NCBI GenBank assembly: GCA_963729625.1
Contig: CAVSOU010000008.1
Coordinates: 512,001-576,000, forward strand
Origin: an uncultured bacterium
GTDB lineage: Bacteria; Chloroflexota; UBA5177; JANWHV01
DNA: 64,000 nucleotides
Direction: 5' to 3'
Shown here: positions 1-64,000 of the stretch, in pieces
Layout: every line of letters begins with the position of its first letter
Position numbering within the stretch: position 1 is the stretch's first letter
The notes under the pieces: generated by a model
Told to the model about the DNA's origin: nothing
Seen by the model: only the letters and a program-made list of their open reading frames with translations
Databases searched by the model: none
Translations under genes and position numbers: made by a program

Positions 1-13751: not shown

Positions 13752-14693
13752 TCAGCCCAACAATGGCTCGGCGGCGACTGTTGAGGTTATTTCGGCATGG
13801 GAAGCGCCGCGGCCAGCGATGGCAACGCCGAGGATGATACAGCAGCCACCGACCAAGGTGGCCAGGTCCGGTCGCTCGCTCAGGAGCACTCTGGCCAGTA
13901 CAATGCCGAGCAGTGGCTGCAGGTACAGCGTGGGCGCCGCGCTGGCCGCTTCGACATGCTTGAGCGCAACCATCCAGATCACGTAGGCAACCGCCGTCGA
14001 CGGGATACCCAGATAGAGGATCCCGGCCCAGGCTCCCGGCGTCATCCGCGGCACGCCGGCTACGGCGACGTTGACGATGGAGGCGGGGATCCAGAACAAC
14101 ATGCTGGCGACGACACCCGACGCGATAATCAGGAGACCGGGATAGCGCGCCAGCGCGGCCTTGCCAAAGGTCGAATACGATGCCTCACACACCAGGGCGA
14201 GGACTACGAGAAGGTCACCGATCAGGCGCGTTCCGCCGCCCATGTGCGGCAGGCCAAGGCCGTCCACGATCACGATGTAGATCCCCAGGGATCCGATGAT
14301 CAGTCCCCATACGGCTCCCCTGCGCACCGATTCGCGCAGTACGAGCCAGGCCATGATCGAGGTGAACATACTCTCAGCGCCAATCAGCAAGGCGGTGTCG
14401 GAGGCCGTGGTCAGGTTGAGTCCGCCGAACTCGATCAACTTGTTGAGCACGAAGCCAATCAGGCTGAGCCCGCCGAGAGGAATCAGATCGCGCCGTGTGA
14501 TCGGCATGGCGCGCCGTCCAAACCACAGAACGGGACCGAGCGCGAGCGAGGCGACGGCAAAGCGGAGGGTATTCATCTCTATCGGAGAAAGGATGCGCAT
14601 GGCCTCTTTGCCGGCCGTGTACGACCCCGACCACATGACGTTGGCAAAGATAAGCACGAGCATGGCGCGGCTTCGCGTCCAGCGCATCGGCAC
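13752..14693 (-). CDS. DMT/EamA family transporter
   Basis: Ten TM helices, two EamA repeats (WSGSY..GK, LRES, IGDLLVV, LSER). Confidence 0.9.
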   Translation of the reverse strand: MPMRWTRSRAMLVLIFANVMWSGSYTAGKEAMRILSPIEMNTLRFAVASLALGPVLWFGRRAMPITRRDLIPLGGLSLIGFVLNKLIEFGGLNLTTASDTALLIGAESMFTSIMAWLVLRESVRRGAVWGLIIGSLGIYIVIVDGLGLPHMGGGTRLIGDLLVVLALVCEASYSTFGKAALARYPGLLIIASGVVASMLFWIPASIVNVAVAGVPRMTPGAWAGILYLGIPSTAVAYVIWMVALKHVEAASAAPTLYLQPLLGIVLARVLLSERPDLATLVGGCCIILGVAIAGRGASHAEITSTVAAEPLLG

Positions 14694-14862
14694 GGTCTAC
14701 TTTCTGCATGACGAGCGGAGCGCAGTCCTCCAGCAGACGTCAAGCAAGTGGAAGGTATCAGAGCTTGTCTAGCCGTTGGGGACCGGGAGCAGGCCCTGCC
14801 GTGCAGCGGCCAAGGCGCCCTGCCAAAGCCGATATCCTCGGGTAGGCGGGCGCCGTCCGATC

Positions 14863-15078
14863 CTAGCTCTTGGCTTGCTTGTGCTGCGTGCGCAGGCAGC
14901 GGGCGCAGATGCGCATCTTGGTCGCCTTGCCGTTCAGCACCAGAGTGACGTTCTGCAGGTTCGGCTTGAACGTGCGGCTCGTCACTGGGGCGCGTCGAAA
15001 CCAGCCGCCGCCTGCTTTGTGGCGAATACTGCGACCGAAGGTCGTCTTCTTGGCACAGATCTCACACTGAAAAGCCAC
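14863..15078 (-). CDS. rpmB: 50S ribosomal protein L28 (CxxC zinc-type)
   Basis: CEICAK...RTFKPNLQ...ICARCLRT; GGAG upstream of the GTG start. Confidence 0.95.
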   Translation of the reverse strand: MAFQCEICAKKTTFGRSIRHKAGGGWFRRAPVTSRTFKPNLQNVTLVLNGKATKMRICARCLRTQHKQAKS

Positions 15079-15398
15079 GGGCGTGTTCTCCAATCTGCCG
15101 GATGCCGGTCAGGGTTCTCTCACTATGTGGGCTGCGCGGCAGACCGGAAAGCCCGCGTCGGGGTCCAAACCGCACCGGACAAGGGTAGCATATTGCTGAT
15201 TCGCACGGCAACTCCTGCATTCTACTACGTACTAGCCAGGGGCGGACTGGCGCCTGCGGCTACCTACTCGCTTGAGACCTGACCGACACTCGGAAACACG
15301 GACCTTCACCATGGTGGCAGCCGCGCAGCGAACCGCGCTATGCTGGGGAAGTTGAGGCTCATGCGGTCCTCTCCAGCAACCCGTAGAAAGCAGGTCCG

Positions 15399-15809
15399 AT
15401 GACTGAGCAGGAGCTGGCATCGTTCTGGCGCGAGCCAAACCTGGCCAAACTGGCCACGATCAATACAGACGGCACGCCGCACCTCGTGCCGATCTGGTAT
15501 CTGCACGATGGACGGGACCTGCTGGTGGTCACCCGTCCTACATCGCGCAAGGTACGCAACCTTCGGCGCGACAACCGGGTGACCGTCTGCATCGATCGGC
15601 CCACGCCACCGTACGCCGGAGTGGTCGCGCAGGGTACGGCGGCACTGGAGGAGGTAGCGTATCAGCAACTGGCCGTACCGATGGCCGTGCGATACCTGGG
15701 CGTGGACGCCGGCACACTGGTTGGGGCGCAGTACGCACACGTTGACCTGATGACCATCCGCATTCGCATCGAGCACCAGTTCAGCTGGGACTATAGCAAG
15801 TCGGAATGA
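15399..15809 (+). CDS. PPOX-class (pyridoxamine 5'-phosphate oxidase-like, possibly F420-dependent) oxidoreductase
   Basis: LATINTDGTPHLVPIWY...KVRNLRRDNRVTVCI. Confidence 0.88.
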   Translation: MTEQELASFWREPNLAKLATINTDGTPHLVPIWYLHDGRDLLVVTRPTSRKVRNLRRDNRVTVCIDRPTPPYAGVVAQGTAALEEVAYQQLAVPMAVRYLGVDAGTLVGAQYAHVDLMTIRIRIEHQFSWDYSKSE

Positions 15810-15886
15810 GCGCCTTGACCTGTGTGCGCCGCCGTGCGCGGCCGGCATGGCATACCCGCTAGCGCTATCGATAGCCGGGAGGAGAA

Positions 15887-16297
15887 ATGGACGCCGAGAC
15901 TCAACAGGCGTTGATCGCGGCCGCCACCGCCGCGCACGCACACGCCTACGCGCCGTATTCGCGTTTTCATGTTGGCGCTGCCGTGCTCGCCAGTGACGGC
16001 TCCATCTTTGCCGGCTGCAACGTGGAGAACGTATCGTACGGGCTCACAAGCTGCGCCGAGCGCAACGCGGTCTTCCGGGCGGTGGGGGAAGGAGAGCGGT
16101 CCATCCGGGCCGTGGCGGTCGTGACCGCGGCTGAAACGCCGACCGCGCCGTGCGGCGCTTGCCGGCAAGTGCTCAACGAATTCGCCGTCGAGGGCGACAT
16201 GCACGTGATCCTGGCCGGAACCACCGGGCAGGTGCGCGTGACGCGTCTCTCGGTCCTGCTGCCGGAAAGCTTTTCCAGCTTCATTCCTACGAGCTGA
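15887..16297 (+). CDS. cdd: Cytidine deaminase
   Basis: AYAPYSRFHVGAA, GCNVEN, CAERNA, PCGACRQ, LLPESF. Confidence 0.96.
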   Translation: MDAETQQALIAAATAAHAHAYAPYSRFHVGAAVLASDGSIFAGCNVENVSYGLTSCAERNAVFRAVGEGERSIRAVAVVTAAETPTAPCGACRQVLNEFAVEGDMHVILAGTTGQVRVTRLSVLLPESFSSFIPTS

Positions 16298-16509
16298 AAG
16301 CCGCGCGGCGACGTCGATGCTCGGAGCACTGAAGCTGTTGCATGACAGATACCTCCATAAAGAACGCGTGACCAACGCCGCGCCACACCCCGAGTAACAT
16401 CGCTCGGCATAGATGAGTACGGCGAGGGGTACATCCGGCGTTCATCGCGCCTGTACAGGCAGTAGGTCATGCTGCCGCGTGCGAAACATGTTCGCGACAA
16501 CTGCCCGTG

Positions 16510-16734
16510 CTACGTTTCGCGCGCTGCGTCGAGCTCGTCGCTGCCTTTTGGCGGACGGCCACGGCGAGGCATGCGACCCGCACCATCCGGCCACCGCCCG
16601 GCCTCGGCCAAAACTCGGCGCAGCAGAAACTCGATCTGGGCGTTTGTGCTTCGCAGATCGTCTCCTGCCCAGCGCGCGAGCGCATCGTGAACTGCAGGAT
16701 CCAATCTGAGAAGGATGGTCTTGCGCTCAGCCAC
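16510..16734 (-). CDS. Arc/ribbon-helix-helix DNA-binding protein
   Basis: RKTILLRLDPAVHDALARWAGDDLRSTNAQIEFLLRR; usual partner of the upstream SPFH gene. Confidence 0.85.
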   Translation of the reverse strand: MAERKTILLRLDPAVHDALARWAGDDLRSTNAQIEFLLRRVLAEAGRWPDGAGRMPRRGRPPKGSDELDAARET

Positions 16735-16758
16735 GGTGCCGCACCTTCAGCAAGCGGT

Positions 16759-17703
16759 CTATTGATACAGCGTGCCGGTGTTGACCACCGGATGCGTCGC
16801 CTGATCGCTGCACAGGACGACGAGCAGATTGGACACCATGGCCGCCTTTCGCTCCTCGTCCAGCTCGACGACGCCTTGCTCGGCCAGTTTGTCGAGCGCC
16901 ATGTGCACCATGCCGACGGCGCCCTCGACGATACGTTGGCGCGCGGCCACCACCGCCTCCGCTTGTTGCCGGCGCAGCATGACTTGAGCGACTTCCGGTG
17001 CGTAGGCAAGGTGTGTAAACCGCGATTCAATGATCTTCACCCCGGCGGCGCCGACCCGAACCGCGATTTCCTGCGACAGCTTCTCGGTGATCTCCTTGGC
17101 ATTGTCGCGCAGTGACAACTGACCCTCTCGACGAGCATCGTAAGGATACGTGTTGGCGATATGACGAACCGCGGTCTCCGTTTGTATGGCCACGAATTCC
17201 GTGAAATCGTCCACTTCAAACACCGCGCGCGCCGTATCGCTGACGTACCAGACAACCACAGCCGCCATCTCGATCGGATTGCCGTCGGCATCGTTGACCT
17301 TCAGGACCGGCGTCTCGTGGTTGCGAATGCGGACAGAGACCCTTCGCCGCGTGGTGAAGGGATTGACCCAGCGTAGGCCCGTCCTGCGGACGGTACCCGT
17401 GTAATGTCCGAATATCTGAATGACCCGTGCCTCTCCGGGTATGACAGCGATCAGACCACGCAGGATGAAGGGGCTCGCGATGGTCAGCAACACCGCCACG
17501 GTTATAGCCGTGACCGATGTCGCCGTGGCGCCGCCGTGCTGTCCTGAATCCACGCCACCCAGGACGTAAAGGCCCACTGCCGCAAGGGTGCACACGATAC
17601 CCAGTATGAGCAGGTACAGGCCATTGCTGCTTGGGGCAGGCCGCTCTCGCTCGCCGGATGATGCCTTGTCGAGTGTCAGCGTGCTCAGTGTGTCGATAGC
17701 CAT
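16759..17703 (-). CDS. SPFH/band-7 domain membrane protein
   Basis: Two TM helices, [45 protein letters not shown]. Confidence 0.93.
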
Positions 17704-17747
17704 CGTAGAACCTCCTCAGAATGTCGTCATCTTGCTATCCATTACCT

Positions 17748-17776
17748 ATCATAGTGATATCAGTTTTACTCGTCAA
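17748..17776 (-). promoter_or_regulatory. SPFH operon promoter with palindromic operator
   Basis: TTGACG-N17-TATGAT on minus; palindrome TGATATCA (17755-17762) in the spacer. Confidence 0.65.
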
Positions 17777-17833
17777 GCACGTGGCTGACTGCTTCGCGCG
17801 CTTCAGTTACGCTCAAGAGAAAGGTCGTGAGAC

Positions 17834-18922
17834 ATGAGCGTGGTACCTGAAGCCGGTGGCCGCCTCAACAAATGCTGGTTCGACAACTCGTGGTGGGACG
17901 AGCGGATTGGCCGCGCAATCTCGACCGCCGATCCGGTGCTGGCAAACCTGCGTATCACTGTGGCGCACTATCAGCTCTCGCTGGCCATGCGGGAAGTCCT
18001 CGGTTACAAGACTGGGTCCAACTTCCATACATGGGCCACATGGGGGTCCAAGAAAGCTGGCGCGACGATCCGGCAGGAAGATGTGCCTCATGTCCGCGCG
18101 CTGGCTCTGCTGACCGGCGGTGGGCTCGGTCTGCTCGGCACCGCCGAGGTCCGGCACCGGCTGGCGCGCGCGCGCCTACTCTCCTCCGTCACGGGCGCCA
18201 TCGTCGGCGGCTGGGGCATGCGGATGCTGACGCAGCAGCTTCTCGACCATGCCAGCCGGATGATCTTGAGCGGCAATTTCACTGTGCTGGACGACATTGG
18301 TCGCCAGACCGCTCGCTTCGTCAGCGTCTTCCATGGGCATCTCGATCCGGATCCGCGGTGCCTCGAGGACTTTCTCGGGCAGCTGCGTCCCGGGCCCACC
18401 ACCGCGGGCGGACAGGATCTTCTCGCGAAAGCTTTCACCCATTACTACCAGGCTTGGCACGCCAAGGACCTCAACGACAAGCACGAGCAGATGCTGCTGG
18501 CTAATCTGTACACCATTCTGCACGAGCACATCCGCCTGCAGCCGTACATCGCGAGCGCGATGCCGCTGTTGTCGCGGCGGCTTATTACCCATCGGCTGCT
18601 CAGCTTTCACGCCGGCATGCGGAAGATGAGCGTGGGCAGAGACATAGAGCCCCTTGAGGATCCGGGCTGCCCATGCACGCTGCGGCATATCGAGAACGTC
18701 GAGCTGCTGGGTTTTCTGGGCGGGCCGGGCGGCTGGGACAGGACGCCCGACAGCGTGCTTGGCAGCCATGCGAACAATTGGGCCGACATCCACGATCGCA
18801 TGAACTTCATTTGCGATCTCTTCCGCGCGCACCACTTCGATCCGGGCCTGTTCACTGCCCCGTATACCGACGCGCAATGTGCGGATATCGAATCCGGACG
18901 TGTTCCTGGGGGAGAACTCTGA
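17834..18922 (+). CDS. Hypothetical protein (362 aa)
   Basis: Long ORF with coding-like composition, AAAGG upstream; NLRIT..Y, NFHTWATWGSKKAG, HEHIRLQPYI and W.....RM.FI.DLFR motifs; function unknown. Confidence 0.75.
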   Translation: MSVVPEAGGRLNKCWFDNSWWDERIGRAISTADPVLANLRITVAHYQLSLAMREVLGYKTGSNFHTWATWGSKKAGATIRQEDVPHVRALALLTGGGLGLLGTAEVRHRLARARLLSSVTGAIVGGWGMRMLTQQLLDHASRMILSGNFTVLDDIGRQTARFVSVFHGHLDPDPRCLEDFLGQLRPGPTTAGGQDLLAKAFTHYYQAWHAKDLNDKHEQMLLANLYTILHEHIRLQPYIASAMPLLSRRLITHRLLSFHAGMRKMSVGRDIEPLEDPGCPCTLRHIENVELLGFLGGPGGWDRTPDSVLGSHANNWADIHDRMNFICDLFRAHHFDPGLFTAPYTDAQCADIESGRVPGGEL

Positions 18923-19029
18923 CGCGCACTCTCGCTCCCCACCACCACACCGCGATGCTCGTGCTCAGCACCTCTGGCAGATGAACGGACTATACCAAAT
19001 CCGATATATTGTTTGTCTGGGAGAATAGT

Positions 19030-19155
19030 ATGCGACCAGTGCAATTTGTCGGCCAGTCTCGGGAGGATCTTCGGTCGTTTCCGGAGGACGTCCGGCAGGA
19101 TGTAGGCCACGCGCTCTATCTGGTGCAGATCGGTCAGACGCCTGATAACGTCAAG
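19030..19155 (+). pseudogene. Truncated RelE/ParE-superfamily (Gp49/HigB-like) toxin
   Basis: MRPVQFVGQSREDLRSFPEDVRQDVGHALYLVQIGQTPDNVK matches the N-terminal ~40 aa, then similarity stops; no antitoxin seen. Confidence 0.7.
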
Positions 19156-19258
19156 GAAGAGCGCAGGCTCGACTTGCGCGTGAGCCAGCGTAGGGACTTG
19201 CACGTGGAGCGGCTGGTAGTGGCGGTGACGGCGGCGGTGAAGAAGCCGCGCGCGGCGG

Positions 19259-19456
19259 TCAGTTCGCGATCGAGAAGCGTGCCGGCACGACAAGGCAGTA
19301 GCGCTCCCGCACCACCGCTGAATAGAGTTGCATGGCACGAGAAAGCCGCTCCTGTGCCTCGCGGACGGCTTCTGGAATGCCTGCGTTCTCGGTCTGCGCG
19401 AGCAGCCTGCGGCAGCGGCTGACGTCGGCCTGAGCCTGTTGCAGTAGATCTACCAT
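19259..19456 (-). CDS. Small helical hypothetical protein (65 aa)
   Basis: GAGGG SD before ATG; MVDLLQQAQADVSRCRRLLAQ...VREAQERLSRAMQLY helical hairpin pattern. Confidence 0.45.
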   Translation of the reverse strand: MVDLLQQAQADVSRCRRLLAQTENAGIPEAVREAQERLSRAMQLYSAVVRERYCLVVPARFSIAN

Positions 19457-19539
19457 GGGGAGCACCCTCGCATTTCGTCCCATCAAATCCTCGTATGGAC
19501 CTACTCTACGGTTCACATATTGGCGCGCTGTCAGCGTCC

Positions 19540-19566
19540 TGTAAAAACGTGTAAACACTGTGTAAA
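19540..19566. promoter_or_regulatory. Triple TGTAAA direct repeat (WalR/OmpR-type box)
   Basis: TGTAAA at 19540, 19550, 19561; the last two form TGTAAA-N5-TGTAAA. Confidence 0.5.
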
Positions 19567-19615
19567 GCTCCTCGCAACAAGCGTGGCCCCTCGCACCGTG
19601 GCTGGAGTGGCGTTC

Positions 19616-19822
19616 ATGCTGCCGCTGTGCCCGTCGCGCGCGCTCAGACGGTCTGTGTCTCGGCCTCATCCAGCTCCAACTCGCGCAGCGCCCGTCGCGC
19701 CGGTCCAACACGCGGCTAGCCAGACGGCCGACGGCGAGCTCCTGCGAACGCTGCAAGAGGCAGAAGAGGAAGTCCAGCGATTGAGTCGAGAACTGGATCG
19801 GCTCGAGCGCGAGCGCGCCTGA
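19616..19822 (+). CDS. Small coiled-coil hypothetical protein (68 aa)
   Basis: GGAG SD; C-terminal heptads LLRTLQEAEEEVQRLSRELDRLERE. Confidence 0.4.
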   Translation: MLPLCPSRALRRSVSRPHPAPTRAAPVAPVQHAASQTADGELLRTLQEAEEEVQRLSRELDRLERERA

Positions 19823-19839
19823 CTCGCGGAGGCAGCAGG

Positions 19840-20499
19840 TTACGCATACGGCTTTCGGGCGATTATGCCCAGATCTTCCAGCGTGGTCATCACCTCGGTG
19901 AATCCATGGGTTCGCCGCGCTTGCAGCCCGGCGGAGAGCGCGCCGTCGACGTTCAACTGATTGTCGTCGAGGAACAGAATGCGCTCGGGCGCCAATCCCA
20001 GCGCATCCACGACGAACTCAAACGCTTCCTTGTCCGGCTTCAGACGGCCGATCATGTGCGAGAGGAAGCAGGACTCGAAGTACTGGCCCAGGCCCATCCT
20101 CTCGCCTATGCGCTCCCAATGCAGCTCGTTGGTGTTGGAAAAGCACGCGAGGCGATACGAATCGCGCAAGGACGTCAGCAGCGGTACAACACCGGGGTAC
20201 GGTCTGCGCGGCCAGGAGATAAACGCCTCGATAAACTCCTTGGCGCCGATAGAAAGCCCAAATTCACGCACGACTGCCTCGCCAAATTCCTCGACAGTCG
20301 CTTGCCCTATCTCAAACCGGCGGACGGCCGGCGACTGCAGCCAGCGCCGCCACATCTCGTCCACGCTCATCGAGTGATCGAGCCATTCCAGGAACTTTGG
20401 CACGCCGCCAAGCTCGACGAGTACCCCGCCAAGGTCAAACAGCAGGACTTCGATTGAGTCGGAGGCAACCGGCATGAACGTGTGCTTGTCCATGTGCAT
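19840..20499 (-). CDS. HAD-family phosphatase (YihX-like)
   Basis: LLFDLGGV, FSNTN, KPD, FLDDNQLNV; start uncertain (20511/20499/20475). Confidence 0.92.
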   Translation of the reverse strand: MHMDKHTFMPVASDSIEVLLFDLGGVLVELGGVPKFLEWLDHSMSVDEMWRRWLQSPAVRRFEIGQATVEEFGEAVVREFGLSIGAKEFIEAFISWPRRPYPGVVPLLTSLRDSYRLACFSNTNELHWERIGERMGLGQYFESCFLSHMIGRLKPDKEAFEFVVDALGLAPERILFLDDNQLNVDGALSAGLQARRTHGFTEVMTTLEDLGIIARKPYA

Positions 20500-21017
20500 G
20501 GAATTGATCATACGGGAAGGTCGTTGGCAAAGACACGGCAGGCCCGAACAGCTCTCGCAGAAGCCTGCGACACGGTACGCCGTGTCGGGGGATATGGAAT
20601 GGTCGCGTTACCTGCAACCAGCGGCCACCGGAAACAGCCGTGCTCTACAGCAGTGGAAACGCGCTGTCAAGTGGCGTAATGCGCGAAAACCGCAGTCTGG
20701 CACCGTGAAATTGCTCGGCCCAACGCCGTCGATCATACTAGCCAGACGGCACTTGCACGGCTCCTTCCATATGGCGTATGACTGAGGACATAGCACACGG
20801 CAGCAGTGTTGCCGGAACCCAGAGGTTGAGGAGGCCGATCGCTGCGGCGAAGCGCGTGGCGCTTACGCCGGTCTTTTCGTGTCGGGTTCCCGCGATGCGT
20901 GCATGGGCGGAGGATACGGCCTTCCAACTATGACGGGGGCAGACAGTATCGCTCCGATACGACACCACGTGCGCCGGCTCGCGGCACACGTGGGGCATTG
21001 CCGGCGTGGGCTAGCCA

Positions 21018-22802
21018 ATGCAGACAGGTATTCCACGGGCGAAAGCGAGGCGCACATTGGATGGTCAGCTCACCACCGACGCGACAGATAGGCCGCGCGC
21101 GTTGCGCAGCCGTCTCACCGATCCAGCAGAGTTTGTTCGCGTCGTCGAGCTCGTGAGCACACGGGGCTCGTTAGCAGACTCCAGTCCATCACGCATCGTC
21201 ACCGAGGCGACCGAGCTGGCGCGACTCGGCGTGGCACATGCGCTCAGCATCACCGACAGCGCGGGCGGCCACCCCAGCCTGATTCCCGAGGCGCTGGGGG
21301 CGCGGCTGCGTGACATGGATCAGGACGTGATTATTCACCTGTCCTGCAAGGATCTGAATCGCAACGGTCTGGAGAGCAGGGCGTGGTCGCTGGCCACCGC
21401 CGGATTTGATAATGTGCTATGCATCTCCGGCGACTATCCGGTCGAGGGCTACCATGGCCGGGCCGCGCCTGTGTTCGACATCGATTCGGTGGCGCTACTG
21501 GAGATGCTGCGTGAGATGAATCACGGCTTCCCTGCCACCGCACCCAAGAAGGGTGAGTCGGCGACGCTACCGCCCACGCAATTCTTTACTGGTGCGGCGG
21601 TCTCCCCGTTCAAGCTCCGCGAGAGCGAGCTGATGCCACAGTACTTCAAGCTGGCCCGTAAGGTCGCCGCGGGCGCCCAGTTCTTCATTACCCAGCTCGG
21701 CTACGACTCGCGCAAGTTCGACGACCTGCTCAAGTTCATGGCCCTGCGGAAGCTGGACGTCCCGGTGATGGCCAACATCTTCGTCCTGACAGCCCCGACG
21801 GCGCGCTACTACCACCGCGGCGCGGTGCCGGGCGTCATCGTCTCCGATGCCCTCCTGGAACTGGCGGAGACGCAAGCAGCGTCAAAAGACAAAGGGAAGA
21901 AGTTCTTCCACGAATTCGCCGCCAAGCAAGTTGCCATTGCCCGCGGGTTGGGCTATCGCGGCGCCTACCTGGGCGGCCACGTGAAGCCCGCAGACTTCAA
22001 GGCCATCTTCGCGCTGGCCGATTCGTTTGGCGCCGACGACTGGCGGATCTTCGCGCGGGAGATCCAGTTTGGCCAGCCCGGAGAATTCTATCTGTTCGAG
22101 CAGGATCTGACGACACAGCTCAGCTCGACAGAGGTCAATCGCGCCTATCGTCAGTCAGTCACTCCGGCAGGACGGCGCCAGCTGCTCGACGGCGTGCCGG
22201 TCGCCTACAAGCTCAATCGCTCGGTGCACACGCACGTATTTGACCAGAACTCCTTCGGTTTCCGCATGGGAAAGCGCTTCTACGCGCGCGTCGATCGCTC
22301 CCCCGGAGCCCAGAAATGGATGCATGTCGCCGAGCAGGCAATCAAGATTCCCATGTTCGGGTGCCGCGACTGCGGCGACTGCTCGCTGCCGGACATCGCC
22401 TATCTGTGCCCGGAATCACAGTGCGCCAAGAACCAGCGGAACGGACCGTGCGGTGGGAGCCACGAAGGCATCTGCGAGGCCACGCAGAAGAAGTGCATGT
22501 GGACCCGAGCCTACGAGCGACTGAAACCCTATGGAGAAGAAGGACACATGCTCGATCGTCCGGCGGTCACCAAGGACAGCAGCCTCAAGGGTACTTCATC
22601 GTGGGCAAACACATTCCTGGGACGCGACCATTTTGGCATCGATCGGGGCATGGCTCAGAAACTCAGTGATACTGTGGGGCCGGCAGGTGTTGCCTTGACT
22701 GCTGAAAAGGGGCCAACTTCGGCAATCCGCCCCGCGCAAACTCTAGCCCCGGATCCCGCCCCAATCGAACCATCCCTCGATCGGCAGCAGAACAAGGAGT
22801 GA
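21018..22802 (+). CDS. Methylenetetrahydrofolate reductase MetF fused to a C-terminal MetV-like Fe-S domain
   Basis: SITDSAGG, HLSCKDLNR, LCISGD, KVAAGAQFFITQLGYD; C-terminal CRDCGDC...CPESQCAKNQRNGPCGGS...CE...CMW; start may be TTG 21057. Confidence 0.88.
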   Translation: MQTGIPRAKARRTLDGQLTTDATDRPRALRSRLTDPAEFVRVVELVSTRGSLADSSPSRIVTEATELARLGVAHALSITDSAGGHPSLIPEALGARLRDMDQDVIIHLSCKDLNRNGLESRAWSLATAGFDNVLCISGDYPVEGYHGRAAPVFDIDSVALLEMLREMNHGFPATAPKKGESATLPPTQFFTGAAVSPFKLRESELMPQYFKLARKVAAGAQFFITQLGYDSRKFDDLLKFMALRKLDVPVMANIFVLTAPTARYYHRGAVPGVIVSDALLELAETQAASKDKGKKFFHEFAAKQVAIARGLGYRGAYLGGHVKPADFKAIFALADSFGADDWRIFAREIQFGQPGEFYLFEQDLTTQLSSTEVNRAYRQSVTPAGRRQLLDGVPVAYKLNRSVHTHVFDQNSFGFRMGKRFYARVDRSPGAQKWMHVAEQAIKIPMFGCRDCGDCSLPDIAYLCPESQCAKNQRNGPCGGSHEGICEATQKKCMWTRAYERLKPYGEEGHMLDRPAVTKDSSLKGTSSWANTFLGRDHFGIDRGMAQKLSDTVGPAGVALTAEKGPTSAIRPAQTLAPDPAPIEPSLDRQQNKE

Positions 22803-22808
22803 CGGTAA

Positions 22809-23846
22809 ATGGCAGTGCAGGACGAGCTGGCTAGGTTCACGATTGTCGGTGAGAATATCCACACTACGCGCTCGGTGTCGCGCAAGAGCAACCGCGTCAC
22901 AGTGCTCGAGGACGGCACGGAAGGCATTCGGTTCCGCGACGCGGCGGGACACACGCGCTACCTCACAGTGCCTGAGAGCTATCGTGAAGCGCAGGCCTAT
23001 CAGCGAGGCCAGATAAAACACATCATGATCGCAGTGCAGAAGGGACTGTCGAGTGACTCGGCCGCGCAAGAAGAGGGCACCGCATATCTGCACAGCGAGG
23101 CGCGACGCCAGATCGACGCGGGCGCGCGTTTTCTCGATATCAATGTCGACGAGATCTCAACGTCGTTGGACGAGCAGATGGCGGCTATGCGTTGGTTGGT
23201 GCAGACTGTGCAGGAGTTCTCGCCTATTTCCTTGAGCATCGACTCGTCCAAGACGGTCATCCTGCGGGAAGGCCTGCGCACCTACGATCGGCGGGCGGGC
23301 CGGCCCATGCTCAACTCCGCGGCGCTCGAGCGGCTTGATACGCTCGACCTGGCACGCGAGTTTGATGCAGATGTCATCGCTTCTGCGGCGGGGGTCGGCA
23401 CGATGCCCAAAGACGCGGACGAGCGCGTGGCCAACGTCAAGGAACTGCTGCAGCACGCTGACGATATTCCGCAAGAGCGCATCCACGTGGATCCCCTCGT
23501 CATGCCAATTTCCGTCGACAGCAGCTACGGCCGCCACTATCTCGATGCGGTGCGAGCCGTTCGGGCGCTCTATGGATCGGCCATCCACATCACCGGCGGC
23601 TTGAGCAACGTCTCGTTCGGGATGCCCAACCGCAAACTGGTCAACGAGGCGTTCATCGTGCTGGCCGTCGAGGCCGGCATCGACGGCGCGATTACCGATC
23701 CCGTGCAGAGCAATCTTGCCGATGTGCTGGCGCAGGACCGTACCGCCGAGCCTTTCGTGTTGGCACGGGCCATGCTCGAAGGAGAAGACGACTACTGCGC
23801 CAACTACCTGAAGGCCTTTCGCGCCGGCCGGCTCAGCGCTAAGTAG
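22809..23846 (+). CDS. Pterin-binding methyl-THF:corrinoid methyltransferase (AcsE-like)
   Basis: IVGENIH, QIDAGARFLDIN, LSIDS, MLNS, VDPLVMPIS, GGLSNVSFGMPNRKLVN, AITDP. Confidence 0.85.
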   Translation: MAVQDELARFTIVGENIHTTRSVSRKSNRVTVLEDGTEGIRFRDAAGHTRYLTVPESYREAQAYQRGQIKHIMIAVQKGLSSDSAAQEEGTAYLHSEARRQIDAGARFLDINVDEISTSLDEQMAAMRWLVQTVQEFSPISLSIDSSKTVILREGLRTYDRRAGRPMLNSAALERLDTLDLAREFDADVIASAAGVGTMPKDADERVANVKELLQHADDIPQERIHVDPLVMPISVDSSYGRHYLDAVRAVRALYGSAIHITGGLSNVSFGMPNRKLVNEAFIVLAVEAGIDGAITDPVQSNLADVLAQDRTAEPFVLARAMLEGEDDYCANYLKAFRAGRLSAK

Positions 23847-23881
23847 GATGAGCACTGCATAGTGCCTAGAATAGGATCCAG

Positions 23882-25555
23882 ATGAAATCAGACATTGAGA
23901 TTGCGCAGGAAACTCTCCCAAGGCCGATAGCCGACATCGCGGACGCCGCCGGCCTGTTGGCTGATGAGCTGGATCTCTACGGTCCCTATAAGGCCAAGGT
24001 GCGCCAGGCGGCGCTGGACAGGCTGGCCGATCGTCCGGATGGCCGGCTGGTGATCGTCACCGCGATCACGCCGACAGTGGCCGGCGAGGGAAAGACCACG
24101 GTGACGGTCGGCCTCGGCCAGGCGCTTTGCGCGATCGGAAAGCAGGCCGTCGTGACACTGCGCGAGCCGGCTATGGGTCCCGTGTTCGGCGTCAAAGGCG
24201 GCGCCGCGGGCGGCGGCTACTCGCAGGTGATCCCGATGGAGGATATCAACCTGCACTTCACCGGCGATTTTCATGCGATCACCGCGGCGAACAACCTGCT
24301 GGCAGCACTGATCGATAATCACCTGCAGCAGGGCAACAGCCTGGGCATCGACTCGCGCCGCCTCACCTGGCGCCGCTGTCTCGACGTGAACGATCGCTCC
24401 CTGCGCGCCATCATCACCGGTCTGGGCGGTTCCACTGAAGGGGTGCCGCGAGAAACAGGCTTCGATATCACGCCCGCCTCAGAAATCATGGCCATTTTCT
24501 GCCTGGCTGAGAACCTGGTGGACCTTACCGAACGGCTTGGCCGCGTTGTGGTCGGCTTTACGCGCGCCGGTGTTCCGATTCGCGCGGCGGACCTCAATGC
24601 CCAGGGCGCGCTCACTGTGCTGTTGAAAGACGCGCTCAACCCGAATCTCGTGCAGACGCTCGAAGGCGGCCCGGCGCTGATCCATGGCGGGCCGTTTGCG
24701 AACATCGCGCACGGCACCAACACTATCCGGGCGACTCGACTTGCGCGTAAGCTCGGCGAGTATGCGCTGGTCGAGACCGGCTTCGGCGCCGATCTGGGGT
24801 TCGAGAAATTCTGTGACATCGTGGCCCGCCAGACAGGGGTACGGCCCGACGCGGCGCTGGTCATCGCTTCGACCAGGGCCCTCAAGCTGCACGGCGGCGT
24901 GGACAAGAATGATTTGAAGACGGAGAATGTTGAAGCCGTGCGCCGCGGCATGCCGAATCTGTTCCGCCACGTGGAGAATGTCGGCCGGTTCGGCCTCCCC
25001 GCGCTCGTGGCGATCAATATGTTCGACAACGACACCGAACCTGAGCTGCAGGCGATCGAGGAGATGCTGGCTTCGACTGGGATTGCCGCGGCGCGCTGCG
25101 ACATCCATGCCCGGGGCGGCGCGGGCGGCAAAGTGCTCGCCGAGCGCCTCGTGGAGTTGTTGGACCGCGCACCCGCCGGCGAATTTCACGTGCTCTATCC
25201 GGATGAGATGCCGCTCAAACAGAAGATCGAGACGGTGGCCACTCAGATATATCGCGCTTCCGGCGTCGACTTCGTCGGCACGGCGCCACGCGACCTGGCG
25301 CTGTTTGAAAAGCTGGGCTACGGCCACCTGCCGGTGTGTATTGCCAAAACGCAGTACTCCTTCTCGGACAACGCGGCGCTGCTCAACGCACCAGACAACT
25401 TCCGCGTCGCCGTGCGGTCCGCGCGGCTTTCTGCCGGGGCCGGCTTTGTGGTGGCACTCACCGGAGAGATCATGACCATGCCGGGGCTCGGGAAGGTACC
25501 CGCGGCTGAACGCATCAGCGTCGCCGCCGACGGGCGCGTCGCGGGCCTGAGTTGA
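23882..25555 (+). CDS. fhs: Formate--tetrahydrofolate ligase
   Basis: MKSDIEIAQ, TPTVAGEGKTT, KGGAAGGGYSQ, HGGPFANIAHG, CIAKTQYSFSD, TMPGL. Confidence 0.98.
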   Translation: MKSDIEIAQETLPRPIADIADAAGLLADELDLYGPYKAKVRQAALDRLADRPDGRLVIVTAITPTVAGEGKTTVTVGLGQALCAIGKQAVVTLREPAMGPVFGVKGGAAGGGYSQVIPMEDINLHFTGDFHAITAANNLLAALIDNHLQQGNSLGIDSRRLTWRRCLDVNDRSLRAIITGLGGSTEGVPRETGFDITPASEIMAIFCLAENLVDLTERLGRVVVGFTRAGVPIRAADLNAQGALTVLLKDALNPNLVQTLEGGPALIHGGPFANIAHGTNTIRATRLARKLGEYALVETGFGADLGFEKFCDIVARQTGVRPDAALVIASTRALKLHGGVDKNDLKTENVEAVRRGMPNLFRHVENVGRFGLPALVAINMFDNDTEPELQAIEEMLASTGIAAARCDIHARGGAGGKVLAERLVELLDRAPAGEFHVLYPDEMPLKQKIETVATQIYRASGVDFVGTAPRDLALFEKLGYGHLPVCIAKTQYSFSDNAALLNAPDNFRVAVRSARLSAGAGFVVALTGEIMTMPGLGKVPAAERISVAADGRVAGLS

Positions 25556-26298
25556 GAGATCGTTACCTGGCCTGGGAATCCTGCTGCAATGTCCGCGACC
25601 TGGGAGGGCTGACCACGGTAGACGGCGCCAGGATACGGTGGGGCGCCCTCGTCCGAGCGGATAGCCTTTGCAGATTGACCCCGAGTGGTCAGGCCGCGCT
25701 GATGGCTCATGGCATTCGCACGGTAATCGACTTGCGCGCGACCGAAGAACTGGCGCGCGCGGCCCACCCGTTCGCGGCGGAAGAGGGTGAGCAGGGCTGG
25801 CCGGGCTACATCCACGTGCCGATATTCGAGATGACCGATACGGCGACCGTCGCGGCGTTGGCCGGCGATCGGGACGTGTACGGCCCCAACAAAGTGCTGC
25901 TCGACCACTGCGGCTCCGGGTTTGCCGCGGCCCTCCGCGCTATTGCGACCGCACCGGACGGCGGCGTGCTGGTGCACTGCTTCGTGGGAAAGGATCGCAC
26001 CGGCTTGGTTGTGGCCTTGACGCTGGCCGTGGCCGGTGTTCCGGCCGAGGCGATCATTGCCGATTACGCGTTGAGTGATCACTACTTGCAGCCCATCTAC
26101 GCGGAGATGCTGTCCGAGTGCAACGGCGATGAGGCCGCTATCGCGGCCCTCAAGCCGCGGCTGACGTCCCATCCGGAGACAATGACGCGGACACTGTCCT
26201 ACCTGGACTGGAAATGCGGCGGGCCGGAGGGCTACCTGCGCGGTATCGGGCTCACGTCGGATGATCTGGCCGCGTTGCGGCGGCGTGTGCTGGAATAG
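25552..26298 (+). CDS. Tyrosine-protein phosphatase family (IphP/PtpB-like)
   Basis: NVRDLGG, IDLR, HCFVGKDRTG P-loop, IIADYALS; TTG start overlaps the fhs stop. Confidence 0.9.
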   Translation: MRDRYLAWESCCNVRDLGGLTTVDGARIRWGALVRADSLCRLTPSGQAALMAHGIRTVIDLRATEELARAAHPFAAEEGEQGWPGYIHVPIFEMTDTATVAALAGDRDVYGPNKVLLDHCGSGFAAALRAIATAPDGGVLVHCFVGKDRTGLVVALTLAVAGVPAEAIIADYALSDHYLQPIYAEMLSECNGDEAAIAALKPRLTSHPETMTRTLSYLDWKCGGPEGYLRGIGLTSDDLAALRRRVLE

Positions 26299-27847
26299 AA
26301 GCGGCGAGCTCGGGCGTTCCACCACCGGTCATGAGGATGCCCAGCCGCTCTTCCGTCGCTTCCTCGGCAGTGAACTCGCCCATGATACGGCCCTCATAGA
26401 TCACGACGATACGATCTGAAAGCGCGAAAATCTCATCGAGCTCGGCTGAGACCAGAAGCACGCCTACGTCGCGGTCGCGTTCGGCCAGGATACGCTCGTG
26501 CACGAACTGTATGGCTCCGATATCCAGTCCGCGCGTGGGTTGGGCGGCGATGAGTAATCTCGGCGCACCATCGATCTCGCGAGCGAGCACCACTTTCTGC
26601 TGATTGCCGCCGGAGAGCGAGCGGGCGAGCGTCTCGGGGGCAGCGCCTCGGATGTCGAACTGCTCCACCAGACGGCGCGCGCGCGCGACAATCTGCCCGG
26701 GACGCAGCACGCGGCCACCGGTGACGGAGGGTTTGTCCTGCACGCCAAGTACCAGGTTGTTGGCCACCGAGTAGTCCAGGATCAAGCCGCGCGCGTGGCG
26801 ATCCTCGGGGATCGCGGCAAGACCGAGATCGCGGCAGAGTCGAGGGCTCTTGTTGGTAATGTCGTGGCCAAGCAGGGTGACGCGTCCGCCCGTGGCATGC
26901 CGCAAGCCGGTGATCACATCCACCAGCTCGCTCTGACCGTTTCCCTCAACACCGGCGATGCCCAGCACTTCGCCCGCACGGACGGTGAATGTAAGACCCT
27001 TGAGCGCGCTGAGGCCGCGATCAGATGAGCAGTGCAAGTCGCTCACCTCGAGCACGGGTTCCGAGGGGTGGCCGCTGCCGCGCACGACCTGCGGCAGCAC
27101 CTCGCGCCCTACCATCAGTTTGGAGATCTCTTCCCGTGAGGTCTTCGGCTTCTCGAGCGTGGCAACTTTCTTGCCGCGGCGCAGCACGGAAATCTGGTCG
27201 GCAACGGCCATCACCTCGCGCAGCTTGTGGCTGATGAACAGAATCGTCTTGTCTTTCTTAACCAGGTCACGCAGCACCACGAAGAGCTCATCGGTCTCCT
27301 GGGGGGTCAGCACGGCGGTTGGCTCGTCCAGGATGAGGATCTCCGCGCCCCGGTACAGCGTCTTGAGAATCTCCACGCGCTGCTGAAGGCCGACCGGCAG
27401 GCTGCCAACCCTTGCCGTCGGGTCAACGTTGAGGCCAAAGCGATCGGATAACCCCACCACGCGCTTGATGGCCTCTTGCTTCGGGAACACAGCCACGCCC
27501 GGCGGCTCCGCGCCAAGCACCACGTTCTCGGCAACCGTCAGCGGTGGCACCAGCATGAAGTGCTGGTGCACCATGCCGATACCGTGCTTGATCGCATCGC
27601 CCGGGCTGTGCAGTGAGGCTTTCTGGCCGTTGATCAGGATCTCGCCGCTGTCTGCTGCGTACATGCCATAGAGCATATTCATCAGCGTGCTCTTACCGGC
27701 ACCATTCTCGCCGACCAGGGCGTGAATACTCCCCCGGTGTACGACGAGATCGATAGCGTCGTCGGCTACCAACGTGCCGAACGTCTTGGTTATGCCGCGC
27801 ATCTCCACGGCCGGCGGCAAGCCTGCTATGTTAACCGGCTGGGTCAT
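26252..27847 (-). CDS. Nucleoside/sugar ABC transporter ATP-binding protein (two-domain)
   Basis: GENGAGKST, MVHQHF, LDEPT, LSGGNQQK, QPTRGLD; start reset to MTQPV. Confidence 0.93.
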   Translation of the reverse strand: MTQPVNIAGLPPAVEMRGITKTFGTLVADDAIDLVVHRGSIHALVGENGAGKSTLMNMLYGMYAADSGEILINGQKASLHSPGDAIKHGIGMVHQHFMLVPPLTVAENVVLGAEPPGVAVFPKQEAIKRVVGLSDRFGLNVDPTARVGSLPVGLQQRVEILKTLYRGAEILILDEPTAVLTPQETDELFVVLRDLVKKDKTILFISHKLREVMAVADQISVLRRGKKVATLEKPKTSREEISKLMVGREVLPQVVRGSGHPSEPVLEVSDLHCSSDRGLSALKGLTFTVRAGEVLGIAGVEGNGQSELVDVITGLRHATGGRVTLLGHDITNKSPRLCRDLGLAAIPEDRHARGLILDYSVANNLVLGVQDKPSVTGGRVLRPGQIVARARRLVEQFDIRGAAPETLARSLSGGNQQKVVLAREIDGAPRLLIAAQPTRGLDIGAIQFVHERILAERDRDVGVLLVSAELDEIFALSDRIVVIYEGRIMGEFTAEEATEERLGILMTGGGTPELAASIPAHAAATRPDHPT

Positions 27848-28757
27848 ACGGCACTCCATCGGCGGCGGGCGGAATGGCACGGCCGACGAACCCGGCCACG
27901 GCGACCAACGTGATGACGTAGGGGGCGATCTGGACGAGATTGCCCGCGAAGCTCGGCTGCAGCACAAGGCCGGACGTCTGGATCTGTTGGCCAAAGCCGA
28001 ACAGGAGGCACGCGGCAAAGGCGCCGAAGGGCGTCCATTTTCCCACGATCATTGCCGCGAGCGCGATGAAGCCCTGTCCAGCGGTCATGTCAAAATTGAA
28101 GTCCTGGACCAGGCCCAGTGACAAATAGGCGCCACCCAGGCCCGCGAGCGCGCCGCTCAACGTGACGCAGAGATAGCGGATCGCAAATACATTGATGCCC
28201 ACGGTCTCCGCGGCGCGCGGGTGCTCGCCCACGGCGCGAATGCGCAGGCCCAGCGTGGTGGTGAACAGCAAGACGTGTGCCGCGACTACCAGGAACAGCA
28301 TGATATAGACGATGCTGTTCTGCGACCCGATCACCGGCCCCACGCCTGGGATAGCTGAAATACCAGGGATTTTGACGTCAGGTGTGCCCGGCATGTTCGA
28401 GAAGCCATTTGCCGCGTAGGTCGCGTAGAGAAAACTCGTAAGGCCCGTGCCGATGAGATTGATTGCCACGCCGCTGATAATCTGATCGGCGCGAAAGGTG
28501 ATCGAGACGACGCCGTGTACAAAGGCGATGAGGGCGCCGAAGACGATAGCGGCCAGCAGGCCAAGCCAGGGACTGCCGGTGCTGTATGAGAACCAGGCGC
28601 CGAAGAAGGCGCCGATCAGCATGATCCCTTCGAGCCCGATATTGACGACACCTGAGCGCTCCGTGATAACCCCGCCAAGCGCGGCCAGCGCCAGCGGCGT
28701 CGCGGTGCGGAGTATGCCTGCATAGAAGTCGCTGTGCTGCAGAACTGTCCAGTCCAT
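27831..28757 (-). CDS. Nucleoside ABC transporter permease
   Basis: ERSGVVNIGLEG, GLRIRAVGEHP, GQGFIALAAMIVGKW. Confidence 0.93.
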   Translation of the reverse strand: MDWTVLQHSDFYAGILRTATPLALAALGGVITERSGVVNIGLEGIMLIGAFFGAWFSYSTGSPWLGLLAAIVFGALIAFVHGVVSITFRADQIISGVAINLIGTGLTSFLYATYAANGFSNMPGTPDVKIPGISAIPGVGPVIGSQNSIVYIMLFLVVAAHVLLFTTTLGLRIRAVGEHPRAAETVGINVFAIRYLCVTLSGALAGLGGAYLSLGLVQDFNFDMTAGQGFIALAAMIVGKWTPFGAFAACLLFGFGQQIQTSGLVLQPSFAGNLVQIAPYVITLVAVAGFVGRAIPPAADGVPYDPAG

Positions 28758-28814
28758 AGTCTTCTTGCCCAGACTCCTTCGTCGACTCGCTAGAGCAATA
28801 GCCGGGGCTGTCGC

Positions 28815-30317
28815 CTAGCCAGAGCTTGCCGGCAGAGGAACGAGATACTGATTAACAGCCAATCCGAGGGCCAGGCATACCGCGCAATACGCAATCACCA
28901 GAACCGCACCCCTGGTTGGCCCGCGCTGGCTGACGATATAGAGCAGTGCAAGTACCAGGGCCAGTGCGAAGAAGAAGTAGTGACTGAAAACGACCGAACA
29001 CGTAGCCAGAACCGTCGAAAGTACGACAAGGCCCCGCCAGGCCTGCGCTGCGGCGGCGGTTTGGGAGACCGGCAGACCGGCGCCCGTTGCGCCCATATCC
29101 GCAGTGTCGCGAGCGGTCGCGGAAAGGCGCCGCCGGCGCGCCAGCACTTTGCGGACGACGACGTCGAGGGCAACGAACAACACGATAATCCCTTGAAGAA
29201 GCTGGGTCATATAGGCACTGACATGCCCTGAGCTCTGCATCAGGTTGCTCCCGGTGTGCAGGCTGGCGATGAGCAGCGCGGAGAAGACGATGCCGATTGG
29301 ATTCCCCTTGCCCAGCAGGGCGATCGTGATGCCATCGAACCCCCAGCCGGGCGTCGAGGCGCTCTCGAACTGGAAGGCTCCGCTGCCGGTGGGATCGGCC
29401 ACGGCGATACCGCCTGCCAGCCCGGCCAGGGCGCCCGCCACGGCCATGGCCAGCACGATGCGGCGCTTGACCGGAATGCCGCCATAGGCCGCCGCGCCGG
29501 CATTGAGGCCAACGGCGCGAATCTCGTAGCCAACACTGGTACGCGCGATGATAAACCAGTAGAGGGCTACGGCCGCCAGGGCAAGATAGACGCCGGCGTG
29601 GATAGTGCTGCCGCTGCCAAGCCAACTCAGCATCGGCAATCTGCCACCGCTGCCAATCTGATCGCTCACCGCCTGGCCTTGCGCTTTGGCGGAATTCATG
29701 GGGCCGCCAATGGTGACGAGCGAGGTCGTGCCGTAGATTGCGATCCAGTTGAGCATGATCGTGCTGATTACTTCGTGGGCGCCGCGATAGGCCTTGAGGA
29801 ATCCGGCAATGCCGCCCCACAGCATACCGGCAAGAATCGCCGAGATCAGGACCAGGGGCAGCAAGATCACGGCCGGCGCATGGGCGAAGGCTATGCCGAT
29901 CCACGCCGCCGCGATGGCGCCCATAAACACCTGGCCTTCGCCGCCGATGTTGAACAGGCCGCCGCGGAAGGCAAACGCTACAGCCAGACCGGTGAAGATA
30001 AGCGGAATAGTCTGGTCGATCGTGCCCGAGACGGTGCTGAGGTCGGGCGCGCCAAGAGCACCCGTGAAGAGGCTTGCGAACGCATTGAACGGGTAGTTCA
30101 GGATCTGCCCGAGGCTATAGAGTGTAGGCCCGTGCTTGCCGATGACCCCGAAGAGGTCGATGCTCGTGCCGATAATCAGCAGTGACCCGGCAAGCACGGC
30201 CCCGCCAAGCGTGATGCTTGCCACCGCGCTTTCCGCAACGAGGCGCTGTAGCAGTCGCGCGAGCCAAACGCCTGCGCGGCTCCCGGATTGTTCCTGCGAG
30301 CCAGCTCCTACGGACAA
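28815..30317 (-). CDS. Nucleoside ABC transporter permease with C-terminal extension
   Basis: FRGGLFNIGGEGQ, HEVISTIMLN, GYEIRAVGLN, GFDGITIALLG. Confidence 0.92.
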   Translation of the reverse strand: MSVGAGSQEQSGSRAGVWLARLLQRLVAESAVASITLGGAVLAGSLLIIGTSIDLFGVIGKHGPTLYSLGQILNYPFNAFASLFTGALGAPDLSTVSGTIDQTIPLIFTGLAVAFAFRGGLFNIGGEGQVFMGAIAAAWIGIAFAHAPAVILLPLVLISAILAGMLWGGIAGFLKAYRGAHEVISTIMLNWIAIYGTTSLVTIGGPMNSAKAQGQAVSDQIGSGGRLPMLSWLGSGSTIHAGVYLALAAVALYWFIIARTSVGYEIRAVGLNAGAAAYGGIPVKRRIVLAMAVAGALAGLAGGIAVADPTGSGAFQFESASTPGWGFDGITIALLGKGNPIGIVFSALLIASLHTGSNLMQSSGHVSAYMTQLLQGIIVLFVALDVVVRKVLARRRRLSATARDTADMGATGAGLPVSQTAAAAQAWRGLVVLSTVLATCSVVFSHYFFFALALVLALLYIVSQRGPTRGAVLVIAYCAVCLALGLAVNQYLVPLPASSG

Positions 30318-30454
30318 CCCATGTCCCCAATCGGCGTCACTGTCGCCTCACGCCTACCGCCCGCCGGTCCTGAGTCCGCCGGTACAGGTGCGCGCAACCC
30401 GGCATACTGGCTCAGATTACCACGAGACCAGATGATCCGAAAGATCGGGATAGT

Positions 30455-30506
30455 CGCCTCCCGTCTCGAGATCGGCGCGAATGCGCTCATCGCGGGGCGG
30501 GAGGCG
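30455..30506 (-). terminator. Long hairpin after the substrate-binding gene (stabiliser/partial terminator)
   Basis: CGCCTCCCG...CGGGAGGCG inverted repeat immediately downstream of the BMP gene. Confidence 0.5.
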
Positions 30507-30519
30507 TCACGATTGCGAG

Positions 30520-31593
30520 CTAGCCGAGGTTCTTTGGGATTACCGTAGTGGGTACGAGCTTTCCGGAGGCGATCAAGGCCGCCTGGGCCTTTACCTGAGC
30601 GATGATGTCGGCAGGTACCATCTTGCCGACGCTGCCGTAGCCGGTTGCATCGTTCTTGAGGCTGAACAGGTTGTCGCCGCCCTTGAACGTGCCATTCTTG
30701 ACGTTCGTAATGGTCAGCAATACGGCCTTGTCGACTTTCTTGACCGCGCTGGTCATCATGTAGGGCCCCAGGAATAGCTGATCGGCGTCCACGCCAATGC
30801 CGTAGACACCCTTCTTCTCGGCCGCCTTGAGATAGCCGTTGCCGGCCCCGCCTGCGACGGCAAAGAGGATATCCGCGCCTTCGGCCACCTGACCGAGGCC
30901 GATATTCTCAGCCTTGCCCACATTATTGAAGTCGCCGTTGTATCCCAGCTTGATTTTGATGCCCGGGTCGGCTGCACGGGCTCCCTGAACGTAGCCGGCG
31001 ATGTAGCGATTGACAGGAGGAATCGGAATGCCGCCCATCGTGCCGATCACGCCATGCGTGGCGGCGCCGACCTTGCCCTTTTCCATCAGTCCGGCCATGT
31101 AGCCGACGAGATAGCCAGACTCCTGCTCGCGGAAGAAGAGATTCGCCACGTTGGGCTGGTTCGCGGTATTGCCCTTTGGATCGGTAGGAGCGCCGTCGAT
31201 CAGGGCGAACTTCTCATTGGGGAATGCCTTCGCCACCTTGTACATGGCGTTCTGCATCAGGAAGCCCACGCCGATGACGAGGTCATATTTCTGGCGCGCG
31301 AACGAGGCGAGATTCTGATAGTACAGCGCGTCAGAGATAGTGGTCGTCGTCACGTAGCTGAACTGAACGCCGTACATCTTCTGGGCATTCAGGGCGCCCT
31401 GATAGGCGAGCTGGTTAAAACTCTTGTCGTTGCGACCGCCTGTATCGAGGACAAGGCCAACCTTCAGGGCAGTGGCACGCGCCGTCGAAGCGGCAAGATG
31501 CGCCGATGCGCCTTGTGCCGGCAGCATCATCGCCGCCAGCGGGATCAACGTCAGGGCCGCTACGGCCACGCGACGCGTTACAAACCGATGCAT
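30520..31593 (-). CDS. BMP/PnrA family nucleoside-binding protein
   Basis: Signal peptide; GGRNDKSFNQ, FREQESGYLVG, IGVDADQ, TSAVKKVD. Confidence 0.93.
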   Translation of the reverse strand: MHRFVTRRVAVAALTLIPLAAMMLPAQGASAHLAASTARATALKVGLVLDTGGRNDKSFNQLAYQGALNAQKMYGVQFSYVTTTTISDALYYQNLASFARQKYDLVIGVGFLMQNAMYKVAKAFPNEKFALIDGAPTDPKGNTANQPNVANLFFREQESGYLVGYMAGLMEKGKVGAATHGVIGTMGGIPIPPVNRYIAGYVQGARAADPGIKIKLGYNGDFNNVGKAENIGLGQVAEGADILFAVAGGAGNGYLKAAEKKGVYGIGVDADQLFLGPYMMTSAVKKVDKAVLLTITNVKNGTFKGGDNLFSLKNDATGYGSVGKMVPADIIAQVKAQAALIASGKLVPTTVIPKNLG

Positions 31594-31738
31594 GATTTCA
31601 TGACCTCCAAAAAGCCATACTTCATAAGTTCAGTCAGAACCAATCTCCTCCGCGATCGGCAGTGCAGCTCGTGCCGGCGACCGAATCGTCTACCACCTCC
31701 CCCATGACGAACTTCAAACACACAGAACGTCGCCGTAG

Positions 31739-32017
31739 CTACTCCTCCTCGTGCTCCGGCGCCAAGGGATCCCGGAACAGCTCGGCCACCGGGAAGGAGA
31801 AGCCAGGCATCGCGTCCTCGCCATCCAGGCTGTCATTCAGCGTCAGCGCGCGCACGGGCCCCGTCAGCGTATACAACACCCTTTCCACAACCTCGTAGCT
31901 GTACCCGTCATCGGGCAGCGTCAGCAGCTCGTCGACGGTCGCGGGGCCGCGGCCGGGCACCGCCTCCGCCCAGGGAGCGGGGGAACGAGGCGGGTATGCT
32001 GGGGCGGTGAGAGCCAT
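31739..32017 (-). pseudogene. Uma2 (DUF820) endonuclease with in-frame internal deletion
   Basis: N-term TVDELLTLPDDGYSYEVVERVL joined directly to C-term LDGEDAMPGFSFPVAELF; catalytic middle absent. Confidence 0.75.
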
Positions 32018-32116
32018 GGTCAAGAACCTCCCAATCGCGTTTCAGTATAGCTCGACTGGATGCAGGGGACGCTACCGCAAGGCGCAATCCAGGGCGAGTC
32101 GCGGCGGATGTGATAG

Positions 32117-33775
32117 CTACGCGGGAGAGGCCCCTGCTGGGACGTCCGCGAGCTCCGGCGCGGCGCCGAGCGCGATCTGTTCGTCGAATGCCGCCCGCTC
32201 TGCGCGCATGCGATCGCCGTCCCACTGCAGGCGTTGGGCCAGGAACCGGGCCACCGCCTCGGCGGCATCGCGCCCGCGCTCGGCCGACAAACCGATGGTG
32301 AGACGCCGAAGCACCACGTCGGCGAGGGTCAGAGCGCCCTCCTCGTCCACCGCGTACAGGACCTGCGCCATGACGTCGGGGTACCGGGAGCTGAGCGGCG
32401 CCAGGAGCTCGCGGTCCGCGCGTATGTAGTCCAGCACGCGGACGTATCGAGAGCCATACACGCGAATGAGGTGTTCCACCAGCGCCGGATCGATGCCCAG
32501 CCGTCGTGCCTGTGGATCGCGCTGTACCTCGACATAGCGGTCGATGTCGTGCAACAGTCCACCTGGAAGAGGTAGGTCGGCGGTACGGCCCTTGACGCGC
32601 TGCTTGAGGATCCGGCAGGCAGCATCGACGAGGTCTTCAGCTACCGAGCGGTATGCCGTGAGCTTGCCGCCGATGATGCTCAGAAGCCCGGGCACGCCAT
32701 CCTTGGCGCCGTGATCATAGAGAATATGCCTGCGCGAGACATCCGACTCCGGGATGCCTTCGATATGCATGAGCGATCGCACGCCTGCCCACGTGTAGTG
32801 GATAGTCTCCCACGGCGCATTGGGATAAGCATAGCGCGCCTCGGCCAGCAGGTAACGGGCGTCCTCGGGATCGGTCACAATGCGGTCGAGGTCGCCGGTG
32901 TAATCCGTGTCGGTCGTGCCGAGCAGCGAGAAACCGTTCCAGGGCACGACGAAGAAGAGCCGGCCATCGCTCCGCGCGTAGAGCACAACCGCCGTATCGC
33001 CGACTTTCGGCAGGACAAGATGCACGCCCTTCGTGCGGCGCGACAGCGTGCGAGACTCTCCGGTCATGACGCCAATTTCATCCAGCCAGGGGCCGGCCGC
33101 GTTGATCACCAGGCGGCTCGCCAGCTCGAGGCGCCGGCCGGATAGCGTGTCTTCGGCAACCACGCCACGCACGGCCTTACCCTGGCGGAGCAGCCCGGTC
33201 GCACGCGTGTGATTGTAGAGCGTGGCGCCGGCCTCGCGTGCGGCGATTGCGTTCTCCACATTGAGTCGCTCGGTGAAGGTAATCTGGCCGTCGTAGTAGC
33301 GGAACGATCCTTGCAGGCCGTCACGATGCAGGCCGGGCTCGAGCTGCAACGTCTCGGCCGCGCTGAGATGGCGGTGGTTGGAGACACTCTTGTCGTAGGA
33401 GAGCAGGTCGTAAAGGATCATGCCGGCGCGAAGCCGCAGCCGGTAATAGACGCTCTTGTCGTAGAGCGGTACGAGGAAGGACAGCGGTCTTACCAGATGC
33501 GGAGCGTTGCGGAACAGGCGCTCGCGCTCGCGCATGTCCTCCCGCACGAGAGCAAAATCGTACATTTCCAGGTAGCGCAGTCCGCCGTGCGCCAGTCGCG
33601 TGGAGCGGTTACTGGTTCCCCAGCCGTAGTCTTCCTTTTCGATCAGCGCGACGCGGAGTCCGCGAAGCGCGGCATCGCGTGCGGTCGCGAGCCCGATAAT
33701 GCCGCCTCCGACGACCACCAGGTCGTATGTGAAAGCATTCGCAACCAGTCCTAGTTCGTGCGTGAAGCGGTGCAC
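32117..33775 (-). CDS. glpD: FAD-dependent glycerol-3-phosphate dehydrogenase
   Basis: DLVVVGGGIIG, GTSNRSTRLAHGGLRYL, INAAGPW, KGVHL, GTTDT, GGKLTAYR; GTG start after GAGGGG. Confidence 0.92.
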   Translation of the reverse strand: MHRFTHELGLVANAFTYDLVVVGGGIIGLATARDAALRGLRVALIEKEDYGWGTSNRSTRLAHGGLRYLEMYDFALVREDMRERERLFRNAPHLVRPLSFLVPLYDKSVYYRLRLRAGMILYDLLSYDKSVSNHRHLSAAETLQLEPGLHRDGLQGSFRYYDGQITFTERLNVENAIAAREAGATLYNHTRATGLLRQGKAVRGVVAEDTLSGRRLELASRLVINAAGPWLDEIGVMTGESRTLSRRTKGVHLVLPKVGDTAVVLYARSDGRLFFVVPWNGFSLLGTTDTDYTGDLDRIVTDPEDARYLLAEARYAYPNAPWETIHYTWAGVRSLMHIEGIPESDVSRRHILYDHGAKDGVPGLLSIIGGKLTAYRSVAEDLVDAACRILKQRVKGRTADLPLPGGLLHDIDRYVEVQRDPQARRLGIDPALVEHLIRVYGSRYVRVLDYIRADRELLAPLSSRYPDVMAQVLYAVDEEGALTLADVVLRRLTIGLSAERGRDAAEAVARFLAQRLQWDGDRMRAERAAFDEQIALGAAPELADVPAGASPA

Positions 33776-34072
33776 CGCATACCCCTCAAGGATTATCGGC
33801 AGGGGCTTCAATCACTGCCGTCTCAGGCACATGGTACCCTCTGGCGCGACGCGGCGAGTACTGCCGGGATTCACCGGGACCTCGGGAGGCGCAAGATGTG
33901 CGGACACGCGGAGACGCGAACCCGTACGCCGCGCCCGTCTGGTGGAGCAGCGGGTCCACGCCGGACCACGATCGCGGCCCAGCTGTGGTGGGAAGACGCG
34001 ATAATCAGTGTGGTGCGTGAAGACCGCACGGCATCACAGCACAATGGAGACGAGAACGAGGAGTTGGCGAGC

Positions 34073-36151
34073 ATGCCAGTTGAAACGGCGGCAACGGGGT
34101 GGATCCTGCAGACGGCTTCGACCGGCTACGCGCTGGAAGTGACCGACGACGGGCACGTGCTGCATCGGTATTGGGGGAAACGGCTGGTTGGCGTAGAAGA
34201 CTATAGCAGGGCAGCCGCAGACATCGGGCCCTTCACCGACCAGCTTGTCGAACCTGAGGAGTATCCTGCGCACGGTGGTATCAAGTACAGCGACCCGTGC
34301 CTGAAAGCCACATTTTCCGACGGCACGCGTGACCTTGTACTGCGTTTTGTGCGGGCGGAGATTCCGGAACAGGAACCCGAGTGTCTTGACCTGTACCTGG
34401 CTGATGTGTGCTATCCGCTGGACGTCGTTCTGCATTATCGCGTGCATAGCGCGTACGATCTGATCGAACGCTGGGTCAGCGTGCGGAATACGGGCGAGTC
34501 CCTGGTTACGCTGGAGCGCATCTGGTCGGCGCAGTGGCATCTGCCACAGGGCGACGAGTATCGCTTGACCCATTTTGCGGGTGGCTGGTCGGACGAGGGC
34601 CATATCGTGCGTGAGCCGCTCACGCGCGGCATCAAACGCCTCGAGAGCAGGCGGCTCACCACGAGTCACCACCATGCGCCCTATTTTGCCGTTGACCGCG
34701 GCACCGCCGACGAAGAGAGCGGAGACGTCTGGTTCGGTACCCTGGCCTGGAGCGGGAACTGGGCGATGTCCGCCGAAGTCACCGACTTCGCCGTCACGCG
34801 GATCGGCATTGGGCTCAACGACTGGGATTTCGCGCTCTGCTTGCGGCCGGGCCAAGCGTATACCACGCCGGCCTGCTTTGGCGGCTATAGCGCGTCCGGC
34901 TTCGGCCACGCCAGCCGGCATCTGCATGACTTCGCGCGAGAGAATTTGCTGCCGCACGGCTGGGAGGTACACAAAGTCCTCTACAACTCCTGGGAGGCCA
35001 CGACGTTTTCCGTCGACGAGACGTCGCAGGCGGAGCTGGCGCGGCTTGCGGCTGCCATGGGCGTAGAGTTGTTCGTGATGGACGACGGCTGGTTTCACGG
35101 ACGCGCCGCGGATAACGCCGGCCTGGGCGACTGGTGGCCGGATGCGCGGAAGTTCCCGCGGGGACTTGCTCCGCTCATCGCGGACGTCAATGCCCTGGGC
35201 ATGGACTTCGGTCTCTGGATCGAGCCCGAGATGGTGAACCCGGATAGCGACTTGTATCGCGCCCATCCGGACTGGGTCATCCACTTTCCGACACGGCAGC
35301 GGTCGGAGGCGCGCAATCAGCTCATTCTCAATCTGGCGCGCACGGACGTGCAGGACTACCTCATCGCTTCCATCGACGCGCTTCTGTCCGAGAACAATAT
35401 CGCGTTCGTCAAGTGGGACATGAATCGAAACGTGAGCGAACCCGGTTGGCCCGACGCGCCGGTCGAGGCTCGTGAGCTGTGGGTACGGTATGTCGAAGGT
35501 CTCTACCACGTGTGGGGCACGCTGCATGCACGGCATCCGCGCATCATCTTTCAAAGCTGCTCCGGCGGCGGCGGTCGCGCGGACTTCGGCATGCTGCGGC
35601 TCGCGGACCAGATCTGGACCAGCGACAACACCGAGGCGACGGCGCGGCTGGGTATTCAGGAAGGCTTCTCCTTCCTGTTTCCCGCCTCGACGATGGAGGC
35701 CTGGGTCACCGACGTGGGGCGCGGCATGGTTCCCCTGAGCTTCCGGTTTGCAGTCGCCATGAGCGGCGTGCTTGGAGTCGGTGGTCACCTCGCCCGCTGG
35801 TCTGAAGAGGAGCGAGCGGAGGCCGCGCGCTGGATCATGCTCTACAAGGAGATCCGCCCGATCGTGCAGGCAGGCGATCAGTACCGCCTGCGCTCGCCGC
35901 AGCGTGACGGGTTCGCCGCCGTACAGTACATGTCGAAGGACAGATCCGAAGGGGTCCTGTTTGCCTACAGGACCTGGCTGCCGGATCCGCGGCGGCTACC
36001 GGTGATCTATCCACGCGGCCTGGAGTGGACTGCCGAGTACGAGATCGAGGGCATCGCGGGCGCCAGGTCGGGCGCAGGCTGGATGCACGGTGGGATCAGG
36101 GTGAAGCTCGGCAACCTGGAGAGTACGATCAGACGCATCCGGCGGCTGTAG
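34073..36151 (+). CDS. Alpha-galactosidase, GH36
   Basis: YNSWEA, FVMDDGWF, GLWIEPEMVNPDS, VKWDMNR, CSGGGGR, WTSDNT; GAGGAG SD. Confidence 0.95.
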   Translation: MPVETAATGWILQTASTGYALEVTDDGHVLHRYWGKRLVGVEDYSRAAADIGPFTDQLVEPEEYPAHGGIKYSDPCLKATFSDGTRDLVLRFVRAEIPEQEPECLDLYLADVCYPLDVVLHYRVHSAYDLIERWVSVRNTGESLVTLERIWSAQWHLPQGDEYRLTHFAGGWSDEGHIVREPLTRGIKRLESRRLTTSHHHAPYFAVDRGTADEESGDVWFGTLAWSGNWAMSAEVTDFAVTRIGIGLNDWDFALCLRPGQAYTTPACFGGYSASGFGHASRHLHDFARENLLPHGWEVHKVLYNSWEATTFSVDETSQAELARLAAAMGVELFVMDDGWFHGRAADNAGLGDWWPDARKFPRGLAPLIADVNALGMDFGLWIEPEMVNPDSDLYRAHPDWVIHFPTRQRSEARNQLILNLARTDVQDYLIASIDALLSENNIAFVKWDMNRNVSEPGWPDAPVEARELWVRYVEGLYHVWGTLHARHPRIIFQSCSGGGGRADFGMLRLADQIWTSDNTEATARLGIQEGFSFLFPASTMEAWVTDVGRGMVPLSFRFAVAMSGVLGVGGHLARWSEEERAEAARWIMLYKEIRPIVQAGDQYRLRSPQRDGFAAVQYMSKDRSEGVLFAYRTWLPDPRRLPVIYPRGLEWTAEYEIEGIAGARSGAGWMHGGIRVKLGNLESTIRRIRRL

Positions 36152-36283
36152 CGAAACTCTGCGTTCAATCCCCATGACAGCAGACGACCGGCACGCGGGT
36201 TTTGCGCATGCCGGTCGCCTGGCAACCTGACACAGTTTTGAACGTTGCCGGTGTCACGCGAGCGCTCGACCGGCGGGAAAATG

Positions 36284-37363
36284 CTAGGCGATAGTCACGT
36301 CCTTGCAGAGATACACGTCCTGGATCGCATGGAGAAGAGCGGCGCCCTCCGCCATCGGTCGCTGGAACGCCTTCCGGCCGGAGATAAGCCCCGTGCCGCC
36401 TGCTCGCTTGTTCACGACCGCGGTCAGCACGGCTTCCGACAGGTCCGTTGCTCCCGAGGAAGCGCCGCCTGAATTGATGAGCCCTGCACGGCCCATGTAG
36501 CAGTTCATCACCTGGTAGCGGGTCAGGTCGATAGGGTTATCGGTGGTCAGGTCGCTGTACACTTTGCTGCTGGTCTTGCCGAACTTGATGGCGTTGTATC
36601 CGCCATTGTTCTCCGGCAGCTTCTGCTTGATGATGTCGGCTTCGATCGTAACGCCCAGGTGGTTGGCCTGGCCCGTGAGATCGGCGGACAGATGGTAGTC
36701 GACGCCATCCTTCTTGAAAGCAGGGTTGCGCAGATAGCACCAGAGCACGGTTGCCAGTCCCAGCTCGTGTGCCCGGTGGAACGCCTTTGCAACTTCCTGG
36801 ATCTGGCGCCCGGACTCGGCGGAGCCAAAGTAAATCGTGGCGCCGACGGCGGTAGCGCCGAGGTTCCAGGCCTGCTCGACGGTGCCGAACATGATCTGGT
36901 CGGCTTTCTCGGGGTATGTCAGAAGCTCATTATGATTGATTTTCACGATGAACGGGATCTTGTGCGCATACTGACGAGCGATGGATCCAAGCACGCCAAA
37001 CGTGGAAGCGACGGCATTGCACTCACCCTCGAGAGCAAGCTGCACGATATTCGCCGGATCAAAGTACGCGGGATTCGGCGCGAACGACGCGCCGGCAGAG
37101 TGCTCGATGCCCTGGTCCACCGGTAGAATCGACATATAGCCGGTGCCGGCAAGGCGACCGGTGTGAAACATCTGGCTGAGGCTGCGCAGTACCTGCGGCG
37201 AGCGATCGCTATGCGCGACCACACGATCGATAAAGTCGGGTCCTGGAAGATTCAGGTTCTCGGCAGAGACTTTTGCCTTGTACGTAAGCAGGTCCTGCTT
37301 GGCGCCCAGCAGTTCCACGATACGATCGATGGACTGTGCGGGCTTGGAAGCAACTGTTACCAT
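36284..37363 (-). CDS. fbaB: Class I fructose-bisphosphate aldolase
   Basis: [43 protein letters not shown]. Confidence 0.95.
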
Positions 37364-37669
37364 AACGAGCTACCTTCCCTTGTCCGATAGTGTTGAGCTG
37401 ATCGGCGTGACAGCGCACGCGTGACAGTTGGCTGCCTCTATAAGCGTATCAACTGCGCTTGCGTGGCAATCAGGGCTGGATGCCCCTGCGATGCAGGACA
37501 AGTGGCCCTTCTTGGCGTCGCCGAGATCCTCTCTCAGGCAAACGAGATCTTGAAGCACTGGACGTAATCGCAGGGCTTCTCCAGCGGCAGGTCGATGGCC
37601 AGACCCCGGCTGGTCTGCTCGAACGACACGGGCGCTTCGCAGCCGAGGAGGCAGGATAGGGTCGTGCGG

Positions 37670-38377
37670 ATGGTCAAGCAGCTCGACGAAGGGCAGCGCG
37701 CCGGGGTCGCCACGATCGACGACGTGGCACGCCATGCCGGTGTCTCCACTGCCACGGTCTCGCGCGTGCTCAACGGAGTCGGCGGCGTGCGTGACGCATT
37801 GGCCGACCGCGTGCATGCCTCGTGCGAGGTACTGCAGTACCGGCCGAACACTACCGCTCGTATCCTGGCTGGCGGACGCTCCAGGTCCATCGGTCTGTGG
37901 GCTCCCGACATCAGGAATCAATTCTTTATGGATATCGTCAGCGGCTCACTGCAGGCAGCGCAGGAGCTCGGCTATCTCGTCACGCTCGCCAGCTACCCCG
38001 GGGAGGTGCCGGACCGGCGACACCGGCACTACGCCGACTTGCTGGCGTCGGCTGCTTTGGGCGGCGCTGTAGTGATAGGCAGTCGCGACCGTGAGCTCGC
38101 GCTGGATCTGCTGCGGCAGCGCGGCATTCCAATCGTCACCATCGACCATCAGCCGGTTGATGAGACATCGGACCTGGTGAACATCGACAACGTGCGGGCC
38201 GCTCGCGACGCCGTGGCCCACCTCGTGACGCAGGGTTACCGGCGGATCGGCATCCTCGCGGGACCACGGGCTACGATGACCGGCCGCGACCGGTTGGCTG
38301 GGTACCGGCTGGGGCTGCTGGACGCCGGCCTGGCGCACGATCCGGCGCTCGAGTACTCCGCTCACTCATCATCTTGA
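37670..38377 (+). pseudogene. LacI-family regulator, C-terminally truncated
   Basis: TIDDVARHAGVSTATVSRVLN HTH, IDN..A...V.HL, RLAGY; ends at ~235 aa without the usual last ~100 aa. Confidence 0.7.
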
Positions 38378-38610
38378 TGTGGGCGCAGAACTTCGATCCC
38401 TCGCTGCGACCGATGATGATGCTCGCCTCGGCCGCGCTTGTCACGATTGCCGTCACTGAACGATGCGCGTCAGGGCGAACACCGACCGCCGAGCGAGGGG
38501 CTATACTCAGCATGTGCCTGCTATGCCCGCCTTCAACGCCGGCCAGGTACTGGAGAATTGCCGGTGGACTTTCGCGGGTATCGAGAGGGCTAGGGAGTTG
38601 GAGTACGCAG

Positions 38611-39108
38611 ATGGAGAAGACGAAGAGCATCGAGCTGTTGAACAGAGCTGTCGCCGATGAGCTTCAGGCAGTACACCAGTACATGTATTTCCATTTTCAT
38701 CTGGGCGACCAGGGATTTGGACCGCTCTCGCAGTTGTTCAAGCGGATCGCCATTGAGGAAATGGGGCATGTGGAGCTGCTGGCAGACCGCGTGCTGTTCC
38801 TGAAGGGCGACGTCGAAATGGCTGCCGCCGGACCGATCCAGAAGATCGCGGAACCGGAAGCCATGCTTGCGAAGGCCATGGCGATGGAAGAAGAGGGCGT
38901 CCAATCGTACAACGCCTCAGCGCTTGCCTGCACCGCGAACGCGGATTCCGGCTCGAAACAGCTGTTCGAACAACTGCTGCGGGACGAGGAGGGCCACGGC
39001 GATCAGTTCGAGAAGCAGCGCGATAATATCCGGCGCTTTGGCCTGAGCTATCTGGCGCTGCAGTCGTTTGGCATCGCCGCGACCGAGAGCGCGCCCGCGG
39101 CGGACTGA
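38611..39108 (+). CDS. bfr: Bacterioferritin
   Basis: DELQAVHQY, EEMGH (haem Met), DRVLFLKG, DEEGH ferroxidase motifs. Confidence 0.92.
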   Translation: MEKTKSIELLNRAVADELQAVHQYMYFHFHLGDQGFGPLSQLFKRIAIEEMGHVELLADRVLFLKGDVEMAAAGPIQKIAEPEAMLAKAMAMEEEGVQSYNASALACTANADSGSKQLFEQLLRDEEGHGDQFEKQRDNIRRFGLSYLALQSFGIAATESAPAAD

Positions 39109-39296
39109 GGTGATCTGGGCGTAGATTTCCAGCTATAGTGCGGCAAGACAGTAGTCGGCGCCCACTCCTGAAGAGAGCCGCCACCAGTCTCGAGGACGTG
39201 CATGCCTGGGATATCACTTGAGCCGAGTTCTGTTTGGGTCTGGTCGCCATGCCGGCAAGGGCGGGCGTTCATTGCCTCGATCAAGGAGAGCAGCTG

Positions 39297-40259
39297 ATGA
39301 AAATAGGAGCATTCGCGGTCTTACTGTCCGATCGGCCGTTGGAGCAGGCGCTCGACTATCTCAAGATGACAGGCCTGGACATGGTAGAGATTGGCACCGG
39401 CGGTTATCCCGGCGCGGCCCACGCCAAACCCACGGAGTTGCTGGCCGATTCGGCAAAGCTGGCGGCATTCAAGCACGCCATCGATTCCCGCGGCTTGCAG
39501 ATCAGCGCGCTGTCCTGCCATGGCAACCCGCTGCATCCGCAGGCGAGCATCGCCGCCGCGCACCACGAAGACTTTCGCAACACCGTCTTGCTGGCCGAGC
39601 GGCTGGGCGTGGAGCGCGTGGTTACGTTCTCGGGCTGCCCGGGCGACAGCGATCAGGCCAAGTATCCTAACTGGGTCACCTGCCCCTGGCCTGACGACTT
39701 TTCCGCCCTGGTGGCGTGGCAGTGGGAACAGAAGGTCATTCCCTACTGGCAGGAGCAGGCGGATTTTTGTCGCCGGCACGGCGTGCGGGTGGCGCTGGAG
39801 ATGCACCCCGGCTTCGTGGTCTACAGTGCTGAGACCATGCTGCGCCTGCGCGAGGCCGTGGGCGACCAGATTGGCGCCAACCTCGATCCGAGCCACCTGT
39901 TCTGGCAAGGCGCGGATCCGATCGAAGCAGTGCGCGCCTTGGGCCCGGCCATCTTCTACGTCCACGCCAAGGACACGGCTATCGACAAGTTCAACACCGG
40001 GCGGAACGGCGTGCTTGATACCAAGTCCTATCGCGACGAGGCCAATCGCTCCTGGATCTTCCGCACGGTCGGCTACGGGCACGATGCCAAATTCTGGAAA
40101 GACTTCGTCAGCGCGCTGCGCCTGGTGGGCTATGACTGGGTGCTCAGCATCGAGCACGAAGACAGCCTGATGTCCGTTCCCGAAGGCCTGAGCAAAGCAG
40201 TGGCGCTGCTCAAGGAAGCGGTGATTACCGAGAAGCTCTCCGGCATGTGGTGGGCCTGA
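39297..40259 (+). CDS. Sugar phosphate isomerase/epimerase (TIM barrel)
   Basis: EIGTGGYP, LSCHGNPLHP, EMHPGF, NLDPSHLFWQG, VHAKD, SIEHED, MWWA. Confidence 0.92.
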   Translation: MKIGAFAVLLSDRPLEQALDYLKMTGLDMVEIGTGGYPGAAHAKPTELLADSAKLAAFKHAIDSRGLQISALSCHGNPLHPQASIAAAHHEDFRNTVLLAERLGVERVVTFSGCPGDSDQAKYPNWVTCPWPDDFSALVAWQWEQKVIPYWQEQADFCRRHGVRVALEMHPGFVVYSAETMLRLREAVGDQIGANLDPSHLFWQGADPIEAVRALGPAIFYVHAKDTAIDKFNTGRNGVLDTKSYRDEANRSWIFRTVGYGHDAKFWKDFVSALRLVGYDWVLSIEHEDSLMSVPEGLSKAVALLKEAVITEKLSGMWWA

Positions 40260-40534
40260 CAGCGGCTGCGCCACTCTGACCTGAGCCTTCGTGCGCGCAA
40301 TCGAAATAGAGCGGCGTTCCGGCCGATCGTGGCCGGCTCCCCCGCTTCGTGGTCGATCCTGGCCCGGTGCGCCGGTTCGCAGGATAGGCGCGCTCCGTAC
40401 GGGGATCCAAGCCGTGAAAGCATGTCGCGTCAGCGCAGTGCAAGTAGCTCGCTCAGCTAGCGCGGTGCAATTGGTCGTACAACCGGGGCGCGGGCAACTC
40501 CTCCTCGTGTTGCAGATCGCGCCTGTGCTTTGTT

Positions 40535-41578
40535 TTAGACCTGCCATTCGTCTATTGGAGTGGTCGATCGGACGACGTGCATGCCCGCGTTCCGGAAACC
40601 GGCCAGCGCGCTCTCCGCCTGTTCGGTGAAATCGGCCAGGTAGCCGCCGTGTCCATCCGGTACAACCACGCTCGACATGCAGTCCTGGAGAATGTAGACC
40701 TTGCCGGCCAGTGACGGGTCGACTGCCCTGATCTCGTCCAGCAGATCTTCCAGCGTGCTCTTCACGCAGTGACTGGCCGCCTCACCCGCTACCACGACGG
40801 CATCGGCGGCCAGCAACCGCGCGATGAATGAGCTGTTCTTGTCCGCCAGCATGCCGCCATCATGCCGCTGCAGCACCTCGGGACGCAGGATGCTGTAGTT
40901 CTCTGTCAGGGGTAGACCGCCCTTCAACTCGATCCAGGCCTGAGTCTGCCGGACGAAGGCGTGGAAGAGCTGCGCCTCCTGCACAACTCCGGCCAGCGTA
41001 TGGCCCTGGCTGCCAAGGAGGCAGTGGAACGGCCAGAGATAAAGCTCGTACTTGCCCTCCCGGGCAAGCGCCTCGCAATAGAATGTCACCTGCGCCAGGA
41101 GCCACGCATAGTCGCCGTCGCAAAGCCACTCCGCGACCGCCGGATTCGGCCGCAGCGCGCCGGCGAGAATGTCTTCGAGATGCACGACGGTGTGCGGCGG
41201 CGGCACGTTTCCGGCGGCATCCAACCAGAAAGCGGGAAAGAAGATCTGCTCTGGAAAGTGCGTGTCCAGGGTGGTGGTAATCGCCGTGATCGCGCCGAGA
41301 TTGCGGTAGATGAACTCCGCAAGTCTCCGGCAATCGTCCAGCGCGCCTTCGCCTGAGCGACCGCCGACGTAGAGGCTGCCTGCCGGAAAGCAGAAATCCT
41401 TCTGCGCGTCGATCACCAGCAGATGAACGCGCCGCCGGTCGGCCGAGGCCAATCCGATGTCGAACCGGCGCCGCCACGCCGCCGCTGCCGCCAGCAGCGC
41501 ATGCGGATCGGGCCGGAAGTCCCAGCGGCGCGCGTTTGCCGGATCGAAGAATGGAGGCACGGGCAAGGTAGCCTGCAT
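40535..41578 (-). CDS. Nicotinamidase/isochorismatase-family cysteine hydrolase (long form)
   Basis: LLVIDAQKDFC, TLDTH, WPFHC, KG...TENYS, AGEAASHCV, DCMS. Confidence 0.88.
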   Translation of the reverse strand: MQATLPVPPFFDPANARRWDFRPDPHALLAAAAAWRRRFDIGLASADRRRVHLLVIDAQKDFCFPAGSLYVGGRSGEGALDDCRRLAEFIYRNLGAITAITTTLDTHFPEQIFFPAFWLDAAGNVPPPHTVVHLEDILAGALRPNPAVAEWLCDGDYAWLLAQVTFYCEALAREGKYELYLWPFHCLLGSQGHTLAGVVQEAQLFHAFVRQTQAWIELKGGLPLTENYSILRPEVLQRHDGGMLADKNSSFIARLLAADAVVVAGEAASHCVKSTLEDLLDEIRAVDPSLAGKVYILQDCMSSVVVPDGHGGYLADFTEQAESALAGFRNAGMHVVRSTTPIDEWQV

Positions 41579-41845
41579 GATCGCACGATCCTTCCTGACT
41601 GCTCGAGCGTCGACCAGGTGCCGCTATGCGCGCTTCGTGTAGAGCCAGGGGCGCTCGGCCTTTCACGCGATCGAGCACTCACCCGTCGGCTTCGACAGCC
41701 TCCACAGCCTCCCGTACTTTGCCCATCAGACCGCAGGACCAAGAATGCCGCGAAGCACATCATCCATACCCAGCATAGTACGCGCTAGCAACCGCGCCCG
41801 CCACCGGGTAAGGTCGGAATCTCAGACGCGGCTGTTGGCGCCAGC

Positions 41846-41868
41846 TACAATACATCTAGACTGTCTAG
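41846..41868 (+). promoter_or_regulatory. TA promoter -10 and palindromic operator
   Basis: TACAAT (41846-41851) followed by CTAGAC-T-GTCTAG (41856-41868) upstream of the antitoxin fragment. Confidence 0.6.
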
Positions 41869-41885
41869 CTAGAAAGAAGCGACAG

Positions 41886-42168
41886 GTGCATGCTTCATGG
41901 CCCTTACAGGAAGCGAAGAACAAGCTCAGCTTGGTTGTACAGCAGGCCGCCAGCCAGGGTCCTCAGTTGATCACGGTACGCGGCCGGCCTGCGGCAGTGC
42001 AGAGTGCAGTGTGAAGGTTTGCAGCGCGGGACACCACTGCCGGTCATCGACTGCCTTCTGACCGCTACGGCGCAGGTTCACAACTTGACGGTAGCCACCC
42101 GTAATGTGGATGACCTGCTGCGATGCGGGGCTACGGTACTCAACCCATGGCAACATGCGTCGCCTTGA
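41886..42168 (+). pseudogene. Collapsed Phd/YefM antitoxin-VapC (PIN) toxin operon
   Basis: WPLQEAKNKLSLVVQQAASQGPQLITVRGRPAAV (Phd N-term), then in another frame [30 protein letters not shown]...VLNPW* (PIN C-term). Confidence 0.85.
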
Positions 42169-42275
42169 TGTGCTCTGCTGCATATGCGCCTTTCGCGGTA
42201 TCCTTCGCTTCAGCGATCTCAGACAATGACCGTCGATGGATTGTGCCAGAATGGCACAGCAAGGAGCCGCAGAGC

Positions 42276-43652
42276 ATGTCCGAGCAAACCAAGTTCCTCC
42301 TGGACGAGTCGCGCATCCCAGAAGCCTGGTATAACATTGCCCCCGATCTGCCGTCGCCCCAGCCACCGCCCTTGCATCCTGGTACGGGCAATCCGATCGG
42401 CCCAGCCGATCTGGCGCCTCTCTTCCCTATGGCGTTGATCATGCAGGAGGTGAGCGGCGAGCGCTTCATCGAGATTCCGGAAGAAGTGCGCGCGGCCTAT
42501 CGCCTGTGGCGGCCCACGCCTCTGTATCGGGCCCACCGCCTGGAGCGCGCGCTCGACACGCCGGCAAAGATCTTCTATAAGTACGAGGGCGTCAGCCCAG
42601 CGGGCAGCCACAAGCCGAACACCGCCGTGCCGCAGGCCTACTACAACAAAGCCGAGGGCGTCAAGCGCATCGCCACTGAGACCGGCGCCGGCCAGTGGGG
42701 CAGCGCCGTTGCCCTTGCTTGCGGCCTCTTCGGGCTGGAGTGCAAAGTCTATATGGTGCGCATCAGCTACGATCAGAAACCCTATCGCCGCTCGATGATG
42801 CAAGCCTGGGGCTCGTCCGTGGTGCCCAGCCCGAGCCCGGATACACAGTCCGGCCGAAAGATCCTGAGCGAACATCCTGACAGTCTCGGCAGTCTCGGCA
42901 TCGCCATCAGCGAGGCCGTCGAGGACGCCGCCACGCGCGAGGACACCAGGTATGCGCTGGGCAGCGTGCTGAATCACGTACTGCTTCACCAGACCGTCAT
43001 CGGACTGGAGGCCATCGACCAGCTGGATATGGCCGGCGCCTATCCGGACGTGGTCATCGGGTGTGTCGGGGGCGGCAGCAACTTCGGCGGCATTGCCCTA
43101 CCCTTCGTGCGCGAGAAGCTGGCGGGGAAGGCGATCCGCATTGTCGCCGTGGAGCCCGCAGCGTGCCCGAGCCTGACGCGCGGCGTCTACGCGTACGACT
43201 TCGGCGACTCAGCAGGACTGGCGCCGATGGTGGCCATGCATACGCTGGGGCACAACTTCATGCCGGCCGGGATCCACGCCGGCGGACTGCGCTATCACGG
43301 GATGAGCCCCCTGATCAGCCATCTTTACAGGCTGAATCTGATCGAGGCCCGCGCCTACACGCAACGCCCGTGCTTCGAAGCGGGGCTGACGTTCGCGCGG
43401 ACGGAGGGCATTGTCCCGGCGCCCGAGGCCACGCACGCGATCAAGGGCGCAGTCGACGAGGCCCTGCGCTGCAAGGCGGAAGGCGTCTCGCGCACCATCC
43501 TCTTCAACCTCAGCGGCCACGGTCACTTCGACATGGCTGCCTGGGACTCCTATCTTTCAGGTGCCATGGTCGACTACGAGCTGCCCGACGCAGAGATCGC
43601 ACGAGCGCTCAAGGACATTGAATCGATGCCCAAGGTGCCGGCCATCGCGTAG
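42276..43652 (+). CDS. trpB2: TrpB2 (tryptophan synthase beta-like PLP enzyme)
   Basis: [57 protein letters not shown]. Confidence 0.93.
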
Positions 43653-43890
43653 GTAGCGACTGTCGCGAGGCGGCCTGGCATGAGCCGGGCTGCCTCGCGA
43701 CATGCATGCAACCGTTTGCCCGGCCCTGCCGCAGCCCGCATGCCGTGCCGCAACGATCCCGGAGGGGCGTACGTACCTGGCCTCCGGCCGCGCGCGTACT
43801 GTCGTCGATCGCGGCGTCTACGTCATCGCCCAGGGCAGTTGCCACGGCCAGGGGCGCATCGATCGGACCACGATTGGTCTGCAGGCATGG

Positions 43891-45261
43891 TCAGATCTCA
43901 CGCGCATCAAACGCCGCGGCTGGCCGGTACTTGGCCAGCGGAAGTGTGACTGTGAAGAGCGCGCCGCCGCCAGGCGCGTTCGCGGCGGTGATGCGGCCAT
44001 TGTGCGCGTCAACAATCCAGCGCGCGATGGCCAGCCCGAGGCCCGAGCCTTTCCCTGTCCGTGCCTTGTCGGCACGGTAGAAGCGCTCGAATATGCGCGG
44101 CAGATCTGCCGGATCGATGCCCGGCCCGGTATCCCGCACGACCAGCCGCGCGCTGTTGCCATGCGGCTCGGCGCTGACCGTGACCGTGCCGCCTTCCGAG
44201 GTGTATTTGAGCGCGTTGTCGAGGAGAATGAGCAGGAGCTGCCGCAAGCGGCCTTCGTCGCCCACGAGTTGGAGGCCCGGCACACTGCCGCCGGAGAGGG
44301 TGATGTTGCGATCCTCCGCCAGCATGTCGACCGCCTCGACGCTATCATTCACCAGCTTGGTGAAATCAACCGGCCGGCGTTCGACGGCGATAGCGCCGCT
44401 ATCGGCGCGCGCCAGCAGCGACAGGCTTTCTACCAGGCGGGTCAGGTGATTGTTCTGATCGAGAGTCTGCTCGAGCGCGCGTTGCTGCTCGGCAATCGAC
44501 TCCTCGGCGAGGCCGAGCTCGGCAGCAGTGCGCATGATCGCCAGCGGCGTGCGTAGCTCGTGCGCGGCATCGGCCACGAAATCGCGCTGGCGCTTCAGCG
44601 AGATCTGGATCGGCCGCAGCGCGCGCCGAGCCAGCAGTGCGCTGATACCGGCTGCTGCCACGATGCCCAGCACACTGACGGCGAGCATGTCGCGCAGCAG
44701 CGAGCCGAGACTGTTGAGGTAGTTCTTCTCTGAAATAGCTACTTCCTCCACGCCGAGCACCGCCTGTGTGCCGTCTCGAAGCTGGACACTGATCGGCACG
44801 GTCTCCACGAGATAGGGCTGTTGCCCATTACTGACCTCGACGCAGCACTGAACACTGCCGGTATTGAAAGCCTGTTGGATAGAGGAATACGTGACGATCT
44901 GCTCGGAAGAGCTGGAGACCAGATTGCCGTTGCCGTCGACAACGGCATAGTACATATCGTCCTGGTTATCCTGGCTGTTGCAGTCCGGTTGGGTCGCGGC
45001 AGGTGGGCCGAACTGGCCCGTCAGTCCGAGCTCGACCTCGAGCTGGCGCACGCAGCGGGAAGGATTGGCTGCGCGGTAGCGCAGCGTGCTTTCCAGGGAT
45101 TGGTAGAGTTTCTGCTGCGTGGTGAAGTACACGAGCGTGCCGGATATGAGCAGCAAGGCAAAGATAAGCGCGGAGGTCAGAGCTGCAAGGCGCCAGCCCA
45201 CGCGCCGAACCGACACAGCGTCGGGATCTGCCACGGCGTTCTTTCGTCGAATCCAAAGCAT
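43891..45261 (-). CDS. Sensor histidine kinase
   Basis: Two TM helices, DAAHELRTPL, LLDNALKY, DTGPGI, FERFYR, GSGLGLAI. Confidence 0.95.
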   Translation of the reverse strand: MLWIRRKNAVADPDAVSVRRVGWRLAALTSALIFALLLISGTLVYFTTQQKLYQSLESTLRYRAANPSRCVRQLEVELGLTGQFGPPAATQPDCNSQDNQDDMYYAVVDGNGNLVSSSSEQIVTYSSIQQAFNTGSVQCCVEVSNGQQPYLVETVPISVQLRDGTQAVLGVEEVAISEKNYLNSLGSLLRDMLAVSVLGIVAAAGISALLARRALRPIQISLKRQRDFVADAAHELRTPLAIMRTAAELGLAEESIAEQQRALEQTLDQNNHLTRLVESLSLLARADSGAIAVERRPVDFTKLVNDSVEAVDMLAEDRNITLSGGSVPGLQLVGDEGRLRQLLLILLDNALKYTSEGGTVTVSAEPHGNSARLVVRDTGPGIDPADLPRIFERFYRADKARTGKGSGLGLAIARWIVDAHNGRITAANAPGGGALFTVTLPLAKYRPAAAFDAREI

Positions 45262-45357
45262 TGAACGCTCCTTCCTGCAAAGCCGGAACCCGTCGCCTGG
45301 GTGGGGGTCTGAGGCAGCCGCAGCAAGCTCCTATGCGCGCATGAGGGCGCTACTCAT

Positions 45358-46029
45358 TCAGGCCTTTATCTTGTATCCCACGCCACGAACCGTCTGAATC
45401 AACTGACGCTCATATCCTTCGTCCACCGCTTTGCGCAGGCGCCGTATGGTCGCGTCCACCACATTGGCAAACGAGCCGAAGCCGTAGTCCCACACGCGCT
45501 CCATAATCATTGTGCGGCTCAGGACCTGGCCGGGATGGCGCATGAGGTATTCCAGCAGTGCGAACTCTTTCGGCGAGAGCGGGATAAGGCTTCCGCCGCG
45601 GTAGACCTCGTGAGCCTGCCGGTCGAGCACGAGATCGCCAACTTCCAGACGATCGTCGTCCGCGCGCCGGCCATTGCGCCTGGTTATGGCGCGAAGACGC
45701 GCCAGGAGCTCTTCGAAGGCGAAAGGCTTCGTCAGGTAGTCGTCGGCGCCGGCATCAAATCCACGAAGCCGGTCGCGCAAGGCGTCACGCGCGGTCAGAA
45801 TCAGCACCGGGACCGTAGACTGGTCGGAGCGCAGCTGGCGCACGATCTCCAGCCCGTCGATGCCGGGCAGCATGACATCGACGATGAGCGCGTCATAGCT
45901 GCCGGTCTGCGCGCGCTCCAACCCGTCATTGCCGTCATACGCCACGTCGACGGTGTGGCGCTCTTGCGTCAGGCCCCGTCGCAAGAGATCGGCCAGCGAC
46001 TTATCGTCTTCTACAACTAAGGTGCGCAT
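45358..46029 (-). CDS. OmpR-family response regulator
   Basis: LVVEDD, DVMLPG, LTARD, DDYLTKPF, LSPKEF, IQTVRGVGY; GGAGG SD. Confidence 0.96.
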   Translation of the reverse strand: MRTLVVEDDKSLADLLRRGLTQERHTVDVAYDGNDGLERAQTGSYDALIVDVMLPGIDGLEIVRQLRSDQSTVPVLILTARDALRDRLRGFDAGADDYLTKPFAFEELLARLRAITRRNGRRADDDRLEVGDLVLDRQAHEVYRGGSLIPLSPKEFALLEYLMRHPGQVLSRTMIMERVWDYGFGSFANVVDATIRRLRKAVDEGYERQLIQTVRGVGYKIKA

Positions 46030-46088
46030 AGCATGAAATTCCTCCGGACATTTCTCTGGCGAGCATAGCAAACCAATATGATCGTTGC

Positions 46089-46159
46089 ATGACAATCTTG
46101 TCATCGAGCTGTCATAAATGGATCATGGTTGTGTCATAGAGGGGTCATGGGTTAGTCAT
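46089..46159. promoter_or_regulatory. Array of six 11-bp-phased GTCAT boxes plus one inverted copy
   Basis: GTCAT at 46100, 46111, (ATCAT) 46122, 46133, 46144, 46155; ATGAC at 46089. Confidence 0.85.
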
Positions 46160-46356
46160 CGAAAATAACTATGCTGGAAAGGTACCGATATACATGATGC
46201 ACGAGTGCCAACCGGCAGTTCGGCTGGTGGCATTCGACAGCATCCGGTGGGTTCAGCCACCGCTTGAAGCGAGCCTCGGCCCACGGCGTGTTCCTTACCC
46301 GTGAGCAGAGGCGCAGGCAACCTCAACTGAAAGGCTCAGGAGAAAGGGAAGTAATC

Positions 46357-47463
46357 ATGGCAAAGAGACTTACTACGCTCGCCGCGGCGACGCTGATCGT
46401 CGCGGGAGGCATCGGCGACCACATCCTTACGACTTCCACGTCCAATCAGCCCGCCGCGCTGGCGGCCGTGGCCGCGCAACAGGCTGCGGTGCAAGCCGCG
46501 CCGGCCGCTTCCACGTCGCTCGACGCCGCGACTGAACATGCCTACGCGGTTGCCAGCCCATCGGTTGTCTTTGTCAACAACGTCAATGTTGGCAGCGGCT
46601 CGGGCGTAATCTACGACAAGACCGGCGATATCGTCACCAATTACCACGTGGTTGCAAACGCCCAGACGATCACGGTTACGCTTTCCTCCGGCAAGACCTA
46701 CACCGGGCGCGTGGTCGGTAGCGATGTGAAGGATGACCTGGCGGTAATCCACATCGACGCCACGAACCTTCCTGCCGCGCACTTCGCCGGCGCGGGATCG
46801 TTCCGCGTGGCACAAATGGTCCTGGCAATCGGCAACCCGCTGGATCTTCAGCAGAGTGTGACATTCGGCCTGATCAGCGCGCTTGACCGCACGGTTTCGG
46901 AGTCCTCCAGCAGCGGCGCCTATCTGCCGGATGCCATTCAGACCTCTGCGCCGATTAACCCCGGCAATTCCGGTGGCGCGCTGGTCACGCTTGATGGAAC
47001 GGTCGTCGGCATTCCGACGCTTGAAGCCGTCGATCCTCAAAACAACAACGGTGGCGCGGCTCAGGGCATTGGGTTTGCCATCCCGAGCACACGAGTGACA
47101 ACCATTGCACATCAGATCATCGTCTATGGGCGTGTTGTTCACTCCGGACGCGCTTACCTCGGCGTGAGCACGACCGACAACAGCAGTGCGGGTGGTCTCT
47201 CAATCTTCGGCCAGCAACAGCAGCAGGGCAATACTCCCGGAGCGCTCGTGACCGATGTGGCCGCCGGCAGCCCAGCGGCGCAGGCCAGCCTGCAGCAGTA
47301 TGACGTGATCACGGCTGTGAACGGCAAGGCTATCGCCGGCAGCGACGATCTGCTCACCGCTCTCGCGCACGCCAAGCCGAGCCAGACAATCACCCTTACC
47401 GTCAACCGCAATGGACAGACCTCGGACCTCAAGGTGACACTCGGCGAGCTGACAGTTTCCTAA
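46357..47463 (+). CDS. htrA: HtrA/DegP-family serine protease with PDZ domain
   Basis: Signal/TM segment; TNYHV, DDLAV, IQTSAPINPGNSGG; C-terminal PDZ. Confidence 0.93.
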   Translation: MAKRLTTLAAATLIVAGGIGDHILTTSTSNQPAALAAVAAQQAAVQAAPAASTSLDAATEHAYAVASPSVVFVNNVNVGSGSGVIYDKTGDIVTNYHVVANAQTITVTLSSGKTYTGRVVGSDVKDDLAVIHIDATNLPAAHFAGAGSFRVAQMVLAIGNPLDLQQSVTFGLISALDRTVSESSSSGAYLPDAIQTSAPINPGNSGGALVTLDGTVVGIPTLEAVDPQNNNGGAAQGIGFAIPSTRVTTIAHQIIVYGRVVHSGRAYLGVSTTDNSSAGGLSIFGQQQQQGNTPGALVTDVAAGSPAAQASLQQYDVITAVNGKAIAGSDDLLTALAHAKPSQTITLTVNRNGQTSDLKVTLGELTVS

Positions 47464-47477
47464 CCCGCATTCCATCC

Positions 47478-47522
47478 GCGGCGCCCGCAGGGCAAACCCC
47501 ACCTTGTTCTTGCGGGCGCCGT
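47478..47522. terminator. GC-rich hairpin between convergent htrA and RHS genes
   Basis: GCGGCGCCCGCAGGGCAA...TTGTTCTTGCGGGCGCCGT inverted repeat. Confidence 0.6.
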
Positions 47523-47707
47523 ACCTCCTGAAGCTTCCACGCGACTATCCGCCCGTCGCGGTCACCGTCGACCTCGCGGTGTGTCTGTCAACTCGTTTGC
47601 AACAGAACACCAGTCCCCACTGCAGGAACGTGTGCTTTGGTTTCATGATCCACTCTCGTTGCCGTCTTTGACGTCGTGCTGCATCCCTGGCGGATAGACG
47701 GCACAGC

Positions 47708-50700
47708 TCACTGTGGATTGTCGTCGAGCGTCGAAGCTTCCAGGACCGTAAAAGCTAACGGAGCAAGGATCATCGCCTCTACCGTGCTCAAAGTCTTGAG
47801 CCCGCTGGACAGGGCCTTGGCGGTACTCACCACATCCTCGGCCGCCGAAACGCCGGCAATGGTGAGACCAAGGTCTGCCAGCTTGTTGCCCAGCACAAGA
47901 CTTGCGATGCCTATGGTGAAGTTGCTGTACGCATCGTTCCGGTAGTTCCCGTGCCTTGGTAACCCAGCCGTCCATTCGAGCGCAAGTGATTGGAAAACGA
48001 GGATCACTGAGACGGCCGGTAAGTTCAGACCGGTGGCCAGCAGCGTATCTCCCGCAGCGCTGGCTGTTATTCCTTTCGTGACTCCTGCGAGGTCGATCAG
48101 GCCGGTCAACAGCCCCGTAGAGACCTGGGAGCACAGGAGGTCTTCAAGACCTTGGGCCGAAGTGTTAGTAAACTTTGCCTTGCAGGCCGTCAGCTTGGTC
48201 AGGCTCTGCACCGCCCCCGGAACGTCCACCGTGCCATAGATAACGTCCACATCCTTGCTAACCGTATCGGTCTCGGCCCCGGCAGACTGTATTTTGGTAA
48301 TCGTGGAGCCTATGCTTAGCCCCTTCCCCAGCGCTGTCAGCGCTCCTCCAAGCCAGGTCGACGCGGTTGCGATTCGATCCACTACTTGCGCAACACTGAG
48401 GTCGGCCAGAGTGAAGTCCAAACCGCTGGGATCCACGAGACTTACCGGGTTATCCCGCGCATACAGATAGCGGTGCAAGGTTAATGGATCCTTGAGCGTG
48501 GGGTCCATTGGATCCTCGCTCAGGAAACGACCCTGCGTTGGGTCCATATAGCGCGCACGCAGATAGTACAGTCCCACTCCCGCGTCGAACTGCTGCCCGC
48601 CATAGAGAAAGGGGTTGGGCACCGTGCCGGTCGAGGCTAGCAGGTTGCCGAAAGCATCGTAACGGTAGCTGTTCTGCACCGTGCCCGCGCTGCCTGCCAG
48701 CAGCCGCGTATTCTGGTTGCCATCGTAGAGGTAGTAGGATAGTGCACCTGCGCCCTGGTCCATGCTGATGCGCTCGTTGCCGTAGACGTAGTCGACGGTC
48801 GGCCCGCCGCTCTGCGTGGTTTCCACTACCTGCGGCAGGCCGTCCAGCCCATTGGGGTCCACAAGGTAGGTGGTGATCGTTCCGCCCGTCGTGCTGGTGG
48901 TGCGATTGCCGTCGCCATCGTATGTGTAGCTGGTCGTGCTGCTACCGCTGCTCACGCTGAGCAGCTGGTTCTGGCTGTCGTAGCTGTAGCTGGTCGACAC
49001 GCTCCCGTTGGCACTGCTGAGCAGATTGCCGTCTGCATCGTAAGTTTCGGTGGTGGTGCCGCCTGGTCCGGTTTGGGATGTCATCTCGCCCCTGCTGTTG
49101 TAACGCGAGGTGGTGGTGCCAGTGTCGTCGACTCGCGTCAGACGATTGCCTGCCAGATCGTACGTGTAGGCGGTATTCGCCAGCGTCGTGCCACCGCGCG
49201 ACTGCTGCTCGTGGGTCAGCCGCCCATCGGCATCGTAGCTGTACGTGTAGGTAGCTAACGCGCCGGTTTGGTCGGTCTCTTGCACGCTGGTGCGCTGGCC
49301 CGCGGCATCGATGGTGTAGAGGTCCTGCCAGATCTGGACATTGCCCGGCCCGGTGGTAGTCAGGCTGACCAGCCTGTTCAGCTCGTCGTAGCTGTAGACG
49401 GTCGTCACCCCATTCGGCAGGGTGCGCTGGGCGAGATTGCCGCGGCTGTCATAGCCATAAGCGGTTGTGTGGTGCGCGGGGTCGACGACCTGGATCAGCC
49501 TGCCGGCGGCATCGTACTGGTAGCTCGTGGTGCCGGCTAGAGTGGTGAGGCTCGTGCGGCGACCGGCGCCGTCATACGTGTACTGCAGGGTGCTGCCGCC
49601 GGGCTCGGTGATCGTGGTAATGCGGCCCATCGTGTCGATGGCGTAGCTGGTGGTCTGGATGCTGCCGCCCTGCTGGTTGCCCATCGTCTTGCGCTGCCCG
49701 CCGGAGTAGTAGGTGTAGGTGACGGTGTGGTCCGGATAGGCGATCGTGCTCACCCGGTTCATGGTGTCGTAGCTATAGGTCGTTACCTGGCCGCGCGCGT
49801 TGGTGGTGGTGGCCAGATTGCCCGCCGCGTCGTAGGTGTAGCTCTTGGCCGCGCCATCGGGATACGTGGTGCCGGTCAGGTTATTGTTCAGGTCGTAGGA
49901 ATACTTCGTGACGTTGCCGACGTCGTCATTCTGGTAATTGAGGTTGCCGTTGGCATCGTAGCCATAGATTGCACCCTGATATAGTGGGTTCGTATTCGTG
50001 ATCGGGTCCCGGACCCGGGACAGGTTGCCGCTTGGGTCGTAGGCGTAGCTGGTGAGGCGACCAAGAGGATCCGTCACGCTGGCCAGCTGATTGACATTGG
50101 AATAGGTTTCGGCGGTGGTCACGGTCGTGGGCACGCCGCCGATCGTGACGGCCGTGCTGGTCCCGGTACGGTGATGGCCGGCATCGTAAGTGTAGGTGGT
50201 GACGTGGCCTGCCGGATCGGTCACCGTGGTGCGGTCGCCGGTCACCGGGTCATAGCCGTAGGAGATGCTGTTGCCTAGCGGGTCCGTTACCTTGGTCAGC
50301 CGGTTCGCGCTGTCGTAGCTGTACGTCGTGCTGTCCCCTGCGCCATCGGTGCTGCTGATCTTGCGGCCTGCTGCATCGTAGCCGACGCTCGTCTTGCTGC
50401 CGTCCGGGTAGTCGGTTTCAACCAGCCGGTTGTCGGCGTCATAGATGTACTGTGTGGTCCGGCCGTTCTGATCGATGCTGGCGACGAGATTCCCATTGGC
50501 GTCGTAGGCCTCGCCGGCGGTCGATCCGTCCGGGTAGACGGTCTGCACCAACTGCCCGAGCGCATCGTAGGAATAGCTGCTGGTGTTGCCGCGGGGGTCA
50601 GTAGTTGTCAGCAGCCGGCCCGCCGCGTCATACGTATTCGTGGTAACGCCGCCCTGCGGGTCGGTGGTCGTCAGCATGTTACCTGCCGCATCGTACGTGT

Positions 50701-53700
50701 AGGATGTGACGGCTGTCTTGCCTCCACCAACCAGCGTTGTGCTGGCGGTAACGCGACCCAGTGGATCGCGGGTGTAGGTCGTGCCTGCGTTATTTGGCCC
50801 GCTGTAGGTGTTGACGCCGGTTGCCACGTAGTTGAGAAACTGCGATGAGCCGTTAGGGTACGTCACGCCGCTTGGCACGGAATTACCCACGTAGGAGAAG
50901 TTCGTCGTGTTACCCATCGCGTCTTGCAGCGTAGCCGGGCTGCCGAAGCTGGTATACGTCAGCGTGCTCTGTGTCTTGCCGTTGAAGCTCTGGCTCAGCA
51001 GATGGTGCTGCGCGTCGTACTGATAGCTGGTGGTGTTGCCCAGCGGATCGGCGTCCTGCGTCAGGTCGCCGTTCGTGTTGTAGGCCATGCTCGTCGTATG
51101 ACCGAGCGGGTCGGTCGCCGTGAGCGGCTTGTGCGTGGTCGGGTCGTAGGTATAGCTGGTCGTGTTCCCCAGTGGATCGGTGGACTGGGTGACATCGCCG
51201 AAGTCGTCGAAGATGTTGGTAGTGTGGTTTCCGCGCGCATCGGTGATCACCTGCTGGTGCGTGTTCAGGTTCACGTTGAATGTGGTCGTCTTGCCGTTGA
51301 TGTCGGTGATACTCGTGAGCTGACCCTGAGCGTTGTAGAGTGCGGTGGCCGGGCTCCTGCCCGTTGGGTCGGTCTCGCCGAGTAGGTCGTGGTTGCTGTC
51401 GTAGTGGTAGGTGGTCACGCCGCCGTTCTCGTCGGTCACCGTGGCCAGGTCACCATTGGAATCGTAGCCATACAGGATCGTCTTGCCCGCCGGATCGGTG
51501 ATCTTGGTGATGCGGCCCTGGCTGTCGCGGCTGAACTGCACGGCAGGGCCGCGCGTGCTTGTCACGCCGCTGGATGCGTAGGTGAGCTTGTCGTTGCCGC
51601 CCGGCGTATCCACTTCGGTCAGGCCATCGGCCACGTTGGCGGTGATCTTGAACACGGTGCCGTCGGTGGTGGTCACTGCCAGCTTGGCTGGCGCATAGGG
51701 AGAGAAATTGTTGAAGAGGTCGAACCAGCACTGAGGAGCCGAAGTATCGACACCGGAAGCCAGCCCCGTGCTGGCGCCGTTGATGTCGGCCAGCGTCGCG
51801 CCTGTCGTCGGGTCGGGACTCCAGGCCGGCGCGAAGAGCTCGAAGCCGTCGATGTTCTGGCCCGTGTCGCCGGGATTGAAGTTGAAAGTCATGGGCTGAT
51901 TGGAGATCGGAAGCTGCACAGTGATGTTGCCCAGGCATGTGTCTTCGGTGGCGCTACCCGAGGCCGTTGCCTCCGTCCAGTTCACCCCGAAGTCGCCCTG
52001 GGTGCGCAGGAAGTTATCGAAGGAGCGATTGACCACGATGGGGATGCCGGTCACCGAGACCGAGAGATCGGGCACCGTGAACTGCAGGTTGCCGACCTTG
52101 AGCCGGCCCAGCACGCTGATAGTCGGGCCAGTGAAGGTGACGGTCTTGCCGTCGATGGCGCTGACCTGAAGTCGCAGCGTGTACTGGCCATCACGGAGGC
52201 TCGTGGTATCGAGTGTGCCAAGCGTGCCGTTGCTCACCGTGCTCGTGCCCGTGACGAAGGTGGTGAAGACGCTGCTGCCCAGGGATGCATAGGCGAGGGT
52301 AAAGCCCGCAAGCGTACCGCCGCTTACCCCGGCCGAGCCGATGATCGGCAGTTTGCCGCTGACCTGCTGTGCACTTGTCGGCGAGGTGATGGAAGCGGCG
52401 AGGTGCTCGTTGGGGTTCAAGGTCGCGCTGGGCGTAGCAGTGAGAGTGGGCGCAGCGGTGGCCGTTGGCGTGCTGGTTGGGGTACGGGTCCCGGTGGGAC
52501 TACTGGTCGGCGTGGATGTGTTTGCAGCGGTGCCGCTCGCGGTAGGCGTAGCGCTGGGGCTCAACGTGCCGGTAGGGGTATCGGAGGGCGTGAGCGTGCT
52601 GGTCGGCGTCCCAGTTGGCGTGACGCTCGGCGTATTTGTGCCGGTGCTGGTGGGTGTGGACGTGAGCGTGATAGTCGGGATCGGCGTGCTCGTCGGCACG
52701 AAGCTGGGCGCCACGTCGGGGCCGCTGAAGGCAATGGAGCTTGCGGTGAAGAACGACCCGATACTCGTGGAGATGAAGACCGCGCCGGTTTGGCCGGGTG
52801 CCGGCAGCGGCGCCCCAGTCGTCCCATCAAAGCGGTCGACCTTGGTCGAGGCAAATGTGTCGACGTACAGGTTCCCATCGGGCCCGAATGCCAGGCTTTC
52901 CGCCTGAACGACGCTGCTCGTATCGACAAAGATGGCGCCGCTCTTGCCCGGAGCAGGCAGCGGATCGCCGGTCGTGCCGCTGTAGCGCAGCACCGCAGAG
53001 AGGTCAAAATCGCTCACGTAGAGATTGCCGTCCAATCCTACGGCGATCCCGCCCGTGGCCAGCAATCCACCGCTGCCGCGCGGCACGAACACGGCTCCGC
53101 TTTGCCCGGCCGCCGGCAGCGGCGCACCGGTCGTGCCATCGTAACGACGAATCACGTTGTCGCCGAAATCGGTGATGTAGAGATTGTCATCGCGCCCAAA
53201 GACGAGATCGTAGGGGCTGGCAAGGCCACCGCTGCCGGCCGGAACGAACGTGGCGCCGCTCTGGCCGGGCGCGGGCAGCGGCACGCCGGTGCTACCCTTG
53301 AAGCGGTATACGGCGCCCCCCGACGGATCGAGGAGGAAGAGGTTGCCGTCCGGGCCGAACACGATGTGCCCCGGATTCACGCTCAGGGCGCTGCTCCCGG
53401 CCGCCACGAAGGTCGAGCCGTACTGGCCGGGCGCGGGCAGCGGGCTCAGCGTGGCGCCGTCGAAGCGGAGCACCGGATCGCCCGAGCCGCCGGCGTTGCT
53501 TAGGTAGAGGTTGCCGTCCGGTCCCACGATGGCGTCGAGCGGGATGCCGAGGTCCACGGCGCCGGTCGAGAGCAGCGTGTCGATGGGATTGCCGGCAACC
53601 CCGTCGTAACGCCGCACGCTCCCGTGTGAGAGGGTATCGGCATTCACTTCGATAAGTGCGTCCCATGGCACGGTCACCGGGTTCGAGGTGACGGCACCGC

Positions 53701-56254
53701 CGCCGATCGTGGCCCCGGCCTGTACGGTATCCGTGCCGCCTATGCCGCGGTTTACGTAGCTGAAGGTCGCCACGCCGGCGCTATTTGTCGTGGCGCTCAG
53801 CTGTTGGGCGTTAGGCCCGGTGATGGTGAGCGTGACCGGCGTGTTGGGCACAAGGCTACCGGTAGAATCGGCGGCGGTCACGATGAACTTCTGCTGGCTG
53901 CCGCGGTGCAGACCCACGAAGAGCGGGCTGATGCTGAGCGTGCCGAAGAGCTGCGTCACCCATTGCACGGTACCGGTGTTGGAGGTGATGGTCGGAATGG
54001 CTCCCGCTTGCTGCACGCTCGCTACCACCGTATCCAGGCCGGTCAGGGTGCTAGTGTAGCTGAAAGTCGCGTTGCCCAGGTCGTCGGTGATGGCCTGCCC
54101 CATCACGCCGGCGTTCGGCCCGCTGATCGCGTTGAAGTTCACGGTTACTCCAACCTGCGGCGAGGCGCCGACCACGTCGGCCACATTCGCCGTGAAGGAC
54201 TCAGGCTTCTGTACCTGCTGGCTGGCGCTCAACGGCTGGAGCGTCACCGTGGTGCCCTGCGCGTTCACGCCCGTGGTGCCCATGGGGTGCCACGCGAACA
54301 CGCAATCGGTATTGCCGCCGCCATCGTCGACGATGTGTCCGGTGTCGAACAGACTGGTTTTGCTGCCGTCGCCCAGGCTGACTGTGACGACGGGCGGATA
54401 GTAGAACGGCGGCAGTGCGCTGGTACAGCTGGGGTTGGGCAAGCTCGGCACGTCGTCGCTGGTATCGAAGTCGCCGCCGTTGACGGAAGCGAGGATCACC
54501 GTCTTCCCCGCGGGAATCGTCAACGGGAGCTGCGACGGGATATTCCCGGTCGGATGCAGCCAGGGATCGAGGACCGTCAAGCCGTACGTCGGGTTGGGGA
54601 ATGCGACGGAGACGTCGTTCAGCACGGCAGTATTCGGCGTGTGGTTGTCAATGCGAATGGCTCCGGTGTCGCAATCCACGCCGCTGGTGCAGTTGCCCAC
54701 GAAGATCACGTCCGGCGCACCGGCCCAGGGTCGCGGGAAGTTCAGACCATCTGGGGAACCGTCAGCATACGCTACGGAGACGACCAGTCCCCCGGGTAAG
54801 ACATACGGCGGGGTGGGAGTCGCGTCGGCGGTGGCGGTGTCCGTGGCGGTGTCCGTGGCGGTGCTGGTGTCCGTGTCCGTGGCGGCGGCGGTGCTGGTCG
54901 CGGTTGCCGTGTCCGTGCCGGTTTGGCTCGGCGTTGGCGTATCTGTGACGGCCGTGGTACTGGTTGCCGCCGGCGTCTCGGTGTCTGTGCCGGTGCTCGT
55001 TGCTGTCGAGGTATCCGTAGTGACACTGGTGGTGGTTGAGGCTGGGGTGCTGGTCGTGGTCGGCGTAGCCGTGCCGGTGTCCGTTGGAGATGTGGTAGCG
55101 GTGTCGCTGCCGGTCTGGGTTGGCGTTGGCGTGGTGGTGAGAGCGGAAGTCGTGGTAGCGGTCTCGCTGGCCGTCTGGCTTGGCTCCGGCGTATTAGTAT
55201 CCGTGCCGGTGTGCGCAGGCGTCGTGGTAGCGGTTTCGCTGCCAGTCTGGCTCGGCTCCGGTGTATCGGTGTCTGTGCTGGTGGCGGCGATGCGCGTGGG
55301 AGTCGCCGTTGCAGTGTCCGTACCCGTCGGGCTCGACGTTGGCGTGTTGTTAGGGGCTCCGGTGCTGGTCGCCGTTGGCGTAAGCGTTTGCGTCGGCGCG
55401 TGCGTGACTGTGTTCGTCGGGGTCAGCGATGGCCTGGTGGTTGGCGGTAGCGAAGGTGTGACTGTGCTGGTTGGCGCCGGGGCAGAGGTACCAGTCGGAG
55501 TACTGGTCCATGTATTGGTACGAGAAGGTGTGGCTGTGCCGGTTGACGTCGCATAGGACGTAGCGGTCGGCGTGATGGTGGGGATCGGCGGGAGTGTCGG
55601 CGAGCTCGTGGGGGCCTGGGCACAGACAGGTCCGCCGACAGTATAGAGGATCAGGGCATCCCCATCGCCATCGGCATGGTCATCCCAGTCGCCATTGCTG
55701 TCAGTCTTCACCGTTATGTCGGTCCCAACTGTGGTCGCAGCAAACCGCGACGTGAACGTGACGGTGACCGTCATCGGCAGCCATGTATCGCGCACGTTTC
55801 CTATCCTGATAAGCGTCGGATAGACGGTCGTCGTCAGGTTGACATCGCCGGTTCCTCTTGCCTTGACGTGGGCAATCTGGCTGGCAGGCCAGCAGCCTGA
55901 CAGCAGGACAAAGGCGATTTGCTCTTGCGCTGTGGGTCGCGAGCCGTCGACGCGCCAGGTGAACGTATCCGAAGTCCCGGGCGTAGTAGGCGCTAGCAGC
56001 CTAGCCGTATAGCCCCGGCCAGCAGATCCGGCGTCGTCAATGGCGGCAATAGGCTGATTGGGGGTTCCGGCGGTCGAGCTATCCTCCTCGGTGGCCGTAG
56101 GGGTTGGGCTCTGCCGCGCGTTGACCTGGGCGTGCTGCGCCGCTGCAGCCGGTATGGCAGGCCAGGTCGGAGCTGTGGCGAGAAGCGTGATGAGCACGAG
56201 TGCGGCGCGCAGATAGCTCGCGCGTGCGAAGACCTGTTTCCCCTGACCTCCCAT
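47708..56254 (-). CDS. Giant secreted RHS/YD-repeat protein (signal peptide, Thr/Pro linkers, Ig-like domains, NHL propeller, YD shell, RHS core, C-terminal cargo)
   Basis: Many TYTYD/YD repeats; NPFLYGGQQFDAGVGLYYLRARY...GRFLSEDP...NPVSLVDPSG core; GPDGNLYV NHL repeats; start reset to MGGQGK (AAAGGGGG SD). Confidence 0.93.
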   Translation of the reverse strand: MGGQGKQVFARASYLRAALVLITLLATAPTWPAIPAAAAQHAQVNARQSPTPTATEEDSSTAGTPNQPIAAIDDAGSAGRGYTARLLAPTTPGTSDTFTWRVDGSRPTAQEQIAFVLLSGCWPASQIAHVKARGTGDVNLTTTVYPTLIRIGNVRDTWLPMTVTVTFTSRFAATTVGTDITVKTDSNGDWDDHADGDGDALILYTVGGPVCAQAPTSSPTLPPIPTITPTATSYATSTGTATPSRTNTWTSTPTGTSAPAPTSTVTPSLPPTTRPSLTPTNTVTHAPTQTLTPTATSTGAPNNTPTSSPTGTDTATATPTRIAATSTDTDTPEPSQTGSETATTTPAHTGTDTNTPEPSQTASETATTTSALTTTPTPTQTGSDTATTSPTDTGTATPTTTSTPASTTTSVTTDTSTATSTGTDTETPAATSTTAVTDTPTPSQTGTDTATATSTAAATDTDTSTATDTATDTATADATPTPPYVLPGGLVVSVAYADGSPDGLNFPRPWAGAPDVIFVGNCTSGVDCDTGAIRIDNHTPNTAVLNDVSVAFPNPTYGLTVLDPWLHPTGNIPSQLPLTIPAGKTVILASVNGGDFDTSDDVPSLPNPSCTSALPPFYYPPVVTVSLGDGSKTSLFDTGHIVDDGGGNTDCVFAWHPMGTTGVNAQGTTVTLQPLSASQQVQKPESFTANVADVVGASPQVGVTVNFNAISGPNAGVMGQAITDDLGNATFSYTSTLTGLDTVVASVQQAGAIPTITSNTGTVQWVTQLFGTLSISPLFVGLHRGSQQKFIVTAADSTGSLVPNTPVTLTITGPNAQQLSATTNSAGVATFSYVNRGIGGTDTVQAGATIGGGAVTSNPVTVPWDALIEVNADTLSHGSVRRYDGVAGNPIDTLLSTGAVDLGIPLDAIVGPDGNLYLSNAGGSGDPVLRFDGATLSPLPAPGQYGSTFVAAGSSALSVNPGHIVFGPDGNLFLLDPSGGAVYRFKGSTGVPLPAPGQSGATFVPAGSGGLASPYDLVFGRDDNLYITDFGDNVIRRYDGTTGAPLPAAGQSGAVFVPRGSGGLLATGGIAVGLDGNLYVSDFDLSAVLRYSGTTGDPLPAPGKSGAIFVDTSSVVQAESLAFGPDGNLYVDTFASTKVDRFDGTTGAPLPAPGQTGAVFISTSIGSFFTASSIAFSGPDVAPSFVPTSTPIPTITLTSTPTSTGTNTPSVTPTGTPTSTLTPSDTPTGTLSPSATPTASGTAANTSTPTSSPTGTRTPTSTPTATAAPTLTATPSATLNPNEHLAASITSPTSAQQVSGKLPIIGSAGVSGGTLAGFTLAYASLGSSVFTTFVTGTSTVSNGTLGTLDTTSLRDGQYTLRLQVSAIDGKTVTFTGPTISVLGRLKVGNLQFTVPDLSVSVTGIPIVVNRSFDNFLRTQGDFGVNWTEATASGSATEDTCLGNITVQLPISNQPMTFNFNPGDTGQNIDGFELFAPAWSPDPTTGATLADINGASTGLASGVDTSAPQCWFDLFNNFSPYAPAKLAVTTTDGTVFKITANVADGLTEVDTPGGNDKLTYASSGVTSTRGPAVQFSRDSQGRITKITDPAGKTILYGYDSNGDLATVTDENGGVTTYHYDSNHDLLGETDPTGRSPATALYNAQGQLTSITDINGKTTTFNVNLNTHQQVITDARGNHTTNIFDDFGDVTQSTDPLGNTTSYTYDPTTHKPLTATDPLGHTTSMAYNTNGDLTQDADPLGNTTSYQYDAQHHLLSQSFNGKTQSTLTYTSFGSPATLQDAMGNTTNFSYVGNSVPSGVTYPNGSSQFLNYVATGVNTYSGPNNAGTTYTRDPLGRVTASTTLVGGGKTAVTSYTYDAAGNMLTTTDPQGGVTTNTYDAAGRLLTTTDPRGNTSSYSYDALGQLVQTVYPDGSTAGEAYDANGNLVASIDQNGRTTQYIYDADNRLVETDYPDGSKTSVGYDAAGRKISSTDGAGDSTTYSYDSANRLTKVTDPLGNSISYGYDPVTGDRTTVTDPAGHVTTYTYDAGHHRTGTSTAVTIGGVPTTVTTAETYSNVNQLASVTDPLGRLTSYAYDPSGNLSRVRDPITNTNPLYQGAIYGYDANGNLNYQNDDVGNVTKYSYDLNNNLTGTTYPDGAAKSYTYDAAGNLATTTNARGQVTTYSYDTMNRVSTIAYPDHTVTYTYYSGGQRKTMGNQQGGSIQTTSYAIDTMGRITTITEPGGSTLQYTYDGAGRRTSLTTLAGTTSYQYDAAGRLIQVVDPAHHTTAYGYDSRGNLAQRTLPNGVTTVYSYDELNRLVSLTTTGPGNVQIWQDLYTIDAAGQRTSVQETDQTGALATYTYSYDADGRLTHEQQSRGGTTLANTAYTYDLAGNRLTRVDDTGTTTSRYNSRGEMTSQTGPGGTTTETYDADGNLLSSANGSVSTSYSYDSQNQLLSVSSGSSTTSYTYDGDGNRTTSTTGGTITTYLVDPNGLDGLPQVVETTQSGGPTVDYVYGNERISMDQGAGALSYYLYDGNQNTRLLAGSAGTVQNSYRYDAFGNLLASTGTVPNPFLYGGQQFDAGVGLYYLRARYMDPTQGRFLSEDPMDPTLKDPLTLHRYLYARDNPVSLVDPSGLDFTLADLSVAQVVDRIATASTWLGGALTALGKGLSIGSTITKIQSAGAETDTVSKDVDVIYGTVDVPGAVQSLTKLTACKAKFTNTSAQGLEDLLCSQVSTGLLTGLIDLAGVTKGITASAAGDTLLATGLNLPAVSVILVFQSLALEWTAGLPRHGNYRNDAYSNFTIGIASLVLGNKLADLGLTIAGVSAAEDVVSTAKALSSGLKTLSTVEAMILAPLAFTVLEASTLDDNPQ
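54800..55620 (-). repeat. Thr/Pro-rich low-complexity linker with a 72-nt internal duplication
   Basis: TDTDTPEPSQTGSETATTT / TDTNTPEPSQTASETATTT copies begin at 55221 and 55149. Confidence 0.8.
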
Positions 56255-56423
56255 GTCGCTCGTTCCCCCTTTGCCGCTCCCAGCTGCTGGCCGTGTGCCT
56301 GCCGTTGCTGGCAAAGCCGGTCCGGTCCGGTCACCTGTGAAGCCTGGGCCCCGCACCATGAGGACAACGCTACTCCGGCCATGTTCGCCGACTGTTGCAG
56401 TTTTGCGTTCGCCCGCCTCTGGC

Positions 56424-56456
56424 GCGCTTGTGTCCGGGCCTGCTTCCTTGTGTAGC
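56424..56456 (-). promoter_or_regulatory. Bipartite GCTACACAAG...GGACACAAG motif upstream of the RHS gene
   Basis: ACACAAG cores 20 bp apart; the same arrangement recurs at 59926-59954. Confidence 0.55.
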
Positions 56457-56578
56457 CGCGGCCCGATCTCGCACGGTCTCCCCCGTATGGATGTGCTCGC
56501 TCAGCCCAAGATCACGCTGATGCGGCTGTAAGCCCGTGGTCTCGAGGATGTTGTTGGGTCCTGTGGCGCCGGCAGTAA

Positions 56579-59500
56579 CTACGTCGATTCGGAGGCGTGT
56601 AGCGCCAGCACGTCGGTGATGATGCCGTTCAGAGACATCGTTTGGCCTTCCGCCCACCTGACGGCGAACATGTCATCAGCGCCGAGCAACTGTCGCACCC
56701 AAGCGACGTCGGCCGCGAATACCTTTTGCGAACTCGGCGGGAGCGGATGGCCGACGGCAGTGTACTCCGCCTCGACGGCACCAAGCAGATTCGCCGCCAG
56801 CGCCGGATTCCCTTCGCCTGCGATCATTAGTGCCCAGTTTTGTAGCACATCGGCCAGCGCCACCCGTTCGCCAAGGGTCCGGTATCCGTGCATGCTGAGG
56901 CGGAAGTGGGCGATCGCCTCCCGATAGTGTTCCTGCTCGCAGGCTATGCGACCCAACTCGTTGTGGACACCTGCACTCCCCGAGATATCGGCCTGTTCAT
57001 CGAACTGTGGTAGCACCGAATCGAGCAACGTCGCGGCACGCGGCAGGTCACCGGCCAGGCGATAGCAGACTGCCTGGTTGAAGAGCGTATAGCGGATCGG
57101 ACAGAACGCGTGGCGGTCATCCAGCGTCCGCCGCTGCCCCAGGCATTCCTCGTTGAGCGTGATGGCACGGGTGTAGTCGCCCTCCTCCTGAGCGACGAGG
57201 GCCAGGTTGTGCAGCGCTCTCACGATATTCGGCGTATCACTCTCGCGCCGGAATATCGCCAACGACTCTTCATAGAGTGCTGCTGCCTGCACCCGGTCTC
57301 CCTGAAACCTGGCGACGTTGCCCAGTCCGTTGAGGGCGTTAGCCACTTCGCCGCTATTGTGCGTGGCACGGCCAAGGGCGAGGCACTCTTCATGCACCGC
57401 ACGGGCCAGTTCGTGATCACCCTGGTTGATCGCGAAGTGGCCTAATCCTCGTAAGGCTCGCAGCCGCGCGACCGGAGCGCCGCCTTCGCGAGAAAGCACG
57501 GCCGAGAGCCAGGTGCGTCCCTCGATCCAATGCCCTCGCGCCGCCCAGAACCACCAGAGTGCTCCTGCCAGGCGGATACCCGCATGCACATCCTCGTCCT
57601 GCCGCACACACCACTCGAGCGCAGCCCGCAGATTGTCGTGCTCAATTTCCATGCGCTCGACCCAGGCGGGCTGAGGGGGACCGTGCGAAGCCGGCCACGC
57701 ACGTTCCGCAAACGCCAGGCACCAGCGCAGATGCCGATCCCGCGCCTGGGCCTCCTCTCCGTGCTCTCGAAGATGCTGGACTGCATAGTGGCGCACTGTC
57801 TCGAGCAGCCGGTAGCGGCACGACGTCTCTGGGTCGTCCTCGATCTGCACCAGGGACTTGCTCGCCAGCCTGGCAAGCAGGTCAGATACGCCGGCTTCCT
57901 CCAACGGGCTGTCCGAACAGACGGCTTCCACGGCGTCGAGCGTCCAACCACCTGCAAATACTGATAGTGTGCGGAACAGTGCCTGTTCGTCGTCGCTGAG
58001 CAGGTCGTAGCTCCAATCCATCACCTCACGGAGCGTCTGATGGCGAGGCAAGGCCGCCCGATTCCCGACCGTGAGCAATCGGAACCGATCGTGCAGCCGG
58101 GCGGCAAGGTCGCCGGGAGAGAGCTGTCCGAGACGAGCAGCCGCCAATTCTATGGCCAGGGGAATTCCGTCGAGTTGGGTGCAGATCTCCACGATGGCCC
58201 GCCAATTGTCGAGCGTCAAGGCAAAGTCAGGCCGCACCAGCCGCGCGCGCTCGACGAGGAGACGCGTCGCGGCGTGCCGGCCCACCTCCTGCAGCGAGAG
58301 CTCGCCTCGCCGGGCCCGTGGAGGGACGGCGAGAGACGGCAACCGCCACACCGTCTCGCCCAGCACACCTAGCGGTTCCCGGCTGGTGGCCAAGATCTGC
58401 GTGCTAGGGCACTCCCGTAAGATAGAGGCCACGAACGCTACGCTAGCGGCTATCACATGCTCGCAGTTGTCGAGGATCAGCAGCATCCGGCCCGACCGCA
58501 GAATGGAGATCAGCGTCGGCAGCGAAGACCGGTCCGTACCTGGATGCAAGCCGAGTGCGCCGGCCGTCTGGCAGGCGATAGGCTCAAGATCAACCTCCCT
58601 TTCAGGCGCCAGCACGGCCAGCTCCACCAACCACAGGCCATCGGGATACACACTCCGCAATTCATGGCCAAGCTCGATCGCCAGGCGCGTCTTTCCGCAG
58701 CCGCCCGCACCGGTCACGGTGAGCAGGCGGCACGCTTGGCCGGCCGGAGATGCCGCGCCACCGGAGAGTAGCCGGGCCAGCGTCGCCAGCTCTTGCTCGC
58801 GTCCGAGAAAGCTGGTCAGCGGCGTGGGCAAGTTGGAATGCTGCGCGGAGGCAGCGTGGCGGCTTGCCACCGCCGCCTGATAGTGCTCCTCGGTTTCGCT
58901 GTCCGGCGCCATGTCGAGATCGCGCCGCAGTGCGTCGGCCACCTGCTTGTAGGTACGGGCAGCCTCGGGAGCCCGCCCGGCCGCGACTTGTACGCGCATC
59001 AGGGATCGCGCCGCCGGCTCATTGCACGCATCGATGGCGAGGACTGCCCGCAGGCAGCGCGCCGCTTCACCCAGCACCCCATCCCGTTCGCGCAGATCGG
59101 CCAGGCGAAGCAAGAGCGCGAGGTACTGCTGGCGTAGCTCCTCCCTGCGCATGACCGCCCACTCATCGTACACGTCGTCCGGCAAATACTCTCCACCATA
59201 GAGCGCCAGTGCGGCCCGGCACGCAACAGCATCCCCGCCAGCCAAAGCGATGGCAGCAGCGCGCTCGAAGGCACGTGCATCCAGCCAGTCCTCAGGCGGC
59301 GTGTTCTCAGGTGCGGGGGCGAGCACCAGCAGGCCGCCCTCAAGGCGCACATACCCGAGCTCTCCCGTGCGCTGTCCCAATACCTTGCGGAGACGGTGAA
59401 CGGTCGTTCGCAGGTATGTGGCGGCCATGGCAGGCTCCTCCTCGGGCCTGAGCAACTCGGCCAGTTGTTCGCGGTGCCGCCGGTGCCGAGGCGCGCTCAG

Positions 59501-59866
59501 CAGGCATTTGAACAGCATTGTTGCCTGGCGGTGACGCCAGGTCTCCGCCGGCAAAGGTGTGCTACCACGCCAAACAGCAAAACCACCGAGCGTTCGCACC
59601 CGAAGCGGCGCGTACGTCTGGGCCGCCACCATCGCTTCAGGCAACTCGAGCGGCTCCGGCGTCGCCGCCGCCTCGGGTGGCAGGTGCTTGCCGATATAAC
59701 GCGAGCGCCGTCGCCCACCCTCGCGCCAGTAGGCATACCAGTAGGGACCGTGACCTGGAGAACCCAACACGCAGGTTGGGCACGCGAGCTTGTTGCAGCG
59801 TCGAAACTGCTGACTATACGTGACGCGTGTCGCCGCCGCCAACTGACCGGTAGCCATGCCGCGCAC
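56579..59866 (-). CDS. AfsR/SARP-like regulator: DUF6788-like Cys/His domain, wHTH, BTAD, NB-ARC/STAND ATPase, TPRs
   Basis: RRCNKLACPTC...HGPYWYAYW; LRVRTLGGF; ALALYGGEYL; TGAGGCGKTRLA Walker A; LLILDNCEH; LDGIPLAIELAAAR; TPR repeats. Confidence 0.93.
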   Translation of the reverse strand: MRGMATGQLAAATRVTYSQQFRRCNKLACPTCVLGSPGHGPYWYAYWREGGRRRSRYIGKHLPPEAAATPEPLELPEAMVAAQTYAPLRVRTLGGFAVWRGSTPLPAETWRHRQATMLFKCLLSAPRHRRHREQLAELLRPEEEPAMAATYLRTTVHRLRKVLGQRTGELGYVRLEGGLLVLAPAPENTPPEDWLDARAFERAAAIALAGGDAVACRAALALYGGEYLPDDVYDEWAVMRREELRQQYLALLLRLADLRERDGVLGEAARCLRAVLAIDACNEPAARSLMRVQVAAGRAPEAARTYKQVADALRRDLDMAPDSETEEHYQAAVASRHAASAQHSNLPTPLTSFLGREQELATLARLLSGGAASPAGQACRLLTVTGAGGCGKTRLAIELGHELRSVYPDGLWLVELAVLAPEREVDLEPIACQTAGALGLHPGTDRSSLPTLISILRSGRMLLILDNCEHVIAASVAFVASILRECPSTQILATSREPLGVLGETVWRLPSLAVPPRARRGELSLQEVGRHAATRLLVERARLVRPDFALTLDNWRAIVEICTQLDGIPLAIELAAARLGQLSPGDLAARLHDRFRLLTVGNRAALPRHQTLREVMDWSYDLLSDDEQALFRTLSVFAGGWTLDAVEAVCSDSPLEEAGVSDLLARLASKSLVQIEDDPETSCRYRLLETVRHYAVQHLREHGEEAQARDRHLRWCLAFAERAWPASHGPPQPAWVERMEIEHDNLRAALEWCVRQDEDVHAGIRLAGALWWFWAARGHWIEGRTWLSAVLSREGGAPVARLRALRGLGHFAINQGDHELARAVHEECLALGRATHNSGEVANALNGLGNVARFQGDRVQAAALYEESLAIFRRESDTPNIVRALHNLALVAQEEGDYTRAITLNEECLGQRRTLDDRHAFCPIRYTLFNQAVCYRLAGDLPRAATLLDSVLPQFDEQADISGSAGVHNELGRIACEQEHYREAIAHFRLSMHGYRTLGERVALADVLQNWALMIAGEGNPALAANLLGAVEAEYTAVGHPLPPSSQKVFAADVAWVRQLLGADDMFAVRWAEGQTMSLNGIITDVLALHASEST

Positions 59867-59925
59867 CGTTCTCAGGGAACTCCGCCGTCCCTCTACCTAA
59901 TCTCTAAGGTGCCTGAGGTGCTCCT

Positions 59926-60010
59926 GCTACACAAGCGCGTTGGGTGGACACAAGATGACCAGAGGATGGCAGATCGTGGGCTGTAACGGATACGCACGAC
60001 CGCTTGTGTA
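59926..60010. promoter_or_regulatory. ACACAAG motif cluster in the divergent regulator/small-protein promoter
   Basis: GCTACACAAGCGC 59926, GGACACAAG 59946, inverted TACACAAGCG 60010-60001. Confidence 0.55.
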
Positions 60011-60081
60011 AGCTGTGCACATAAGCTACGCCAGCGGCTTCAGAGGCATACGGCAAACGGCCCGAGGGAAGATCGAAATCG

Positions 60082-60309
60082 ATGACGAGGTACGATGCCT
60101 ACGTTCTGCGGTTCTGGCAAAGCACGGGAAAGGATGGGCCACAGTGGAAGGGTAGGATAGAACACCTTGGGCGCGGCGAAAGCGTGCAGTTTGACAACCT
60201 GGAGGCCTTACTGCATCACATACGCACAATCGCCGGCGTAGAGCGTGGTCTGGGCAGCATGGACCGCGGTCCAGGACACGGAGAAGCCGGAAAGAGCATG
60301 GCGCCCTAG
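60082..60309 (+). CDS. Small hypothetical protein (75 aa), YxLRxW...W.G.IE..G....F..LE.L type
   Basis: GAGGG SD; MTRYDAYVLRFWQ...QWKGRIEHLGRGESVQFDNLEALLHHI; divergent from the STAND regulator. Confidence 0.75.
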   Translation: MTRYDAYVLRFWQSTGKDGPQWKGRIEHLGRGESVQFDNLEALLHHIRTIAGVERGLGSMDRGPGHGEAGKSMAP

Positions 60310-60577
60310 CCGTGCAGCGTCCGGGCGACATTGTCGGCAGTGTGATTCGGGAGATCGTCCTCGTGAAGACCAATCCTAGCTACGGGCCTGATGCCTGGCA
60401 TCCGGGCACGGGCACTGTCATCGGGACGGTCTGCACCAGCTAGATTCTGGCTGCGCGCCGGCCCCATCAGCACAAGTCACTCCCAATGTCTTCGCAGCAG
60501 CGACCAGCAAGACCTCCGGGACATCGTCGCCGGAGGTCTTGCCCGTGCCGAAACAGCAGGAAGGGCCGCGCCCAGGA

Positions 60578-61024
60578 CTACCGCGCCTTCTTCCCCTGGC
60601 CATGCACGCCGTTGGCCCGCTGAAAGGCGAGGTCGTCATTCAGCCGGTAGTCGACGAGCGCTTTGATCAGCATCTGATTGATCGAACCCCGGCAGTTAAA
60701 CGCCTTGGTTCGCAGCCACTCGTACATCTCATCAGTCAGGTGAACGTTGAATTTCACGCTTCCGGCCGCGGCGCCGGTCGGCTTGAGCGCGAGAGGCGTC
60801 GTGACATCGGGCGACATCTCACGCAGGGCCCGGATTGCCGCGAGCACCATGCTGTTCATGCTGCGGCGATCGACGAATGCGCGATAGCGCAGCCACTCGT
60901 ACTGTGCTGCCGGCAGGCGACACTGCATGAATCGCGTTCCGTCCATGGCCGCCGGTGCTGCAACAACCTTTTGCCTATCTATCATCTGCAACACGTGCGA
61001 CGCCTCCTTGGTCATCCTCTTCAT
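60578..61024 (-). CDS. Tandem ribbon-helix-helix (Arc-like) DNA-binding protein
   Basis: Internal duplication: MQCRLPAAQYEWLRYRAF..RRSMNSMVLAAI / FNVHLTDEMYEWLRTKAF..RGSINQMLIKAL. Confidence 0.72.
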   Translation of the reverse strand: MKRMTKEASHVLQMIDRQKVVAAPAAMDGTRFMQCRLPAAQYEWLRYRAFVDRRSMNSMVLAAIRALREMSPDVTTPLALKPTGAAAGSVKFNVHLTDEMYEWLRTKAFNCRGSINQMLIKALVDYRLNDDLAFQRANGVHGQGKKAR

Positions 61025-61254
61025 TTACCCAGGTAGCCCCCCGGCAACATCGGTCTGGACATCCCTACATTTCTTCCTATCGGCAGCAACTCGGCAAACC
61101 AATAGAGTGAACTTCAGGGCAGTATTGAGCAACGTGGCCAACTGGACTGCAGGGAGCGGGTTTGCTAAGATTGCCTGGATTGGGAGCCTCTTTAGCGAAG
61201 CCGCTACAGAAGCAGTCCACACGATCGACGACGATCATCTGGAGGTCCACGTTC

Positions 61255-62532
61255 ATGACGATGACCCCGGTCGAAAAGGCCACCGTGCTCGATCAGAGCT
61301 CCGTGCTCGAGCTTGCCCTGCGGCAGTTCGAGGCCGCAGCCGACCATCTGCAGCTTGAGACACGCTTCCGGCGCATCCTGCGCCGGTCGCGACGCGAGTT
61401 GACGGTGACATTTCCGGTGCGCATGCGCGACGATTCATTCGCGGTGTTCACTGGCTATCGCGTCCACCACAACATCGTGCGCGGACCGGCGTCCGGCGGC
61501 ATTCGCTATCACCCAGATCTCAATATCAACGCCATCCGCGCTCTGGCGCTCTGGTCTACGTGGCGCTCGGCACTGTTGCGCATACCATTCGGCGGAGCCT
61601 ACGGAGGCGTCGTATGCGACCCGACCTCGATGACCGAAGCGGAGCGCGAGAATCTGACACGCCGCTTTACCACTGAGATCTCCATCCTGCTTGGGCCTGA
61701 TCGCGACATCCCGTCGCCGGATCGCTCGACTGACGCACAGGTAATGGCCTGGATGATGGACACCTACAGCATGCACCGCGGCTATTCCGTGCCCGCTGTA
61801 GTGGCGGGGAAGCCGGTGGCGATCGGCGGATCGCGAGGCTGGGCCGCCTCCAGCGGCCTGGGAACAGCCGTGCTCTGCCGCGAGCTCGCCCGGCTCCGCG
61901 GCCTGAACGTGGAGAACACGCGTATCGCGCTGCAGGGCACCGGGCCCATAGGCGCATCCGCGGCGCATGTGCTGCATGAATGGGGCGCGCGGATCGTGGC
62001 GATCGGTGATGGCCAACAGGGCGTTTTCCAGAACAACGGACTGGACGTTCCGGCTGTTCTCCGGTACATCGCCGAGCACGGCTCCCTGCAGGGCTGCCCC
62101 CTCGGTTCGCCCGTGGACAGCCCGACCCTCGCGCCGCTGCCGTGCGACATTTTGGTCCTGAGCGGCTTCGAGCGCATCGACGAGCAGTCGGCGAAGGCCA
62201 TGCAGGCCATGATGGTGGTGGAAGGAGCCTATGGCACGATCGCGCCGGAGATCGACGCGTTGCTCGAGGCGCGGGGCGTCATGGTACTGCCCGATATTCT
62301 CGGCGGATCGGGCGGAACCGCGGCGTCGTACTTCGAATGGGTCCAGGATATTCAAGAGACGTTCTGGAGCGAGAGCCAGATCAATGTCCGGATCGAGGAG
62401 ATGCTGCTGCGCGCGTTTGAAGACACCTATGCGCTGCATCAGCGCGACGGTATCTCACTTCGCCTGGCCGCCCATTGTCTGGCCGTCGGGCGGGTGGCCG
62501 ATGCGCATCGGATTCGGGGACTGTACCCGTAG
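61255..62532 (+). CDS. Glu/Leu/Phe/Val dehydrogenase homologue with degenerate active site
   Basis: FTGYRVHHN, GGIRYHP, MAWMMDTYS, SYFEWVQD and RGLYP are intact; the substrate/catalytic Lys residues are replaced; GGAGG SD. Confidence 0.9.
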   Translation: MTMTPVEKATVLDQSSVLELALRQFEAAADHLQLETRFRRILRRSRRELTVTFPVRMRDDSFAVFTGYRVHHNIVRGPASGGIRYHPDLNINAIRALALWSTWRSALLRIPFGGAYGGVVCDPTSMTEAERENLTRRFTTEISILLGPDRDIPSPDRSTDAQVMAWMMDTYSMHRGYSVPAVVAGKPVAIGGSRGWAASSGLGTAVLCRELARLRGLNVENTRIALQGTGPIGASAAHVLHEWGARIVAIGDGQQGVFQNNGLDVPAVLRYIAEHGSLQGCPLGSPVDSPTLAPLPCDILVLSGFERIDEQSAKAMQAMMVVEGAYGTIAPEIDALLEARGVMVLPDILGGSGGTAASYFEWVQDIQETFWSESQINVRIEEMLLRAFEDTYALHQRDGISLRLAAHCLAVGRVADAHRIRGLYP

Positions 62533-62534
62533 TC

Positions 62535-62801
62535 ATGGGCATCGAGGACGCGGGCCGGTGGGTGCCGCTGACCTACTACTTGCGCCTGAAACGCGGCCAG
62601 CATCCGGCTGTCGAGGTGACGTTTCGGCAGATCGAGGCGGTACTCGGGGATGCACTGCCGAAGCCGGCGCGCAAGCAGCCGGAGTGGTGGCGCAACGACG
62701 CCGCCACTCCGCAGGGTCATGCCTGGCTCGACGCTGGCTGGACGGTAAGCGCGGTGGATTTGTCGAATGAGCGGGTGACGTTCGTGCCTTCGGGTGCTTG
62801 A
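62535..62801 (+). CDS. Small protein of the DUF7662-like family
   Basis: PL..YL...TFRQIEAVLG..LP..A.....WW.N......AWLDAGW....D....VTF signature (family name from recall). Confidence 0.75.
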   Translation: MGIEDAGRWVPLTYYLRLKRGQHPAVEVTFRQIEAVLGDALPKPARKQPEWWRNDAATPQGHAWLDAGWTVSAVDLSNERVTFVPSGA

Positions 62802-62926
62802 GCGCCTTCTGAATCAAGATCCTTACACAAGCGCTTCGAGGCTGTTGCGCAAGCAACGATCGTGTTTCCCAGCATCGCTGCTTTGCGCGTGTGCGACGGC
62901 GATGAGGATGGGGACGTGGCGCCGGT

Positions 62927-63289
62927 CTATCTGTTGCCGGAGGTCTGGCCGGGCAGGTCAAAGACGATGAGAAGTGCCTGGTCGATGTCGGCGATGGCCG
63001 TCGCATCGAGCATGCCAAGTCTGCGCAGGAGTCTGCCGTGGCCAAGCACCCGAACCTGCTCGCCCATGGCGACAGAATCCACGACCAGGCCCCCATCTGG
63101 GGCATGCAGCACCGTTTGGCTCGGGTAGATGCGTTGTCCATGGTAGGTCGTGCAGGGAACTGCCAGCACGATACGGCTGTTTGCATTGATCGCGTTGCGA
63201 GAGACGATAACGACCGGCCGGCCGGCTGCTTGTTCGGACCGTTCGGTCGGATCGAGCCGTGCACTGTACATCTCGCCGCGCAAGATCAT
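62927..63289 (-). CDS. mazF: MazF/PemK endoribonuclease toxin
   Basis: RGEMYSARLDPTERSEQAAGRPVVIVS, AVPCTT, SVAMGEQVR, LG.L. Confidence 0.92.
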   Translation of the reverse strand: MILRGEMYSARLDPTERSEQAAGRPVVIVSRNAINANSRIVLAVPCTTYHGQRIYPSQTVLHAPDGGLVVDSVAMGEQVRVLGHGRLLRRLGMLDATAIADIDQALLIVFDLPGQTSGNR

Positions 63290-63558
63290 CGCTGCTCAGC
63301 CACCTGAAACTCCTCCCAGCTCGATCGGTCCAGGCCCTTTTCCAGCATCTCGGCTTCGGCGAGGTAGTCTGCATCGCTCGCCATGTCTGCGAATGCAGCG
63401 TCGATCGCTGCCCGGCGGTGCTCGGCCAGAAACCGGCGCAGCGCTTCCGCAAGCAGGTCGTTGCGCGATCTGGCCATACCCGCGTCGACCGCCCGGTCGG
63501 CGGCGTCGAGCAACTCCTTGGGCAGGGCGACCGTGGTGCGCGTGACTTCCGCGTTCAT
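63286..63558 (-). CDS. RHH (CopG-like) antitoxin
   Basis: RTTVALPKELLDAADRAV...SRNDLLAEALRR, acidic C-terminus; ATGA overlap with the toxin. Confidence 0.88.
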   Translation of the reverse strand: MNAEVTRTTVALPKELLDAADRAVDAGMARSRNDLLAEALRRFLAEHRRAAIDAAFADMASDADYLAEAEMLEKGLDRSSWEEFQVAEQR

Positions 63559-63958
63559 CTCTGTTGAATCCTATCCAGGCATCGAGATCGATGCTTTGAA
63601 TGATAGCATAGTCGGTGCACCCTAGAGAAAGAATCTCGCCCGGTGTGAGCGGTGGGCGTTCATGTTCGTTTAAGAGTCGCTAGACTATCATGCATGTGTA
63701 GAACGTTGCGGAACGACACGATCGGATTCCCTCAGTTCGATCGGCCGTTCTTGCCGGCAGCGCGCGATCCGAGGCAATTCGTGCTTCGCCCAGTCGCCGG
63801 CCGCGACAAACAGGCAAGCGTGACCGATACAAGGGGATCTCGCGCTACAGGCCTGGCACAAGCGAACCCTGCCGCGGTGCTATCGCGTAACCAGCGTTCG
63901 GAGGCATCGCGCATCCCGATCGATCTCGGGGTGAGCGATGCAGGTGGGAAGGATGGCA

Positions 63959-64000
63959 ATGAAAAGTAAAGTCGCGCGCGTCATACATCTCGGGCTGCTC
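63959..64000 (+). CDS. Start of a possibly exported protein (runs off window end)
   Basis: GGAAGGA SD then MKSKVARVIHLGLL, signal-peptide-like; only 14 codons visible. Confidence 0.35.
   Translation, partial: MKSKVARVIHLGLL

What the first reader, a model, noticed from the sequence alone, without database searches (positions are those of the whole stretch)
47708..60309. Candidate three-gene system: STAND/BTAD regulator + 75-aa partner + giant secreted RHS protein
Seen: a ~2850-aa RHS gene lies directly downstream of a co-oriented DUF6788-wHTH-BTAD-NB-ARC-TPR gene, with a divergent 75-aa gene (YVLRFW...WKGRIE...FDNLEAL), and their upstream regions share a motif. Known: AfsR/MalT-type STAND proteins are ligand-gated activators, usually studied with metabolite clusters, and RHS shells enclose a cleaved C-terminal cargo. 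Inference: an NLR-like sensor switches on a surface-displayed RHS weapon or adhesin, with the small protein as co-factor or inhibitor. My recollection that this small-protein family recurs beside BTAD-ATPases and large exoproteins in Chloroflexota is unverified.
Basis: partly seen in the sequence, partly recalled or inferred. Interest (0 to 1): 0.85.

Follow-up and report, generated by a model that had tools for sequence, protein, structure and literature searches.

The report
AfsR-like switch, small partner, RHS cargo
A Chloroflexota bacterium carries an AfsR-like sensor-regulator gene flanked by a 75-residue gene of a large unnamed protein family and a giant secreted RHS protein gene, and the two flanking genes share a promoter module found nowhere else in the genome.

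Summary
The three ORFs, their domains and a shared upstream motif are all there. The motif ACACAAG-N12/13-ACACAAG occurs twice in the 5.41 Mb genome, once in sense upstream of the RHS gene and once in sense upstream of the 75-aa gene.

The 75-aa protein belongs to a large unannotated family: 1743 cluster representatives and no Pfam or NCBIfam model. A SARP/BTAD regulator ORF lies within 5 kb of a family member in 30 of 42 first-set loci and 20 of 20 held-out loci. Only 11 BTAD genes were found in the whole home genome.

The small gene is usually the first gene of a unit whose next gene has a signal-peptide-like N-terminus: 26 of 33 cases, against 80 of 288 other genes. Helically spaced direct repeats lie ahead of a -10-like box, as at SARP promoters.

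The closest known system is Streptomyces AfsR/AfsS. My reading: the STAND regulator activates both promoters, and the small protein is its conserved first target and probably a feedback partner. Binding is not shown. This is a new variant of a known kind, of moderate to high interest.

The parts
47708..56359 (-). RHS gene. It is 2883 aa from the first ATG. The likely start is M36 (ATG at 56254), which gives 2848 aa with a Sec-type signal peptide. The order of parts is: PT-rich linkers (aa ~250-520 and ~1210-1320), Big_1 Ig-like domains, a weak NHL-like region, then the RHS shell.
48419..48661 (-). RHS-associated core (aa 2567-2647), ending in the DPSGL self-cleavage motif at aa 2643.
47711..48418 (-). 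C-terminal cargo, 236 aa after DPSGL. L, A, T, G, S and V make up 66% of it, and it has one strongly hydrophobic segment at aa ~2771-2794. It matches no Pfam family and no similar C-terminus in other large proteins.
56367..56455 (-). P_RHS promoter module: CTACACAAG-N11-GGACACAAG, then CCAGAGG, then TGCAAC (56394-56399), then the TAnnnT box TAGCGT (56367-56372).
56579..59866 (-). AfsR-like large SARP regulator, 1095 aa. Parts: a DUF6788-like zinc-ribbon N-terminus, a SARP domain (wHTH + BTAD, aa ~85-330), a NOD ATPase (Walker A GAGGCGKT at aa 386-393, Walker B around D466) and TPR repeats (aa ~800-1060).
59927..60014 (+). P_small promoter module: CTACACAAG-N10-GGACACAAG, then CCAGAGG, then TGTAAC (59982-59987), then the TAnnnT box TAAGCT (60009-60014). 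It lies 63-88 nt upstream of the regulator's start, on the opposite strand.
60082..60309 (+). 75-aa gene of an unannotated family. The predicted fold is beta-beta-beta-alpha (aa 7-57) with a disordered tail. In this window it is monocistronic.

Best explanation
This is a regulatory cassette of the AfsR/AfsS type, with an RHS exoprotein as output. The 1095-aa SARP-NOD-TPR protein is an ATP-dependent, signal-gated activator. When active, its SARP domain binds the repeat elements in two nearly identical promoters. It recruits RNA polymerase to transcribe the divergent 75-aa gene and the downstream RHS gene. The RHS protein is exported by its signal peptide.

The 75-aa protein is the conserved first target of such regulators across Chloroflexota. 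It most likely feeds back on the regulator, as AfsS does on AfsR.

Status of each step. Shown: the gene order, the domains, the promoter duplication that is unique in the genome, the family-wide linkage of small gene with SARP-STAND and with an exported protein, and the repeat-bearing promoters. Inferred: that the STAND is the factor that binds these promoters, where transcription starts, export of the RHS protein, and any small protein-STAND contact.
For: 1. The ACACAAG doublet occurs only twice in the genome, both times in this locus and in sense orientation to the gene that follows. The similarity extends about 85 nt: CCAGAGG, TG(T/C)AAC, and GTA exactly 20 nt further on. It matches the small-gene promoters of two related genomes.

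2. The regulator has BTAD, Walker A/B motifs and TPR, and a partial match to the AfsR model (NF053617, 9e-27).

3. A SARP ORF lies within 5 kb of a family member in 30 of 42 loci (25 within 800 nt) and in 20 of 20 held-out loci (17 within 800 nt). G000 has only 11 BTAD matches in 5.41 Mb. By my arithmetic, about 2.7% of the genome lies that close to a BTAD gene.

4. At genome level, the family is found in 20 of 30 BTAD-positive genomes and 0 of 11 BTAD-negative genomes.

5. Exact direct repeats of 7 nt or more, at spacings of 10-12 or 19-23 nt, lie upstream of 17 of 41 small genes. The same holds for 30 of 166 other genes. In several clades two repeats 11 nt apart abut a -10 box. Examples are GGTAACGG x2 followed by TATGGT, and CACGTTTTCCA x2 followed by TATAGT. 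The repeat word changes with the regulator clade.

6. In the fetched loci there are 11 CACAAG doublets, all on the small gene's strand.

7. Precedent. AfsR binds two 11-bp repeats in the promoter of the neighbouring small gene afsS, and its NOD and TPR domains restrain it (PMC10936776, passages read). AfsS binds AfsR and raises its promoter occupancy (PMC10832544, abstract and section 22 read).
Against: - There is no RNA run, no mapped start site and no binding data.
- With my guessed -10 box, the ACACAAG repeats would sit near -70 and -90. The afs box sits at -19 to -40, so these repeats are not in the equivalent position. They could belong to another factor.
- The TG(T/C/A)AAC element resembles ECF-sigma -35 boxes (recalled, not from a call).
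- CACAAG doublets also precede small genes in loci where no SARP was found within the DNA held (L057, L051).
- 12 of 42 first-set loci had no SARP hit. Some of these have other STAND types instead (HTH_31-AAA_16-TPR; TPR+DUF1670).
- wHTH, AAA and DUF6788 all score below the Pfam cut-offs in this protein.
- The closest relative's locus (L041) has no RHS gene after the regulator, so the RHS link is specific to this genome.
Confidence: 0.55

Rival explanations
1. The shared promoter module is read by a factor other than the adjacent STAND. One candidate is an ECF-type sigma factor that uses TG(T/C/A)AAC as its -35 box. Another is the small protein itself, acting as a DNA-binding autoregulator on the CACAAG repeats. 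In either case the STAND would only be a neighbour or a second input.
For: - TGNAAC followed by GTA at a fixed 20-nt distance is conserved in all four aligned promoters.
- CACAAG doublets travel with the small gene even where no SARP was detected (L057, L051).
- In L008 the doublet precedes a TIR-nSTAND1-WD40 gene that has no DNA-binding domain.
Against: - L008 does hold a divergent DUF6788-SARP gene right at that doublet.
- The repeat word co-varies with the SARP clade.
- No ECF sigma gene was noticed in the window ORFs I scanned.
- By my residue count, the ordered part of the small protein is near neutral, and it has no DNA-binding fold match. The best score is Z 4.5, not significant.
Confidence: 0.2
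2. The small protein serves the cargo and not the regulator. It would be a cytoplasmic helper for the exported protein that usually follows it in the same unit, for example a chaperone, an export pilot or an immunity-like protector.
For: - The next same-strand gene has a signal-like N-terminus in 26 of 33 loci.
- In one home-genome paralogue locus (L009), the small domain directly follows an RHS gene, where an immunity gene would normally sit.
Against: - The cargoes are unrelated folds: LVIVD, SBBP, Kelch, beta-helix, RCC1, DUF642, RHS and many with no family. One conserved helper for all of them is unlikely.
- In the window and in L043 the small gene has no cargo behind it.
- The linkage to SARP genes is tighter than the linkage to any single cargo type.
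Confidence: 0.12
3. This is an NLR-type defence or cell-death pair. The small protein would be an effector or adaptor triggered by the STAND, as in Bell/BASS amyloid-signalling pairs or antiviral STAND systems.
For: - NLR-like NB-ARC/TPR proteins with adjacent small partners are described in filamentous bacteria, including Chloroflexi (bioRxiv 10.1101/2020.01.06.895854, passages read).
- One paralogue of the small gene follows a TIR-nSTAND1-WD40 gene.
Against: - The small protein's C-terminus and the STAND's N-terminus share no motif. The best local matches have E 2.9 to 15.
- The small protein is a 55-residue beta-beta-beta-alpha domain, not the ~100-residue helical Bell domain that the paper describes.
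- PADLOC gives only a generic TPR match for the regulator and nothing for the other two proteins.
- The regulator carries a transcription-activator domain.
Confidence: 0.05
4. The adjacency is chance: three unrelated genes, with a short motif repeated by accident.
For: Single ACACAAG heptamers are not rare. There are 7 in the window against 4.2 expected.
Against: - About 0.05 doublets are expected genome-wide, 2 are found, and both are in this locus.
- The linkage recurs in 50 of 62 loci across many families of the phylum.
Confidence: 0.02

Closest known systems
Streptomyces AfsR / AfsS (a large SARP of SARP-NOD-TPR architecture plus a neighbouring small target gene)
   Same: - Same regulator architecture: wHTH + BTAD, a NOD ATPase and TPR repeats.
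- A small protein gene next to the regulator, with direct repeats in its promoter.
- The small protein has no recognisable DNA-binding domain.
- In Streptomyces, the small protein binds the regulator and enhances promoter occupancy (PMC10832544). AfsR binds two 11-bp repeats overlapping the -35 element, and its NOD and TPR domains are inhibitory until ATP binds (PMC10936776).
   Different: - It is not an AfsR orthologue: 93 bits against an equivalog cut-off of 1430.
- It has an extra DUF6788-like zinc-ribbon N-terminus.
- The small protein here is a folded beta-beta-beta-alpha domain of a separate, unannotated family, whereas AfsS works through short sequence repeats.
- The gene pair is divergent here.
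- The output is an exported protein (RHS here; beta-propellers and beta-helices elsewhere), not antibiotic clusters.
- The phylum is Chloroflexota, not Actinomycetota.
- The repeat spacing is 19-20 nt, and the repeats probably lie upstream of -35.
RHS / YD-repeat polymorphic toxins
   Same: RHS repeats, an RHS-associated core with a DPxGL cleavage motif, and a variable C-terminal cargo of 236 aa.
   Different: - No recognisable toxin family in the cargo, and no immunity gene. A convergent HtrA-like gene ends 245 nt after the RHS stop.
- A Sec signal peptide, with Ig-like and NHL-like domains and PT-rich linkers at the N-terminus.
- A dedicated STAND-type promoter.
MalT-type STAND transcription activators
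   Same: Signal-gated NOD-plus-sensor-repeat activators. TPR_MalT matches are seen in relatives.
   Different: The DNA-binding module is an N-terminal SARP domain, not a C-terminal LuxR-type HTH. No metabolite pathway lies in the locus.

Membership tests
Large SARP regulators (AfsR type) | BTAD (bacterial transcriptional activator domain) | tested here: met
   PF03704, 49.1 bits against a cut-off of 22.1, aa 196-330
Large SARP regulators (AfsR type) | OmpR-type winged-helix DNA-binding domain ahead of BTAD | tested here: inconclusive
   Trans_reg_C, E 1.7e-3, 18.9 bits, below the cut-off of 26.2. The same region is conserved across the 19 aligned regulators.
Large SARP regulators (AfsR type) | NOD ATPase with Walker A and B motifs | tested here: met
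   GAGGCGKT is present. G386, G389, G391 and K392 are invariant, and D466 is nearly invariant, in 19 sequences. AAA_16 and AAA_22 score below cut-off. NB-ARC scores above cut-off in relatives L054 and L074.
Large SARP regulators (AfsR type) | C-terminal TPR sensor region | tested here: met
   TPR_12, 68.1 bits against a cut-off of 30.1
Large SARP regulators (AfsR type) | Orthology to AfsR (NCBIfam equivalog NF053617) | tested here: not met
   93.4 bits against a cut-off of 1430
Large SARP regulators (AfsR type) | Target promoter with direct repeats at 11- or 22-bp phase overlapping -35 | tested here: inconclusive
   Repeats are present at 19-20 nt spacing. A TGNAAC element lies 21 nt ahead of a TAnnnT box. 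The transcription start is unknown. Other clades show the classic pattern of two repeats 11 nt apart followed by a -10 box.
AfsS-like small partner | Sequence homology to AfsS | not tested
P0003 matches no Pfam or NCBIfam model.
AfsS-like small partner | Physical binding to the regulator | not testable with these tools
   Needs a pull-down or ITC experiment.
RHS / YD polymorphic toxins | RHS repeats and RHS-associated core with DPxGL | tested here: met
   RHS_repeat 1.2e-133; TIGR03696 at aa 2567-2647; DPSGL at aa 2643
RHS / YD polymorphic toxins | Adjacent immunity gene | tested here: not met
   Only 245 nt separate the RHS stop from a convergent HtrA-like gene. No credible ORF fits in that gap.
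RHS / YD polymorphic toxins | C-terminal domain of a known toxin family | tested here: inconclusive
   No Pfam match at E 0.1. No similar C-terminus among proteins of 1585-5046 aa. The single-sequence model has pLDDT 38.
DUF6788 (PF20586) | Score above the gathering cut-off | tested here: inconclusive
   20.1 bits against 27.2 for this protein. Relatives reach 27.3-37.7 bits.
Bell/BASS amyloid-signalling NLR pairs | A short motif shared by the partner's C-terminus and the NLR's N-terminus | tested here: not met
   BLASTP of P0003 against P0002 gives only 5-8-residue matches at E 2.9-15.
Known anti-phage STAND systems (PADLOC) | A match to a defence-system model | tested here: not met
   Only a generic TPR model matches the regulator. 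There is no match for the small protein or the RHS protein.

The most novel reading that the evidence does not exclude
The beta-beta-beta-alpha small protein is a previously unrecognised, structurally new class of STAND co-factor. Together with a SARP-NOD-TPR sensor it forms a portable switch cassette that Chloroflexota plug in front of diverse exported proteins, with the RHS protein in this window as one such output. That would amount to an NLR-like, feedback-latched decision to deploy surface weapons or adhesins. It would be the first AfsR/AfsS-type circuit outside Actinomycetota, and the first whose output is exoproteins and not metabolite clusters.
Probability: 0.3. Interest if true: 0.78.

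Novelty: new variant of a known kind. Interest (0 to 1): 0.62.

Why it matters
Large SARP/STAND regulators are abundant outside Streptomyces, but almost nothing is known about what they control there.

This locus, and 62 related loci, give a concrete and testable picture. There is a conserved pair of sensor-activator and small protein, with recognisable repeat-bearing promoters and exported proteins as outputs. It names a large orphan small-protein family (1743 cluster representatives) and gives it a genomic role.

It also offers a natural two-promoter regulon, unique in its genome, for biochemical tests. And it suggests that expression of a giant RHS exoprotein is gated by an NLR-like switch. 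If the small protein binds the regulator, the AfsR/AfsS logic would be a general bacterial design, not a Streptomyces peculiarity.

Tried and rejected
- **Co-folding.** I co-folded the regulator (aa 190-1095, alignment A3) with the small protein (aa 1-62, alignment A2). The verdict was 'no answer', score 0.01, and the controls were not run. This is evidence neither for nor against binding.
- **Fold of the small protein.** Foldseek against PDB gave no match at E <= 1e-3. VIA-align wide gave a best Z of 4.5 (COMM domain; dsRBD-like rows near 4.0), which is within noise. No fold assignment was made.
- **Homology to DUF6788.** I tested whether the small protein is related to the regulator's DUF6788 N-terminus. 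hhalign gave 1.5% probability. Rejected.
- **Internal similarity.** BLASTP found P0003 aa 6-44 similar to P0002 aa 718-750 at E 0.013. I judged this spurious: a predicted beta region against a region I take to be helical.
- **Pfam scan of the family.** Of 107 family members scanned at E <= 1, the only recurring hits were noise (DUF2517 in 5 members).
- **Fused forms.** A search of longer proteins found one 213-aa hit only. This is weak evidence that the family stands alone.
- **RHS C-terminus.** No Pfam match, no relatives among large proteins, and an AF2 single-sequence model with pLDDT 38. The model was unusable, so I ran no fold search on it.
- **RNA evidence.** No RNA holder is listed for 55800-60700. 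One DNA run holds a quarter of the words.
- **RHS after the regulator in a relative.** In the closest relative locus (L041) the DNA after the regulator does not align to the RHS region.
- **A false lead.** A CACAAG doublet at G000:C8:311625 near another BTAD-STAND gene lies antisense inside a coding start. I treated it as chance.
- The single-protein scan then found one locus, titled 'MAG: Chloroflexota bacterium'.
- **Literature.** 'DUF6788' gave 0 papers. 'Chloroflexota/STAND/SARP/small protein' and 'BTAD/Chloroflexi/NB-ARC' listed nothing that describes this module. That is the basis for saying I found it nowhere in print.
- **Earlier findings.** A look-up by place returned nothing.
Full report
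**What is in the window**

- An RHS gene at 47708-56359(-), 2883 aa from its first ATG.
- A 1095-aa regulator gene directly upstream of it on the same strand, at 56579-59866(-).
- A divergent 75-aa gene at 60082-60309(+).

The protein collection holds the RHS product as 2848 aa. That corresponds to a start at M36 (ATG at 56254). This start is preceded by a purine-rich stretch and gives a typical signal peptide, with the hydrophobic peak at aa 43-61.

*RHS protein.* Pfam and NCBIfam confirm RHS repeats (1.2e-133) and an RHS-associated core at aa 2567-2647. The DPSGL motif is at aa 2643. Ahead of the shell lie two PT-rich linkers, Big_1 Ig-like domains and a weak NHL-like region. The 236 aa after DPSGL are 66% L/A/T/G/S/V and have one strongly hydrophobic segment. 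They match no family and no similar C-terminus in other large proteins. A single-sequence model of this region was unusable (pLDDT 38).

A convergent HtrA-like gene ends 245 nt after the RHS stop, so there is no room for an immunity gene.

*Regulator.* It has BTAD (49 bits), TPR_12 (68 bits), a visible Walker A (GAGGCGKT) and a Walker B aspartate. It also partly matches the AfsR model (9e-27, far below the equivalog cut-off). Its wHTH, AAA and DUF6788 matches fall below the Pfam cut-offs. The DUF6788 N-terminus is seen in 11 of 12 related regulators, at E between 3.9e-4 and 2.4e-9 and above the cut-off in six. It is seen in 0 of 8 regulators from other clades.

*Taxon.* The only relative found in the named genome collection is titled 'MAG: Chloroflexota bacterium'.

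**The shared motif**

ACACAAG-N12/13-ACACAAG occurs at 56427-56453(-) and at 59929-59954(+). Each copy is in sense orientation to the gene that follows it, the RHS gene and the small gene respectively.

This is 2 matches in the window against 0 in 100 shuffles. These are also the only 2 matches in the 5,411,702-base genome on both strands, for spacers of 8-16. With 249 single heptamers in the genome, I calculate about 0.05 doublets expected by chance.

The similarity runs further than the doublet. Both copies read CTACACAAG ... GGACACAAG, then 4 nt, then CCAGAGG, then TG(T/C)AAC, then a GTA exactly 20 nt later that opens a TAnnnT hexamer (TAAGCT and TAGCGT). The small-gene promoters of two related genomes align to the same plan. 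So the RHS gene carries a full copy of a small-gene-type promoter.

In the closest relative's locus (regulator 66% identical), the DNA after the regulator is unrelated to the RHS region. There the small gene is followed by a 186-aa protein with a signal peptide. The RHS link is therefore specific to this genome.

**The small protein family**

P0003 matches no Pfam or NCBIfam model. A word-based search found only three close relatives. A profile of seven sequences found 1743 cluster representatives at E <= 1e-3 and 103 at <= 1e-10. All of the 150 listed are 59-198 aa long. Of 107 members scanned against Pfam at E <= 1, none gave a meaningful hit.

The home genome has four clear copies and a weaker fifth. 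The family was found in 20 of 41 relatives' genomes and in 55 of 301 genomes sampled across the phylum. These tallies include the unpublished genomes G018 and G206.

AlphaFold2 with 107 sequences gives a confident model: mean pLDDT 81.8, and above 90 over aa 1-50. It has three strands (7-16, 19-28, 34-37), then helices (40-51, 53-57), then a disordered tail. No solved structure matches convincingly.

**Neighbourhoods**

I fetched 43 neighbourhoods. The small gene was re-found in 42 of them; L049 was missed by my ORF rule. I called genes greedily by length and GC3.

Pfam on the nearest neighbour of at least 150 aa on each side covered 77 proteins. It showed a BTAD-bearing STAND protein in 18 loci. 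Other STAND or TPR proteins appeared in 6 more: nSTAND1-WD40, HTH_31-AAA_16-TPR, and TPR fragments cut by contig ends. One locus had an RHS gene.

Greedy calling misses some genes, so I built a wHTH+BTAD profile from 19 of these regulators and searched all ORFs. A SARP ORF lies within 5 kb of the small gene in 30 of 42 loci, and within 800 nt in 25. Two of the 30 are weak partial hits on short contigs (L044, L047). The 12 loci without a hit include contig-end cases and loci with other STAND types. By the coordinates, the missed locus L049 also has a divergent BTAD-STAND gene about 0.8 kb away.

As a held-out test I fetched 20 loci from other families of the phylum. All 20 have a SARP ORF within 5 kb, and 17 have one within 800 nt.

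For background, G000 has 11 BTAD matches in 5.41 Mb and G001 has 17 in about 8 Mb. By my arithmetic about 2.7% of the genome lies that close to a BTAD gene.

At genome level the family is present in 20 of 30 BTAD-positive genomes and in 0 of 11 BTAD-negative genomes. Related genomes are not independent, so these ratios overstate the statistical weight. The size of the effect is still large.

**Cargo**

The gene after the small gene on the same strand has a hydrophobic, signal-like N-terminus (15-residue Kyte-Doolittle mean >= 1.8 within the first 75 residues) in 26 of 33 loci. The same holds for 80 of 288 other called genes in the same loci.

Where Pfam names these downstream genes, they are LVIVD, SBBP, Kelch, beta-helix/NosD, RCC1, DUF642 or plastocyanin-like proteins. 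In the held-out set, 9 of 13 downstream ORFs passed the same test.

So the usual unit is: promoter, small gene, exported protein, with the regulator beside it. In the window the small gene is alone; a convergent 148-aa Arc-like gene and then a glutamate dehydrogenase gene follow it. The exported protein, the RHS, sits behind the regulator under a second copy of the promoter.

**Promoters across the family**

Upstream of the small genes, different clades show different direct repeats.
- CACAAG doublets at 13-25 nt spacing: window, L041, L043, L045, L047, L055, L056, L057, L061.
- GTGCAAG x2 at 11 nt, followed by TATGAT: L010, L042.
- TGCACAAAC x2 at 21-22 nt: L058, L078.
- GGTAACGG x2 at 11 nt, followed about 10 nt later by TATGGT-type boxes: L070, L071, L075. 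L077 has a variant.
- CACGTTTTCCA x2, followed by TATAGT: L062.
- CAGAGACG x2, followed by TGCTATACT: L067, L072.

Exact repeats of at least 7 nt at spacings of 10-12 or 19-23 nt occur upstream of 17 of 41 small genes. They occur upstream of 30 of 166 other genes that have at least 90 nt of intergenic space (Mann-Whitney p = 2e-4).

All 11 CACAAG doublets in the fetched loci lie on the small gene's strand. Nine are within 163 nt of its start. One heads a three-gene unit ending in the small gene (L051). One lies between a divergent DUF6788-SARP gene and a TIR-nSTAND1-WD40 gene whose unit ends in a small paralogue (L008). In G000 as a whole there are 11 such hexamer doublets, three of them at these loci.

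The pattern of two repeats one helical turn apart, abutting a -10 box with no -35 box, is what has been shown for SARP promoters. The afs box of afsS is two 11-bp repeats at -19 to -40, each bound by one SARP protomer. SARP repeats in general are spaced 11 or 22 bp apart (PMC10936776, passages read).

In the window's clade, the TGNAAC element sits where such a box would be. With my guessed -10 box, the ACACAAG doublet would lie near -70 and -90. Which domain reads which element is open. The doublet type tends to go with DUF6788-bearing regulators.

**How it most likely works**

The regulator is an AfsR-like large SARP. In AfsR the NOD and TPR domains hold the SARP domain in check until ATP binds, and the sensor's ligand is unknown (PMC10936776). 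By analogy, an unknown signal frees the SARP domain here. The SARP domain then binds the repeat elements of P_small and P_RHS and recruits RNA polymerase.

The small protein is the conserved first product of the switch. In Streptomyces the small protein AfsS has no DNA-binding domain. It binds AfsR (Kd 4.7 uM, pull-down and co-IP) and raises AfsR occupancy at target promoters (PMC10832544, abstract and section 22 read). I therefore think the most likely role of the 75-aa protein is feedback on its regulator, with the sign unknown.

My confidence by step:
- The three genes form one regulatory unit: about 0.7.
- The adjacent regulator is the activator: about 0.6.
- The small protein binds the regulator: about 0.35.

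The RHS protein would be exported by Sec, with its C-terminal 236 aa cleaved at DPSGL inside the shell. The composition of that cargo suggests a membrane-active peptide, but this is inference only. The lack of an immunity gene leaves 'weapon' and 'adhesin' both open.

**Comparison and novelty**

In how it works, the cassette resembles AfsR/AfsS. It is not an AfsR orthologue (93 bits against a cut-off of 1430). The small protein is an unrelated, folded family. The outputs are exported proteins, and the phylum is different.

It is not a Bell/BASS amyloid pair, because the two proteins share no motif. It matches no PADLOC defence model beyond generic TPR.

My three literature searches found no description of this module. 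I rate it a new variant of a known kind, with a new small-protein family attached.

Noticed in passing
L008 (G000:C10:978000-997999), about 4686-10414: A second cassette in the same genome. It holds a 370-aa DUF6788-SARP gene (no NOD/TPR) and a divergent 1528-aa TIR-nSTAND1-WD40 gene, followed by a small-family paralogue (52% identical) and a PrsW-like membrane protease gene. A CACAAG-N15-ACACAAG doublet lies between the SARP gene and the STAND gene.
   Followed up: partly
L009 (G000:C11:871000-890999), 7753-10396: A 692-aa RHS/YD-shell ORF is directly followed by an ORF whose core is a small-family domain. This is the place where an immunity gene would be expected. No SARP was found within the 20 kb held. 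A FecR plus beta-helix protein of 1058 aa lies 2 kb further on.
   Followed up: partly
L066, L067, L068, L069, L072, L076 (genomes G034 and G022): In this family of genomes the small gene is preceded by a TGCTATACT-type -10 box. Immediately after it comes a hairpin plus T-run that looks like a leader terminator. The upstream STAND-like protein ends in a DUF1670 HTH-like domain instead of starting with a SARP domain.
   Followed up: no
window 60003-60009 and 60509-60540: A third ACACAAG copy, inverted, lies between P_small and the small gene. An 11-bp perfect hairpin (AAGACCTCCGG ... CCGGAGGTCTT) with no T-run lies 200 nt after the small gene's stop, between it and the convergent 148-aa gene.
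   Followed up: no
window 43891-47463: Next to the RHS stop there is a convergent HtrA/DegP-like protease gene (Trypsin_2 + PDZ). After it comes an OmpR-type response regulator and histidine kinase pair on the minus strand. This could be a separate envelope-stress unit.
   Followed up: no
L096, L097, L098, L100, L103 (one family of the phylum): Here the small gene is convergent with the SARP-STAND gene and abuts its 3' end (gaps of 1-74 nt as called). This arrangement differs from the divergent or tandem ones elsewhere.
   Followed up: no
L057 (G001:C12:283600-303599), 9948-13901: A small gene with a CACAAG doublet is followed by a 1218-aa protein that has a signal-like N-terminus and no Pfam match. 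No SARP was found in the 20 kb held.
   Followed up: no
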